A stretch of 39,252 nucleotides of DNA from Candidatus Binatia bacterium. GTDB lineage: Bacteria > Desulfobacterota > Binatia > HRBIN30 > CADEER01. The stretch spans positions 1 to 39,252 of the forward strand of contig JANQHZ010000535.1 in assembly GCA_028282445.1 (NCBI GenBank), in the 5' to 3' direction. The notes below the pieces were generated by a model, which saw only the letters and a program-made list of their open reading frames with translations, was not told where the DNA came from and did no database searches. The position numbers were made by a program, and so were the translations under genes. Positions 1 to 39,252 of the stretch are shown here, piece after piece. How positions within the stretch are numbered: the first letter of the stretch is position 1; each line of letters opens with the position of its first letter.

Positions 1-147
1 GACCCCATCCAATCCGCGGCCGGCAAGCGGGTCGTCCTCAGGCGCAAAGGCCGTACCGTGCACCTCGGCGCCGCGCTCGAGTAGCAGGCGGCCGAGGTGA
101 CGCCCGACGAATCCGTTGACGCCGGTGATGAGGAATCGTTCGGCCAT
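1..147 (-). CDS. NAD-dependent epimerase/dehydratase family protein, N-terminal fragment (gene runs off the left edge)
   Basis: Reverse-strand ATG at 145-147. My own translation reads MAERFLITGVNGFVGRHLGRLLLERGAEVHG..., which contains a GxxGxxG Rossmann NAD-binding motif. Absent from the ORF track because it has no stop codon inside the window. Confidence 0.6.
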   Translation of the reverse strand, partial: MAERFLITGVNGFVGRHLGRLLLERGAEVHGTAFAPEDDPLAGRGLDGV

Positions 148-154
148 GCGTGCG

Positions 155-559
155 TCAGGCGTCCTTCGTACCCGTGCGCCCGTAACGGTCGTCGAGACGT
201 ACGACGTCGTCCAGCTCGGGGGTCGACACTTCGACCACGTCGGAATCGGTGCGCGCGGTCAGTCGATGCCGGCGGCCGGGTTTGAGGTGAACGCTTTGGC
301 CCGGCTGCAGGACGTGCGTCTCGAGTGCATCCTCGTGATCGCCGAGCTCGATCTCGAGCTCGCCGCTGAGCAGATACATCGTCTCGTCCTTGACCTCGTG
401 GTACTGCAGGCTCAAGGCATGCCCCGCCTCGACGTGGAGGATCTTACCGACGTAGGCGTCGGTATGCCCCCAAATCAGCTCGTACCCCCAGGGCTTGTCG
501 ACACGCCGGCCGGTGAAAACGCCGCGTGGAAGTCCTTTGTCTCGATCTCGATTGTCCAT
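155..559 (-). CDS. Cupin-domain protein (mannose-6-phosphate isomerase type II C-terminal-like cupin)
   Basis: 134-aa ORF with cupin motifs (KPWGYELIW...G.ALSLQYHEVKDETMYLLSGELEIE...PG..HRL). Lies 9 nt downstream of the UbiA-family gene and 7 nt upstream of the epimerase start, on the same strand. Confidence 0.8.
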   Translation of the reverse strand: MDNRDRDKGLPRGVFTGRRVDKPWGYELIWGHTDAYVGKILHVEAGHALSLQYHEVKDETMYLLSGELEIELGDHEDALETHVLQPGQSVHLKPGRRHRLTARTDSDVVEVSTPELDDVVRLDDRYGRTGTKDA

Positions 560-568
560 CGTCGCAAT

Positions 569-1681
569 TCAGTAGAGCAGCAGCGCGGAGGTGATCACCC
601 ACAGAACGACGCCGGCTTGCAGCGGGCGGTCGCTCAGCAACAGCTGCGTCGGATTACCTCCCTCTTCTTTCTGGTGAACGAGATACAGGTACCGGAAAAT
701 CCCGAACAGAACGAACGGTATGGTCAGGTAGAGCTTGTCGGTGCCGAGCTTCGAGTGCACCTCGGGCGACGCCGTGTACGACGCGTACGCGATGACGGTC
801 GACGCGGTCACCACCGAAATCATCTGGTCGAGAAAATACGGGCTGTACTCTCGCAGAGACGACCGGTGCTCGGTGGCGTTCTCCTCGAGCAATACGATCT
901 CGTGACGGCGCTTCGAGAAGCCGAGAAACAGCGCCAGCAAGAAGGTACAGATGATCAGCCACGGCGAGATCGGCACGCCGATCACCAGGCCGCCGCCGAC
1001 GGCCCGCAACACGAACCCGGACGCGATCGCCATCACGTCCAGAATCACCATGTCCTTGAGCGAGAATGTGTACGCCACTTGGAGCAGCAGGTAGGCCACC
1101 GTGAGCAGGGCGAACGGAACGCCGAGCAGGAACGCTCCGACGGTCGCCGCCACCATCATCAGGGCAGACAGCAGAATTGCCGAGCTGCGCCCGACTCGGC
1201 CGGCCGGCAACGGGCGCAAACACTTGCTCGGGTGTTGACGGTCGCGCTCGCAGTCGCGCACGTCGTTCATGATGTAGGCGCCGCTCGCCACCATGCAGAA
1301 GCACAAGAAGGCGCCACAAACGGTCAGGAAGGAACCCGGGTCGAACAACCGACCGGAAAACAACAAGGCGGCGAAGAGCAGCAGGTTCTTCGACCACTGC
1401 GCCGGCCGCATCAGTTGCAGCCAATCGGTCAGCGCGCCGCGCGGCACGGCTGCCGCCCCACCGTCCGCCCCCGCCGTCTCCGTTTCCCTCGCGTCTTCCA
1501 GCTTCCATCTCCCGGCGCGGCACGGTCCCGCGTCTGCCACAGCGCCTGTCGTGAATTCGAGAATGTTTACCAGATCGCTCGAGGGCTTCCCAGCGCGCCT
1601 TGACCCGGATGCTCGGTCCTGAGACATGAGCTTCGAGCGCTGGAGCGATGGTGCAAACGAGAATGTCTCAGACGAAGCCAA
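569..1681 (-). CDS. UbiA prenyltransferase family protein, decaprenyl-phosphate phosphoribosyltransferase-like
   Basis: 370-aa ORF with multiple TM helices. Contains RPAQWSKNLLLFAALLF followed by the YIMNDVRDCERDR Asp-rich motif typical of UbiA-family and DPPR-synthase-like enzymes. The true start may be the internal ATG at 1625-1627, because 1681 leaves only 17 nt to the divergent nth gene. Confidence 0.8.
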   Translation of the reverse strand: MASSETFSFAPSLQRSKLMSQDRASGSRRAGKPSSDLVNILEFTTGAVADAGPCRAGRWKLEDARETETAGADGGAAAVPRGALTDWLQLMRPAQWSKNLLLFAALLFSGRLFDPGSFLTVCGAFLCFCMVASGAYIMNDVRDCERDRQHPSKCLRPLPAGRVGRSSAILLSALMMVAATVGAFLLGVPFALLTVAYLLLQVAYTFSLKDMVILDVMAIASGFVLRAVGGGLVIGVPISPWLIICTFLLALFLGFSKRRHEIVLLEENATEHRSSLREYSPYFLDQMISVVTASTVIAYASYTASPEVHSKLGTDKLYLTIPFVLFGIFRYLYLVHQKEEGGNPTQLLLSDRPLQAGVVLWVITSALLLY

Positions 1682-1698
1682 TCGGCGGGCAGTAGAAC

Positions 1699-2388
1699 AT
1701 GGGGGCGAGGACGGCAGGCCGCGGGTCGGTCACCGACATCTACGCGGCGCTCGACCGCGAGCATCCCGATGCGACTCTCGCACTCGACTTCGATTCGCCG
1801 TTCCAACTGCTGGTCGCGCTGATCCTGGCCGCCCAATCCACCGACGCGAAGATCAACCAGATCTCGCCGCCGCTGTTCGCCGAGCTGCCGACCCCCGCCG
1901 CGCTCGCCGACGCGCCCGCCGAGCGCCTGGAAGAGCTCATTCGTTCGTCGGGATTCTACCGCCAGAAAGCTCGCACCCTACAATCCTGTAGCCGCGCCCT
2001 GGTCGAGCGACACGACGGGCAGGTTCCGTCCGACCTGGAAGCGCTGCTCGCCCTGCCCGGCGTCGGCCGCAAGACCGCCAACATCCTGCGCGGCAACGCG
2101 TGGGGGATCGCCGGGATCGGCGTCGACACGCACGTCGGCCGCCTCTCGCAGAGATTCGGCTTCACGACGCAAAAGGACCCCGACAAGATCGAAGCCGACC
2201 TGACCCGCCAGGTTCCCGAGGATCTGCAGATCCGCTTCTGCCATCTCCTTCAGTTCCATGGGCGCCGCGTCTGCCACGCTCGCAAGCCGGCTTGCCCCGA
2301 CTGCGTCGTCGCGAGCGCGTGTCCCTACCCCGACAAAACCGAGCCGGCGACACCGCCGGCGAAGCCGAAGCGTTCGAAGTGGGTTTGA
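1699..2388 (+). CDS. nth: Endonuclease III (DNA-(apurinic or apyrimidinic site) lyase)
   Basis: 229-aa ORF with an HhH-GPD core (LPGVGRKTANIL, VDTHV) and a C-terminal 4Fe-4S loop CHARKPACPDCVVASAC (C-x6-C-x2-C-x5-C). Confidence 0.9.
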   Translation: MGARTAGRGSVTDIYAALDREHPDATLALDFDSPFQLLVALILAAQSTDAKINQISPPLFAELPTPAALADAPAERLEELIRSSGFYRQKARTLQSCSRALVERHDGQVPSDLEALLALPGVGRKTANILRGNAWGIAGIGVDTHVGRLSQRFGFTTQKDPDKIEADLTRQVPEDLQIRFCHLLQFHGRRVCHARKPACPDCVVASACPYPDKTEPATPPAKPKRSKWV

Positions 2389-2635
2389 TCATCCTGCCAC
2401 ATTGACCCCGCCCGCCACTTGCCAACCCACCCGTCGCTGTGACCGCGAACACACTCTGCAAGCCGCGTGCGCTGCACACATGCCTTGACGCGTAGCGTCA
2501 CCGCGCTGCAGCAAGATGTTTTTTGCTTGGCATTTCTTGGCGACCGCGCTAGAGACTGAAAGTACATCGTCAACAGGCCAGGGGGGGCGTGACGGGGTGG
2601 TTGAGGGGACGGCCACGACCAGGGACCTGATTGAT

Positions 2636-3133
2636 ATGAATCGTGTCGAAATCCACGAGGTGCCCAAAGCCGCGGTCGCGGCTCATCTGGAACGGCTCGG
2701 GCTCGATTTCGAGCCGTCGATGCAGCAGTCGCGTTACGACTTCCTGGTGGAAGGTCGGATCCGACTCGCGCTTCGAGTCGCTTTTCCCAGCGCATCGAAA
2801 CGACGGGTGCACGTCGGCGGTCGCGACTACAACTACGTCTACCACGCGTGGAACTTTAATTTTCACCACCGCGGCAAGGTAGGCGATCGTTATGCCGACT
2901 TCTTCGCCTGCGTTCCGCTGCTCGCCGACCGCGAGCTCGATCTCTCCCAGACTTTCGTGATTCCGTGGGATGCGATCAGCGGCAAGACCTTCTATCTGCC
3001 CGACTCACGCCGACCCTATGCCGGAAAGTTCGCGCCCTTCCGCAATGCCTGGGAGCTGCTGACATCCGCGGCCGACATGGTCGAGCACACCGCAATCGCC
3101 GACGACGACAACGAAGACGCGCAAGTCGTGTAG
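2636..3133 (+). CDS. Hypothetical protein (possible nuclease-like fold, unverified)
   Basis: The ORF track gives 2516-3133. I prefer the ATG at 2636 (MNRVEIHEV...), which is preceded by AGGGA. No confident motif. The YDFLVEGRIRLALRV stretch only loosely resembles a PD-(D/E)xK core. Confidence 0.45.
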   Translation: MNRVEIHEVPKAAVAAHLERLGLDFEPSMQQSRYDFLVEGRIRLALRVAFPSASKRRVHVGGRDYNYVYHAWNFNFHHRGKVGDRYADFFACVPLLADRELDLSQTFVIPWDAISGKTFYLPDSRRPYAGKFAPFRNAWELLTSAADMVEHTAIADDDNEDAQVV

Positions 3134-3190
3134 CGGCCCGATCGGTCATCGGCACTGTACGGGGCGCCCCGGTGGGGCTATACGGTTCCG

Positions 3191-4192
3191 ATGCACAAAT
3201 TCAGCTCCCGCAAGCTCGCACGCCGCCTGCCCTCTTTTCTTTGCGTTGTCGCCCTCGCCTTCTCGGCAAGCGGTTGCTTCGTAATCACCGGCGGCCTGAA
3301 TCCCTTCCCTTCCGCCGGCAAGCCGCTCGAAGAGCGTGAGGTGTCGGGCAGCGGCACCCCCCGCATCGTGCTGCTCGACATAACCGGCGAGATCACCAGC
3401 GAGTCGACGGGCTCGGCCTTCGGATTCACGGTGCAGGAGAGCACGGTCGCGCGAATGGAAGCGGCGCTCGGCATGGCGGCCGAGGACGACCGCGTCGTCG
3501 CGGTCATTCTCCGGCTCAATAGTCCCGGCGGCACCGTTACCGCGAGCGATATCCTCTACCAGCAGATCAAGCGCTACAAAGAGGAGACATCGGTTCCGGT
3601 CATCGCCGAGGTGGTGGACGTGGCCGCCTCCGGCGCCTACTACGCCGCCCTCGCCGCCGACGAGATCGTCGCACACCCGACCTCGATCGTCGGAAGTATC
3701 GGCGTCGTCCTGCAGAGTGTCAGCCTTGCCGGACTGATGCAGAAGATCGGCGTCGACAACCAGACCATCAAGACGGGCGAGATGAAGGACATCGGATCGC
3801 CGCTCACCGAGATGACCGACAGCGAACGCGCGGTGCTGCAGAGCGTGGTGAACGACATGTACGCGCGCTTTCTCAACCTCGTGCACGAAAACCGGCCGAA
3901 CCTCAGCGCCGAGATCGACGAGCAATTGAAGGACGGCCGCATCTTCAGCGCACAACAGGCGCTGCAGGGCGGCTTGATCGATCGCATCGAGTATCTCGAC
4001 GAAACCGTCGAGCGCGCCAAACAGACGGCAGGGGTCGAGGACGCGACCGTGGTCGTCTACCGACAGCCGAGCGAATTCGTCCGCGGCGTCTACTCACGAG
4101 CGGACGGCATGCCGCTGCAGATGAATCTTCTCAACGTCGACGCGGCGGCACTCTCGAAAACGCCGCGTCTGCTCTACCTGTGGAATCCCTGA
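3191..4192 (+). CDS. sppA: Signal peptide peptidase SppA, 36K type (lipoprotein-like N-terminus)
   Basis: 333-aa ORF. Lipobox-like LAFSASGC, then the ClpP/crotonase-fold SppA signature (RLNSPGGTVTASD..., AASGAYYAA, GSIGV, KTGEMKD). Confidence 0.85.
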   Translation: MHKFSSRKLARRLPSFLCVVALAFSASGCFVITGGLNPFPSAGKPLEEREVSGSGTPRIVLLDITGEITSESTGSAFGFTVQESTVARMEAALGMAAEDDRVVAVILRLNSPGGTVTASDILYQQIKRYKEETSVPVIAEVVDVAASGAYYAALAADEIVAHPTSIVGSIGVVLQSVSLAGLMQKIGVDNQTIKTGEMKDIGSPLTEMTDSERAVLQSVVNDMYARFLNLVHENRPNLSAEIDEQLKDGRIFSAQQALQGGLIDRIEYLDETVERAKQTAGVEDATVVVYRQPSEFVRGVYSRADGMPLQMNLLNVDAAALSKTPRLLYLWNP

Positions 4193-4229
4193 ATCGTACG
4201 GACTGCGACGAGAGCGACCGGATAGCTCG

Positions 4230-5663
4230 ATGACGCGGATCTGGTTGCTGTTTGCCGGAACCAGCGCGCTCTACTTTCTCGCGGGCAACGAAGCCGACAA
4301 CGACCTCTGGGTTCACCTCCTGCTCGGCAAGGACATCTTGTCGACCGGCACGATCCCGCGCGTCGACCACTTATCGTTCACCGCGTCCGGCGCAGCGTGG
4401 GTCGACCACGAGTGGCTGGCGCAGGCGCTGTTCGCCCTGGTCTACGACCTCTCCGGCGCGAGCGGACTCTGGCTCACCAAATCGGCAATCGGACTCGCCG
4501 CCGCGTGGCTGATCTGGATCGGCATCCGTCGCAGCGAAGCGCCGACCGCCCTTGGCGTCTTCGTCATGGTGCTGACGCTGGCTTGTCTATCGCGCGGTTT
4601 CGCGGTTCGGCCCCAGATCTTCACATACCTCTTCGTCCCCGCGCTCTTGCTCTGGCTCGACACGATGCGAAACAAGCCGCCGGCGGCGGCGATCCCGATC
4701 GTCGCGCTCTGGATGTGCGCGTGGAGCAACTTGCACGGCGCTTTCATCGTCGGCTTGGGAATCGTCGGACTGTGGTCGATCTCGCCGCCCTGGCGCCATC
4801 TGCCGGCGCGCCTGGTGTTGCCGGCGGTGGCGCTGGCGGCCGCATGCATCAACCCCTACGGCCCCTATCTGTTCACCTACATCTGGGGCGAGCTGTCGAT
4901 GCCGCACCCACTGACCGAGTGGCAACCGGTCACCTTCGGCGACCCGGCGCATTGGCCGTTTTGGACGATGCTGATCGCAACCGCTGTCACCCTGCCCTTC
5001 GGCCGCATGGTGCGCGCCTCGCCGTGGCGCGCCGCCCTGTTGGTCGTAACCACCTATCTCGCCTTGCGCCACCAACGGCACGTTCCGCTCTTCGCGATTT
5101 GCGCGGCGGCGCCGCTCGCCGACCAGATCGCCGGTCTTGCCGTTCGCGCCCGCGGCTTCGAGCTCTCGCAGGCGGCGCTGCGCATCGTCGGGGTCGCGGT
5201 GCTGGCGATGTCGCTCCTCCAACTCGGCCTGCTGGCGACGCGGACCGCGGCGGACGGCGGCACGATCGTCTACCAGGCCGAAGACTATCCCGTCGGAGCC
5301 GTGCGCTACGCTCGCGAAAACCATCTCGAAGGCAACCTCGCCCTGCCCCTCGATTGGGGCGCGTACGCACTCTGGCATCTGTCGCCCGCAATGCGGGTCT
5401 CGATGGACGGCCGCTTTGCCACCGTCTACACCCCGCCGGTGGTCGAGAAGAACTTCGATTTCTTCAGCGGCGTCGACGACGACCTGCTGACCGAGCACCG
5501 GGCGGACTACGTCCTCAACTTTTCGTACACGACCCTCGAGGCGCTGCAGGCGCACGGCTACCGGCCCATCTTCCGCGACCGTTCGGCGGTCCTGTACGGC
5601 AAGCAGCCTGCCGCCCCGCCAGTCACCGCCGACACCCCGCGCGGCCGACTGCCGTTTCCTTGA
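4230..5663 (+). CDS. Polytopic inner-membrane protein with C-terminal soluble domain (GT-C-like glycosyltransferase candidate)
   Basis: 477-aa ORF with roughly 10 hydrophobic helices followed by a soluble C-terminal domain of about 110 aa. The coding call is supported by length and hydrophobic periodicity. The function is a guess. Confidence 0.65.
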   Translation: MTRIWLLFAGTSALYFLAGNEADNDLWVHLLLGKDILSTGTIPRVDHLSFTASGAAWVDHEWLAQALFALVYDLSGASGLWLTKSAIGLAAAWLIWIGIRRSEAPTALGVFVMVLTLACLSRGFAVRPQIFTYLFVPALLLWLDTMRNKPPAAAIPIVALWMCAWSNLHGAFIVGLGIVGLWSISPPWRHLPARLVLPAVALAAACINPYGPYLFTYIWGELSMPHPLTEWQPVTFGDPAHWPFWTMLIATAVTLPFGRMVRASPWRAALLVVTTYLALRHQRHVPLFAICAAAPLADQIAGLAVRARGFELSQAALRIVGVAVLAMSLLQLGLLATRTAADGGTIVYQAEDYPVGAVRYARENHLEGNLALPLDWGAYALWHLSPAMRVSMDGRFATVYTPPVVEKNFDFFSGVDDDLLTEHRADYVLNFSYTTLEALQAHGYRPIFRDRSAVLYGKQPAAPPVTADTPRGRLPFP

Positions 5664-5751
5664 AAAGGGTCCGTTCGCTCCCGGAACTTGAGCCAACGCC
5701 TCCACCCGTCCGAGAGGTATCGAGAGACAGGCCATACCGGGAATCGGACCC

Positions 5752-5864
5752 AGGCTGAGGCGGAGGCGAGGCTAGGGTTGAGGATGGCGGGGATTCATCG
5801 GCCACGGCAATAGCCGTCGCGCGCTGCGCGACCACCACCCTTAGCCTCGCCCGAGCCTCAGCCT
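5752..5864 (-). repeat. Palindromic REP/MITE-like intergenic element, copy 1 (inverted relative to copy 3)
   Basis: Arms GGCTGAGGCGGAGGCGAGGCTAGGG / CCTTAGCCTCGCCCGAGCCTCAGCC flank a core containing the hairpin GTCGCGCGCTGCGCGAC. The reverse complement aligns along its length with 11023-11129. Confidence 0.75.
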
Positions 5865-6001
5865 ATCGCCTCGATCGTCAATACGGGAACGTAAAGGTAC
5901 GCAGCTCCCTCGAGGCGGAGGGGGCGTACGCTCGGGATCGAACCGCCCCGCCCCGCCGAGCTATCTGGCGCGACCAGCCGATTGCCGGTACAGCTTTAGC
6001 T

Positions 6002-7066
6002 ATGGCCACACCGCAGGAAATTCTCGAGGACCTCAAGAGCGTCAACTACCCCGGCTACACCCGCGATATCGTATCCTTCGGAATCGTTCGGGACATCGAG
6101 ATCGGCAGCGATACCGTGACCGTCACGCTCGCGCCCGGTGGCGCCAGCGAGCAAGCCGTCGCCGAAATCCGAGCCAATGTCGAGAGCCGTGTCCAGGCGT
6201 TGACCGGCGCCAAGGTCGAGATCACCGTCGACGCGCCACCGCCGCCGCGCCACCGCGAGCCGCCGCGCCGCAACGACATCCCGGGCGTCAAGAGCATCGT
6301 CGCCGTCGCCAGCGGCAAGGGCGGCGTCGGCAAGTCGACCGTCGCCGTGAACCTGGCCCTGGCCCTGCAGGCCAAGGGGAAGAAGGTCGGGCTACTCGAC
6401 GCCGACGTCTACGGACCGAGCGTCCCGCTCCTGCTCGGCATCGCCGAGTCGACCGCAGGCAGCGACGGCGACCGCATCCAGCCGATGAAGGCGCACGGAC
6501 TCACTGCGATTTCGATGGGCATGTTCATCCACCGCGGCCAACCGGTGATCTGGCGCGGTCCGATGATCAACAAGTTGCTGACGCAGTTCTTTCGCGAGGT
6601 CGACTGGGGCGAGCTCGACTACCTGATTCTCGACCTGCCGCCCGGAACCGGTGATGCGCAGCTCACGATCGCGCAGCAGGCGCCGCTCGCAGGTGGCGTC
6701 ATCGTCACCACGCCGCAAGACGTCGCCCTGCTCGACGTGCAACGCGGTATCGAGATGTTCAACCAGGTCGGTGCTCCGGTGCTCGGCGTCGTCGAGAACA
6801 TGTCGTTCCACGTCTGCCCCGAGTGCGGCAACCGCTCCGAGATCTTCGGACACGGGGGCGGCAAGAGCATGGCCGACAAATCCGAAATCGCCTTCCTCGG
6901 CGACATCCCGCTCGCCCGCACCATCCGCGAGACCAGCGACGACGGCAACCCGATCGTCGCATCCGCACCCGACGGCGAGCACGCCAAAGCCTTCGCCCAA
7001 CTCGCAACCCGCGTCGAAGAAGAGCTCGGCAAGCAAGCTCACGAAGAGCTACCGATGATTCACTGA
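6002..7066 (+). CDS. apbC: Mrp/NBP35-family Fe-S cluster carrier ATPase (ApbC) with N-terminal DUF59/MIP18-like domain
   Basis: 354-aa ORF. N-terminal ILEDLKSVNYPGYTRDIVSFGIV (DUF59-like), deviant Walker A VASGKGGVGKST, and the CPECG CxxC motif characteristic of Mrp/ApbC. Confidence 0.9.
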   Translation: MATPQEILEDLKSVNYPGYTRDIVSFGIVRDIEIGSDTVTVTLAPGGASEQAVAEIRANVESRVQALTGAKVEITVDAPPPPRHREPPRRNDIPGVKSIVAVASGKGGVGKSTVAVNLALALQAKGKKVGLLDADVYGPSVPLLLGIAESTAGSDGDRIQPMKAHGLTAISMGMFIHRGQPVIWRGPMINKLLTQFFREVDWGELDYLILDLPPGTGDAQLTIAQQAPLAGGVIVTTPQDVALLDVQRGIEMFNQVGAPVLGVVENMSFHVCPECGNRSEIFGHGGGKSMADKSEIAFLGDIPLARTIRETSDDGNPIVASAPDGEHAKAFAQLATRVEEELGKQAHEELPMIH

Positions 7067-7067
7067 A

Positions 7068-7135
7068 GAGGCTGAGGCGAAGGCTCAGGCGAGGCTGAGG
7101 ATGGTGGTCGCGCAAAGCGCGACGGCCCTCGCCGA
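7068..7135 (+). repeat. Palindromic REP/MITE-like element, copy 2 (left arm plus core only)
   Basis: GAGGCTGAGGCGAAGGCTCAGGCGAGGCTGAGGATGGTGGTCGCGCAAAGCGCGAC matches the left arm and core hairpin of copy 3. The right arm has degenerated. Starts 2 nt after the apbC stop. Confidence 0.65.
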
Positions 7136-7169
7136 GACCCAATGCAGCCCGCCCCAATAACTGAGTGGC

Positions 7170-7190
7170 CCCCCCTTTGAAAAAGGGGGG
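7170..7190. terminator. G/C-tract hairpin between convergent genes (possible bidirectional terminator)
   Basis: CCCCCCTT-TGAAA-AAGGGGGG is a perfect 8-bp stem with a 5-nt loop. It lies between the 3' ends of apbC (+) and the 630-aa gene (-). No clean U-run follows, so it is not a classical intrinsic terminator. Confidence 0.3.
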
Positions 7191-7297
7191 TTCGGGGGGA
7201 TTTTCAGATCGCCCCCTTCCGACGAGTCCCCCTCGGTCCAACTATTTCAAAAGGGGAGTTCGTTCGCGAAGCGGATTGGATCGCTTACCGTCGCCGC

Positions 7298-9190
7298 CTA
7301 CTCGATCCGAATGATCATCTGAGCCGGCGGCCCCGGATTACCCAGCACATCGAGCAGCCGCACGCTGACCAGCGTATCCCCTTCGGGGAACGCGAGGTTC
7401 TGCGACACCAGGCCACAGAACTGCACCGTCGAGTCATCGCTCGCGCAGCCGAAACCGCCGTCCGGCATCAGTAGACACGGCGAACCGCCGGCGCAGCGTC
7501 GACCGACCGTCGCGCCCTGGCCGTCGACGAAGCGGCAGCCGAGGTCGTTGGCGGCGTCGGTGATGTCCGGATCGTCCGCGAAGCTCGGCGGATTCACCGC
7601 CGGAACTCCACCGAGGACCGGTGGCGTGTCGTCGCACACCTCGGCGCTGCCGTTGCCGAGGGGTCGAGTGACCTGGACCTGGAGGTCGGGCGCGCCGATC
7701 AGCTTGAATGTGTTCAGGGCCGGTTGTCGAAAGCTGACTCCCGACATCCCCTCGACGACGATCGTAAAGCCGGAGCCGAACGGGCGCACGTAAACCGGGG
7801 CGCCGTCGATCACCTCGCCGGAGGGCTCGATGAGCAAGTCCGCCGCGGTGGCCAGTCCGAGATGAGTGATCTCGGGCCCGATCGGAACCGACGACGTCGG
7901 TGTCGGCGTCGGGGTTTCGGTACGGGTGCGCGTGAAGGTCGCCGTCGGCTCGGCGACGGTCGGGGTAGGCGTGCGGGTAAAGGTCCGCGTAAGCGTCGGC
8001 GTACGGGTCGGCGTCTCGGTCGGAGTCGACGTCGCCGGACGCGGCGTTCGCGTGCGTGTCGGCGTGTGCGTCGGCGTCCGCGTATTCGATGGAGTGCGGG
8101 TCGGCGTATCGGTACGCGTGCGGGTCGGTGTGTTCGAGGGAGTTCCCGGTCCCGGCGTATCCTCCGGCGTGTGCGTGCGGGTCGGGGTACGCGTCGGTGT
8201 CGGCGTCGCCGGTCGGCGCGTGTTGGTCCGGGTCGGCGTCGGTTGCCGACTGGTCGCCGTACGCGTCGGTGTGATCGTGTGGGTGTTGGTCGGAGTCCGC
8301 GTCAGGGTGCGGGTAAAGGTCGGCGTCCGCGTCGGCGTCGCCGTCGGCACCTCGGTATCGGTTGGTGTCGGGGACGGCGTGAAGGTCGGCGGAGGCGGGC
8401 CGCTGCCGACCCGGACGATGAGTCGTCCGACCGGCGACAGGGCGCCGGCGGCGTCGCGCACTTGCACCGTCACCGTCGTGTCGCCGTCGGGGAAACGAAT
8501 GAAACCGTCGACCGCGAGGCAGAACTGCACCCGGCTGCGAAAGCCGCGAACGAAGCCGGTCTGGCCGAACTCATCCTGCGTGCAGGTCGAGCTCGGAGTC
8601 GTCGCCACCGAGAAGCGACACGCCAGATCGTTGATCGAGTTCGAAATCTCCTGCGTGTAGTCGAAGACTTCGGGATCGACCGCCGGCACGCCGCGCGTGG
8701 TGTCGCACACCACCGGTTCGCCGTCGCCGAGGGTGCGATTGACCAGGAGTTGGAAATCCGGCCGCCGACGCGAGTCGTCCGGATCGTGGTCGAATACCGA
8801 CAGCCCGACCGGAGAGCCGTTCGGCCCCGGCGCCGCCTCGACCACGATGTTGAAGCCGAGTCCCGAGTTGAGAAAGTAGACGACCTCGCCACCCGGCAAT
8901 CGCCCGAGTGGCGGCGCGACCCGACCGTCCGGACTCGTAACCCCGAGAAAAGTCAGGTGCGGCCCGTGCGGAAAGGCGATCAGATCGGCGGCGCTGACCG
9001 CACCGTCGCGATTGATATCGGCGCCTTCGCAGGCCTGGTCGGCGCTGTAAACGCGGTCGACCAGGAGGCGGCGCTCGTCATCGGAAATGCTGCCGTCGCA
9101 ATCGACGTCGCCGATCGTCTGCCCGAGGGAGACCGAGGCGAAGACGATCGCAGCCAGCCCGGACAAGAAACGCTGAACCACCCCCATCAT
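7298..9190 (-). CDS. Secreted protein: signal peptide, dockerin/EF-hand-like repeats, two copies of an uncharacterised 4-Cys domain separated by a long PT-rich linker
   Basis: 630-aa ORF. Signal peptide MMGVVQRFLSGLAAIVFASVSLG, then DVDCDGSISDDE...DINRDGAVSAADLIAF. Domain copies span about aa 100-262 and 462-630. A (T/P)-rich linker (TPTRTPT...) spans about aa 265-440. Confidence 0.8.
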   Translation of the reverse strand: MMGVVQRFLSGLAAIVFASVSLGQTIGDVDCDGSISDDERRLLVDRVYSADQACEGADINRDGAVSAADLIAFPHGPHLTFLGVTSPDGRVAPPLGRLPGGEVVYFLNSGLGFNIVVEAAPGPNGSPVGLSVFDHDPDDSRRRPDFQLLVNRTLGDGEPVVCDTTRGVPAVDPEVFDYTQEISNSINDLACRFSVATTPSSTCTQDEFGQTGFVRGFRSRVQFCLAVDGFIRFPDGDTTVTVQVRDAAGALSPVGRLIVRVGSGPPPPTFTPSPTPTDTEVPTATPTRTPTFTRTLTRTPTNTHTITPTRTATSRQPTPTRTNTRRPATPTPTRTPTRTHTPEDTPGPGTPSNTPTRTRTDTPTRTPSNTRTPTHTPTRTRTPRPATSTPTETPTRTPTLTRTFTRTPTPTVAEPTATFTRTRTETPTPTPTSSVPIGPEITHLGLATAADLLIEPSGEVIDGAPVYVRPFGSGFTIVVEGMSGVSFRQPALNTFKLIGAPDLQVQVTRPLGNGSAEVCDDTPPVLGGVPAVNPPSFADDPDITDAANDLGCRFVDGQGATVGRRCAGGSPCLLMPDGGFGCASDDSTVQFCGLVSQNLAFPEGDTLVSVRLLDVLGNPGPPAQMIIRIE

Positions 9191-9295
9191 TCGATAGAGA
9201 TGCTCACAAACGACACACTTGCTGCAAAACGAGGGGAATGGGTCGAGATTGGACAGCCGCCGGACGACACCCGCCGGCCATCCAATCTCGTGATC

Positions 9296-10246
9296 TTACG
9301 GACGTCGCCGAACAGGCGTCATGGTCGGCGTCGGGATGCGCTGCGGAGGCCGCGTCGGGCGCGGGACGCGTCGGATGACGAACTTCGACACCGGGCCCGG
9401 ATTGCTCTCGCGGTCGCGCAGGCGAACACTGACCGTCGTGTCGCCCTCGGGGAATCGCCATTTGCGCGCCACCACCATGCAGAACTGCACCGTCGCCTCG
9501 TCGCCGCTGATAAAAGAGAAGTCTCCGTTCGGCGCGTTGGTACACGAAGCATCGGACTCGATGAAGACCTCGAAGCGGCACGACATGTCGTTGAGCGCCG
9601 CGGCGACTTTCGCGGTCTCAGCGAAGCTCGTCGGCTTGATCGCCGGGATGCCACCGAAGTTCGGCGGACGCGCGTCGCAGACTGTTTCGCTGCCGTCGCC
9701 GAGCGGACGATCAACCTGCACTTCGAGATCCGGCCGCTCGGTCGGGTCTTCGGGATCGTAACGGAAAATCGAGCGCCCGGGCTCGAGATTGGAGAACCCA
9801 GGCTTGCCTTCGATTACCATGATGAAACCCGAACCGACGTGATTCAGGAAGATCGGCCACCCCTGCTTGGTCTTGCCGATCGGCTCGGTCGGGTCGCCGT
9901 CGGCGCGCGCCGCACCGGCGAAGGTGATGACCGGCCCGACTACCTTGCCGGCCTTCACGGCGGCGTCCGTCTTCTCGTTCTTGATCGGGCGAACCTTCAG
10001 CTTGTTGGCCTCGACCCGCTCCTGCTGCGACTCCTTGGTGACGACCTTGATCGTCGCCTGCGGAACCGGCGCGGGCTCTTTGCTGTCGAGCTCTTGCACC
10101 GGCGCGGGCGTAACCGCGGGTGCAACCGTCTTCACTTCCGGAGCCCGCACCACCGGCGGCGGCTCGGGCGCGGGCGTCGGCGACGACGTCAACGCGGCAC
10201 ACGAAGCCAGAACCATCGCGCAACACAGCCAGAAAAGCTTTCTCAT
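9296..10246 (-). CDS. Lipoprotein carrying a third copy of the same uncharacterised 4-Cys domain
   Basis: 316-aa ORF. Lipobox MVLASC, GGAGGGG Shine-Dalgarno about 8 nt upstream of the ATG. Residues about 128-294 are homologous to both domains of the 630-aa neighbour (RPDLEVQVDRPLGDGSETVCD, GGIPAI, NDMSCRF, TVQFC, FPEGDTTVSVRLRD). Confidence 0.8.
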   Translation of the reverse strand: MRKLFWLCCAMVLASCAALTSSPTPAPEPPPVVRAPEVKTVAPAVTPAPVQELDSKEPAPVPQATIKVVTKESQQERVEANKLKVRPIKNEKTDAAVKAGKVVGPVITFAGAARADGDPTEPIGKTKQGWPIFLNHVGSGFIMVIEGKPGFSNLEPGRSIFRYDPEDPTERPDLEVQVDRPLGDGSETVCDARPPNFGGIPAIKPTSFAETAKVAAALNDMSCRFEVFIESDASCTNAPNGDFSFISGDEATVQFCMVVARKWRFPEGDTTVSVRLRDRESNPGPVSKFVIRRVPRPTRPPQRIPTPTMTPVRRRP

Positions 10247-10486
10247 TCTGCAACCCCTCCGTTACATACCACGCCGCACAACGCGGCCGGTTCCCCAGGG
10301 AAAGACTTCTGCCGTTCGAGGACCAACCGGGACAGCTAGCCGCGCCGGCTGGACGAGTCAACCGACGCAGGGGCACGGGACCGACGCCGCACGCGCTCCG
10401 CCAAGGCCCCAGGTGCACCCGAACCGCCAACCGCAACCGCCGTCGAGCGCTCGACTCCCGACCGCATTGAGAGTATTGACGGAACG

Positions 10487-10939
10487 ATGCTGAGGAAATT
10501 CGCGATCTCTTCGGTGGTGTGCATTCTCACCCTCGGAATCGGCGCCTGCTCGCAAAAGCTACCGCTCGAGGAAGCCGGAACGACGCCCGATTTCTCGCAT
10601 CTCGCGTCGCCGCTCGACCTGCGCCAGTTCGAAGTCGTATCGTCGGCCGGGGGCTACCGCGGCGTCTTCCTGCGCCTCTCGCGCTTCCCCGAAGCCGTGG
10701 CCACCTCGGATTCGAGCGATCCCGCTACCATCATCCTGACCATCGACGGCCCAACCGGCACCGAGGGCGACGAATCCGCCTACCCCGGCGGCGACAGCCT
10801 GGTCTCGCAAGTGCGCGTCGCGCGCCGCCCCGGCCAGCTGCAGATCATCCTGGACCTATCCATCGCCGACCCGCCCCAATACTCGGTACACCGCATGGCC
10901 GACTGGATCATGGTTCGGATGAGAAGCCCCAACTCCTAA
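10487..10939 (+). CDS. Small lipoprotein, AMIN-domain-like
   Basis: 150-aa ORF with lipobox LTLGIGAC. The C-terminal beta-rich region (VFLRLSRFPEAV...IILTIDGP...VRVARRPGQLQIILDL) resembles AMIN domains. The family call is tentative. Confidence 0.6.
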   Translation: MLRKFAISSVVCILTLGIGACSQKLPLEEAGTTPDFSHLASPLDLRQFEVVSSAGGYRGVFLRLSRFPEAVATSDSSDPATIILTIDGPTGTEGDESAYPGGDSLVSQVRVARRPGQLQIILDLSIADPPQYSVHRMADWIMVRMRSPNS

Positions 10940-11022
10940 GACCCAACGTCCAACCCGCCGCATCGTCCCGCTCCCTAGTGTTTCGTTTTTTCGCGCCCGA
11001 TCGGCGATTGACGGCTTAGGCT

Positions 11023-11129
11023 CAGGCAGAGGCGAGGCTGAGGGTGGTGGTCGCGCAGAGCGCGACTACTATTGCCAGCCCGATGCATCCCCACCGCCCT
11101 CAGCCTCAGCCTCGCCTCCGCCTAAGCCT
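11023..11129 (+). repeat. Palindromic REP/MITE-like element, copy 3 (most complete)
   Basis: Left arm GGCTTAGGCTCAGGCAGAGGCGAGGCTGAGGGTGGTGG. The reverse complement of the right arm reads GGCTTAGGCGGAGGCGAGGCTGAGGCTGAGGGCGGTGG. The core contains the hairpin TCGCGCAGAGCGCGA. Confidence 0.8.
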
Positions 11130-11197
11130 TGATTTTCGTCCCGAAAGCCCGCCCCCCGCTGCTTGATCTACACCCACCCCCTGGCTAGCTTTGCCCA

Positions 11198-11872
11198 ATG
11201 AGGCCAGCGAAGCTCGCACTCGCCGCCGCAGCCGCCGCAGCGCTCGGCGCAACCGGCGCCTACGCCCAGGGCAGCGTCACCGACGCCGCCCGCCAACGCT
11301 ACGAGAGGGCCAGCAAGTCCTCGAATATCGAAGGCGTCGAGCAGAGCATGAGGAGCGACGACGCAATGGAGCGGGTCAAAGGGCTCAACGACCTCACCAG
11401 CATCGAGGACGAAAACGCCGTCGACATCCTACTCCAGGCGCTCGGCGACAAGGACATCCGGGTCCACGCCAAGGCGATCGACGCCTGCGCCGACCTGCGC
11501 GCGACCGCGGCCACTCCCGTCCTCATTCAGCAGCTCTTCATGGCCGACACGCCCGAGCCGGTAAAGCGCCGCATCCTGGCCGCGCTCGGCAAGATCGGCG
11601 ACCCCAGCGCCGCCCAGCCGATCATGGACCTGCTCGACCAGGACCTCGACAACGACACCCGCGGCACGGCGATCTTCGCTCTCGGCGACCTCGGCTCCGC
11701 CGAGTCGCTCGAGCTGCTCGACGGCATCGCCACCGGCGAGGACAACCGAACCATCAAGCGCCTCGCCCGCCAGGCCGCCAGCAAGGTTCGCTACGCCCAA
11801 ACCATCCGCGCCAACGAAGCCAGCCAGCCGCTCAACACCTTCCTGCGCCCCGCCCAGCCGCCGCAGCAGTAG
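11198..11872 (+). CDS. Secreted HEAT-repeat (PBS-lyase HEAT-like) protein
   Basis: 224-aa ORF with an Ala-rich signal peptide ending AYAQG. Repeated units such as AVDILLQALGDKDIRVHAKAIDACADL, RRILAALGKIGDPSAAQPIMDLL and GTAIFALGDLGSAESLELL. Confidence 0.75.
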   Translation: MRPAKLALAAAAAAALGATGAYAQGSVTDAARQRYERASKSSNIEGVEQSMRSDDAMERVKGLNDLTSIEDENAVDILLQALGDKDIRVHAKAIDACADLRATAATPVLIQQLFMADTPEPVKRRILAALGKIGDPSAAQPIMDLLDQDLDNDTRGTAIFALGDLGSAESLELLDGIATGEDNRTIKRLARQAASKVRYAQTIRANEASQPLNTFLRPAQPPQQ

Positions 11873-12007
11873 CTACCAGCTCCCGCGAACGGAGATCGGC
11901 ATCGCTGGTCGTCCGGCGCACCAATCGGCGCGCCCCAAGTTGACCTGACCGACCCCGCGACGTATCTCCCATGCCAGTGCGGGTTCGAAGCGAAAACCCG
12001 CACCCTG

Positions 12008-12091
12008 GGCCTCGTGGTGGAATTGGCAGACACGGCAGACTCAAAATCTGTTGCGGGCAACCGCGTGGGAGTTCAAGTCTCCCCGAGGCCA
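12008..12091 (+). tRNA. tRNA-Leu (anticodon CAA), class II with long variable arm; CCA not encoded
   Basis: Manual cloverleaf. Acceptor GGCCTCG/CGAGGCC; D-arm GTG-GAATTGGCAGA-CAC; anticodon stem GCAGA/TCTGT with loop CTCAAAA; variable arm GCGG-GCAA-CCGC; T-arm GGGAG-TTCAAGT-CTCCC; discriminator A. Confidence 0.85.
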
Positions 12092-12093
12092 CT
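12036..12093 (+). repeat. attL: 58-bp direct repeat (3' part of tRNA-Leu)
   Basis: CAGACTCAAAATCTGTTGCGGGCAACCGCGTGGGAGTTCAAGTCTCCCCGAGGCCACT is identical to 30996-31053. Confidence 0.9.
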
Positions 12094-12192
12094 TAATGAT
12101 TTAAAGGAGTTACGCCAGCACCGAGTGGAGGTCACGACTTCGCAACGGTCGCCGGGGAAGCAATAGGGAAGCAATAGTCGCCAAGACGCATC

Positions 12193-13140
12193 TCATGCGT
12201 TCCCCAGCGCGGCTTCCTGGCAAATTGAGAAGAGCCATTGTGGCAGGTCATCGTACGACCTCAACGTAACCTGAAAAACTCCTCGTTTTTCGAAAAGCCC
12301 CCTCCGGGGATCACTATCGCTGTCGCTGATTCGAACTCCCCAGAACGCATCTTTTCGCTCTGCGGAAGCGTGAGCTTTGTTGGCTGCCGCAAGGAGAGAT
12401 GTCAGGTTCTTGTCGCTCCCAGATAAGCCTAAGAACAGGCAGGTACTTGAGCACATGATGTCCAGGAGCCGCGCGCGCCAAGCGGATGCACTGCTCCCTA
12501 CGACTCGGTCATAGTGCAGTTGAGCAAACACGATCCCCTTCGATGGTGACGCAGCCGGATCCGCCGGGAGGAGACCGTGAGGATGGAGGACCGTTACGTC
12601 TGCTGACCGCTGCCAGCAGGGAAGTTCGCCCACAGACTCTACGCTCGCCCCGTAGTATCGGAGGTACGTCTCAAGCAGATCATCGAAGTTGAAAGACACC
12701 ACACTTGGCACACTGCCCCGCATCGAGGGCATCGTCAGAGCGCCGAGGGACGCAAGCAGCCCGTTCTTGCGAAGGGCATCGAAACTGAGGTCGACCCCCT
12801 CAAAGAGGGCACTACGCACCAGATCCGCCAGGGCCTCGTCTTGGCCTCCGCATCCTCGCATCAATAGCTCCTCGGCCAACTCCTCGGCGTCGAGACTATC
12901 GTCTGCAGGTTTCGGAATACCGGCACTTCTAAAGCATCTATCCACCAGTTCAGCCCACCCAGGCAGATCGTATCCGACGGAAACCCCAGCGCCGAGAAAA
13001 ACAGCCAGCGAACCGCTCCGAAGCTGACCAGCAAGAAAGTTGTTCAGCGTCTTTGCATTCTCAAAGCTGGCTCGGCGATTCATCCGCCCGATCGCTGTAG
13101 ATCGCCGCGGGACCATCTTGCCGTCTGAACGGACTCCCAC
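12193..13140 (-). CDS. SIR2_2-family (SIR2-like) protein, predicted NAD+-consuming effector
   Basis: 315-aa ORF. Motifs LAVFLGAGVSVGYDLPGWAELV, VVSFNFDDLLE (counterpart of TTNYD), VLHPHG (catalytic-His motif) and LFLGLSGSDKNL. GTG start at 13140 with GGGGAG about 10 nt upstream, only 4 nt after the upstream stop. Confidence 0.8.
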   Translation of the reverse strand: MGVRSDGKMVPRRSTAIGRMNRRASFENAKTLNNFLAGQLRSGSLAVFLGAGVSVGYDLPGWAELVDRCFRSAGIPKPADDSLDAEELAEELLMRGCGGQDEALADLVRSALFEGVDLSFDALRKNGLLASLGALTMPSMRGSVPSVVSFNFDDLLETYLRYYGASVESVGELPCWQRSADVTVLHPHGLLPADPAASPSKGIVFAQLHYDRVVGSSASAWRARLLDIMCSSTCLFLGLSGSDKNLTSLLAAANKAHASAERKDAFWGVRISDSDSDPRRGLFEKRGVFQVTLRSYDDLPQWLFSICQEAALGNA

Positions 13141-13144
13141 CTAT

Positions 13145-13786
13145 CTAGTCTCCCCACTTCAAGTAGCCACCGGACGCGAGGAAACTCAGTACGCTGTCCG
13201 TTCGCCGCAGGCTCCTCGCGCCACCATAGTGAAAACCGAGTTCCCCCTTAGAACTTATAGAAACGGCCTCCTGGCGAAGGCGTAAGTCCCGAAGATTAGC
13301 CCGATGGGGCGCAAGATGCGGAAGAATGCTCGAAAACAATTGCGCCTCGCCTAAATCGGCTCCGAACAGCGACATCGATCTAAGCGACTGCCCGAAACCA
13401 TCGACGCGTGCGTAGACACCGCTTAGGGAATAGTGCTGCGGCTGCTTGACCAAGTCTTCAACCAACTGTCGTACATTTACTCGAGGAGTCGACACCTTGT
13501 GACGAATTCCAATGACATCGATCAGCGCAGTGACCAAATCTGCATGCGACGAGACGAGCAAGAAGTGTTGGCCACTGGTCCGCAAAAGGTAGTCGTACTT
13601 AAACTCTCCGCCCTGAGGCTCAGGGCCTTCAACGAGGGGTGATGGATAGCTCAGCGTGAGCAGACACCATCCAGAACGCCCCACATCTCCCCGCACCAAC
13701 TTCTCGTGTCTCCAAACATCTCCACCCACTGGCACTTTCCAGCTCAGCAGATTGCCTGTGGCATTCGTTGGCGCTGCAAAGGTCAC
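13145..13786 (-). CDS. Hypothetical protein (213 aa), middle gene of the SIR2 cassette
   Basis: The ORF track gives 13145-13822. I prefer the GTG at 13784-13786. It overlaps the upstream TGA stop as GTGA and has GGAGG 5 nt upstream. No recognisable motif. Confidence 0.65.
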   Translation of the reverse strand: MTFAAPTNATGNLLSWKVPVGGDVWRHEKLVRGDVGRSGWCLLTLSYPSPLVEGPEPQGGEFKYDYLLRTSGQHFLLVSSHADLVTALIDVIGIRHKVSTPRVNVRQLVEDLVKQPQHYSLSGVYARVDGFGQSLRSMSLFGADLGEAQLFSSILPHLAPHRANLRDLRLRQEAVSISSKGELGFHYGGARSLRRTDSVLSFLASGGYLKWGD

Positions 13787-15672
13787 TCCGCCTCCGAAAA
13801 CGCCAACTGATGCAGGATCCAAACGGACCGCACCAGATGACGGGACTTGTCACCTGCCTGTGAGTCCATGAAGCTCAAAGGGTTAGAGACCCGGTCATCC
13901 GCAAACACATTGCCTGCGACTGCATCCTTGCGCGATCTCGCAACTGTCTCCGATCGCAAGAGCTTCTCGATTCTCGGCGAGTACAAGAAGTGTCGGACGA
14001 CCTGAACTAGCTCGCGGTGCCGGTCAAGCTGATCGAGAAAATGGGACTTGGACTTTCGAAGCTGGGAGCGAGCTTCCCTCACATACTTGTTTTTTGGGTA
14101 CTCCGTCTCCAGGTCCTTCAACAAGCGATCGAAAGTTCGACACACATGCTTTTGACCATCAGCCCTTCGAAGGTGGTTGGAGTAAAGCGCGCACAAGCTC
14201 CGGAGGATGTAATGAGCGATGCGGTCTTGGATGTTCGGTATGACTCCCCAACTGGCCCATATAGACTGAATGTAGCTCTTATCATCCCCGGCGTAGAAGT
14301 AGAGAAAGTCGAAAACATGCGTCATGACCTCGTTGACCTGACTGTGGTGCGCCCGAATCAACTCCCGCAATTTTTCAGCTTCGAGTTCATAACGGTCGGC
14401 GTCGCCGTCTTGATCGCACGAGCGCCATAACGCGAACACCAGAAAGGTCCTCAGATCATCGAATAGCTTCAATCGATCGGCACCAAAGAGATCGAGAACT
14501 TCCTCGATCTGGTTGTCGTCGTCGGGGTGGGGGAGCAGCGTACCCAGTACACCTTCAATCACGCGGTGGCTAATCTCGTGGGTAATTGTCAGCGGAGTCC
14601 AACTCACAGTGTTACAGCTACTGACCAACTCGAGGGGGGCGCTGAGCGAAACTTGCGTGCTGCGAAACCCATCGCGACCGCTGAAGCAAGTAATCAAGGG
14701 CAGAAGATCGTCAAGATCCCGCGGACTCGTCTCCAACTCGCCCTGTCCTGGGTGATCGAATAGGTGGTCTCGGCGCCAGTACGGGTCGTTTCTCGCGAGC
14801 TGAACAAGAGTCGGGTTTGGTCCATCAACCGCTCTAAGCATCTCGAGGCGATCAAAAATGCGAGCTTGGTCAAGCCTACACTCCATGAACTGCCGGACAC
14901 GGACTAGCGCCATTGAAGCCACGCCGATTCCGAGGAGAGAATGCGTCCAGTAATGACATTCCGATTCCAATATCGGACTGGTCCCCGAGTAGGCCTGCGA
15001 CGAGAAGCGCGAAATCGCCGCGTTTGCGGTCACAACCAACCCCTGATCGACGACCGAGTCGGTCTTCTTCAACGCCGCCCTGAAAGTTCGGTCGAACCTG
15101 ACAAAATCCTCACAAAGATCAGGAAAGCTCGGAAACGCGCGCTGGGCTCGACCGACAGCCGTCATCACCAGTGTAAGGTACTCGCGCGACGCAGGCTCAA
15201 GCGCGTCCTGCGTGGTTTCCAACGATTTCCGCAACTGGGCGGGGATCTCCGCCGGGTTTCTGCAGGGAGTAACCTTAGTCTCCACGATGCGCTCGCCGCG
15301 CAGACACCACTCCTCGAAAGGAACACCTAGCGCCCCAGTGAACTCCACAACACGGTCACGGATGGATCTCGAGTCACAGAGAAAGACGAGGTTGTACGCC
15401 CCTAGCGAAACAAAGAACTCTCCCTTCAAGGAGCGCGGCACGGCGCCTGGGAAAACGGGACCGCAGAAGACAATCCAGCGCTTTCTCCGGTCCGACAAGC
15501 TGAGCGCGGACGCACGGTCAATCGAGAAAATGGGGCTGACGCGGCTCGATGACTCCCACTTGGCAAGAACGTCATCGAATCGAGACTCTAAGGAGACTCT
15601 GTACTCAACCTTCCCGGCCTTGAAACACCTTCGGAGATGCAAGAAATGCGTCCCGCCGAGAAGTTTCCGCAT
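13783..15672 (-). CDS. Large hypothetical protein (629 aa) with a single HExxH motif (putative metallopeptidase-like or sensor protein)
   Basis: Long uninterrupted ORF. Contains LTITHEISHRVIEG (HExxH). The C-terminal half looks helical. No P-loop seen. Confidence 0.75.
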   Translation of the reverse strand: MRKLLGGTHFLHLRRCFKAGKVEYRVSLESRFDDVLAKWESSSRVSPIFSIDRASALSLSDRRKRWIVFCGPVFPGAVPRSLKGEFFVSLGAYNLVFLCDSRSIRDRVVEFTGALGVPFEEWCLRGERIVETKVTPCRNPAEIPAQLRKSLETTQDALEPASREYLTLVMTAVGRAQRAFPSFPDLCEDFVRFDRTFRAALKKTDSVVDQGLVVTANAAISRFSSQAYSGTSPILESECHYWTHSLLGIGVASMALVRVRQFMECRLDQARIFDRLEMLRAVDGPNPTLVQLARNDPYWRRDHLFDHPGQGELETSPRDLDDLLPLITCFSGRDGFRSTQVSLSAPLELVSSCNTVSWTPLTITHEISHRVIEGVLGTLLPHPDDDNQIEEVLDLFGADRLKLFDDLRTFLVFALWRSCDQDGDADRYELEAEKLRELIRAHHSQVNEVMTHVFDFLYFYAGDDKSYIQSIWASWGVIPNIQDRIAHYILRSLCALYSNHLRRADGQKHVCRTFDRLLKDLETEYPKNKYVREARSQLRKSKSHFLDQLDRHRELVQVVRHFLYSPRIEKLLRSETVARSRKDAVAGNVFADDRVSNPLSFMDSQAGDKSRHLVRSVWILHQLAFSEAE

Positions 15673-15684
15673 CGGGCAAGCGGC

Positions 15685-15927
15685 TCACTTCTTCTTTGCT
15701 ACTACCCGGTAGGCTGGATCCCCCGCCTTTGCTCGTCGAGCTTTCTCGAAAACAACGACTCGCGCGCCTGACTTGCGAGAAGCCTTCTTCGCAGCGGCCT
15801 TTGTGGATGCTGGCTCCAACACTGGCCCCGTAGCGCAGGTTGCGTCATGGTCGAAATGACCAAACTTCCGCTGCCCCACACCGTTGGCTAGCTTGATTGA
15901 TGGTAACAACTCACGGAGACGCAGCAT
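15685..15927 (-). CDS. Small basic protein (80 aa), first gene of the SIR2 cassette
   Basis: ATG at 15925-15927 with AGGGGA about 8 nt upstream. K/A/R-rich C-terminal half (KAAAKKASRKSGARVVVFEKARRAKAG...VVAKKK). Its stop lies 12 nt before the 629-aa start. Confidence 0.4.
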   Translation of the reverse strand: MLRLRELLPSIKLANGVGQRKFGHFDHDATCATGPVLEPASTKAAAKKASRKSGARVVVFEKARRAKAGDPAYRVVAKKK

Positions 15928-16041
15928 CGTTATTCCCCTTGAGCAAGCCGCAACAAACCACCATCTCCGCCTGCGAGTCGTCCGCCGACTCCACGTTTGC
16001 CCTTACACAAAAACCACAAAAATTCAACCCAATTCGACACG

Positions 16042-16068
16042 ATTATGCTAGCCGTGATCGAGAGTCAA
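16042..16068 (-). promoter_or_regulatory. Candidate sigma70-type promoter for the SIR2 cassette
   Basis: On the minus strand: TTGACT (16068-16063), a 15-nt spacer, then CATAAT (16047-16042). Lies about 115 nt upstream of the small-ORF ATG in an AT-richer non-coding stretch. The spacer is shorter than optimal. Confidence 0.3.
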
Positions 16069-16309
16069 CGCTTAACCGCCCACACGGCACAGCCCACGCT
16101 AGCCCAACCTCCCTTCGGTCGGGCGTCCCTTATACGATACTAGAGTCTAAGCACGCCATTCCGAGCTGTCCACCCAGGATAAGCAGCAGTCGCCGACGAA
16201 ACCGCGAGAACTGTCTCCCCCTGCTCCCGCGCCGGCTTCTGGTTCGATCCGAACCGCCGAATTCGTGAGCGGATCAGCGTTTTCTGCATGAGCGTTTTTC
16301 CTTTCCACA

Positions 16310-16857
16310 CTGGCACTTAGCGGTTCTAGCGGTTCGTCCGGCACATACCTGCGGAATGCCTCCTGCAAGTCGCAGCGGTTCTTAACCACGTACGCTGCCG
16401 CTGGCCCCACGCTGTTTCCGCCGGGATCTCGAGATTCCTGAGCAACCTCAATAAACCTGCGGGACCAAGGATCGCCCACGCGAGTAGTCGCGCCAAGGGG
16501 CCTCTTCTAGCGAGCGCAGGTAGTCCCAAGTGGAGCTTGTCGGCCGCCTGTCGGTTTCCATCTGGTCGAGCATACGCCGGACGTCCCCAAGAAATCGCAG
16601 CGCTGTCGCTCGATTCGCGCGACCTCTAGCAGCGTAGCGCCGCCGCGCGCGCCCTTCGGGGCCACGCCGAGCCCAGCAGCATCCGTGATGGCAGAGAAGC
16701 TACTCCAGTTGTCTGCCGCCCGGTCGTGCAACTCATCCGGAATGTCCGGGTCCGAGTCCTTCAGCGCCTCCACGATGTCTTCAGCCCATCGAGCAAGCTG
16801 CCGACCGAGATCGGCGGATGCTCCCACCACGGATCCGCTCCACACGCTTCTGAACAA
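16310..16857 (-). pseudogene. 3' remnant of a second primase/P-loop (DUF3631-like) gene, multiply frameshifted
   Basis: Three reading frames in turn align with the C-terminus of the intact 784-aa primase. DLGRQLARWAEDIVEALKDSDPDIPDELHDRAADNW aligns with DIRRQLTRFALDHIESLKGADPEVPDSLHDREADNW. DYLRSLEEAPWRDYSRGRSLVP aligns with DHLCSLEESPWGEYARGKPLTP. CDLQEAFRRYVPDEPLEPL aligns with SDLDDAFARYLADDPLDPL. Confidence 0.8.
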
Positions 16858-17127
16858 AGACGTCGCCTCATGCTTACCAAAGCGGATCGGTCGGACAGTG
16901 TGCCCGGAAGTTCACCGGTGCAAGCGATGCACTTCGCGCCCCATGTCGTTCAAACCCGAACAACATGGTTCTCCGAACGCGGTTACTCGCACATGGCCGA
17001 AGTTCAGAACCCCAGGCAGCTCGTTCGATTCGTGGTCGAACGTGTCGGCGCGGTCCGGATGGGCGCCCCCCACGCTCCATTCCATTTCGGCGACACCCCT
17101 ACGAACTTGGACGCGTCGAGTGTCACC

Positions 17128-18321
17128 CTAGTCTGTCTCAACATAGACGTCCGATTCAGTCCCCACTAGCGTCACGACTTGCCAGCCAGCCTTCCGAGCA
17201 TGCGCAGCGTCTAAGTTGCGCGGAGTAATCGCCAACGTCTGAAACGACCTCGCAGGATGGGAGAGGTGCTCTGCATAGCGCTCGAAGTGTGCCAACGGCC
17301 AGTGGGCCATCCCCCCATCCATCAACAGCAGCGTAATCGCACGCTCCGACCAGGCTCTGCAGGCAGCAATTGCAAACTCGCAGACGACCTGAGCCCTCTC
17401 GCTATGGGATAGAACCCGGAACGCCAATCCCGGCCGCGTGTTGGCCACGTCGGCGAGCAGAAGGAAACCTTCCTCGTCTCTGGAGAAACGAACATTCTTC
17501 ACAATGCCTGTACCGAACTCGTCAATGTAGTTCGGCAACTCTAGGACCACTCCCTCATGGAGCCCTAGCTGGGAAGATACAAACTCGAGATCATCGTGGT
17601 TGTTGGGAATCGTGTGCTCAGGCGCCACATACAAGGCTTGTAGGCCGATACTGGGCACCGGCGTAGGAACCCCCTGGTCGCGATATCTGATCGCGCCGCT
17701 CTGGAGGAGCTCGACAGAGGCAAACTTCGGTTGTGGATTGAAGTACTCTAGGCGAACCGTGAAGGGCCATGAGTTCCCGTCCCTGTTCCGCCACCTCCAA
17801 AGTCGTCCGGGTTCAGCAAACGCCGCGAGCCATTCACACAGTGCCGACTTGCCACTCGCACTCCCCCCCTTCAGCAGCGTTAGCTTCCCAAAGGATATCG
17901 AACTGCCTGGGCGTAGAACCGGGCCTCGCTCGACAATCAACCGATGAAGCCATCCACCAGGCAGCTCTCTGCCCTGTTGTTCCAACATCGCCCTAGTCTC
18001 TCGGAGCGATTTGTAGCTGCGCAGTACCGATGCTGGATACTCCTTGCCACTGTTCGCATCGACCACACGTGAGTGAACCGCGCACAGCCAAATTGCGTTC
18101 TGCGGGTCAGCCAGATCCGCTGCCGAGAGGCCCCCGGTTCCGCGCGGCCCCCCTGCCGCAGCACTATAGATGTGCGCAGCAACCCCTGTGTGAATCGCCC
18201 CAGACCCGCTAGTGTCGGGACCAACAGTCGGCCGATCACAGTCCGGGAAACTGCATCGATGCGCGGCCCGTTCGGCAACCAGCCTCTTCGTCGCTGCCGT
18301 AAACTCTACCCTCTCACCCAC
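17128..18321 (-). CDS. HNH endonuclease domain fused to an ABC/SMC-type P-loop ATPase domain
   Basis: 397-aa ORF with a GTG start preceded by GGAGGTGG. N-terminal motifs HRCSFPDC...GVAAHIYSAAAGGPRG...QNAIWLCAVHSRVVD (HNH). Walker A LLKGGSASGKS, ABC-signature-like LSHSERAQV, Walker B-like ITLLLMDGG. Confidence 0.8.
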   Translation of the reverse strand: MGERVEFTAATKRLVAERAAHRCSFPDCDRPTVGPDTSGSGAIHTGVAAHIYSAAAGGPRGTGGLSAADLADPQNAIWLCAVHSRVVDANSGKEYPASVLRSYKSLRETRAMLEQQGRELPGGWLHRLIVERGPVLRPGSSISFGKLTLLKGGSASGKSALCEWLAAFAEPGRLWRWRNRDGNSWPFTVRLEYFNPQPKFASVELLQSGAIRYRDQGVPTPVPSIGLQALYVAPEHTIPNNHDDLEFVSSQLGLHEGVVLELPNYIDEFGTGIVKNVRFSRDEEGFLLLADVANTRPGLAFRVLSHSERAQVVCEFAIAACRAWSERAITLLLMDGGMAHWPLAHFERYAEHLSHPARSFQTLAITPRNLDAAHARKAGWQVVTLVGTESDVYVETD

Positions 18322-18506
18322 AGGCCACCTCCAACCACGATTAACGCCGGCCTACCGTAGCGAACTCGGCCGAGGATGATGGCAGTGAAAGATGAATACC
18401 ACCACACAGGTAGGCAAGCCGTCATCGACACTCCGCTCGACTGATACGACACAGCTGTCGAGATTGGTCGGAACGGCGGTACCATCTGGCAGGTCGAGGA
18501 CAGCAA

Positions 18507-19856
18507 CTACACCAAGCCGAGTCTCGGCCGCATATGCGGCCGCCTGACTGGCAGGCTGATAGGCGGTTGGTCAATGCACTCAGACAGCGCCTTCGGTACG
18601 CCCTTCCGCACCTTGAGTTCTAGTGGGATATTGTCGAAGAGCAGGTCCACCTCCCCGCCAAACCTATCGGGCTTCTTGGAAACACGGCGCGGGAACACGT
18701 CGGTGAGGCGCTCGTACAGGAACGGCAGAAAGAACTGGTCCTCTATCTGACTATAAGCGCGATCGGCGTTCGCCTTGAGCCAGCGAGACGCGGGCTTACC
18801 CAGGAACGCCGGCTCTTCGAGCGTGAAGGTAACCTTGCGGATCAACCAAGCCGCGAGTTCCGCGAAAGAAGCTTCAAGATTTGGGCGGCCAAGAAACACA
18901 TAGCGTTTCTGGAGATCAGCGTGGACCCTATCGTAGATCGAAAGTTGAATCTCACTCAGCTGTTGGCGGACTTCCGCGGAAAGACCTCGGGATGCAGTGT
19001 CGTAAATGTTGTGATGACAGGGGCGTCGAATCAAGTATCGAGTCTCTAGGTCGAAAGGCGATACAGGCGAACTCGATAACCAGAGTTCTTGAATATCGAG
19101 AAGACCGCAAAGCTCGAGATACAATGGCAGCAGTACACGCTCCGCCGGACCGCATGATCCCAACGCGGGCATCGCAGCTCCGTCACTGAACACGGAGATC
19201 GAGTGCCGAAAAGGTATCTCGGCACTCGTAAGCGAGAATTCCTGCTCCCCTGTGTGTGCTTGCCGCGCATCAAGAAACGCTTGCAGAAGATCAAGCAGTT
19301 TACGGTAGTCCACCCTTGGGCTCATGTTGCCCCCGGGTAGTCGCTTCTGAATCTTGTTCACAAAGTCGGAGCGTAGGCTGAGCCGCGTTCTCAGGTGCTG
19401 TTGCAGGAAAGAGCGAAGCTTTCGTGGCGAGAACGTTGCAGCAAATCTTCCCGGCACCGGCTCTTCGAAGCGATCGATTGAGGAGGGCAGGCCGACGCTG
19501 TCCCCATCCCTCAAGAATTCAAGCCGAGTTCGAATTACATCGGTGTAGTACTCAAGGGCTTCGCGGCGAGTGGTCTTTGCTTGAGCACCTGCGGGCAGCG
19601 AGGCGCCCAAGGCATCGACGAACTCCTCGGTCATCCGATCGGAGTAGTCAAAATCCACACGCGCAGCGGCCTCGGCCTCGGCCGGTGTTCCAAATTGCGG
19701 GAACACATGCCCCAGATTGAACTCGACGGTGCGCGGCGGCTCGCCTTTCGGGTCCTCCACACGGGCTAGCAGCAGCCGTGCGAAGAACAGCTCATCCAAG
19801 TCTTCGAAGCGAACCAGACGCTGCCTCTCGAAAACACGGTCCTCGGCGCTGGTCAT
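18507..19856 (-). CDS. Hypothetical protein with C-terminal PD-(D/E)xK nuclease-like core; apparently frameshifted near the 3' end (true end probably 18352)
   Basis: 449-aa ORF. GGEVDLLFDNIPLELKVRK fits the D...ExK motif. The expected QxxxY motif (SQAAAYAAETRLGVVAVLDL...) appears only in the -1 frame, which is open from 18570 to the TAG at 18352-18354. Confidence 0.7.
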   Translation of the reverse strand: MTSAEDRVFERQRLVRFEDLDELFFARLLLARVEDPKGEPPRTVEFNLGHVFPQFGTPAEAEAAARVDFDYSDRMTEEFVDALGASLPAGAQAKTTRREALEYYTDVIRTRLEFLRDGDSVGLPSSIDRFEEPVPGRFAATFSPRKLRSFLQQHLRTRLSLRSDFVNKIQKRLPGGNMSPRVDYRKLLDLLQAFLDARQAHTGEQEFSLTSAEIPFRHSISVFSDGAAMPALGSCGPAERVLLPLYLELCGLLDIQELWLSSSPVSPFDLETRYLIRRPCHHNIYDTASRGLSAEVRQQLSEIQLSIYDRVHADLQKRYVFLGRPNLEASFAELAAWLIRKVTFTLEEPAFLGKPASRWLKANADRAYSQIEDQFFLPFLYERLTDVFPRRVSKKPDRFGGEVDLLFDNIPLELKVRKGVPKALSECIDQPPISLPVRRPHMRPRLGLV

Positions 19857-20197
19857 CGCAGCCGATGGAAACAGGAAACGTGCATATCCTCAATACGAGA
19901 TCCGGCAATGGAACCTCTCGTACGTGACGAGCGACACCTGTGGTCAGAGTCCTTACGACCGCTACAGCGGGGCCGGCACCGAGGAGGATCGGTAAGGCCT
20001 CCAAGTCCCCAAAAAGCCGCGGACCGGCGACCGAGATCACTTGGAGGGGGACCGAAGAGGCCCAATAGTCCCATCGAAGTTGGATGGAAGGGGCTTCGAT
20101 GGGGCTCCTGGGGGCCGTAGCAAACGGGCGGGGACCAGGAGTGGAGAGTTGTTTGGGTAACGGGCGCCGCGGAGCGGGACAATCTCGATTGCAGCGA

Positions 20198-20596
20198 TCA
20201 CGCCCGGCTCAGAAGGAAACCACAACGCCGGCACCAGTACACGTCTCGACGCATCAAGAGCAGCCAAGAGATCAAACTCGCTACGAGCGCGACGATAACG
20301 GCACCGACGAAACCGGCCGCGACAGACAACCAATGGCCGATTCCAAACTCGGGTCGAGGGTCGAGGATAAGTACCGCCACCGTCAGTACCGCACCGATTA
20401 CCGCGAGAGCGGATGGTATCAGTAGGATTGCTCCGATAGTTCGGATAACCGAGTTGAAGACCGGAATATCGGTGGCGATCATCGACGACCCCGCTCGGCA
20501 AGCTTGGCAATCCAAGCGACCGTTCCACCTCTTCTTCGGTGTGACAACTTGATCGACCAGCTCGACTGGCGCCCCGGCCTTCTGGTTCGCCGTCAT
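20198..20596 (-). CDS. Small membrane protein with two TM helices flanked by CxxC pairs (split zinc ribbon, LITAF-like arrangement)
   Basis: 132-aa ORF. CQAC, then two hydrophobic helices (IRTIGAILLIPSALAVIGAVLTVAVLIL and WLSVAAGFVGAVIVALVASLISWLLL), then WCRRCG. Confidence 0.65.
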   Translation of the reverse strand: MTANQKAGAPVELVDQVVTPKKRWNGRLDCQACRAGSSMIATDIPVFNSVIRTIGAILLIPSALAVIGAVLTVAVLILDPRPEFGIGHWLSVAAGFVGAVIVALVASLISWLLLMRRDVYWCRRCGFLLSRA

Positions 20597-20629
20597 CGTT
20601 GGCCACGGCGGGAGACAATCCCCGACACG

Positions 20630-20842
20630 CTAGGTCGACGGGAATAGATCCCGGATCGGTACACGGAACGCGCGCGCCAGATCAGAGATCGCCTGCAGCG
20701 TTGGATTTCGCTCGCCGCGCTCGATACCGCCGATGTAGGTCCAGTGTTTGCCCGATCGCTCGGCGAGTTGCTCTTGCGTCCAGCCACGTGACTTCCTCAG
20801 TCGTCTGACCGTTTCTCCGAAGCGCTGCTGGACCGTAGGCAC
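20630..20842 (-). CDS. XRE-family helix-turn-helix transcriptional regulator
   Basis: 70-aa ORF with a GTG start. FGETVRRLRKSRGWTQEQLAERSGKHWTYIGGIERGERNPTLQAISDLARAF is a canonical HTH_XRE sequence. Confidence 0.85.
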   Translation of the reverse strand: MPTVQQRFGETVRRLRKSRGWTQEQLAERSGKHWTYIGGIERGERNPTLQAISDLARAFRVPIRDLFPST

Positions 20843-21013
20843 GGCCGAAGCACACTTCGATGATGCCTATTCGTCTAGAGACTATAAGTATTATCGGCTT
20901 CCACTCCAGTCAATTCCCAGGGGAAACGCGCGAAGAACCGCTATTGCTGCTAGAGGGTGGATATCGTGTCGGTTTCGCGGCGCGCGTAGCGCTAGCGTCC
21001 GCCCTTCGTAGCG

Positions 21014-23368
21014 CTACTCGGTCGAATCATCTGCGCTCTGCCGCGGGGACGATAGCGGACCTAGCGGATCTAGCGGATCGTCGGCGAGGTATCGCGCAAA
21101 GGCATCGTCGAGGTCACTACGATCATACCCCCGCAGGTTCTGGCCGACGCCACCGAGTTGTTTCGATCGGGCACCGAATCGCTTCAGCAACTTCGCCAGC
21201 CCCCGGGGCGTTAGTGGCTTGCCGCGCGCGTATTCACCCCACGGCGACTCTTCGAGCGAGCACAGATGGTCGAGAATCTCTTGTGTCGCGGCGCGATCGG
21301 TACCACGGAGGTCAAACATATCCTTGAGATCTCGGAGGAGCTGGATACCAGACCCGTCGTTGGAATCCGCTGCGGTCTTCCGTACGAGTGCAGCCCTTCG
21401 AGCGCGGTTGGCCCATTCGCCTCCGGCTTCATCCGCGATGGCAAACATCGGCCGCCAGTTGTCAGCCTCGCGGTCATGAAGCGAGTCGGGCACCTCGGGA
21501 TCGGCGCCCTTGAGAGACTCGATGTGGTCGAGCGCAAATCGCGTCAATTGACGCCGGATGTCGCTGAGCTCGGCACGAATACTATCCAAGCGGAGACGTT
21601 TGCCCCTCTCCGACGTAAGGCGGCGGCGCAACTCGATTCCGACCGATCGATCAGCCAGCGTGTCCGGGAGAGTTCCGATACAAGCGACACACTTGGCCCC
21701 AAAGGTATAGAAACAATGAAGATCGTGATTCTCCCCTTGCACCCTGATCGCATAAGCATTGGCGCGGACATGGCCGGAATTGAGAATCCCCCGCAGGTCG
21801 TTCGAATCGTGGATAAACGTGTCGACCTCGTCGACGATCAATGTCGGGTTGAAGCGATCCACCGCTCGATACACCGCTGCTGGAGATAGATTTGAGGCCG
21901 ATAGCGGCCGAGCAACGACCGCCCCGATCAGCGTCAAGAGCGTGGTCTTCCCGCACCTCTTCTCCGGGGACGTGATCGCTAGCATCGGCGACACCTCCGC
22001 CGCGTCCACAACGTATGTGAAGACGGTCCACAGGCTAAGCGTTTCGGCGCCGCCTTCGGGAAGGACCACATAGGTCGAGAACACGCGAGCAAGAGAGTCC
22101 AGCAGCTCCGATCCGTCGACCGGCTCGGGCCACGGTTCGGGGAGATCTTCAACGATGCTCGGCGATTCCGGTTCGCCTGCCGGCTCTGACATGGCGGCAT
22201 CGATCAGCTTCGCTGGTGCTTGGACCCCAAGTCCCTTCAGCAGCTTCGCGACGTGATCCCTCAGAACTGCCCGCTTGACGGAGTCCTTCCCCTTCGAGAT
22301 CTCGCCCAGGTGCCTGAGGAACCTCTCGATGGCCGCAGGGTCGGCGTCGCCTTTCGACTCCGGCAGCCCCGCCTGGCGAAGCAACGCATCCAGATCCTCG
22401 GTACTCTCCCACGACGCACCTTCGAAACCAGAATCTACCGACCCAAGATCAGCCGCCACGTAGGGAGTTGCGGAGACCAGTAGATCCCGGAGATCGGCCT
22501 CGCGTACCCCGGTAGGAAGCGGGTCGGCCAGGTCCCACTTCGTCGGGAATCGAGACAGTTCCCGAACAATCCTCGCTGCGGTCGCTCCCGCCTTCTGAGC
22601 CAGGGCTGCAACACTCTCCGCGTATGCCACGCCGTCCTCATCGGCATCGGGCCAGATGACGACATCCCGACCCTCGAGCGAACTCCAGTCCGCCTTGCTC
22701 GCTGCCCGGGCTCCACCGGGAGAGGTCACGACACAGAGATCCGGAAACAGGTTCCGCGCGGCATCGGCGGCCTTCTCTCCCTCGACCACCAGCACGTCGC
22801 GCAAGTGCCCTGCAGCCAGATGGTCTTGGCCGTACAGCGGCTTGGGAAACGGCCAGGATCTCCACCGCCAAGAATAGGACCCCTTCCTCGACCAAAGCGT
22901 AAGGGGCCGAATCGCTTTCTCTCCGTTGGACAGGTCGAAACGGTACACGTATCCGAGCACCCGCCCGCCTGAATCCCGGTACTCGTGAACCTCCGCTGGC
23001 CTACCGAGCTCGGGGTGGGTTTCCGGCCGCGGTGGACCATCGTTCGGAACAGTAAAGATCGGCTTCCACACGGTCTTGGGCGATGCGAGACGCTTCGAAG
23101 TCTGCGGGCGCCCATTCCCCCGCGCGAACGAAGCGAGGCCCAGGACTTCCAAGAGCTCGGTCGGCCCCCCGCGCTTTCCGCAACCATGACAGAGCCAAAC
23201 CCCGCGGCCGCTGTTGCAGCTGAAAGAAGGATTCTCGTCTGCGTGATCCGGGAACGGGCACCTGAGGCTCCATTGGTCACCCGACCTCCGCCCCCCCAAA
23301 GATCTGAGCGCTTCTTCGATCCGCCGCGTAAGCTCGGCGGACAACTCTCCTTCACTAGGTCTTCCCAT
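21014..23368 (-). CDS. Primase / replication protein: CHC2 zinc finger, Toprim, P-loop NTPase (DUF3631-like C-terminus)
   Basis: The ORF track extends to 23650, but that extension overlaps the AlpA gene. I use the ATG at 23366-23368 (MGRPSEGE...). Motifs: CPFPDHADENPSFSC...WLCHGCGKRG (CHC2); VLVVEGEKAADA...VIWPDADEDG (Toprim); SPEKRCGKTT and TLIVDEVD (Walker A and B). Confidence 0.85.
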   Translation of the reverse strand: MGRPSEGELSAELTRRIEEALRSLGGRRSGDQWSLRCPFPDHADENPSFSCNSGRGVWLCHGCGKRGGPTELLEVLGLASFARGNGRPQTSKRLASPKTVWKPIFTVPNDGPPRPETHPELGRPAEVHEYRDSGGRVLGYVYRFDLSNGEKAIRPLTLWSRKGSYSWRWRSWPFPKPLYGQDHLAAGHLRDVLVVEGEKAADAARNLFPDLCVVTSPGGARAASKADWSSLEGRDVVIWPDADEDGVAYAESVAALAQKAGATAARIVRELSRFPTKWDLADPLPTGVREADLRDLLVSATPYVAADLGSVDSGFEGASWESTEDLDALLRQAGLPESKGDADPAAIERFLRHLGEISKGKDSVKRAVLRDHVAKLLKGLGVQAPAKLIDAAMSEPAGEPESPSIVEDLPEPWPEPVDGSELLDSLARVFSTYVVLPEGGAETLSLWTVFTYVVDAAEVSPMLAITSPEKRCGKTTLLTLIGAVVARPLSASNLSPAAVYRAVDRFNPTLIVDEVDTFIHDSNDLRGILNSGHVRANAYAIRVQGENHDLHCFYTFGAKCVACIGTLPDTLADRSVGIELRRRLTSERGKRLRLDSIRAELSDIRRQLTRFALDHIESLKGADPEVPDSLHDREADNWRPMFAIADEAGGEWANRARRAALVRKTAADSNDGSGIQLLRDLKDMFDLRGTDRAATQEILDHLCSLEESPWGEYARGKPLTPRGLAKLLKRFGARSKQLGGVGQNLRGYDRSDLDDAFARYLADDPLDPLGPLSSPRQSADDSTE

Positions 23369-23379
23369 CGCCCGGCCAC

Positions 23380-23580
23380 CTACTCCCCAGCGAAGGGTTC
23401 CGACGTGCTCTTCCGAACCGATTCGGTGAAGAAATCGTCGAGGTCTTCGATGCGATAGCGAACGGCAGACCCGAGCTTCGCAAACAGCGGCCCTCCGCCT
23501 TGCCATCGCCATTTCTGCAGGGTCCGGACCGATAGGCCGAGATACTCGGCCGCCTCTCGCTCCGACAGTATGTCCTTCAT
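23380..23580 (-). CDS. AlpA/excisionase-family helix-turn-helix DNA-binding protein
   Basis: 66-aa ORF. LSEREAAEYLGLSVRTLQKWRWQGGGPLFAKLGSAVRYRIEDLDDF is the typical excisionase/AlpA MerR-like HTH. Its stop lies 11 nt before the primase start. Confidence 0.8.
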   Translation of the reverse strand: MKDILSEREAAEYLGLSVRTLQKWRWQGGGPLFAKLGSAVRYRIEDLDDFFTESVRKSTSEPFAGE

Positions 23581-23646
23581 GTACGCCTCCTTCTGGCGTG
23601 CCCGAGATGTGGTAGGAGCACGCTGACGACGGAGGTCGTAGCGGAG

Positions 23647-24597
23647 TCAATTCACAGTATTCCGGCTTTCTGTGAATTTTTTTGCCCGGGTGATGACGTT
23701 TCTCAGGGTCGAGAACGGAATCGTCTTGTCTGGGCCAACAAACGTCACCGTTCTCGCGTCGCGATCAACCTCGACGGCTGTGATACTCAGCCGTCCGTTG
23801 TACATGTCCCCATCAATCAGATCGGCGCACTCGTCCTCGTTCGCAAGCGTCTTCACTACGTCCACCAACGAGGTTCTTCGAATCCCTCCCGTGGTCCAGT
23901 CGTCACGTTCGGAACAGCTATCAGAATCATACACGAGCGCGCGGCGGACGAGTTCGACATGATCCATGATCCGCCCCCTCTTTTTCTTTCCTGCCACACT
24001 CGAAAGCTGACGACGCGCCCAAACAGCAGCAAGAGCCCGCAACTCCGGGGAACGGCGACGAGCCTGGTAGTCGCGGATCGCAAACCCGGCCGAGAAGACT
24101 TCCCTAATGATCCTTCCGATCTCAGGGATCCTGTCGCCCATTTCCTCGATACGCTCCAGAAGCGCGATCGTCTGGGATGCTGTGGCAGCCAGCTCAGCCT
24201 CGGACCAAGACTCAGCCTTGTCGACAATCGGGTGCACCTCACGAGCCGGGGGGATCTTCTTGCTATCGGGCGCGGGCAGGGGATCCAGCCACTCGTCGTC
24301 GTCCAGCGGGTCGAGGTCATCGCCGACCAAGTCAGCTCCAGGTCGCCCGCTGAGACTCGCTCCGGAGGCGCCGCCAGCGGCTTCGCTCTGCTCGACAAAC
24401 TCCTCACCCAGGGCGTCTGTCGCGCGCTCAGGGTGGTAGCCGAACGCTGGGAAGGGCTCCCCCAACAAATGCGGCCGGAGAACACGCCACGCATCCCGGT
24501 CGCCGCATAATTCAGCGAGCCGATCCTCGGCCCGACTGCGAGTGCGCTCCAGCCAACGCCGGAGCCACTTGACCTGCTCAGTGGGATTATCCGTCAT
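23647..24597 (-). CDS. Hypothetical island protein (316 aa from the ATG at 24597)
   Basis: The ORF track gives 23647-24708. The internal ATG at 24595-24597 (MTDNPTEQVKWL...) avoids a hydrophobic, low-complexity 5' extension. Acidic central linker. No recognisable motif. Confidence 0.6.
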   Translation of the reverse strand: MTDNPTEQVKWLRRWLERTRSRAEDRLAELCGDRDAWRVLRPHLLGEPFPAFGYHPERATDALGEEFVEQSEAAGGASGASLSGRPGADLVGDDLDPLDDDEWLDPLPAPDSKKIPPAREVHPIVDKAESWSEAELAATASQTIALLERIEEMGDRIPEIGRIIREVFSAGFAIRDYQARRRSPELRALAAVWARRQLSSVAGKKKRGRIMDHVELVRRALVYDSDSCSERDDWTTGGIRRTSLVDVVKTLANEDECADLIDGDMYNGRLSITAVEVDRDARTVTFVGPDKTIPFSTLRNVITRAKKFTESRNTVN

Positions 24598-24927
24598 AGC
24601 GACCCCTCCACCATGCAGCGTAGACGAACGGTGGTGAGGAGTCATCGGATGCACAGCGAAGAGTTCGAGAGCAGTCGGTAACACCAAAAGTAGCACCTGC
24701 TTTGTCACAATTGGTTGTTCCGAGAGGGCTATAGGGGGGCAGCCCCACCTTCCGAGAGGGTTACGTGGAAAACCGACACCGCTTTCTCCCGAGCGATGCC
24801 GGACACCTTGCGCGACCGGGCGACCAAGCAGCTTGGACCGGTAAGAGTTCGTAACCCCGGCGCCACTTCTCGGGTCCTCGAACTTCTGCCACGCAGCAAA
24901 TCACGACCAAATCTCATCGCCTCAATC

Positions 24928-26922
24928 ATGCGGGGGGCTGCACTAGGGATCGCGATCGTCCTGATCGCCGCACCGATAGCGACTGCGGATGTAGGGCTGC
25001 AGTTCGAAGGCTGGTTTCGGCTCTTCCAGAGACCACCGCGGGGCGTCTCCGACTTCTCGGTAAGCCGAGATGGCGCCTTGATCGGTACCTCTGGCACCAT
25101 GGTGTCGACCCGTCAGGGGCTCTGTCCCTTCCGACCTGCGCCGGGCAGCCTCACTATCGCCGATCCGCTCAGCGGCGGCGTTTACGTTGGAGGCGACCGC
25201 TCCCCCTTCGGCCTCGAGCTGTTTGCCACCGAAGCGGGCTGGACCGGCCCTTCCCCCTATTTCGAGGATATCGGCCCCTTCCGCGGGCTCGCCTTCTCGC
25301 CTGACGGTATGAATCTGTACGCGGCTCACGCGCTTCGCGATGAGATCGTGACGTTCTCCAGAGAACCGGTTTCAGCTCAGCTCTTCCCAGTCCAAGAACA
25401 GACAAACGGCGCCTGTGGCGTTCTCTCGATGGCGGACGTTGTCGATCTCCTCGTCGCCGGCGACGGCGGCCATCTATACGTTGCCTCCCGCGGATCCGGA
25501 TCGATCGTGATCTTCGAGCGTGATTCCAACATGGGCCACCTGCGCGTCGCGGGAACCGAGCCACTGCCACCAGCCCGCTCGCGCCTGGGAAACTCCATTT
25601 CGGTTGCGTCAGCACCCAACGGCCAGCAGATCTACGTCGCTGACGAGTCGACCTCGGGGATCTACGTTTACGATCGAGACCCAGAGGCGGGGACGCTGCG
25701 ACTCATCCAGTCAGTCATCGATGGCAACGGATTCACGGGGATCGCGGGAATCCGCGCGATCGCAGTGCGTGCCGACGGCGGGGCCGTTTACGCTGCGGGG
25801 ACAACGGATGACGCCGTTGTCGTGTTTCTCAGAGACGCCCAGTCGGGCGAGCTCCGATTCCGCCAAGTCCATCGGAATCTTGTCGATCGGATTCAGACAC
25901 TCAATGGCCCTCGCCGGATTCGGATAAGCAGTACCGGCGAATCTGTCTACGTCGCAGCCGGCGAGTTCATCAACGAGTTCAGCCACGTCGATCTACCGAC
26001 GGCAACTCCTACGATCACCCCCGGGGGGCCGACGCTGACGCCGTCGATGACTCCAACCCGGCTCGCCACCTGGACGCGAACCCGAACCGGAACCGCTACT
26101 CGGACCAAGACTCGAACCAAAACCAGGACGGCCAGCCCAACGTTCGATGTTCGACAGGTGACCTGGACACCGACCGAGACCTATCTGCCTACCCGGACGA
26201 GAACGCCAACCCGAACCCCCACACAGAGCTGCACGCCATCTCACACAGCCACCGGGTCACCACCTACATTCACACCGACCGAGACACCGACAGCGACATC
26301 CACGAGCATTCCAACCGCAACCTCGCCCCCCACACAGACGAATACGCCGACATCGCGAGACACTCAGCCGCCCCCAGCAACACCAACCCCGACCACTACG
26401 ATCGGCCGTGAGGGCTGCGCGGGAGACTGCGATGGAGACGATCGGGTGTCCATCGCAGAGCTGGTCCTGGGCGTACGAATCAATATGGGGTTGGCAGTGA
26501 TTGACGATTGTTCCGCGGCGAACTCAGACCTCCAGCCCGGCGTCTCAATTGCTGACTTGGTAAGGGCGGTCGAATCCAGCTTGGCCGGCTGCAGGACCCA
26601 GTCGCATCCCAGTCCGACTGCCACTCGACTCGCCATCTGCGGTGCAGTCGGCGAAGGGGTCGGTGGTCCGAACGTCGCTCGCGCGCATGGGGTGACCGTG
26701 ACTCTGAATCCTGGCAGAAGGCAGGCCCTCACGAGCGGTATAAACTCCCTGTTTTGCTTCGCCGACGTCGAACCGGGCCTTTACACCCTCTCCGCAACCC
26801 GCAACGGGAGCAGCTGCAATCCCGCCGGATGCTGGGAAACGGAGACCCTTGAGATCCTCGACATGTCGATCACGGACGTTTTCATCCAACGCTTTGCGCT
26901 GACAAGAGGCACCAGGCCCTAG
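24928..26922 (+). CDS. Secreted beta-propeller protein (lactonase-type blades) with PT-rich linker, dockerin/EF-hand-like module and C-terminal CarboxypepD_reg-like domain
   Basis: ATG at 24928 gives the signal peptide MRGAALGIAIVLIAAPIATA. Repeated blades LYAAHALRDEIVTFSRE, LYVASRGSGSIVIFERD, IYVADESTSGIYVYDRD and VYAAGTTDDAVVVFLRD. TPT linker, then GDCDGDDRVSIAELVLGV. Confidence 0.8.
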   Translation: MRGAALGIAIVLIAAPIATADVGLQFEGWFRLFQRPPRGVSDFSVSRDGALIGTSGTMVSTRQGLCPFRPAPGSLTIADPLSGGVYVGGDRSPFGLELFATEAGWTGPSPYFEDIGPFRGLAFSPDGMNLYAAHALRDEIVTFSREPVSAQLFPVQEQTNGACGVLSMADVVDLLVAGDGGHLYVASRGSGSIVIFERDSNMGHLRVAGTEPLPPARSRLGNSISVASAPNGQQIYVADESTSGIYVYDRDPEAGTLRLIQSVIDGNGFTGIAGIRAIAVRADGGAVYAAGTTDDAVVVFLRDAQSGELRFRQVHRNLVDRIQTLNGPRRIRISSTGESVYVAAGEFINEFSHVDLPTATPTITPGGPTLTPSMTPTRLATWTRTRTGTATRTKTRTKTRTASPTFDVRQVTWTPTETYLPTRTRTPTRTPTQSCTPSHTATGSPPTFTPTETPTATSTSIPTATSPPTQTNTPTSRDTQPPPATPTPTTTIGREGCAGDCDGDDRVSIAELVLGVRINMGLAVIDDCSAANSDLQPGVSIADLVRAVESSLAGCRTQSHPSPTATRLAICGAVGEGVGGPNVARAHGVTVTLNPGRRQALTSGINSLFCFADVEPGLYTLSATRNGSSCNPAGCWETETLEILDMSITDVFIQRFALTRGTRP

Positions 26923-27037
26923 GCGGCTAGCGCTACCCCACATCGCAACCACGCACGCGGCCCACGACCCCGGGAAGGGCGGGCCGCTAACCGTTCGGAC
27001 AGGCAGCTGACCAACACACTTCGGCGGGATCAAGACG

Positions 27038-28453
27038 CTACGGGCAGCCCAGTAGGGAGTTCCGGACCGCTCGAATCAACTCCGCGATCGTGACGACTCG
27101 GTCTCCGTCGTCGTCACCCAGGCAGGGCTCCGGCGGCGCCACGGTTGTCCCAACTACCGTAGCTGTGTGCGTCGGAACCGCTGTAGCAGTTGGCTCAGTC
27201 GGCTTCACACTTGGAGCAAGCGACGAAGTTGGCGTCTGGGTAGCGGTTTGAGTGCTCGTCGGGAGTATTGTCGGCGGCGATGCCTCGGGAACGCTTGGCG
27301 TCACTGTTGGTTCTGGCGCAGGCGGGCACTCCTGAACCGAGGCGACCGCAGCTGCTCCGGCGGGTCGAAAGGGCTCAGGAATCACCAACGGGGGTCGTAC
27401 TTCGCTTTTCTCGACAACATCAAAGACGGAGAAACCCGCGACCAAGTAGCGCCCGTCGGGCGTAAAGGACAAGCCACGCATCTCGTCCAGATCTAGCTCG
27501 TCGACGATCTCGTGCGTCGCCGTATCGATCACTTCCCCAGTGCTCACGTAAAGAAGTTCATTGTTGGGAGTCAAAGCGAAATCGAGAATTTGGCCTGAAA
27601 GGACGCTGCCTATCGGGATGGCGTCGACAATTTCACTAGTGACCAAGTCGAGCACCCACACGGATCGCTGCCCCCCTGGGCTTTCAATCCCGATGAGGAA
27701 GGCTTTCGATCCGTCATCCGCGATGAGGATTCCGTCAGCGTTTAAGGACAACCTCATCGGGCCAGAACGCCAGAGTGAAATTCCGCCGAGGACTGCACAT
27801 CTGAGACAGTCCGGATCCAATGCGATGGCTTCCGCATCGATGATCTTCAGCTCAGTGTCGCACGAGATGTAGACAGTTGATCCGTCAGGCGAAATAGCCA
27901 GTGCCTTGGGACCACAGTTCAGGTCGCTCCGCCTCCCGTAGTTGATGTCTCCCAGGACGGATAGCGACTCCAAATCGACGACGGTTACTGTGCTTCCCGG
28001 CGTCGGCGGGGACGTGCACTGGGGAGCATCACCACAACCGTTGAAAACGTACGCATGCCCATGGGAGCTGAACGTTATCCCCTTCGGGAATGCGCCGAGC
28101 GGTAGCGTCTTGGTGACAACGTTCGTGTTGGCATCGATGACCGACAAGGATCCGAACCGACACTGATCGAAACCGGAGCATTGCCCATCCCCGCACTGGT
28201 TCACGGAGAAGATCTGCTGGGTCGCAGAGTGGATCGCGACCGCAACCGGCCCAGCACCGACTTCTACCTGCTCAACGTTGGGGACATGGCCATCTCTATC
28301 GAGGTCTTCGCCGTCAAACACAAAGACGGAGCCATCGCACTCAGGCAGGGGAAATTCGCCCGCAACATACACACAAGATCCCGCTTCGACAGCTGCAGAG
28401 TAAATCGCGGCGACTACGAACTGAACTAGTGCACCACCAAGCAATGGTCTCAT
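27038..28453 (-). CDS. Secreted YVTN-type beta-propeller protein with PT-rich linker and C-terminal dockerin/EF-hand-like module
   Basis: ATG at 28451-28453 gives the signal-like MRPLLGGALVQFVVAAIYSAAV. YVTN-like repeats (VYISCDTELKIIDAEA, LYVSTGEVIDTATHEIVDEL). C-terminal GDDDGDRVVTIAELIRAV. The ORF-track 5' extension is Arg-rich and improbable. Confidence 0.75.
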   Translation of the reverse strand: MRPLLGGALVQFVVAAIYSAAVEAGSCVYVAGEFPLPECDGSVFVFDGEDLDRDGHVPNVEQVEVGAGPVAVAIHSATQQIFSVNQCGDGQCSGFDQCRFGSLSVIDANTNVVTKTLPLGAFPKGITFSSHGHAYVFNGCGDAPQCTSPPTPGSTVTVVDLESLSVLGDINYGRRSDLNCGPKALAISPDGSTVYISCDTELKIIDAEAIALDPDCLRCAVLGGISLWRSGPMRLSLNADGILIADDGSKAFLIGIESPGGQRSVWVLDLVTSEIVDAIPIGSVLSGQILDFALTPNNELLYVSTGEVIDTATHEIVDELDLDEMRGLSFTPDGRYLVAGFSVFDVVEKSEVRPPLVIPEPFRPAGAAAVASVQECPPAPEPTVTPSVPEASPPTILPTSTQTATQTPTSSLAPSVKPTEPTATAVPTHTATVVGTTVAPPEPCLGDDDGDRVVTIAELIRAVRNSLLGCP

Positions 28454-28529
28454 GAAATCCGGCTTTACAGCGTCCCAGAAACAACCGCAAAGCCAAGAAA
28501 GCTGTTCCGAAAGAGCCTGTCGAGGCGAG

Positions 28530-29108
28530 TCAGCCGGATCTGCCAGCGAACGACGGAATGCGGGTGGCGACGTCAATCGTCCAAGTGTCCGCCGGCATTG
28601 AAACCATCGGCGGATCATCGCCCGCCTCAATCGCTTCGCGCGCCGCCGACGCAACCGTCTCCTTAGTGAACTCGGCGAGGTCGTACAGCGTCCTCACGAC
28701 TGGATCCAGATCGCCAACCCGCGCTGCGTCGCCAATCGTCGCATAGCCGGCTTCGACTTCCACCGGATCCCCTTTAAACGGAACGCGCAGGATTCGAGGT
28801 GCGGTTCCATCGAATCCTGCGACGAGGAATGTCGCACTGATGCGCCGGCCGTCCCTATACTGCGAGAGTTCCTCGGCGATGCTCGCCAGAGAATCGGTTG
28901 GCTCAAAGGACGAGCCGATAGCCCTGAGGGCAGGCGTAGGATCACCGCGCACGCCATTCACGGCCGCACCGAAAATCGCAGATCCCGCGCGAAACAACTT
29001 CCCCATCGGTGGAAGTCGCGCCCACGCTCCATCTTCCTTTGTGAGGGCGAGCGTGTCGGCTGAAATAGCCAAGCCCTGCTTGTTCCTTGCAGCAACTACG
29101 AGAGTCAT
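28530..29108 (-). CDS. Proteasome-beta/HslV-like Ntn-hydrolase family protein
   Basis: The first ATG (29106-29108) gives M-TLVVAARNKQGLAISADT.... That places Thr directly after Met and Asp at position 17 counted from that Thr, as in proteasome beta subunits and HslV. Also FLVAGFDG and ATIGDAA in the expected order. The ORF-track start at 29171 is a TTG. Confidence 0.6.
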   Translation of the reverse strand: MTLVVAARNKQGLAISADTLALTKEDGAWARLPPMGKLFRAGSAIFGAAVNGVRGDPTPALRAIGSSFEPTDSLASIAEELSQYRDGRRISATFLVAGFDGTAPRILRVPFKGDPVEVEAGYATIGDAARVGDLDPVVRTLYDLAEFTKETVASAAREAIEAGDDPPMVSMPADTWTIDVATRIPSFAGRSG

Positions 29109-29160
29109 GTCGACAAGAGGGCCTCGCCTGTGGCTGGGGCTGCGATTCGCCCGCTCAGGA

Positions 29161-29496
29161 TCAGCTGTCAATCACGGTCGAGAGAGCACCCCCGTCAAAT
29201 ACGATCCGGACGCTCCACCGCTCTAGAGTCGCTGCCAACTCTGAGCTCTTTAGGAATTCGACAAAGATGTCTTTCGGGACATCTTGGGAGAACTCATACG
29301 TAATCGTGAGGGTGGTTTCGCCCGCGCGCGGTTCAGTAGGCCCAGCGCCCGATCGGAGGATCCGGGGATTGATCCTAAATATGTGGCTCCGCCGATTCGG
29401 ATCGTACGCATCAGACAGCCGGCCAGGGTAGTACTTCGCGAGATAGTCGCGCACCATTCCAACTACGCGTTCGTCGCATTCGGTCGTATTTTCCAT
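29161..29496 (-). CDS. Hypothetical small protein (111 aa) upstream of the Ntn hydrolase
   Basis: ATG-initiated ORF on the same strand, 81 nt downstream of the integrase stop and 52 nt upstream of the Ntn-hydrolase ATG. No recognisable motif. Confidence 0.5.
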   Translation of the reverse strand: MENTTECDERVVGMVRDYLAKYYPGRLSDAYDPNRRSHIFRINPRILRSGAGPTEPRAGETTLTITYEFSQDVPKDIFVEFLKSSELAATLERWSVRIVFDGGALSTVIDS

Positions 29497-29577
29497 ATGT
29501 CGCTACCTATTCCGGATGATCTAAGGTTCTCTCAGAACGCAGGAAGGTGTCCACCTTGGCGGAGCCTCCGCCGACGG

Positions 29578-30816
29578 TCACCCATCCTTCGATTCGGGGC
29601 CGAGAGCAGCATGAATCCGCCGCGAGACTTCGTCGGCCGCGCGCAGCAAGGGAACGGAATCCTGGCTCACGTAGCGACCAGTGATCGCGAGCGTCTTGTG
29701 GCCGAGGATGTCGCGGACCAAAAAGGAGTTGAGTCCAGACTGACCGGCAAATGTGCCTACGGTGTGCCGCAGGTCGTGGATCCGGGCCTTCAGGCCGGCT
29801 TTGTCACGAATACGCCGCCAGGCGCACTCTAAGGTGTTCTTCGAGAGTGGGCTGCCCGACTGCGTACCCGGCACGACGAAGTCGCCTCGACGCTCCAACG
29901 TTCGAATATACTCGCGGGCCGGGGCACCGAGCGGCACTGCCTTCGCCCCTGTCTTGCTATCAGGCAAGAAGAGCATGCTCGCCTCGAGGTCGACGTCTTT
30001 CCACCTCAGATCCAGCAGCTCGCTCATGCGGCACCCGGTAAGCGCCAGCAGACGCAACGCGATGATCACACCTGGGGTGGTACGCCCGGTGTCTTCCTCG
30101 CCAATCAGGACCTCTCCGAGCTTGGTCAACTCCGCTTCGGTCAGGAAGCTCTTTCGCTCTTTCTCCGGAAACCTCCGGACGAGGCGGCAGGGGTTGGAAC
30201 CCTCCGAGCGAATCCCCCAGATCTCGGCAAGGTTGAACAGCTTGCTGAGCAGCGCCAGGGTGCGGTTGGCTTCGTACGGTGTCTTCTGAAGCGAGTTGTG
30301 GACCCTGATCACATCCTCCCGCACAACGGCATCCGCGTTGATCGGCCCGAGGGCGGGGCGGACCCGCTTCGCGATCAGCCGGCGATCCTCGCGCACGCTC
30401 GACTCCTTCTTCTGAACGAGCGCGTAGTCCTCGATGTATCGATCGCAAAGCTCGCCGACCGTGCGAGCGCGACGCATCGCCTTCCGATCGGCGGAAGGGT
30501 CGCCGCCCTGTTGCACCTCGACGAGCTTGAGCCGGGCGAGTCGACGCGCTTCCTCGGCCGTCAGCACTCCGTGTTTGCCGATCGCGTAGCGGCGGGTCCT
30601 TCCGCCTTGGTTGCGGTACTGAATGACGTACGTCCGCACGCCGGACGGCTTCACGCGCAGCCCGAAGCTGCGCAGCTCACTGTCCCAGACCCATACCTCA
30701 GCATCGTCCGCGACGATCGATTCGACGAAGCGTTTGGTTAGCTTGGCTCTCCGCGGCGATTCGTCGGCGGACCGGCGAAGCGCGCGCGCCTCGCTGAGCT
30801 GTGCGACCCGGCCCAT
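29578..30816 (-). CDS. int: Tyrosine recombinase / phage-type integrase with DUF4102-like arm-binding N-terminus
   Basis: 412-aa ORF. N-terminal LTKRFVESI...VWDSELRSFGLRVKPSGVRTYVIQYR (P4-type Arm domain). Catalytic-region motifs ALTGCRMSELLDLRW, HDLRHT and LGHKTLAITGRY. Confidence 0.9.
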   Translation of the reverse strand: MGRVAQLSEARALRRSADESPRRAKLTKRFVESIVADDAEVWVWDSELRSFGLRVKPSGVRTYVIQYRNQGGRTRRYAIGKHGVLTAEEARRLARLKLVEVQQGGDPSADRKAMRRARTVGELCDRYIEDYALVQKKESSVREDRRLIAKRVRPALGPINADAVVREDVIRVHNSLQKTPYEANRTLALLSKLFNLAEIWGIRSEGSNPCRLVRRFPEKERKSFLTEAELTKLGEVLIGEEDTGRTTPGVIIALRLLALTGCRMSELLDLRWKDVDLEASMLFLPDSKTGAKAVPLGAPAREYIRTLERRGDFVVPGTQSGSPLSKNTLECAWRRIRDKAGLKARIHDLRHTVGTFAGQSGLNSFLVRDILGHKTLAITGRYVSQDSVPLLRAADEVSRRIHAALGPESKDG

Positions 30817-30920
30817 CTGTCAGTTCTCCAAGGACCGGACAGGGTGCGGGGAAGCACCGGGGAAGCAGAGAGAAGCAAATCTCATCGAAACCGGTGATAG
30901 CTCAGCGCAACCCAGAGGGC

Positions 30921-30941
30921 AACTAAATTATTGATTTAGTT
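30921..30941. promoter_or_regulatory. AT-rich palindrome between attR and the integrase start
   Basis: AACTAAAT-TATTG-ATTTAGTT is a perfect 8-bp inverted repeat with a 5-nt spacer, about 105 nt upstream of the int ATG. Confidence 0.3.
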
Positions 30942-30995
30942 ACTCTTTGTCGCACCGCAGCGAATTACAGAGAAGCTCGGAGCAAGGGGGCACAA

Positions 30996-31053
30996 CAGAC
31001 TCAAAATCTGTTGCGGGCAACCGCGTGGGAGTTCAAGTCTCCCCGAGGCCACT
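30996..31053 (+). repeat. attR: 58-bp direct repeat (duplicated tRNA-Leu 3' segment)
   Basis: Identical to 12036-12093. It lacks the tRNA 5' half, so it is not a functional tRNA. Confidence 0.9.
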
Positions 31054-31521
31054 CATATTTTTCAGGTAATTACGCTCCACCAGAACTCGCTGCCCGAGCG
31101 CCACTTCGGCAGCGGGTGCGAACCTCCGGGGTCGACCATTCTAGGTGCCTGATTGCGTTGAATTTGTCGCCAGTTTCGGACCCGATTGGGGGCTTAGAAC
31201 CTACATTCCGCACATTCCGAAGAGAGTAAATGCGGGATTTGGTTTGGCGGGCTATTGAATGTCAGCGCCGAATTGGTCGGGTGGGATTTCGAGAAGTTTC
31301 AGGACGGCGCGTTGTGCGTCGGACTCTAAGGACGGAATCAGGGCGTAAGAAATCGACGAACTCCGTCAAGCTCGAAGGGTTGCGGTGGTCCGACTCGTTC
31401 GCCCAGCGTTTATCACCGGCCCGCGCCTTCTCTCCACGATACCACGAGAACCTCCCAACTCTGCTGCCGTGCACGAAACTCGTTGGGTCGAAGGGGCTTC
31501 GAAACGGCGCGGCGAATATCC

Positions 31522-33900
31522 TTATGCCGCGCCCGCGGTGACCTTCTCAATTCTGCAGCGAACCTGCTTGTGATGTGGACAGCCGGTAAATGGATCCCGG
31601 TCTTGCGCATCAGTCAGGATGTTGATGCTCACGCCGGTTGTGACCAACTCCCCTTCGGGCGTGCCATCGGCCGGGTATTGAGACCCGAACCCATTGGGGA
31701 TGCTGACGTGCCCTTTGCGCATCTTTGGATCGACGAAGACTGGAAGCTGCACGGTTCCTCGACGGCTCGAGACGTTCACGATGTCGCCTGTGGCGAGCTC
31801 CAACCGATCGGCATCATCGCTGTTCACGCTCACCGTGCAGTGGGGTCCGCGACCCTTGCGCCAAGACGGGTCGCGTTGGAGCACGTTCGCAGTCCAGTGC
31901 GAACGCGTGCCACCCGCGAGAAGGAACGGGAAATCTGGATCGTCTTGTGGCGGGCTGTCCTTGGCGCGCTGAATCTCATCGATCATGGGCTTCGGCGCGA
32001 GACGCACGCGCCCGTCCTCCCAGCCAATGTTGCGGTCGAGTCCCTTGCTCGGGTCGACCTCGGCAAGGATGAATCCCTCGGGGTGCTTCATCATCCGAGC
32101 GAACACTTCGTTGCCGAGAGCGAACGGATCCTTGTCAGCCCACTCGGGACCAAATGCACGCGCGATGTCTTCGCCGCGGATGATTGCGTTGAGGTGTGCA
32201 AGCACCCAGGGAAGCGAGAGCGATCGGCACGGCAGGTGTTCCCCGACAGTGCGGTAGGTCCAGAACAGTAGCCGCGGGAGGGGGCTGGGCTCCCCGTACT
32301 CTGCAACGAGCCCTTGCGCGGTCAGCATGAACTCCGCCGCTCCTTCAGGCGTGAGTGCGTTCGGCGCCAAGTCCCGGAGGGCCCGGGGCGCATCGCCAAA
32401 TAACCCCATTGCATCAGCGATCCGCGCGTAGATCTCCGCCTCCGGAAGCGACTCATCTTTCGGCGGAATCACTGGAGGTCGGAGCTGAAGGTCTACTTCG
32501 GGATACCGGCGGGCAAAGGCGCTGAACTCCCACTTCTCTTGGGATGCAGCAGCAGGGAGAACGTAATCCGCCTTGCGGGCACTCTCGCTCATCGCGACGT
32601 CGACGACGACAAGGAGGTCGAGCATCTCGCGTGCCTCGTCCCACCTATTGGTGTCAGCCGCGGACAGCCACGGATTTCCGTTCTCGACGATCAGTCCTCG
32701 AATGCGCTCCGGATGATCCGCCATGATCTCCTCCGGAACGAGGCTGTAGGAGTACATATGGGAATCCGACAGCGCTCGAATGCCCTGAATCCCTGACACA
32801 ACCGCGCGGGGAGGCTCGTCGAAGCGATTGAGGTTTCTCGTTGGCGGGATCGGTGTTTCGAAGAACATGTTTCCGCCGAGTCGACCAAGGTTGCCGGTGA
32901 TCGTGACCATCGCCCGGATGAGATACGAGGTGAGGGTCGAGAACCACGACTGCTCGACTCCGAGGTCGTACACGAAGCCCGCGCCATCCGCCGCAGCAAA
33001 CTCTCTGGCAGTCAGGACAATGTCGTCTACAGGTATTTCACAACGGCGGGACATTTCCTCGACGTCGATCTCTGCGAGAGCGTCCTTCAGGGCTTCGTAG
33101 TCCTGAGTCCGTTGCTCGATGAAGCTAGTGTCGACCAAACCTTCTCGGACGAGGACCGCCGCCATGCCGAGGAGAAAATGCACGTCGCTTCCGGGTTTGA
33201 GCTGCACGTGCCGGTCCGCATGCTTGGTCATGTCTGTACTTCGTGGATCGATGACAACCATTGTGGTCTCGTCGTCTTGTTCGAAGTGCTTGTAGGAGTC
33301 GGTTGGGCGCGTTCCTACATTGCTCACGCGCGGATTGGTCCCGATCATCACGATGTACTTTGCGCGTGTTTTGTCGACGTGCAGCATGGTCATCGGAGGC
33401 GAGTCGAACATCCACTGATCGACCAAGTTGTGCTGGCTCTTCTCCTGCGCCCAGGCGCAGAACCATCGCTCGGAACCGATCTGGTGCAGCATGCTGGTCA
33501 GGTAGGTTGAGCACATGTGGTTGGCTTGTCCGCCGAGGCCGAAGACGGCTACCGAGCGTGGACTGTAGGTGTCCCGAAGTTGCGTCAGCTTAGCCGCGAT
33601 CTCGGCGATCGCCGTGTCCCACGGAATCCTCTCGAAAGAGCCGTCCGGTTTGCGCCGCAACGGGTGCGAGAGCCGTTGCGCATTGTCGATATACTTCGGG
33701 ATCGAAAAGGCCTTGTTGCAGATGTAGCCCTGCGTACGAGGGTTCTTCTCGTCCCCGCGGACCTTGGCGATTGTCCCGCCCTCGACATCGAACTGCAGTC
33801 CGCAGTTGTGCCCGCAAAGGTTGCAGATCCCGGACACACCCTTCGCGTTCAGGGGAGGCGTAGAAGGATCGGGATATTTGACAGTGCTGGTAGCGCTCAT
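31522..33900 (-). CDS. Molybdopterin-dependent oxidoreductase (MopB superfamily, formate dehydrogenase-like catalytic subunit)
   Basis: 792-aa ORF. N-terminal 4Fe-4S motif CNLCGHNCG...YICNKA, then a long MopB-type body and a C-terminal molybdopterin dinucleotide-binding-like segment (VSVNSDDADRLELATGDIVNVSSRRG). Confidence 0.85.
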   Translation of the reverse strand: MSATSTVKYPDPSTPPLNAKGVSGICNLCGHNCGLQFDVEGGTIAKVRGDEKNPRTQGYICNKAFSIPKYIDNAQRLSHPLRRKPDGSFERIPWDTAIAEIAAKLTQLRDTYSPRSVAVFGLGGQANHMCSTYLTSMLHQIGSERWFCAWAQEKSQHNLVDQWMFDSPPMTMLHVDKTRAKYIVMIGTNPRVSNVGTRPTDSYKHFEQDDETTMVVIDPRSTDMTKHADRHVQLKPGSDVHFLLGMAAVLVREGLVDTSFIEQRTQDYEALKDALAEIDVEEMSRRCEIPVDDIVLTAREFAAADGAGFVYDLGVEQSWFSTLTSYLIRAMVTITGNLGRLGGNMFFETPIPPTRNLNRFDEPPRAVVSGIQGIRALSDSHMYSYSLVPEEIMADHPERIRGLIVENGNPWLSAADTNRWDEAREMLDLLVVVDVAMSESARKADYVLPAAASQEKWEFSAFARRYPEVDLQLRPPVIPPKDESLPEAEIYARIADAMGLFGDAPRALRDLAPNALTPEGAAEFMLTAQGLVAEYGEPSPLPRLLFWTYRTVGEHLPCRSLSLPWVLAHLNAIIRGEDIARAFGPEWADKDPFALGNEVFARMMKHPEGFILAEVDPSKGLDRNIGWEDGRVRLAPKPMIDEIQRAKDSPPQDDPDFPFLLAGGTRSHWTANVLQRDPSWRKGRGPHCTVSVNSDDADRLELATGDIVNVSSRRGTVQLPVFVDPKMRKGHVSIPNGFGSQYPADGTPEGELVTTGVSINILTDAQDRDPFTGCPHHKQVRCRIEKVTAGAA

Positions 33901-34014
33901 AGTTGTCGGACTCCGGGAAGCCGTTGGGGATCCCCGTCCGTCGCGTGGCTTCCTCTGCGATCGGCGGTTGTGAAGGCAAATGACGAAAACTGAATCTCCA
34001 ATACCCGCGAAGCA

Positions 34015-34044
34015 TTAAAAAAGCAAGCTTGACTGCTTTTTTAA
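34015..34044. promoter_or_regulatory. Candidate TetR operator / divergent promoter palindrome
   Basis: TTAAAAAAGCA-AGCTTGAC-TGCTTTTTTAA is a perfect 11-bp inverted repeat. It forms an AT-rich island in GC-rich DNA, 22 nt upstream of the TetR ATG, and contains TTGACT. Confidence 0.4.
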
Positions 34045-34065
34045 AAATGCTAACTCTACTGTCTG

Positions 34066-34731
34066 ATGCAGGAAGATCCTTCAAACCTCTTGGGCAAATC
34101 GGTTGGAGGCGCTCGGGGCGATGCGCCCCGGCGTACCCGGAAACCACAGCTGCGCAGTGCTGAGACCCAGGCCCGGGTTCTCGACGCCGCGATCGAATGC
34201 TTGGTCGACGTGGGTTACGCGCGAACAAGCACGACGATTGTGGCAGAGCGGGCTGGAGTTTCCCGCGGTGCAATGTTGCACCACTTCCCGGTTCGTCGGG
34301 TTCTGGTCGCAGCCGCCGTCGAGCGTCTGCTGGCCGGTTTCAGGACGAAGTTCGATCAGGTCTTCGCCACACCAAACGACGGACCAGATCGGCTTGATGC
34401 AGCGGTGAGGCTCTTTTGGTCCATCTACCAGGAACCACCCTTCGCTGCCGCCTGGGAACTCTACGGGGCAGCGCGCACTGATCCGGATCTTCTGGTCAGC
34501 GTTCTCCCGGTCTTTCAGCAGCACAAGGATAAGGTGGTGGCGATTGCCGTGGAGCACTTTCCCGGCATCGCTTCTCATCCGACGGGCATGCCGATGCTAC
34601 AGCTCACAATCGACGCGATGTACGGAATGGCGCTCGAGCGCCATCTCGTGGGCGAGCTGCCCGACGAAGCGCAACGCCTGGAGCTGTTGATCCAGCTGGC
34701 GTCAAGGTTCCAGAGCGAGGTCAAGGAATAG
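34066..34731 (+). CDS. TetR/AcrR-family transcriptional regulator
   Basis: 221-aa ORF. N-terminal HTH RVLDAAIECLVDVGYARTSTTIVAERAGVSRGAMLHHFP. Confidence 0.85.
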   Translation: MQEDPSNLLGKSVGGARGDAPRRTRKPQLRSAETQARVLDAAIECLVDVGYARTSTTIVAERAGVSRGAMLHHFPVRRVLVAAAVERLLAGFRTKFDQVFATPNDGPDRLDAAVRLFWSIYQEPPFAAAWELYGAARTDPDLLVSVLPVFQQHKDKVVAIAVEHFPGIASHPTGMPMLQLTIDAMYGMALERHLVGELPDEAQRLELLIQLASRFQSEVKE

Positions 34732-34870
34732 AAGCTCTGCGACGCAGCACGCCGACGAATGTAGTTGCCCTAGCCGGTTGATGTGAACGGGAACTCGGTG
34801 GCGGTTCAAAATGAGAAGTGCACCGCATCGATTGACTGGCTGTGAGGCGGCGACGAGGGGGCCACGCTTG

Positions 34871-36418
34871 ATGAACTCACGAGCAACTCATACGCGAAGC
34901 GGCAATCGCCACATCCTATACGTTGTGTTCGGTGCCCTGATTTCGGTCGGTGCGTGCGCGGGCGATGGAGACGATGGGGTCGAGGGCGCAGTCCGGCTCG
35001 ACGCCTCCGACGCCTCCTTGGCGGCAGTCGTGGACCCGCGTTTCCAGTCGTTCAACGTCGAAATGGTCGAGGTGACGGGAGGGGAGTTTTGGGTACGGTA
35101 CGACGAGAACGACGAACCGACCGGCCGGGGTACTCGGGAGCCGATCGACCTGGCCGACACTCGGCTGCGGAACCTGGCTCGGGAGCTCGCCCCCGCATTC
35201 ATGCGTGTCAGCGGCAGCTGGGCCAACGAAACCTTCTTTGACGCCGAAGACTCGACCCAAGGAGAAGTCCCGCAGGGATTCTCGGGCGTGCTCACACCCG
35301 AGCAGTGGGACGCGGCCAACGAATTCGCGATGACCCTTGGCTTCGAGATCATCACCTCCTTCGCGGGTAGCGGCGGAACACGCGACGATTCCGGCGACTG
35401 GACCCCGGACCTGGCCCGCTCTTGGCTGGAGTATACGCGCGATCGAGGATACCCCGTAACGGCGGTCGAGTTCCTCAACGAGCCCGGATACGGCCTCGGC
35501 GGACTTCCTGCCGGCTACACGGCCGAACAATATGCGCGCGACTTTGCGGCCTTCGAAACCATGGTGAACGACACGTTTCCGTCACTATGGATCGTCGGGC
35601 ATTCGAACATCGGCGAGGTCACCCCGCAGGTGATCCCGCCGACGATTTTGACGCAGGACATGATGTCCCAAATCGGCTCCGGCGCCATCGATGCGTTCAG
35701 CTACCATTACTATCCCGCCTCGTCGAAGCGGTGCGGGGTCGATACCAAGCCGCAGGATCTACTCTCGCTCGACTACCTCGCTCGTGTGGACGACGACGCC
35801 GAACACTACGAAGCGATCCGCGACGAGTTCGACCCGAGTATTCCGATGTGGATTTCCGAAACCGGCCAGGCGACATGCGGTGGGGATCCTTTCGCGGACG
35901 AATACGTCGAAGCTCTAAGGTACTTGGATCAGTTGGGGCGCGTCGCTCTGCGAGGGACCGCCATCAACATGCACAACACTCTGGCGGCCAGTGACTACGC
36001 CCTCATCGACGAAGACGGCTTTGTGCCTCGACCGTCCTACTGGGCTGCGGTCCATTGGCAGCGACTCATGGGCGATAGGTCACTCGCGCTTGCGGCGGAT
36101 GGAGCACCCGAAGACCTGCGCCTATACGCACACTGCACGGCCGGCGGACCTTCTGGGGCTGTCACTTACCTCGCGATCAATCTCTCCGAGATAGAAACCC
36201 GAACGGTTCGCGTGCGACCATCAGCCGATCTCTATCTGTTGACCGGCAAAGGACTCCGGGCCGCCGAAATATCGCTGAACGGATCCCTCCTGACGGTCGC
36301 CCCGGACGGAACCGTGGGTGAGCTCACGCCCCAGGCGGCGCCCGCGCACGTGGAAATACCGACCACCAGTATCGCATTCATCGTCGACGACGCTGCGAGC
36401 GCAGCGGCTTGTTTATAA
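34871..36418 (+). CDS. Clan GH-A glycoside hydrolase, GH79/heparanase-like (lipoprotein signal)
   Basis: ATG at 34871 gives the lipobox-like ALISVGAC. Catalytic-type motifs VEFLNEPG (acid/base Glu) and WISETGQA (nucleophile Glu), plus a C-terminal beta-sandwich-like region. Assignment to GH79 rather than GH30 or GH5 is unverified. Confidence 0.7.
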   Translation: MNSRATHTRSGNRHILYVVFGALISVGACAGDGDDGVEGAVRLDASDASLAAVVDPRFQSFNVEMVEVTGGEFWVRYDENDEPTGRGTREPIDLADTRLRNLARELAPAFMRVSGSWANETFFDAEDSTQGEVPQGFSGVLTPEQWDAANEFAMTLGFEIITSFAGSGGTRDDSGDWTPDLARSWLEYTRDRGYPVTAVEFLNEPGYGLGGLPAGYTAEQYARDFAAFETMVNDTFPSLWIVGHSNIGEVTPQVIPPTILTQDMMSQIGSGAIDAFSYHYYPASSKRCGVDTKPQDLLSLDYLARVDDDAEHYEAIRDEFDPSIPMWISETGQATCGGDPFADEYVEALRYLDQLGRVALRGTAINMHNTLAASDYALIDEDGFVPRPSYWAAVHWQRLMGDRSLALAADGAPEDLRLYAHCTAGGPSGAVTYLAINLSEIETRTVRVRPSADLYLLTGKGLRAAEISLNGSLLTVAPDGTVGELTPQAAPAHVEIPTTSIAFIVDDAASAAACL

Positions 36419-36551
36419 GGGTGCGGCGCATCGGTTGTCTCGACTCTTGACCTAAAGCACCCGCAAGACGCGAGCGCACTCGCGAGTGGTCGGTCGCGGA
36501 TCAACGTAGCTCTGATGGCGCGGCGCGCGCCGCGAGTGACTGAGCCTGTCA

Positions 36552-36600
36552 GGCGAACCTCCGGGGTCGGCGAACCTCCGGGGCGCGAACCTCCGGGGTC
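36552..36600. repeat. Three tandem copies of a 16-17-bp unit GCGAACCTCCGGGGTCG
   Basis: GGCGAACCTCCGGGGTC GGCGAACCTCCGGGGC GCGAACCTCCGGGGTC, followed by two copies of CCCCCCATGGCCC. A single copy of the same 17-mer lies at 31118-31134. Confidence 0.7.
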
Positions 36601-36700
36601 GCCCATTGGGAGACCCCCCATGGCCCGCCCCCCCATGGCCCTTGAACGGATGCCGCTAGTCGAGCCCCGGAACCAGCGACGCCCCATTTGAGCGGGTTTC

Positions 36701-37438
36701 CTATCCCTTGAATACAGATATCTCCACGGCGTCCGGGAGGTTGGTGTATTCGATGGTCGCGACCCGGTTTTCGCTCTCGTAGCGACCGCAGCCGCGTACG
36801 TAGTCGAGGTAGCGATCCGCGCCGAACACCTCGCCGACGTTGTCCGCGACCACGACGGAGCCCGGGCGAAGCAGCTGATGCTCCTCGATCAGTTGGAGGT
36901 CACCGAGGTAGAGATCCTTCCAGTGATCGAGGAATACCAAGTCGAAGGGGCCATTTAGAGTGGGAATGGTTTTGGTGGAACCGCCCTCGATTACCGTGAC
37001 CCGGTCGCTCAGTCCGGCGTGCTCGATATTGCCCCGGGCTGCCTGAACGAAGCGGGGATTGATCTCGATCGAGGTCACGTGTGCCCGGCTGCCGAACACG
37101 TTCGCCATGTAGATCGAAGAGTACCCAGCATAGGCACCCAGCTCGAGCACACGCAGATCGCCGGAGAGCTTGGACTGCGCTTCGGCGATGACTTTGTCCT
37201 TGCCTGGCCCGATACTCATCATCCAGCGTACATTCGTGGCAAAGTCGTCGAGCTTCGCGAGCACATCGACGGGATTGCCGGCTTCCGCATTCGCCCGCAC
37301 ATAGGCCATCGCCCGCAACGGGCGCGGCGGCGCTCCGCGCAGCTGGTCGATCAAGCCGTGGGCGAGATTCCGGGTGGTGAAACCCAGCATCTTCGGACTC
37401 AGAAAACGCCACATGAGGTTTCCTCTCCCTGCGGGCAC
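36701..37438 (-). CDS. Catechol O-methyltransferase (COMT)-family SAM-dependent methyltransferase
   Basis: 245-aa ORF. [24 protein letters not shown] and [36 protein letters not shown] are colinear with the COMT motifs LELGAYCGYS, ITIEINP and [33 protein letters not shown], as I recall them. Confidence 0.8.
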   Translation of the reverse strand: [245 protein letters not shown]

Positions 37439-37848
37439 CGGCTATATCGGGCCGCCGCAGTCCCTGCGCCGGACGGTCCAGCGCTTAGGTCGATGTCGGT
37501 AGTTTGGCACCACACCCGCTCGCGTCACAAGGCAGCACAGGTGGAGACACAGATGATGGCGCGCGCAGGCACCCGAGTTATCGGGTTCGCCGATGCCGGC
37601 GGAGGTCCGGTGGGACCTGGCCCCAATCGACCGGAGCCAGGTCCCCGATTCGATCGACCGAGCGCGTCGCTAACCCGGCACGACGCCATCTAGATTGCCA
37701 TTCTCGATTCCCAGGGGGGGTACTGGTCCCAAGCTCGGCAATTGATCAGCTCGGACATATACACCTTTTGCCGTTGACGGGCGCTCCGAAATTCCGTAGC
37801 GTTCGTCATTCGCAGCGTGACCTTAGAACGGCTAGGAGGCAGGAGATC

Positions 37849-38949
37849 GTGACCAAGATCCGCCGAGGAACCGTCGACCAGCTCACGGCGATCGCGATCG
37901 CCACCCTGTCCGCATGCTTGCTCTACAGCGCTCCGGCGCTCGCCCAAGTCTGCGGCGACATGGGCGATAGTTTGTGCACGGGAAGCTGCCCCGGCGGTCA
38001 GGTTTGCGCATGTGGAGACGTCCCAGGACAGTGCGAGTGCGTCCCCACCGGCTCCTGCAGGGGATCATCAGCTCCGACATGCGGCGGCCCTTGCCCCGAC
38101 GGCCAGCGATGTGGGGAGCAGAGTTTTTTTGGTTGTCGCTGCCTGACCTGTGCTGATGAATCAGCCACAATGTGTTCACCCGGCGTCTGCCCTCCAGGCC
38201 AGGTCTGCACGTCGAACAACAACACGAACTTGTGCGAATGCACCGGAACAGCCTTCACGATGACCCCGACGGAGACGCCAAGCGCGACCCCGACGGAGAC
38301 CCCGACCGCAAGCGCCACCGCAACACCCACCGACACGGCAACCGAGACGTCTTCAGCGACTCCGACCGAAACTCCGACCTCCAGCCCTACCGACACGCCG
38401 ACCGAGACGCCAACGGTAACCGCGACCGAGACTCCCACCGCGACCGCGACTCCGACCGCGACCGCGACTCCGACCGCGACCGCGACTCCGACCGCGACCG
38501 CGACTCCGACCGCGACCGCGACCGAAACTGCCACCCTCACGCCTTCGGAGACTCCCAGCCAGTCGCCGACGGCAACGCCCCCCGTCACGCCGTCCGCGAC
38601 CGCGACCGAAACGGCCACAGCGACCCAGACCGACACGCCACAGGACACACCAACCGCAAGCCCGACCGACACTCCGACATCGGTTCCCGGCGGCGGCACC
38701 TGCGTCGAAACGGGCGACTGCGCGAGCGGATTGGTCTGCTCCGACGGAGTGTGCTGCGATCGAGAATGTGACGAACCTGGATTCTCTTGTACCGAGCCCG
38801 GTTCGGAGGGGATCTGCAGGGCAAGGATCGCGATCGCGCCGGCTGCGGATCACCGAGCGCTAACCGCGGGGATCGCGATTCTGGCTGCGATCGGAGTGTA
38901 TGCGATCGTGCGCCGGCGAGCCTCGATTCTGAGCTTGTTCGGATTCTGA
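37849..38949 (+). CDS. Secreted Cys-rich repeat protein with PT/TA-rich linker and C-terminal hydrophobic anchor plus RRR
   Basis: In-frame GTG at 37849 preceded by AGGAGG/AGGAG. Signal peptide ...[16 protein letters not shown], repeated C..G.CP.GQ.C...C.C units, a [10 protein letters not shown] linker, a second Cys-rich block, then [18 protein letters not shown]. The ORF-track 5' extension to 37504 is Arg-rich and unlikely. Confidence 0.75.
38437..38523 (+). repeat. Perfect 18-bp tandem repeat (about 4.8 copies) inside the linker-coding region
   Basis: ACCGCGACCGCGACTCCG occurs four times at 38437-38508, followed by a partial fifth copy. It encodes (TATATP)n. Confidence 0.85.
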
Positions 38950-39004
38950 TCGCCGCGCCTCTGCAGTTCGAAAGCGGCGCGCCGGCGCGATATGGCTCGC
39001 CACA

Positions 39005-39252
39005 ATGAAGAGCGCGCGGCTGTGGCAGGCCACCAGGGCGTCATCGGTGACCCCGGCCATGGCCGTGATGTGTCTGCTGACGATTGCCGTCGCGGCCGAA
39101 TTGATCGCGCGCGCGGGTCTGTTCGACCGCGAGCTCGCGCCGCCGAGCTGGGGCACCCAGGCACGCATGTTCGACCTGCAGATGCAGAGAGTGTACGCGC
39201 TGCATCGCTCGAGCGGCCTGGACTGTGCGTTTCTCGGCAGCTCCCCGGCGCA
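39005..39252 (+). CDS. Hypothetical membrane-anchored protein, N-terminal fragment (runs off the right edge)
   Basis: My own translation from the ATG at 39005: MKSARLWQATRASSVTPAMAVMCLLTIAVAAELIARAGLFDRELAPPSWGTQARMFDLQMQRVYALHRSSGLDCAFLGSSPA.... Open to the window end, with one N-terminal TM helix. Confidence 0.4.
   Translation, partial: MKSARLWQATRASSVTPAMAVMCLLTIAVAAELIARAGLFDRELAPPSWGTQARMFDLQMQRVYALHRSSGLDCAFLGSSPA

Follow-up and report, generated by a model that had tools for sequence, protein, structure and literature searches.

The locus comprises four abutting genes, A to D, on the minus strand at positions 12193–15927 of the window (the whole 39,252-nt stretch of DNA that was analysed). 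Their products are 80 (A), 629 (B), 213 (C), and 315 (D) amino acids long, and an independent gene caller found the same genes, with the same product lengths, on a Logan contig. Gene A (15685–15927) runs from an ATG at 15927 to a TGA at 15685 and is followed, after a gap of 12 nt, by gene B (13783–15672), with an ATG at 15672 and a TGA at 13783. The GTG start of gene C (13145–13786), at 13786, overlaps the stop codon of gene B as GTGA, so the B–C junction measures −4 nt. Gene C ends with a TAG at 13145, and after 4 nt the GTG of gene D (12193–13140) begins at 13140; GGGGAG lies within the 3′ end of gene C, ahead of gene D. The four co-directional ORFs, their junctions and the GGGGAG had all been listed in the preliminary description of this DNA, and reading the sequence confirmed them. 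A GGAGG that it had placed 5 nt before the GTG of gene C is present at a distance of 4 nt.

Also proposed earlier was a promoter upstream of the genes. The sequence is there, on the minus strand at 16042–16068, about 115 nt 5′ of gene A: TTGACT (16068–16063) and CATAAT (16047–16042), sigma-70-like boxes separated by a 15-nt spacer. A consensus scan gave it no support: the 15-nt spacer falls outside the 16–18 nt that the scan accepted, and promoter-like sites in the region were no more frequent than in shuffled sequence. The site is thus chance-like by this measure and is only a candidate promoter.

An integrative island of approximately 19 kb contains the cassette, 100 nt in from its tRNA-Leu end. 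The integration site is a tRNA-Leu(CAA) gene on the plus strand (12008–12092), identified with ARAGORN and Rfam. An exact-repeat search found a 58-bp direct repeat corresponding to the 3′ half of this gene, with identical copies at 12036–12093 (attL, plus strand) and 30996–31053 (attR) that bound the island. An integrase gene (29578–30816) and a P4-like primase are found in the island, and GC content is lower within it. The tRNA, the repeats, and the integrase bear out the placement of the cassette at the tRNA-proximal end of an island.

The SIR2_2 protein and its three partners

Protein D matched the Pfam family SIR2_2 (PF13289) with 52.3 bits (cut-off 24.5, E = 8e-14). All the hallmarks of this family that had been noted from the sequence were located, starting at residues 48 (FLGAGVS), 60 (PGW), 150 (FNFDD), 186 (HPHG), and 236 (FLGLSGSD). 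In an alignment of 28 sequences, the dinucleotide-binding loop GAGVS (G50–S54; 12979–12993, minus strand) had G50 and G52 in every sequence. The catalytic Asn motif (N151-F-D153; 12682–12690, minus strand) had N151 and D153 in all 28, and the catalytic His motif (H186-P-H188-G189; 12574–12585, minus strand) had H186 in 28 and H188 in 27, so the catalytic residues asked about earlier are conserved. The closest solved relative of D was KomC of the Kongming system (E = 7e-5), whose active-site Asn and His align with those of D: N151-F-D with KomC N107-Y-D, and H188 with H146, which is replaced in PDB entry 9xvc, KomC(H146N). DSR2 and ThsA, both defence NADases, were also among the nearest solved relatives. 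SIR2_2, or SIRim, has been described as the immune-associated clade within the SIR2 family (preprint 10.1101/2024.09.18.613514). On these sequence features, D is predicted to be a stand-alone SIR2_2 (SIRim-type) enzyme that hydrolyses NAD+ once switched on; family membership and genomic context point to this NADase activity.

Protein B (72 kDa) belongs to an orphan family, for which ≥190 homologues were found at the 90% level and approximately 875 clusters at the 50% level. Its AlphaFold2 model (pLDDT 88.7, pTM 0.90) has an N-terminal beta-rich domain (residues ~1–135) and a large helical body that carries the metal-site motifs. The HExxH motif (H365-E366-I-S-H369; 14566–14580, minus strand) was found in all 57 family members compared and was ≥95% conserved in 70 loci. 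It sits at the start of a confidently predicted helix (residues 362–379), preceded by a beta-hairpin bearing an invariant or nearly invariant SGRDG loop (S331–G335; 14668–14682, minus strand). A second motif, E448-x3-H452-x2-D455 (14308–14331, minus strand), lies in helix 432–459, was likewise ≥95% conserved, and occurred 73–107 residues past the HExxH in every member that could be parsed; it holds candidates for the third metal ligand or catalytic residues. The HExxH had been named as the only motif of this protein, and it is present, accompanied by these two other conserved motifs. In total, 33 residues of B were ≥95% conserved, in three blocks around the HExxH and the downstream motif, and residues 101–160, 281–320, 381–440, and 501–580 were variable. 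Judged from sequence, the HExxH, the E-x3-H-x2-D and the conserved polar residues nearby resemble the active site of a metal-dependent enzyme.

No relatives of B were found in Pfam, PADLOC, NCBIfam (no match at E ≤ 0.1), PHROGs, or the PDB sequences, and a Foldseek search of PDB and BFVD gave no structural relative (best PDB E-value 0.24; FtsH appeared only at E ~3). Nor were homologues found on PLSDB plasmids, INPHARED phages, or IMG/VR contigs. Because neither a peptidase sequence nor a zincin structure was matched, the label ‘protease’ for B rests on a short motif.

Protein C (pI 9.3) had been described as lacking any recognisable motif. It has indeed no catalytic motif, and its invariant residues are only Gly, Trp, and Tyr; its fold is recognisable. 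The two-lobed AlphaFold2 model (pLDDT 89.8) suggests a TBP-like alpha/beta fold that is duplicated and similar to those of RdgC and CENP-L; the Foldseek matches were to CENP-L (1.6e-4), RdgC (3e-4), and TBP (~1e-2), at modest TM-scores of 0.38–0.50. C may be a two-lobed adaptor that binds nucleic acid or links B with D. It evolves fastest of the three large genes, with a mean identity of 0.24 compared with 0.30 for B and 0.34 for D. A distant clade carries a remote C homologue in the equivalent slot (hhalign probability 91%), and C is missing from two loci (L026 and L112), so it is not strictly essential for the pairing of B with D. The fast-changing C and the variable segments of B are possible recognition surfaces.

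Protein A, the small basic ORF product noted earlier, has a pI of 10.8; its N-terminal segment is helix-like, a GHFDHDA..GP motif comes next, and a basic linker of low complexity leads to a degenerate D-P-x-T-G-E-type motif (DPxTGE) at the C-terminus. The GHFDHDA part, identified by alignment, spans residues 23–29 (15841–15861, minus strand); its His residues vary outside one clade, and the best-conserved motif is F-D-H-D. With a profile of A, 38 of 85 loci showed a homologue directly ahead of B, and degenerate versions are present in other clades. From this comparison, A appears to be a conserved fourth component of the cassette and not an incidental ORF.

Distribution and neighbourhoods of the cassette

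The cassette is a conserved unit in approximately 70 other loci. The order B–C–D was complete in 68 of the 73 distinct loci having enough sequence, and a search anchored on C returned the same gene array. In 21 other loci, B and C overlapped or lay no more than 7 nt apart in 19 cases, and the C–D distance was −22 to +17 nt in all 21. The pairwise-identity matrices of B, C, and D were correlated (r = 0.78–0.87, Mantel p = 0.001): the three genes co-evolve, in answer to the earlier question of whether they occur together elsewhere. Their hosts belong to more than 10 phyla, among them Pseudomonadota, Myxococcota, Acidobacteriota, Lentisphaerota/PVC, SAR324, Gemmatimonadota, Ignavibacteria, Chloroflexota, Planctomycetota, and Verrucomicrobiota. 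In individual loci D was broken by an IS element (L002) or frameshifted (L057), or B was truncated (L043), decay that is typical of costly or toxic genes.

The mobile and defence-related setting proposed for this locus recurs elsewhere. Single loci have the cassette next to an integrase and type I restriction–modification (R-M) genes, next to an Mrr nuclease, or beside ThsB-TIR/SLOG genes; one mini-island carries it together with genes for an integrase, Phage_GPA replication, and an HTH_17 protein; and in Achromobacter it is cargo of a Tn7-like element, beside toxin–antitoxin (TA) modules. BrxHI, BrxD, R-M of types II and III, PtuA, and PDC-M01/S37 occur in the flanks at other loci, in a raw listing of neighbours that also contains many housekeeping genes.

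A putative SIR2-effector defence system

The preliminary description read the locus as an unnamed SIR2 abortive-infection cassette on a mobile element, and this reading is supported. We somewhat favour the view that A–B–C–D is a horizontally mobile operon encoding a new SIR2-effector anti-phage system; that it would act by abortive infection is suggested by family membership and context. B, C, and A would form a sensing and gating module co-inherited with the effector D. In an uninfected cell, a complex of these proteins would keep D inactive. A phage cue, sensed by C, by variable helical surfaces on B, or by both, would activate the metal site of B, which would cleave or otherwise process an inhibitory element, with A as the prime candidate. 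D, once freed, would deplete NAD+ and abort the infection. Complex formation, proteolysis, and the trigger are inferred here, as are the NADase activity and the role in defence, and as a whole this mechanism is tentative, possible rather than probable.

One alternative, which we consider unlikely, retains SIR2 defence and denies that B is a protease. B would then be either a sensor scaffold with a structural metal at its HExxH, a counterpart of the DSR2 helical sensor domain, or a non-hydrolytic metalloenzyme such as an Fe/alpha-ketoglutarate HExxH-type oxygenase. The absence of sequence or fold likeness to any peptidase agrees with both versions, and the mostly helical B, with variable segments like those of a binding domain, agrees with the scaffold; with some 30 polar residues invariant near the motif, catalysis is favoured over a purely structural metal. 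An HExxH need not mark a hydrolase: members of one alpha-ketoglutarate/Fe HExxH family act on small precursor peptides, in which they hydroxylate Asp and His residues, or cleave peptides oxidatively (PMC12636437). As A has F-D-H-D, B could modify or oxidatively cleave A at this Asp/His motif, the modified peptide regulating D. Against this version stand the differences in the His residues of A between clades and the lack of an NCBIfam match for B.

Less probable still is an addiction (TA-like) or inter-element conflict module that stabilises its mobile elements, with D as toxin, A, B, or C neutralising it, and phage defence at most a side effect. The cassette is always on or beside mobile elements (islands, a Tn7-like element, the small integrase-bearing island), its effector gene has been inactivated repeatedly, and classical TA genes adjoin it in Achromobacter. 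However, four genes spanning ~3.7 kb and including a conserved, enzyme-like 72-kDa protein are atypical of TA modules, the genes next to it mostly belong to defence (R-M, BREX, Septu, and TIR), and known SIR2_2 systems are anti-phage. Moreover, the cassette was found on none of 72,556 plasmids, where addiction modules abound.

There is also a small chance that the cassette has already been described under another name, for example in a paper available by subscription only, a supplementary list of candidates, or newer DefenseFinder or PADLOC models. The PADLOC models used date from 2023 (PADLOC-DB 2.0.0), and the years 2023–2026 saw the publication of hundreds of candidate systems. Nevertheless, A, B, and C had no model in Pfam, PADLOC, NCBIfam (June 2026), or PHROGs, and all named homologues were annotated as ‘hypothetical protein’. 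In agreement with the earlier claim, Pfam, PADLOC, and NCBIfam detected no P-loop, SLOG, HerA, Argonaute, or STAND domain in these three proteins. For D, PADLOC gave weak sub-family matches only (ThsA, 34 bits; Dsr1, 19 bits), and the NCBIfam Dsr1 model scored 17 bits against a cut-off of 1400. Neither PADLOC 2.0 nor full-text searches of a literature that covered few subscription journals yielded a named system with the A–B–C–D architecture; the SIR2 systems named in this literature, including in 2026 reviews, were only DSR1/2, Thoeris, SPARSA, SIR2-HerA, and Kongming.

A non-immune regulatory operon, in which D would modify a cellular target as a protein deacylase or ADP-ribosyltransferase, with B, C, and A processing the substrate, is very improbable: such enzymes exist within the SIR2 superfamily, but D is a SIR2_2 protein and not a classical sirtuin, its nearest solved relatives act in defence, and patchy spread across phyla and an island location are unlike a housekeeping regulator.

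Most likely, therefore, the cassette pairs a SIR2 enzyme with three undescribed protein families in an as yet unnamed anti-phage system.

Gene arrangement and the surrounding island

The cassette consists of four minus-strand genes: A (15927-15685, 80 aa), B (15672-13783, 629 aa), C (13786-13145, 213 aa) and D (13140-12193, 315 aa). A second assembly of the same DNA, processed with an independent gene caller, yielded the identical four genes. The tight coupling noted in the preliminary description could be read directly from the sequence: A and B are 12 nt apart, the stop of B overlaps the start of C in a GTGA, and 4 nt separate C from D. The GGAGG proposed to precede the GTG start of C is also there, at a spacing of 4 nt instead of the 5 nt first given. 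The promoter strings reported at 16042-16068 are present too; what they lack is statistical support in our scan. Because their spacer is 15 nt and promoter-like sites were no commoner than in shuffled sequences, this site is only a candidate promoter. No intrinsic terminator was found downstream of D, and an Rfam scan of the 5' leader and elsewhere detected no element except a tRNA.

This tRNA, a tRNA-Leu(CAA) gene at 12008-12092 (plus strand; ARAGORN and Rfam), is the integration site of an island, of which the cassette fills the tRNA-proximal 3.8 kb. We delimited the integrative island to approximately 12094 to 31053 (~19 kb) because four features coincide: a drop in G+C from ~0.66-0.68 to 0.54-0.60 directly past the tRNA gene, an exact 58-bp direct repeat of the tRNA 3' half (att repeats at 12036-12093 and 30996-31053), a tyrosine-recombinase (integrase) gene just within the distal repeat (29578-30816) and a P4-alpha-type primase/DUF3631 gene (21014-23650). 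A third att copy, which would be a sign of tandem islands, was not found.

Several other genes in the window deserve mention. Between the cassette and an HNH nuclease gene lies an ORF of 107-116 aa (~16507-16857, minus strand) that matches only DUF3631, the C-terminal domain of the full-length primase encoded by the island. It looks like what is left of a second replication gene, a hint that this end of the island has undergone recombination or accretion in the past. The HNH gene itself (17128-18321, minus strand) encodes a 397-aa protein with an HNH-like nuclease domain at the N-terminus followed by a Walker-A-like GGSASGKS motif. It matched the CBASS effector endonuclease, SAVED-HNH and PDC-M68A models of PADLOC (E ~1e-18), as well as three PHROGs of unknown function. 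The next gene (18507-19856, minus strand) encodes a 449-aa protein with no family match, and together the two may constitute a second, separate defence pair. We rejected the HNH gene as a fifth component of the cassette because it was never found with B in other loci. Outside the island, a 245-aa SAM-dependent methyltransferase (36701-37438, minus strand) matched the PADLOC mad2 model (2.6e-17), probably as a generic methyltransferase-domain match.

The SIR2 protein and its three partners

The identification of D as a SIR2_2 protein was borne out by PF13289, which matched residues 146-288 with 52.3 bits against a cut-off of 24.5 (E = 8.2e-14). The closest solved relatives of D are NADases of defence systems, namely KomC of Kongming (E = 7e-5), then DSR2 and ThsA; human FAM118B is also among the relatives. 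The catalytic Asn and His were checked across cassette-encoded homologues: N151 and H186 are invariant (28 of 28), as are G50 and G52 of the dinucleotide-binding loop and D153, and H188 is kept in 27 of 28. N151 and H188 align with N107 and H146 of KomC, the latter being the residue mutated in the deposited entry KomC(H146N). Neither Pfam nor PADLOC revealed a second domain beside SIR2. Sub-family matches in PADLOC (release 2.0) were weak (ThsA models at 34 and 32 bits, Dsr1 at 18.9 bits), and the NCBIfam Dsr1 model scored 17.4 bits against a cut-off of 1400. Since the catalytic residues are intact, the domain is single and these scores are weak, D can be described as a stand-alone, catalytically competent-looking member of the immune-type SIR2 clade that, judged by available models, is outside every modelled system. 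SIR2_2/SIRim proteins form an immune-associated SIR2 clade (10.1101/2024.09.18.613514).

B, in which a single HExxH had been the one motif discerned, belongs to a large and uniform family. At least 190 full-length homologues were found in a 90%-clustered collection, and a profile search against 1.84 billion representatives returned 875 clusters at 50% identity, 617 of them below 1e-30. Nearly all members are 580-670 aa long and share one architecture, every homologue with a name is called 'hypothetical protein', and the nearest relative of the B in the window is 43% identical. No Pfam, PADLOC, NCBIfam or PHROG model matched B. When 26 aligned homologues were compared with Pfam one by one (E <= 1), ten unrelated single matches and no peptidase were obtained, and the B profile produced only chance matches to PDB sequences. 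An AlphaFold2 model built from the 26-sequence alignment (pLDDT 88.7, pTM 0.90) comprises a beta-rich N-terminal domain (approximately residues 1-135) and a large helical body. Foldseek searches with this model gave no match at E <= 1e-3 in the PDB or BFVD (best 0.24 and 0.89, respectively), and hhalign detected no internal homology between the three regions of B and A, C or D.

Conservation of B over 70 loci centres on blocks 221-260, 321-380 and 441-500. Among the 33 positions that are at least 95% conserved are S331, R333 and G335 (the SGRDG loop), T362, T364, H365, E366 and H369, and E448, H452 and D455. The HExxH motif (H365-E-x-x-H369) is kept in 57 of 57 sequences and stands at the start of a predicted helix (362-379), as expected of a zincin, in which HExxH lies on an alpha-helix. 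A PROSITE-type zinc-protease pattern fits 51 of the 57. A second conserved group, E448-x3-H452-x2-D455 in helix 432-459, lies 73-107 residues past the HExxH and is a candidate for the third metal ligand on a downstream helix. Conservation in the alignment is patterned as in the active site of an enzyme, with a motif of the zincin type. Membership of a peptidase family was found neither by sequence nor by fold (Pfam, NCBIfam, PDB profile search and Foldseek), and HExxH proteins can also be Fe/alpha-ketoglutarate oxygenases whose substrates are small peptides (PMC12636437). For these reasons we name B only a putative metal-dependent enzyme of a new family. The leading reading of B is that of a putative protease.

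C carries no catalytic-looking invariant residues. Foldseek matched its model (pLDDT 89.8) to CENP-L/Iml3 and RdgC (probability 1.0, E = 1.6e-4 to 9e-4), and more weakly to TBP (E ~1e-2) and RnlA N-terminal domains (E = 0.19), all with low TM-scores (0.38-0.50 for CENP-L, RdgC and TBP; 0.25-0.50 over the whole set). The likeness exists at the level of models and not of sequence, Pfam and a PDB profile search having given no match to TBP-like proteins; the designed beta-solenoid proteins that were the only PDB matches of the C profile were rejected as low-complexity matches. The predicted structure of C is suggestive of a duplicated TBP-like alpha/beta fold. Because proteins of TBP-like fold are nucleic-acid binders or scaffolds, C could be one or the other. 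It evolves fastest of the three large genes (mean pairwise identity 0.24, compared with 0.30 for B and 0.34 for D). In the most divergent clade, where B is ~25% identical, the C slot holds a protein of 276-289 aa that hhalign identified as remotely homologous to C (probability 91%, E = 9e-7).

The small protein A is basic, with a pI of 10.8. In its relatives, a shared N-terminal segment with G-x-R at its end is followed by a G-H-F-D-H-D-A..G-P motif, a low-complexity linker and, at the C-terminus, a D-P-x-T-G-E motif. The A profile has a match directly upstream of B in 38 of 85 loci; the other loci usually have a small ORF with a degenerate motif at this place (e.g., GFLDHEA, GALDHLP or MFDRDGNP).

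Distribution, variants and genomic neighbourhood

Homologues of B were sought in JGI metagenomes and 185,579 species genomes, after which C and D were placed by profiles. Synteny of the three larger genes, which the preliminary description had made a condition of its reading, was assessed wherever a distinct full-length B gene is followed by 1.75 kb or more of sequence, and the same-strand order B-C-D was present in 68 of 73 such cases. A search anchored on C recovered the same array; its sole apparent exception is a Bradyrhizobium locus in which the last 28 codons of B survive. Junctions overlap or nearly do so in almost all loci, and the pairwise-identity matrices of B, C and D correlate (r = 0.78-0.87, Mantel p = 0.001), in agreement with co-evolution. 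The hosts, mostly environmental bacteria, span more than ten phyla, including Pseudomonadota, Myxococcota, Acidobacteriota, PVC/Lentisphaerota, SAR324, Gemmatimonadota, Ignavibacteria, Chloroflexota, Planctomycetota and Verrucomicrobiota. The cassette is a conserved array that moves as a unit among distant lineages, an operational hallmark of defence. No B homologue was found in PLSDB plasmids, INPHARED phages or IMG/VR contigs.

Residence in defence islands and mobile hotspots is seen in many qualitative examples, with flanks that include housekeeping genes. In Methylomonas, the cassette adjoins an integrase and type I R-M genes disrupted by IS elements; in Achromobacter, it is carried by a Tn7-like element, with MazE, PemK and TacA genes beside it; and in Ca. 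Thiodiazotropha, it is the visible cargo of a mini-island (integrase, Phage_GPA replication gene and HTH_17 gene). It also adjoins an Mrr-type nuclease and, in another setting, ThsB-TIR, TIR_2 and SLOG-like genes. Across 108 flanking ORFs from 28 loci, strong PADLOC matches were obtained to BrxHI, BrxD, type III and type II R-M, PtuA, PDC-M01A and PDC-S37, mixed with housekeeping genes; in one locus (L001), BrxHI directly follows the cassette.

The array varies in composition. In two divergent loci (L026:5932-8990 and L112:1202-4208), a B of 673-704 aa is followed by the SIR2 gene and C is absent; the first of these two-gene variants also has a small upstream ORF. D has been lost in two loci (L028 and L052). 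The former, from Croceibacterium, has no SIR2 gene and contains after C a convergent 201-aa ORF (L028:6913-7518, minus strand) that starts MASEEIRDFVVLGLDIDGYSERS; by eye, this start looks like a class III nucleotidyl-cyclase motif, and the ORF has no Pfam or PADLOC match. In a metagenomic locus (L095:3285-4748, plus strand), the SIR2 slot is occupied by a 487-aa KAP-family P-loop NTPase (Pfam 5e-28, PADLOC PDC-S20 1e-46) that begins 26 nt after C and shares its strand. This may be an effector swap or, equally, an adjacent PDC-S20 single-gene candidate system left after loss of D, and it is the one effector-swap candidate among the loci.

Decayed copies were also encountered. In a Polyangiaceae MAG (L002:4328-6689), a Mutator-family IS transposase interrupts the SIR2 gene; the gene is frameshifted in a metagenome contig (L057:4222-4964), and in Bradyrhizobium the remaining 28 codons of B (L043:7906-7989) precede intact C and D. 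Inactivation by IS or frameshift is a frequent fate of costly genes. Near the decayed Bradyrhizobium cassette and an integrase, a cluster encoding QueC, FRG, nucleoside 2-deoxyribosyltransferase, Ogg-HhH and pP_pnuc_2 domains (L043:10400-14841, minus strand) may be a 7-deazaguanine-type or other DNA-modification/defence locus.

Proposed mechanism and relation to known systems

That the operon serves in defence as such is, in our judgement, likely. In the proposed mechanism, D, a predicted NADase, would deplete NAD+ and bring about abortive infection, while B, C and A would hold D silent and sense infection. The metal site of B would carry out the switching step, in the simplest form by cleavage of A or another inhibitory element, a proposal that we hold tentatively and rate below an even chance. 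For phage recognition, the natural candidates would be C, which evolves rapidly, and those helical segments of B that vary. The complete scheme, in which B is a HExxH metalloenzyme of a structurally new class that on infection cleaves or oxidatively modifies A and, with C, turns D on, is unlikely to hold in every part.

The closest alternative keeps the immune role and changes that of B, which would be a non-proteolytic scaffold or an oxygenase modifying A. The lack of a peptidase-family match leaves room for both, and the roughly 30 invariant polar residues around the HExxH speak for catalysis over a purely structural metal. RiPP alpha-ketoglutarate HExxH peptide hydroxylases (IPR026337; PMC12636437) likewise pair an HExxH protein with a small peptide that is co-encoded and has conserved Asp and His residues, but the cassette is without RiPP transporters or maturases, and its neighbours are a SIR2 gene and defence islands. 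B matched no NCBIfam family at E <= 0.1, in a release assumed to contain the IPR026337 model.

The cassette might instead be an addiction module of mobile elements, a reading that its carriage on integrase-bearing islands and its company of MazE, PemK and TacA genes would suit; the recurrent restriction-modification and Brx neighbours and the empty plasmid search fit defence better. A non-immune sirtuin operon would agree with the deacylases and ADP-ribosyltransferases known in the SIR2 superfamily, and less well with the defence NADases nearest to D and with the patchy distribution and island location of the cassette. Less probably, the cassette is a system already named elsewhere, among the hundreds of candidates published in 2023-2026; A, B and C matched no PADLOC 2.0, Pfam, NCBIfam or PHROG model.

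The initial impression that the architecture belongs to no named system held: the cassette lacks the defining features of DSR1/2, Thoeris, SIR2-HerA, SPARSA and Kongming, and A, B and C have no PADLOC match and no P-loop (also by Pfam and NCBIfam). These five are the only SIR2 systems named in two 2026 reviews, and full-text searches of the literature found no SIR2 system with an HExxH or TBP-like partner. DSR1/DSR2 join a SIR2 NADase to a large, mostly helical, non-NTPase sensor with abortive-infection logic, as the cassette is predicted to do, and D gives weak matches in its SIR2 core to Dsr1 (PADLOC and NCBIfam) and to DSR2 in the PDB. However, DSR1/DSR2 are single polypeptides of ~1000-1275 aa with N-terminal SIR2 and a C-terminal sensor, whereas the SIR2 of the cassette is the separate 315-aa D, to which the definition of a single protein of ~1000 aa or more does not apply. 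Their sensor domains have no detectable similarity to B, which differs in its invariant HExxH metal motif, and the cassette, unlike DSR1/DSR2, has the further conserved genes C and A.

Kongming is similar in that KomC is, like D, a small stand-alone SIR2 protein; KomC needs partners from the same operon for activation. [quoted passage not shown] Type I Thoeris has a SIR2 NADase effector, as predicted for the cassette, and its ThsA models are the best PADLOC matches of D, but the SLOG/Macro sensor is absent from D and TIR (ThsB) from all four proteins (Pfam and PADLOC). In the multi-subunit systems SIR2-HerA and SPARSA (SIR2-APAZ/short pAgo), a SIR2 NADase is restrained and activated through a partner complex, as proposed for D; Pfam, PADLOC and NCBIfam searches of A-C found no HerA-type ATPase and none of the domains that mark SPARSA and AVAST type 5 (short pAgo with APAZ, or a STAND NTPase, fused or adjacent to SIR2).

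Among protease-based or protease-gated abortive-infection systems are Lit, a zinc protease of the HExxH type that responds to a phage peptide by becoming active, and gasdermins that proteases activate. The proposed logic is similar in that an infection-triggered HExxH metalloenzyme would commit the cell to death or dormancy, but B shows no relationship to these proteins in sequence (Pfam) or structure (Foldseek against the PDB), and the killer here would be a separate SIR2 NADase. The cassette can be seen as a known effector and logic combined with a new, structurally orphan module that would act as sensor and regulator.

From bacteria to humans, few immune effectors have been reused as widely as SIR2 NADases, and the sensor differs in each known system. 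Among the many untested candidates for defence systems, this one has unusually strong comparative evidence behind it and is widespread outside model organisms. Its absence from E. coli-centred screens and from plasmid and phage databases shows gaps in current defence catalogues. If the complete scheme is true, the cassette would be an immune switch gated by peptide processing, with no counterpart among the described SIR2 systems, and the KAP NTPase locus would then show A-B-C to be a portable sensor for different effectors. Because B is a 72-kDa HExxH protein with a confidently predicted fold and no detectable structural relative, the cassette offers a testable new defence system, a possible new metalloenzyme class and a model in which to study the silencing and later release of a stand-alone sirtuin. 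It would add to the SIR2 systems a widespread sensor module of three unannotated protein families.

Follow-up and report, generated by a model that had tools for sequence, protein, structure and literature searches.

An HNH nuclease fused to a compact Rad50-like ABC head on a tRNA-Leu island: a candidate single-gene defence protein and its frameshifted neighbour

The genome of a Candidatus Binatia bacterium (assembly GCA_028282445.1, contig JANQHZ010000535.1) carries, within the 39,252 nucleotides analysed here and referred to as the window, two adjacent genes on the minus strand that bring together two nuclease types and an ABC-type ATPase. The initial annotation had placed the genes in this arrangement, which the list of open reading frames bears out, and had read them as a two-gene module with Septu-like parts: an upstream gene (gene A) encoding a PD-(D/E)xK-like protein, and a downstream gene (gene B) encoding an HNH nuclease fused to an ATPase. 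The locus therefore raises the question of whether the two genes form one system, and of what the fusion protein is if they do not. The features on which the answer depends are as follows.

17128..18321, minus strand: gene B, a 397-aa HNH-ABC ATPase fusion (GTG start at 18321, stop within the coordinates; ORF list)
17977..18321, minus strand: HNH (His-Me finger) nuclease domain of gene B, aa 1-115 (PADLOC, PDB profile matches, family conservation)
17131..17952, minus strand: compact ABC ATPase head of gene B without a coiled coil, aa 124-397 (Foldseek, Rad50 profile, motif frequencies)
18325..18332, minus strand: Shine-Dalgarno-like GGAGGTGG, 3 nt 5' of the gene B GTG (read from the sequence)
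18352..19856, minus strand: gene A, reconstructed to ~500 aa (frameshift within 18561-18570; homologue alignment)
18352..18755, minus strand: predicted RecB/Cas4-like PD-(D/E)xK core of gene A, aa ~368-500 (invariant columns, AF2 model)
12008..12092, plus strand: tRNA-Leu(CAA), integration site and left end of the island (ARAGORN)
30991..31075, plus strand: direct repeat of the 3' part of tRNA-Leu, right end of the island (87% identity over 85 nt)
21014..23650, minus strand: island primase with CHC2 zinc finger, Toprim and DUF3631 (Pfam)
16318..17055, minus strand: C-terminal remnant (DUF3631 region) of another primase, immediately downstream of gene B (tblastn, Pfam)

Domains and relatives of the fusion protein

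Gene B is a real fusion of an HNH nuclease and an ABC ATPase. PADLOC, PDB profiles and Foldseek agree with the earlier description of an N-terminal HNH domain and a compact ABC/SMC-like ATPase in one polypeptide, and profile checks upheld both the HNH call (9om4, E 1e-20) and the P-loop call (Rad50, 8.6e-7). The strong Shine-Dalgarno reported ahead of the gene is likewise present. A homology search found approximately 75 full-length homologues, with E-values down to 1e-91, while the ABC part alone is represented by 240 representative clusters among 1.84 billion; the spread of the family is sparse and patchy across phyla. The genome scan for relatives used an 11-sequence alignment, the 42-sequence alignment being too diverse, and the AF2 model of the protein has a pLDDT of 89.

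The HNH domain contains the catalytic residues H50, N75 and H83 and the zinc ligands C23, C28 and C80, which together with a Cap5-type profile match identify it as an HNH (His-Me finger) nuclease. Among 160 full-length relatives, H50 is retained in 155/155, N75 in 156/156 and H83 in 149/156, and for all six residues, the three cysteines included, the count is 149-156 of about 156 members. The CBASS-effector and SAVED_HNH models of PADLOC match this domain with E-values of 4e-18 to 6.5e-19, and the family profile, in addition to 9om4, finds Cap5 (7rwk, 3e-14) and 8ysq (about 1e-14) in the PDB. These PADLOC and PDB matches end at approximately aa 115 and do not reach the SAVED region; PHROGs matches to gene B are similarly confined to the HNH domain. 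Judged by sequence, the domain belongs to the effector clade of Cap5 and SPARHA and not to the Septu PtuB type. Activation in the Cap5/SPARHA clade is gated by oligomerisation, and the HNH of Septu is set apart from it among diverged monomeric HNH domains (PMC12738770).

The C-terminal ABC head, 274 aa in length and devoid of a coiled coil in the AF2 model, finds its closest structure and sequence matches in the heads of Rad50, SMC, RecN and RecF. Foldseek matches the model to the heads of SMC and Rad50 (E 1e-11, probability 1.0), and the Rad50 profile match places LSxSE on LSGGE and LxLD on IILD, with the FQT region also aligned. Walker A is GGSASGKS (152-159), the signature LSHSE (304-308) and Walker B LLLMD (331-335), followed by an invariant FQT (360-362). 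The signature motif is kept across the 160 full-length relatives; the Walker A Lys is kept in 145/150 family members, while at the position of the Walker B Asp 133 members have Asp and 14 have Glu. The head fold and these three motifs place gene B in the ABC superfamily.

Normal ATP hydrolysis requires an H-loop His and, following the Walker B Asp, a catalytic Glu; neither is found in gene B. The absence of the Glu had been pointed out in the initial annotation and proves to be real and family-wide: the residue after D335 is mostly G, S, A or a gap, Glu lies outside the six commonest states among the 160 members, and in the 42-sequence alignment it stays below 50%. At the H-loop position Pro predominates, and only 10 of about 150 members have His. 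Because both residues are missing family-wide, the ABC domain is read as a probable ATP-binding switch and not a motor, though it could also be a purely structural scaffold or work by non-canonical catalysis.

Neither protein of the locus is covered by a named system, as had been suspected (PADLOC v2, Pfam and NCBIfam). Pfam and NCBIfam searches returned no match to either protein, and in gene B PADLOC matched only the HNH part, with no defence-system model spanning the whole protein. In a literature search for an HNH-ABC fusion defence protein, a search outside which the likeliest source, a classification of ABC ATPases, lay, no description of the architecture was found. Gene B is put forward as an unnamed single-gene defence candidate, a new variation on the theme of ATPase plus nuclease.

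The same ABC module occurs behind other N-terminal domains, namely TIR_2 (E 2.7e-17; L057, P0157), DUF4062 (E 4.6e-21; P0243) and a Nuc_deoxyrib_tr-like, or deoxyribosyltransferase-like, domain (NDT-like; L059, P0202). These TIR, DUF4062 and NDT-like variants show the ABC module to be a reusable chassis. Across 54 loci, gene B relatives have no conserved neighbour of at least 70 aa, nor one of at least 30 aa; gene B is a solo gene. Its relatives are often located on islands, integrative and conjugative elements (ICEs) and plasmids, near transposases, relaxases and toxin-antitoxin clusters. Cultured strains with a relative include Priestia megaterium (plasmid NZ_CP065336.1, 130221-131213), Kitasatospora purpeofusca (AP028456.1, 263823-264905) and Sorangium cellulosum So ce26 (L034). 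One relative (L011) adjoins a Gabija-like pair and a type I restriction-modification system, another is on an ICE with MmeI, DEAD and T5orf172, another lies within a toxin-antitoxin cluster, and another is beside HamA, Nmad2/3 and IS66. In an uncontrolled census of 126 ORFs near gene B relatives, Pfam recorded AAA_21/AAA_15, ResIII, RVT_1, transposases, relaxases and GmrSD_N; PADLOC, applied to the same uncontrolled set, recorded LmuB, mad3, retron RT, AriA and GajA.

The neighbouring gene and the island

For gene A, the open reading frame called from the sequence (18507-19856) is real, but its 449-aa product is a frameshift truncation of a protein of ~500 aa. The conserved C-terminus, including QAAAYA, runs on in another frame to a TAG at 18354-18352, and this out-of-frame tail (18355-18564) shares 59% identity with the C-terminus of P0122. 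Homologues of gene A are 500-514 aa in length, matching the ~500 aa of the reconstruction. Programmed frameshifting was considered and rejected, since every homologue is contiguous.

The initial annotation had recognised a C-terminal D..ExK..QxxxY core in this protein, and the corresponding motifs, E372..D404..E413-L-K415..Q438xxxY442, are invariant in 15 sequences. The frameshift cuts the core between ExK and QxxxY. In the AF2 model the core elements follow the order alpha-beta-beta-beta-alpha-beta, and Foldseek gave only weak partial matches to McrC, ThaI and the DdmD nuclease (E 0.07-0.9), with nothing at E <= 0.001 in the PDB and nothing significant in BFVD. A profile search against the PDB returned no match at E <= 10, Pfam over all 15 family members returned noise only, and neither PADLOC nor PHROGs matched gene A. 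The N-terminal ~365 aa have no detectable relative; their fold is confidently predicted by the model yet unmatched. The family comprises only 24 clusters in 5.8 billion and in every case has defence or mobile genes around it, with no neighbour common to its loci. Gene A represents a very rare orphan family with a predicted C-terminal PD-(D/E)xK core.

Both genes are cargo of an integrase/primase island of approximately 19 kb inserted at tRNA-Leu. The tRNA gene and its partial repeat share an exact core of 24 nt that occurs at these two places only and in none of 100 shuffles, and an integrase gene (29578-30816, Pfam match) adjoins the right repeat. Downstream of the island primase follow an HTH gene, a 132-aa ORF, gene A and gene B, in agreement with the cargo position downstream of the element's primase that had been proposed. 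The primase remnant beyond gene B is 28% identical to aa 607-863 of the primase (E 2e-20, tblastn), and Pfam finds DUF3631 on ORF 16507-16857. No third att copy was found between the two primase genes. A SIR2-containing operon also lies nearby.

Proposed action and competing explanations

The observations are probably best explained by gene B being a self-contained single-gene sensor-effector nuclease directed against phages or mobile elements and carried as island cargo, and by gene A being an orphan nuclease gene that is unrelated to it, moves independently and is upstream of it by chance. With Walker A, signature and Walker B Asp intact, the C-terminal Rad50/SMC-type head would bind ATP. 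ABC heads engage head-to-head, and two gene B heads would do the same, making the ABC domain a nucleotide-dependent dimerisation switch or sensor and not a motor. The HNH active site would form only once HNH dimers have joined up as tetramers or filaments; a trigger would alter the assembly state of the heads, the HNH domains would meet, and weakly specific cleavage of double-stranded DNA would abort the infection. Candidate triggers are DNA from the invader or DNA ends, one of its proteins, or a shift in the ATP level. The domain identities, the kept and lost motifs, the solo occurrence, the exchange of effectors and the genomic contexts are observed; ATP-dependent dimerisation, the lack of hydrolysis, the oligomerisation-gated nuclease, the trigger and the immune role are what we infer for gene B, and the coupling of head engagement to HNH assembly is our conjecture.

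A dedicated two-gene system, with the PD-(D/E)xK protein working together with the HNH-ATPase as in PD-T4-4/WonAB or Septu, would accommodate the common strand, the adjacency, the gap of ~30 nt once the frameshift is corrected and the strong Shine-Dalgarno 5' of gene B; moreover, pairs of an ABC ATPase and a PD-(D/E)xK nuclease are known as defence systems in WonAB and PD-T4-4 (PMC12137116). Yet gene A lies within 6-10 kb of gene B relatives at 0/55 loci, gene B occurs in 0/6 distinct gene A contexts, and the two are adjacent in this window alone, where the gene A copy is frameshifted; in PADLOC, neither protein matches a PD-T4-4 or Septu model. The module proposed initially, against which a lack of conserved co-occurrence had been named beforehand as evidence, does not survive these counts, and the two-gene reading is very improbable. 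Adjacency within one island was no evidence of a system, and from the comparison of loci gene A appears to be an unrelated frameshifted neighbour of gene B and not its partner. The two are probably co-transcribed here, and there may be a local functional link in this window; a promoter and terminator scan around both genes gave sites no more numerous than in shuffled sequence. The frameshift in gene A, together with the primase remnant directly downstream of gene B, would suit a region of decaying cargo that is functionless in this genome, but gene B is intact and full length, has a strong Shine-Dalgarno and keeps all family-conserved residues, so decay is quite unlikely to account for the region.

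Gene B could instead be a toxin that serves mobile elements for addiction or stabilisation, in which ATP binding restrains the nuclease and loss of the element kills the cell. The frequency of relatives on islands, ICEs and plasmids beside transposases, relaxases and toxin-antitoxin clusters is in keeping with this, as is the encoding of a potentially lethal nuclease by one gene; the missing antitoxin-like neighbour, whether large or small, the swapped TIR, DUF4062 and NDT-like effectors, an HNH clade typical of immune effectors and the many defence genes nearby speak against a toxin, which we hold to be unlikely. A housekeeping-type or element-encoded enzyme of DNA repair or processing, made of a minimal Rad50-like head and a nuclease, is suggested by the kinship of the ABC part to Rad50, SMC, RecN and RecF heads, and a homing endonuclease by the fact that HNH domains are common in such enzymes. 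Both are improbable given the patchy distribution of 240 representatives, the variable non-syntenic contexts, the absence of a coiled coil and of an Mre11-like partner, the family-wide loss of ATPase catalytic residues and the replacement of the immune-effector HNH by TIR in relatives.

Returning to gene B as a single-gene immune nuclease, a wider reading is possible, though we lean somewhat against it in its full extent: gene B would stand for a family, so far undescribed, of immune modules made of one protein. Their Rad50-like head, hydrolysis-deficient and coiled-coil-less, would be a portable chassis for sensing and assembly, on which effectors (Cap5-type HNH, TIR, DUF4062 or deoxyribosyltransferase-like) can be exchanged. 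On the same reading gene A, separately, would be another undescribed defence nuclease that works solo, and its N-terminal fold would be new. Since catalytic Glu and H-loop His are lost throughout the family, gene B offers a natural test of nucleotide binding alone as an immune switch. Should gene B prove to protect against phages or plasmids, it would be a compact, 400-aa single-gene addition to the ATPase-gated nucleases, and a simple model of an ABC head controlling a Cap5-type HNH without second messenger, guide or partner proteins.

Comparison with known defence systems

Gene A shares with RecB/Cas4-like PD-(D/E)xK nucleases the motif order E..D..ExK..QxxxY and, in the model, an alpha/beta core, but it has no significant sequence or fold match to these or to McrC-type nucleases. 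The pair as a whole differs from PD-T4-4/WonAB, where an OLD-type ABC ATPase and a restriction endonuclease-fold protein form a conserved operon, in being unconserved and in matching no PD-T4-4 model of PADLOC.

Gene B falls outside Septu, Gabija, Lamassu and CBASS. As in Septu, an ABC-type ATPase is joined with an HNH nuclease, but the label of Septu-like parts given in the initial annotation is a loose one. The HNH belongs, as judged above, with Cap5/SPARHA, the ATPase is nearer Rad50/SMC than PtuA, and PADLOC gave no match of PtuA or PtuB to gene B at E <= 0.1, although Foldseek finds a distant structural resemblance to PtuA of retron Ec78 (E 3e-8). In addition, PtuA (AAA_15/21-type) and PtuB (HNH) are separate genes of an operon, whereas gene B is one fused gene that starts with the HNH.

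OLD-family nucleases, Gabija GajA and fused PARIS variants resemble gene B in combining an ABC ATPase and a nuclease in one defence polypeptide. Their nuclease is a C-terminal Toprim, in contrast to the N-terminal HNH of gene B, which also lacks the OLD-type insert; AriA matches at Walker A only (E 0.03). Gabija pairs GajA (ABC ATPase plus Toprim) with GajB, a UvrD-like helicase, while gene B has no Toprim and no GajA match. Furthermore, a separate Gabija-like pair stands beside the gene B homologue in L011, indicating that Gabija and gene B are distinct entities.

Cap5 (the HNH-SAVED effector of CBASS) and the HNH-APAZ protein of SPARHA are closer, with an N-terminal HNH of the same clade. 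They share with gene B the N-terminal helix, the zinc cysteines, the catalytic H..N..H residues and the domain order, HNH followed by a regulatory domain. This regulatory domain is SAVED in Cap5, APAZ in SPARHA and an ABC ATPase head in gene B, which unlike both is solo, without a CD-NTase or Argonaute partner. CBASS is defined by SAVED and an adjacent CD-NTase; no cyclase was present among the window ORFs scanned.

With Lamassu/ABC-3C, gene B shares the coupling of a Rad50/SMC-like head to swappable effectors, those reported for ABC-3C/Lamassu including HNH of the Cap5/SPARHA clade, TIR and SIR2 (PMC12738770, PMC10586767). Lamassu consists of two to three genes (LmuB, the separate effector LmuA with its C-terminal docking domain, and usually LmuC), whereas gene B is one polypeptide that lacks the long coiled coil of LmuB, LmuC and the effector CTD and, unlike Lamassu, the catalytic Glu and H-loop His; the LmuB model of PADLOC did not match it. 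If the one-protein module reading is true, gene B would amount to a 'minimal Lamassu' condensed into one polypeptide, and would show that binding ATP, with no turnover, suffices to gate a nuclease activated by oligomerisation.

Genes A and B on the integrated island

Genes A and B, encoding a putative PD-(D/E)xK nuclease and an HNH nuclease fused to an ABC ATPase head, are real rather than chance ORFs, because each has many homologues at very low E-values. The stretch between two copies of a tRNA-Leu repeat is a 19-kb integrated island, with a G+C content of 0.54-0.60 compared with 0.63-0.69 in the left flank.

Features of the island and the gene pair (window coordinates)
12008-12092, tRNA-Leu(CAA)
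12031-12115 and 30991-31075, direct repeat of the 3' part of tRNA-Leu (85 nt, 87% identity, long exact core)
12193-13140, minus, SIR2_2 / ThsA-like protein, in the same operon as the next two
13145-13822, minus, 225-aa protein
13783-15672, minus, 629-aa protein, first of the three-gene operon
16318-17055, minus, C-terminal remnant (DUF3631 region) of a second primase, after gene B
17128-18321, minus, gene B, downstream 397-aa ORF with a GTG start at 18321
18325-18332, minus, GGAGGTGG, ahead of the gene B start
18507-19856, minus, gene A as called, upstream 449-aa ORF
18561-18570, minus, frameshift in gene A, in 'ccaaccgcc'
26079-26338, short direct repeats in the gene of the 735-aa beta-propeller protein
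29578-30816, tyrosine integrase gene, adjoining the right repeat

On the minus strand, the order runs from the integrase to a 353-aa ORF, the primase (21014-23650; zinc finger, Toprim and DUF3631), an HTH_3 regulator, a 132-aa ORF with apparently hydrophobic, membrane-like stretches, gene A and gene B. These boundaries and this gene order confirm the initial annotation in placing the pair as cargo downstream of the primase. The primase remnant shares 28% identity with aa 607-863 of the intact primase and suggests that a related element accreted or decayed within the island. A third att copy was not found. After the remnant, the operon at 12193-15672 (minus) consists of tightly spaced or overlapping genes and ends at the tRNA. 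Its 629-aa product has no match in Pfam, NCBIfam, PADLOC or PHROG and its 225-aa product none in Pfam, PADLOC or PHROG, and the operon may encode a SIR2-based defence system not described before. The primase-integrase interval (24715-28654) holds unusual cargo: a lactonase-type beta-propeller protein of 735 aa (plus) and one of 538 aa that matches WD40 faintly.

Homologues of gene A are 500-514 aa in length, compared with the 449 aa called in the window, where the protein departs from the conserved alignment past '...ELKVRKGVPKALSECIDQP'. The conserved tail 'YQPASQAAAYAAETRLGVVAVLDLP...FHCHHPRPSSLR' (the C-terminal 70 aa) lies in another frame, running to a TAG at 18354-18352, about 30 nt ahead of gene B, and the reconstructed product of ~500 aa aligns end to end with its family. 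Spacing in the homologues points to either an insertion of 2 nt or a deletion of 1 nt. Records of the truncated 449-aa product exist under NCBI and Logan sources alike, weakly favouring a shift present in the data rather than made by one assembler.

The gene A family comprises 24 clusters among 5.8 billion, a profile query included, all of about 500 aa and unannotated. A confident AF2 model (pLDDT 86.5) has no significant structural neighbour in PDB or BFVD, and its best partial, non-significant matches are the PD-(D/E)xK nucleases McrC, ThaI and the DdmD nuclease domain. The invariant residues E372, D404, E413-x-K415 and Q438xxxY442 lie on an alpha-beta-beta-beta-alpha-beta segment, which fits a predicted RecB/Cas4-like nuclease core at the C-terminus. 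If the shift is real, the window copy has probably lost activity, because the called product is cut off between the ExK and QxxxY motifs.

Distribution and contexts of the two genes

The initial annotation read genes A and B as a two-gene module with Septu-like parts, and this reading is refuted on its own terms by the absence of co-occurrence. Relatives of gene B are encoded at 51 loci found by scanning GTDB species genomes, in Acidobacteriota, Verrucomicrobiota, Planctomycetota, Myxococcota (including Sorangium), Gammaproteobacteria, Thermodesulfobacteriota, Nitrospinota and many Actinomycetota (e.g. Streptomyces, Micromonospora, Actinoplanes), and four more loci were taken from metagenome contigs. 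With the reconstructed gene A as tblastn query, none of the 53 loci screened contained gene A, and for the remaining two, L063 and L064, the gene tables list nothing as large. When flanking ORFs were clustered all against all, at both >=70 aa and >=30 aa, no conserved neighbour of gene B emerged, the only clusters being antisense shadows of gene B itself. Conversely, gene B is absent from six distinct gene A contexts, which have no neighbour in common.

Contexts of gene A homologues
L001, adjoining rimP-nusA
L003-5, methyltransferase, kinase-ORC protein and MqsRA
L006, AAA_15 protein and SLFN_AlbA_2
L008-9, NA37 proteins
L065, ICE with HEPN_AbiU2 and TIR-TPR
L066, DUF87 and SIR2_2

In L065, the homologue has a NikA-like gene on one side and the TIR-TPR protein (1023 aa) on the other, and in L066 (9644-12654) it adjoins a gene pair of DUF87 (HerA-like) and SIR2_2.

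Contexts of gene B relatives
Gabija-like pair and type I RM system, just downstream (L011)
MmeI-type enzyme, DEAD helicase and T5orf172, on an ICE
PIN/HicAB/ParE cluster
HamA, Nmad2/3 and IS66

Also in L011, a 253-aa ORF (9152-9913) just upstream of the gene B homologue clusters with the gene B family and may be a partial paralogue. Across 126 neighbouring ORFs of 45 gene B loci, no family dominates (maximum four ORFs; raw counts with no background control). On the same uncontrolled basis, the top Pfam families are AAA_21/AAA_15/SMC_N ATPases, ResIII and DEAD helicases, reverse transcriptases, transposases, relaxases, PIN_8 and GmrSD_N, and the top PADLOC models are LmuB, mad3, PDC-S06/S28, retron and DRT reverse transcriptases, AriA and GajA. 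Full-length relatives are scarce on plasmids (2-3 records, each labelled 'hypothetical protein'), and none was found in phage genomes, in which only the HNH domain recurs. This Cap5-type HNH is seen with other C-terminal parts in 'lysogenic conversion' genes of P2-EC46 and a Yersinia phage (AJ512680.1 2563-2913; OM140653.1 919-1263).

Domains and relatives of gene B

Both domain calls of the initial annotation on gene B hold. For the N-terminal HNH, PADLOC matches are confined to aa 4-111 and comprise CBASS HNH effectors (SAVED_HNH, E about 1e-18), PDC-M68A and the SduA N-terminus, while the family profile matches PDB 9om4 at 1e-20 and the Cap5 structures 8ysq and 7rwk at about 1e-14. Deposited as 'HNH endonuclease' and cited in the SPARHA paper (PMC12738770), 9om4 is taken to be the SPARHA HNH effector from its length of 435 aa. 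The HNH domains of SPARHA and Cap5 are close relatives that dimerize via an N-terminal helix and are active only as tetramers or filaments; those of Septu, retrons and Zorya II have diverged and are monomeric (PMC12738770). Outside the island, a weak tblastn match of gene B aa 61-135 to 36425-36637 (plus; 32% identity over 75 aa, E 5e-4) may be chance or an HNH-like remnant.

For the C-terminal ABC ATPase, a confident AF2 model built from 42 homologues (pLDDT 89, pTM 0.85) places SMC and Rad50 heads as the best structural matches of residues 124-397 (E about 1e-11), with RecN, RecF and retron-Ec78 PtuA ranking lower. At the sequence level, the family profile matches Rad50 at 8.6e-7.

Profile alignment (gene B family, Rad50)
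LSsSE, LSGGE
tlLilD, cIILD
FQTivvip, PQMIIITH

Motif frequencies in an alignment of 160 full-length gene B family members
HNH H50, 155/155
HNH N75, 156/156
HNH H83, 149/156
Zn cysteines of HNH, conserved
Walker A, Gly 148/150 and Lys 145/150
Signature L-S-x-S/G-E, retained
Walker B, Asp in 133, Glu in 14
Residue following the Walker B Asp, mainly G, S, A or gap; no Glu in the six commonest states
H-loop position, mainly Pro; His in 10 only
'FQT' Gln, invariant

In the 42-sequence alignment, the invariant and nearly invariant columns include no Gln located between Walker A and the signature. Because of this motif pattern, the family should bind nucleotide and its heads could form an ATP sandwich, apparently without the usual hydrolysis machinery.

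With the ABC part alone as query, HMMER run over all 1.84 billion representatives returned only 240 proteins at E <= 1e-3. In most of these the match begins at residue 122-130, the HNH-first architecture, and both domains are present in 175 of the proteins collected. In a few relatives, the same ABC module follows a different N-terminus.

Alternative N-termini
TIR_2, L057 (6548-7831) and P0157, E 2.7e-17 and 6.8e-16
DUF4062, P0243, E 4.6e-21
Nucleoside 2-deoxyribosyltransferase-like, L059 (6449-7846) and P0202, weak Pfam match (2e-4, below cut-off)

Immune sensor-effector proteins show this kind of exchange, here with HNH replaced by TIR-type domains while the ATPase stays constant.

Proposed mechanism and comparison with known systems

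Beyond its directly established domain identities, retained and lost motifs, solo status, effector swapping and contexts, gene B is rather likely to be a defence-type HNH-ABC nuclease that works alone and independently of gene A, as yet an unvalidated candidate; any specific gating steps are proposed with much less confidence. The ABC head would bind ATP and engage a second head, with slow or no turnover, until a trigger alters the assembly state. Candidate triggers are DNA or DNA ends (the case of the Rad50-like LmuB), an invader protein (the case of AriA) and a drop in ATP. The altered assembly would then allow the Cap5-type HNH dimer-of-dimers needed for catalysis, and weakly specific dsDNA cleavage would lead to abortive infection.

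No description of the HNH-ABC fusion architecture was found in the literature searched; an ABC-ATPase classification may contain an earlier in-silico mention. Unlike Septu, gene B is fused, belongs to another HNH clade, and has neither PtuA/PtuB matches nor a partner, which rules out that assignment. Gabija and OLD are ruled out by the missing Toprim, Lamassu by the missing coiled coil, LmuA and LmuC, and CBASS by the missing SAVED domain and cyclase. In its predicted working, gene B would most resemble a collapsed Lamassu or Cap5 hybrid. It forms a coherent and testable single-gene candidate, still unnamed, in a crowded group of putative ATPase-nuclease defence systems, and its ABC head, predicted to be hydrolysis-deficient, is unusual.
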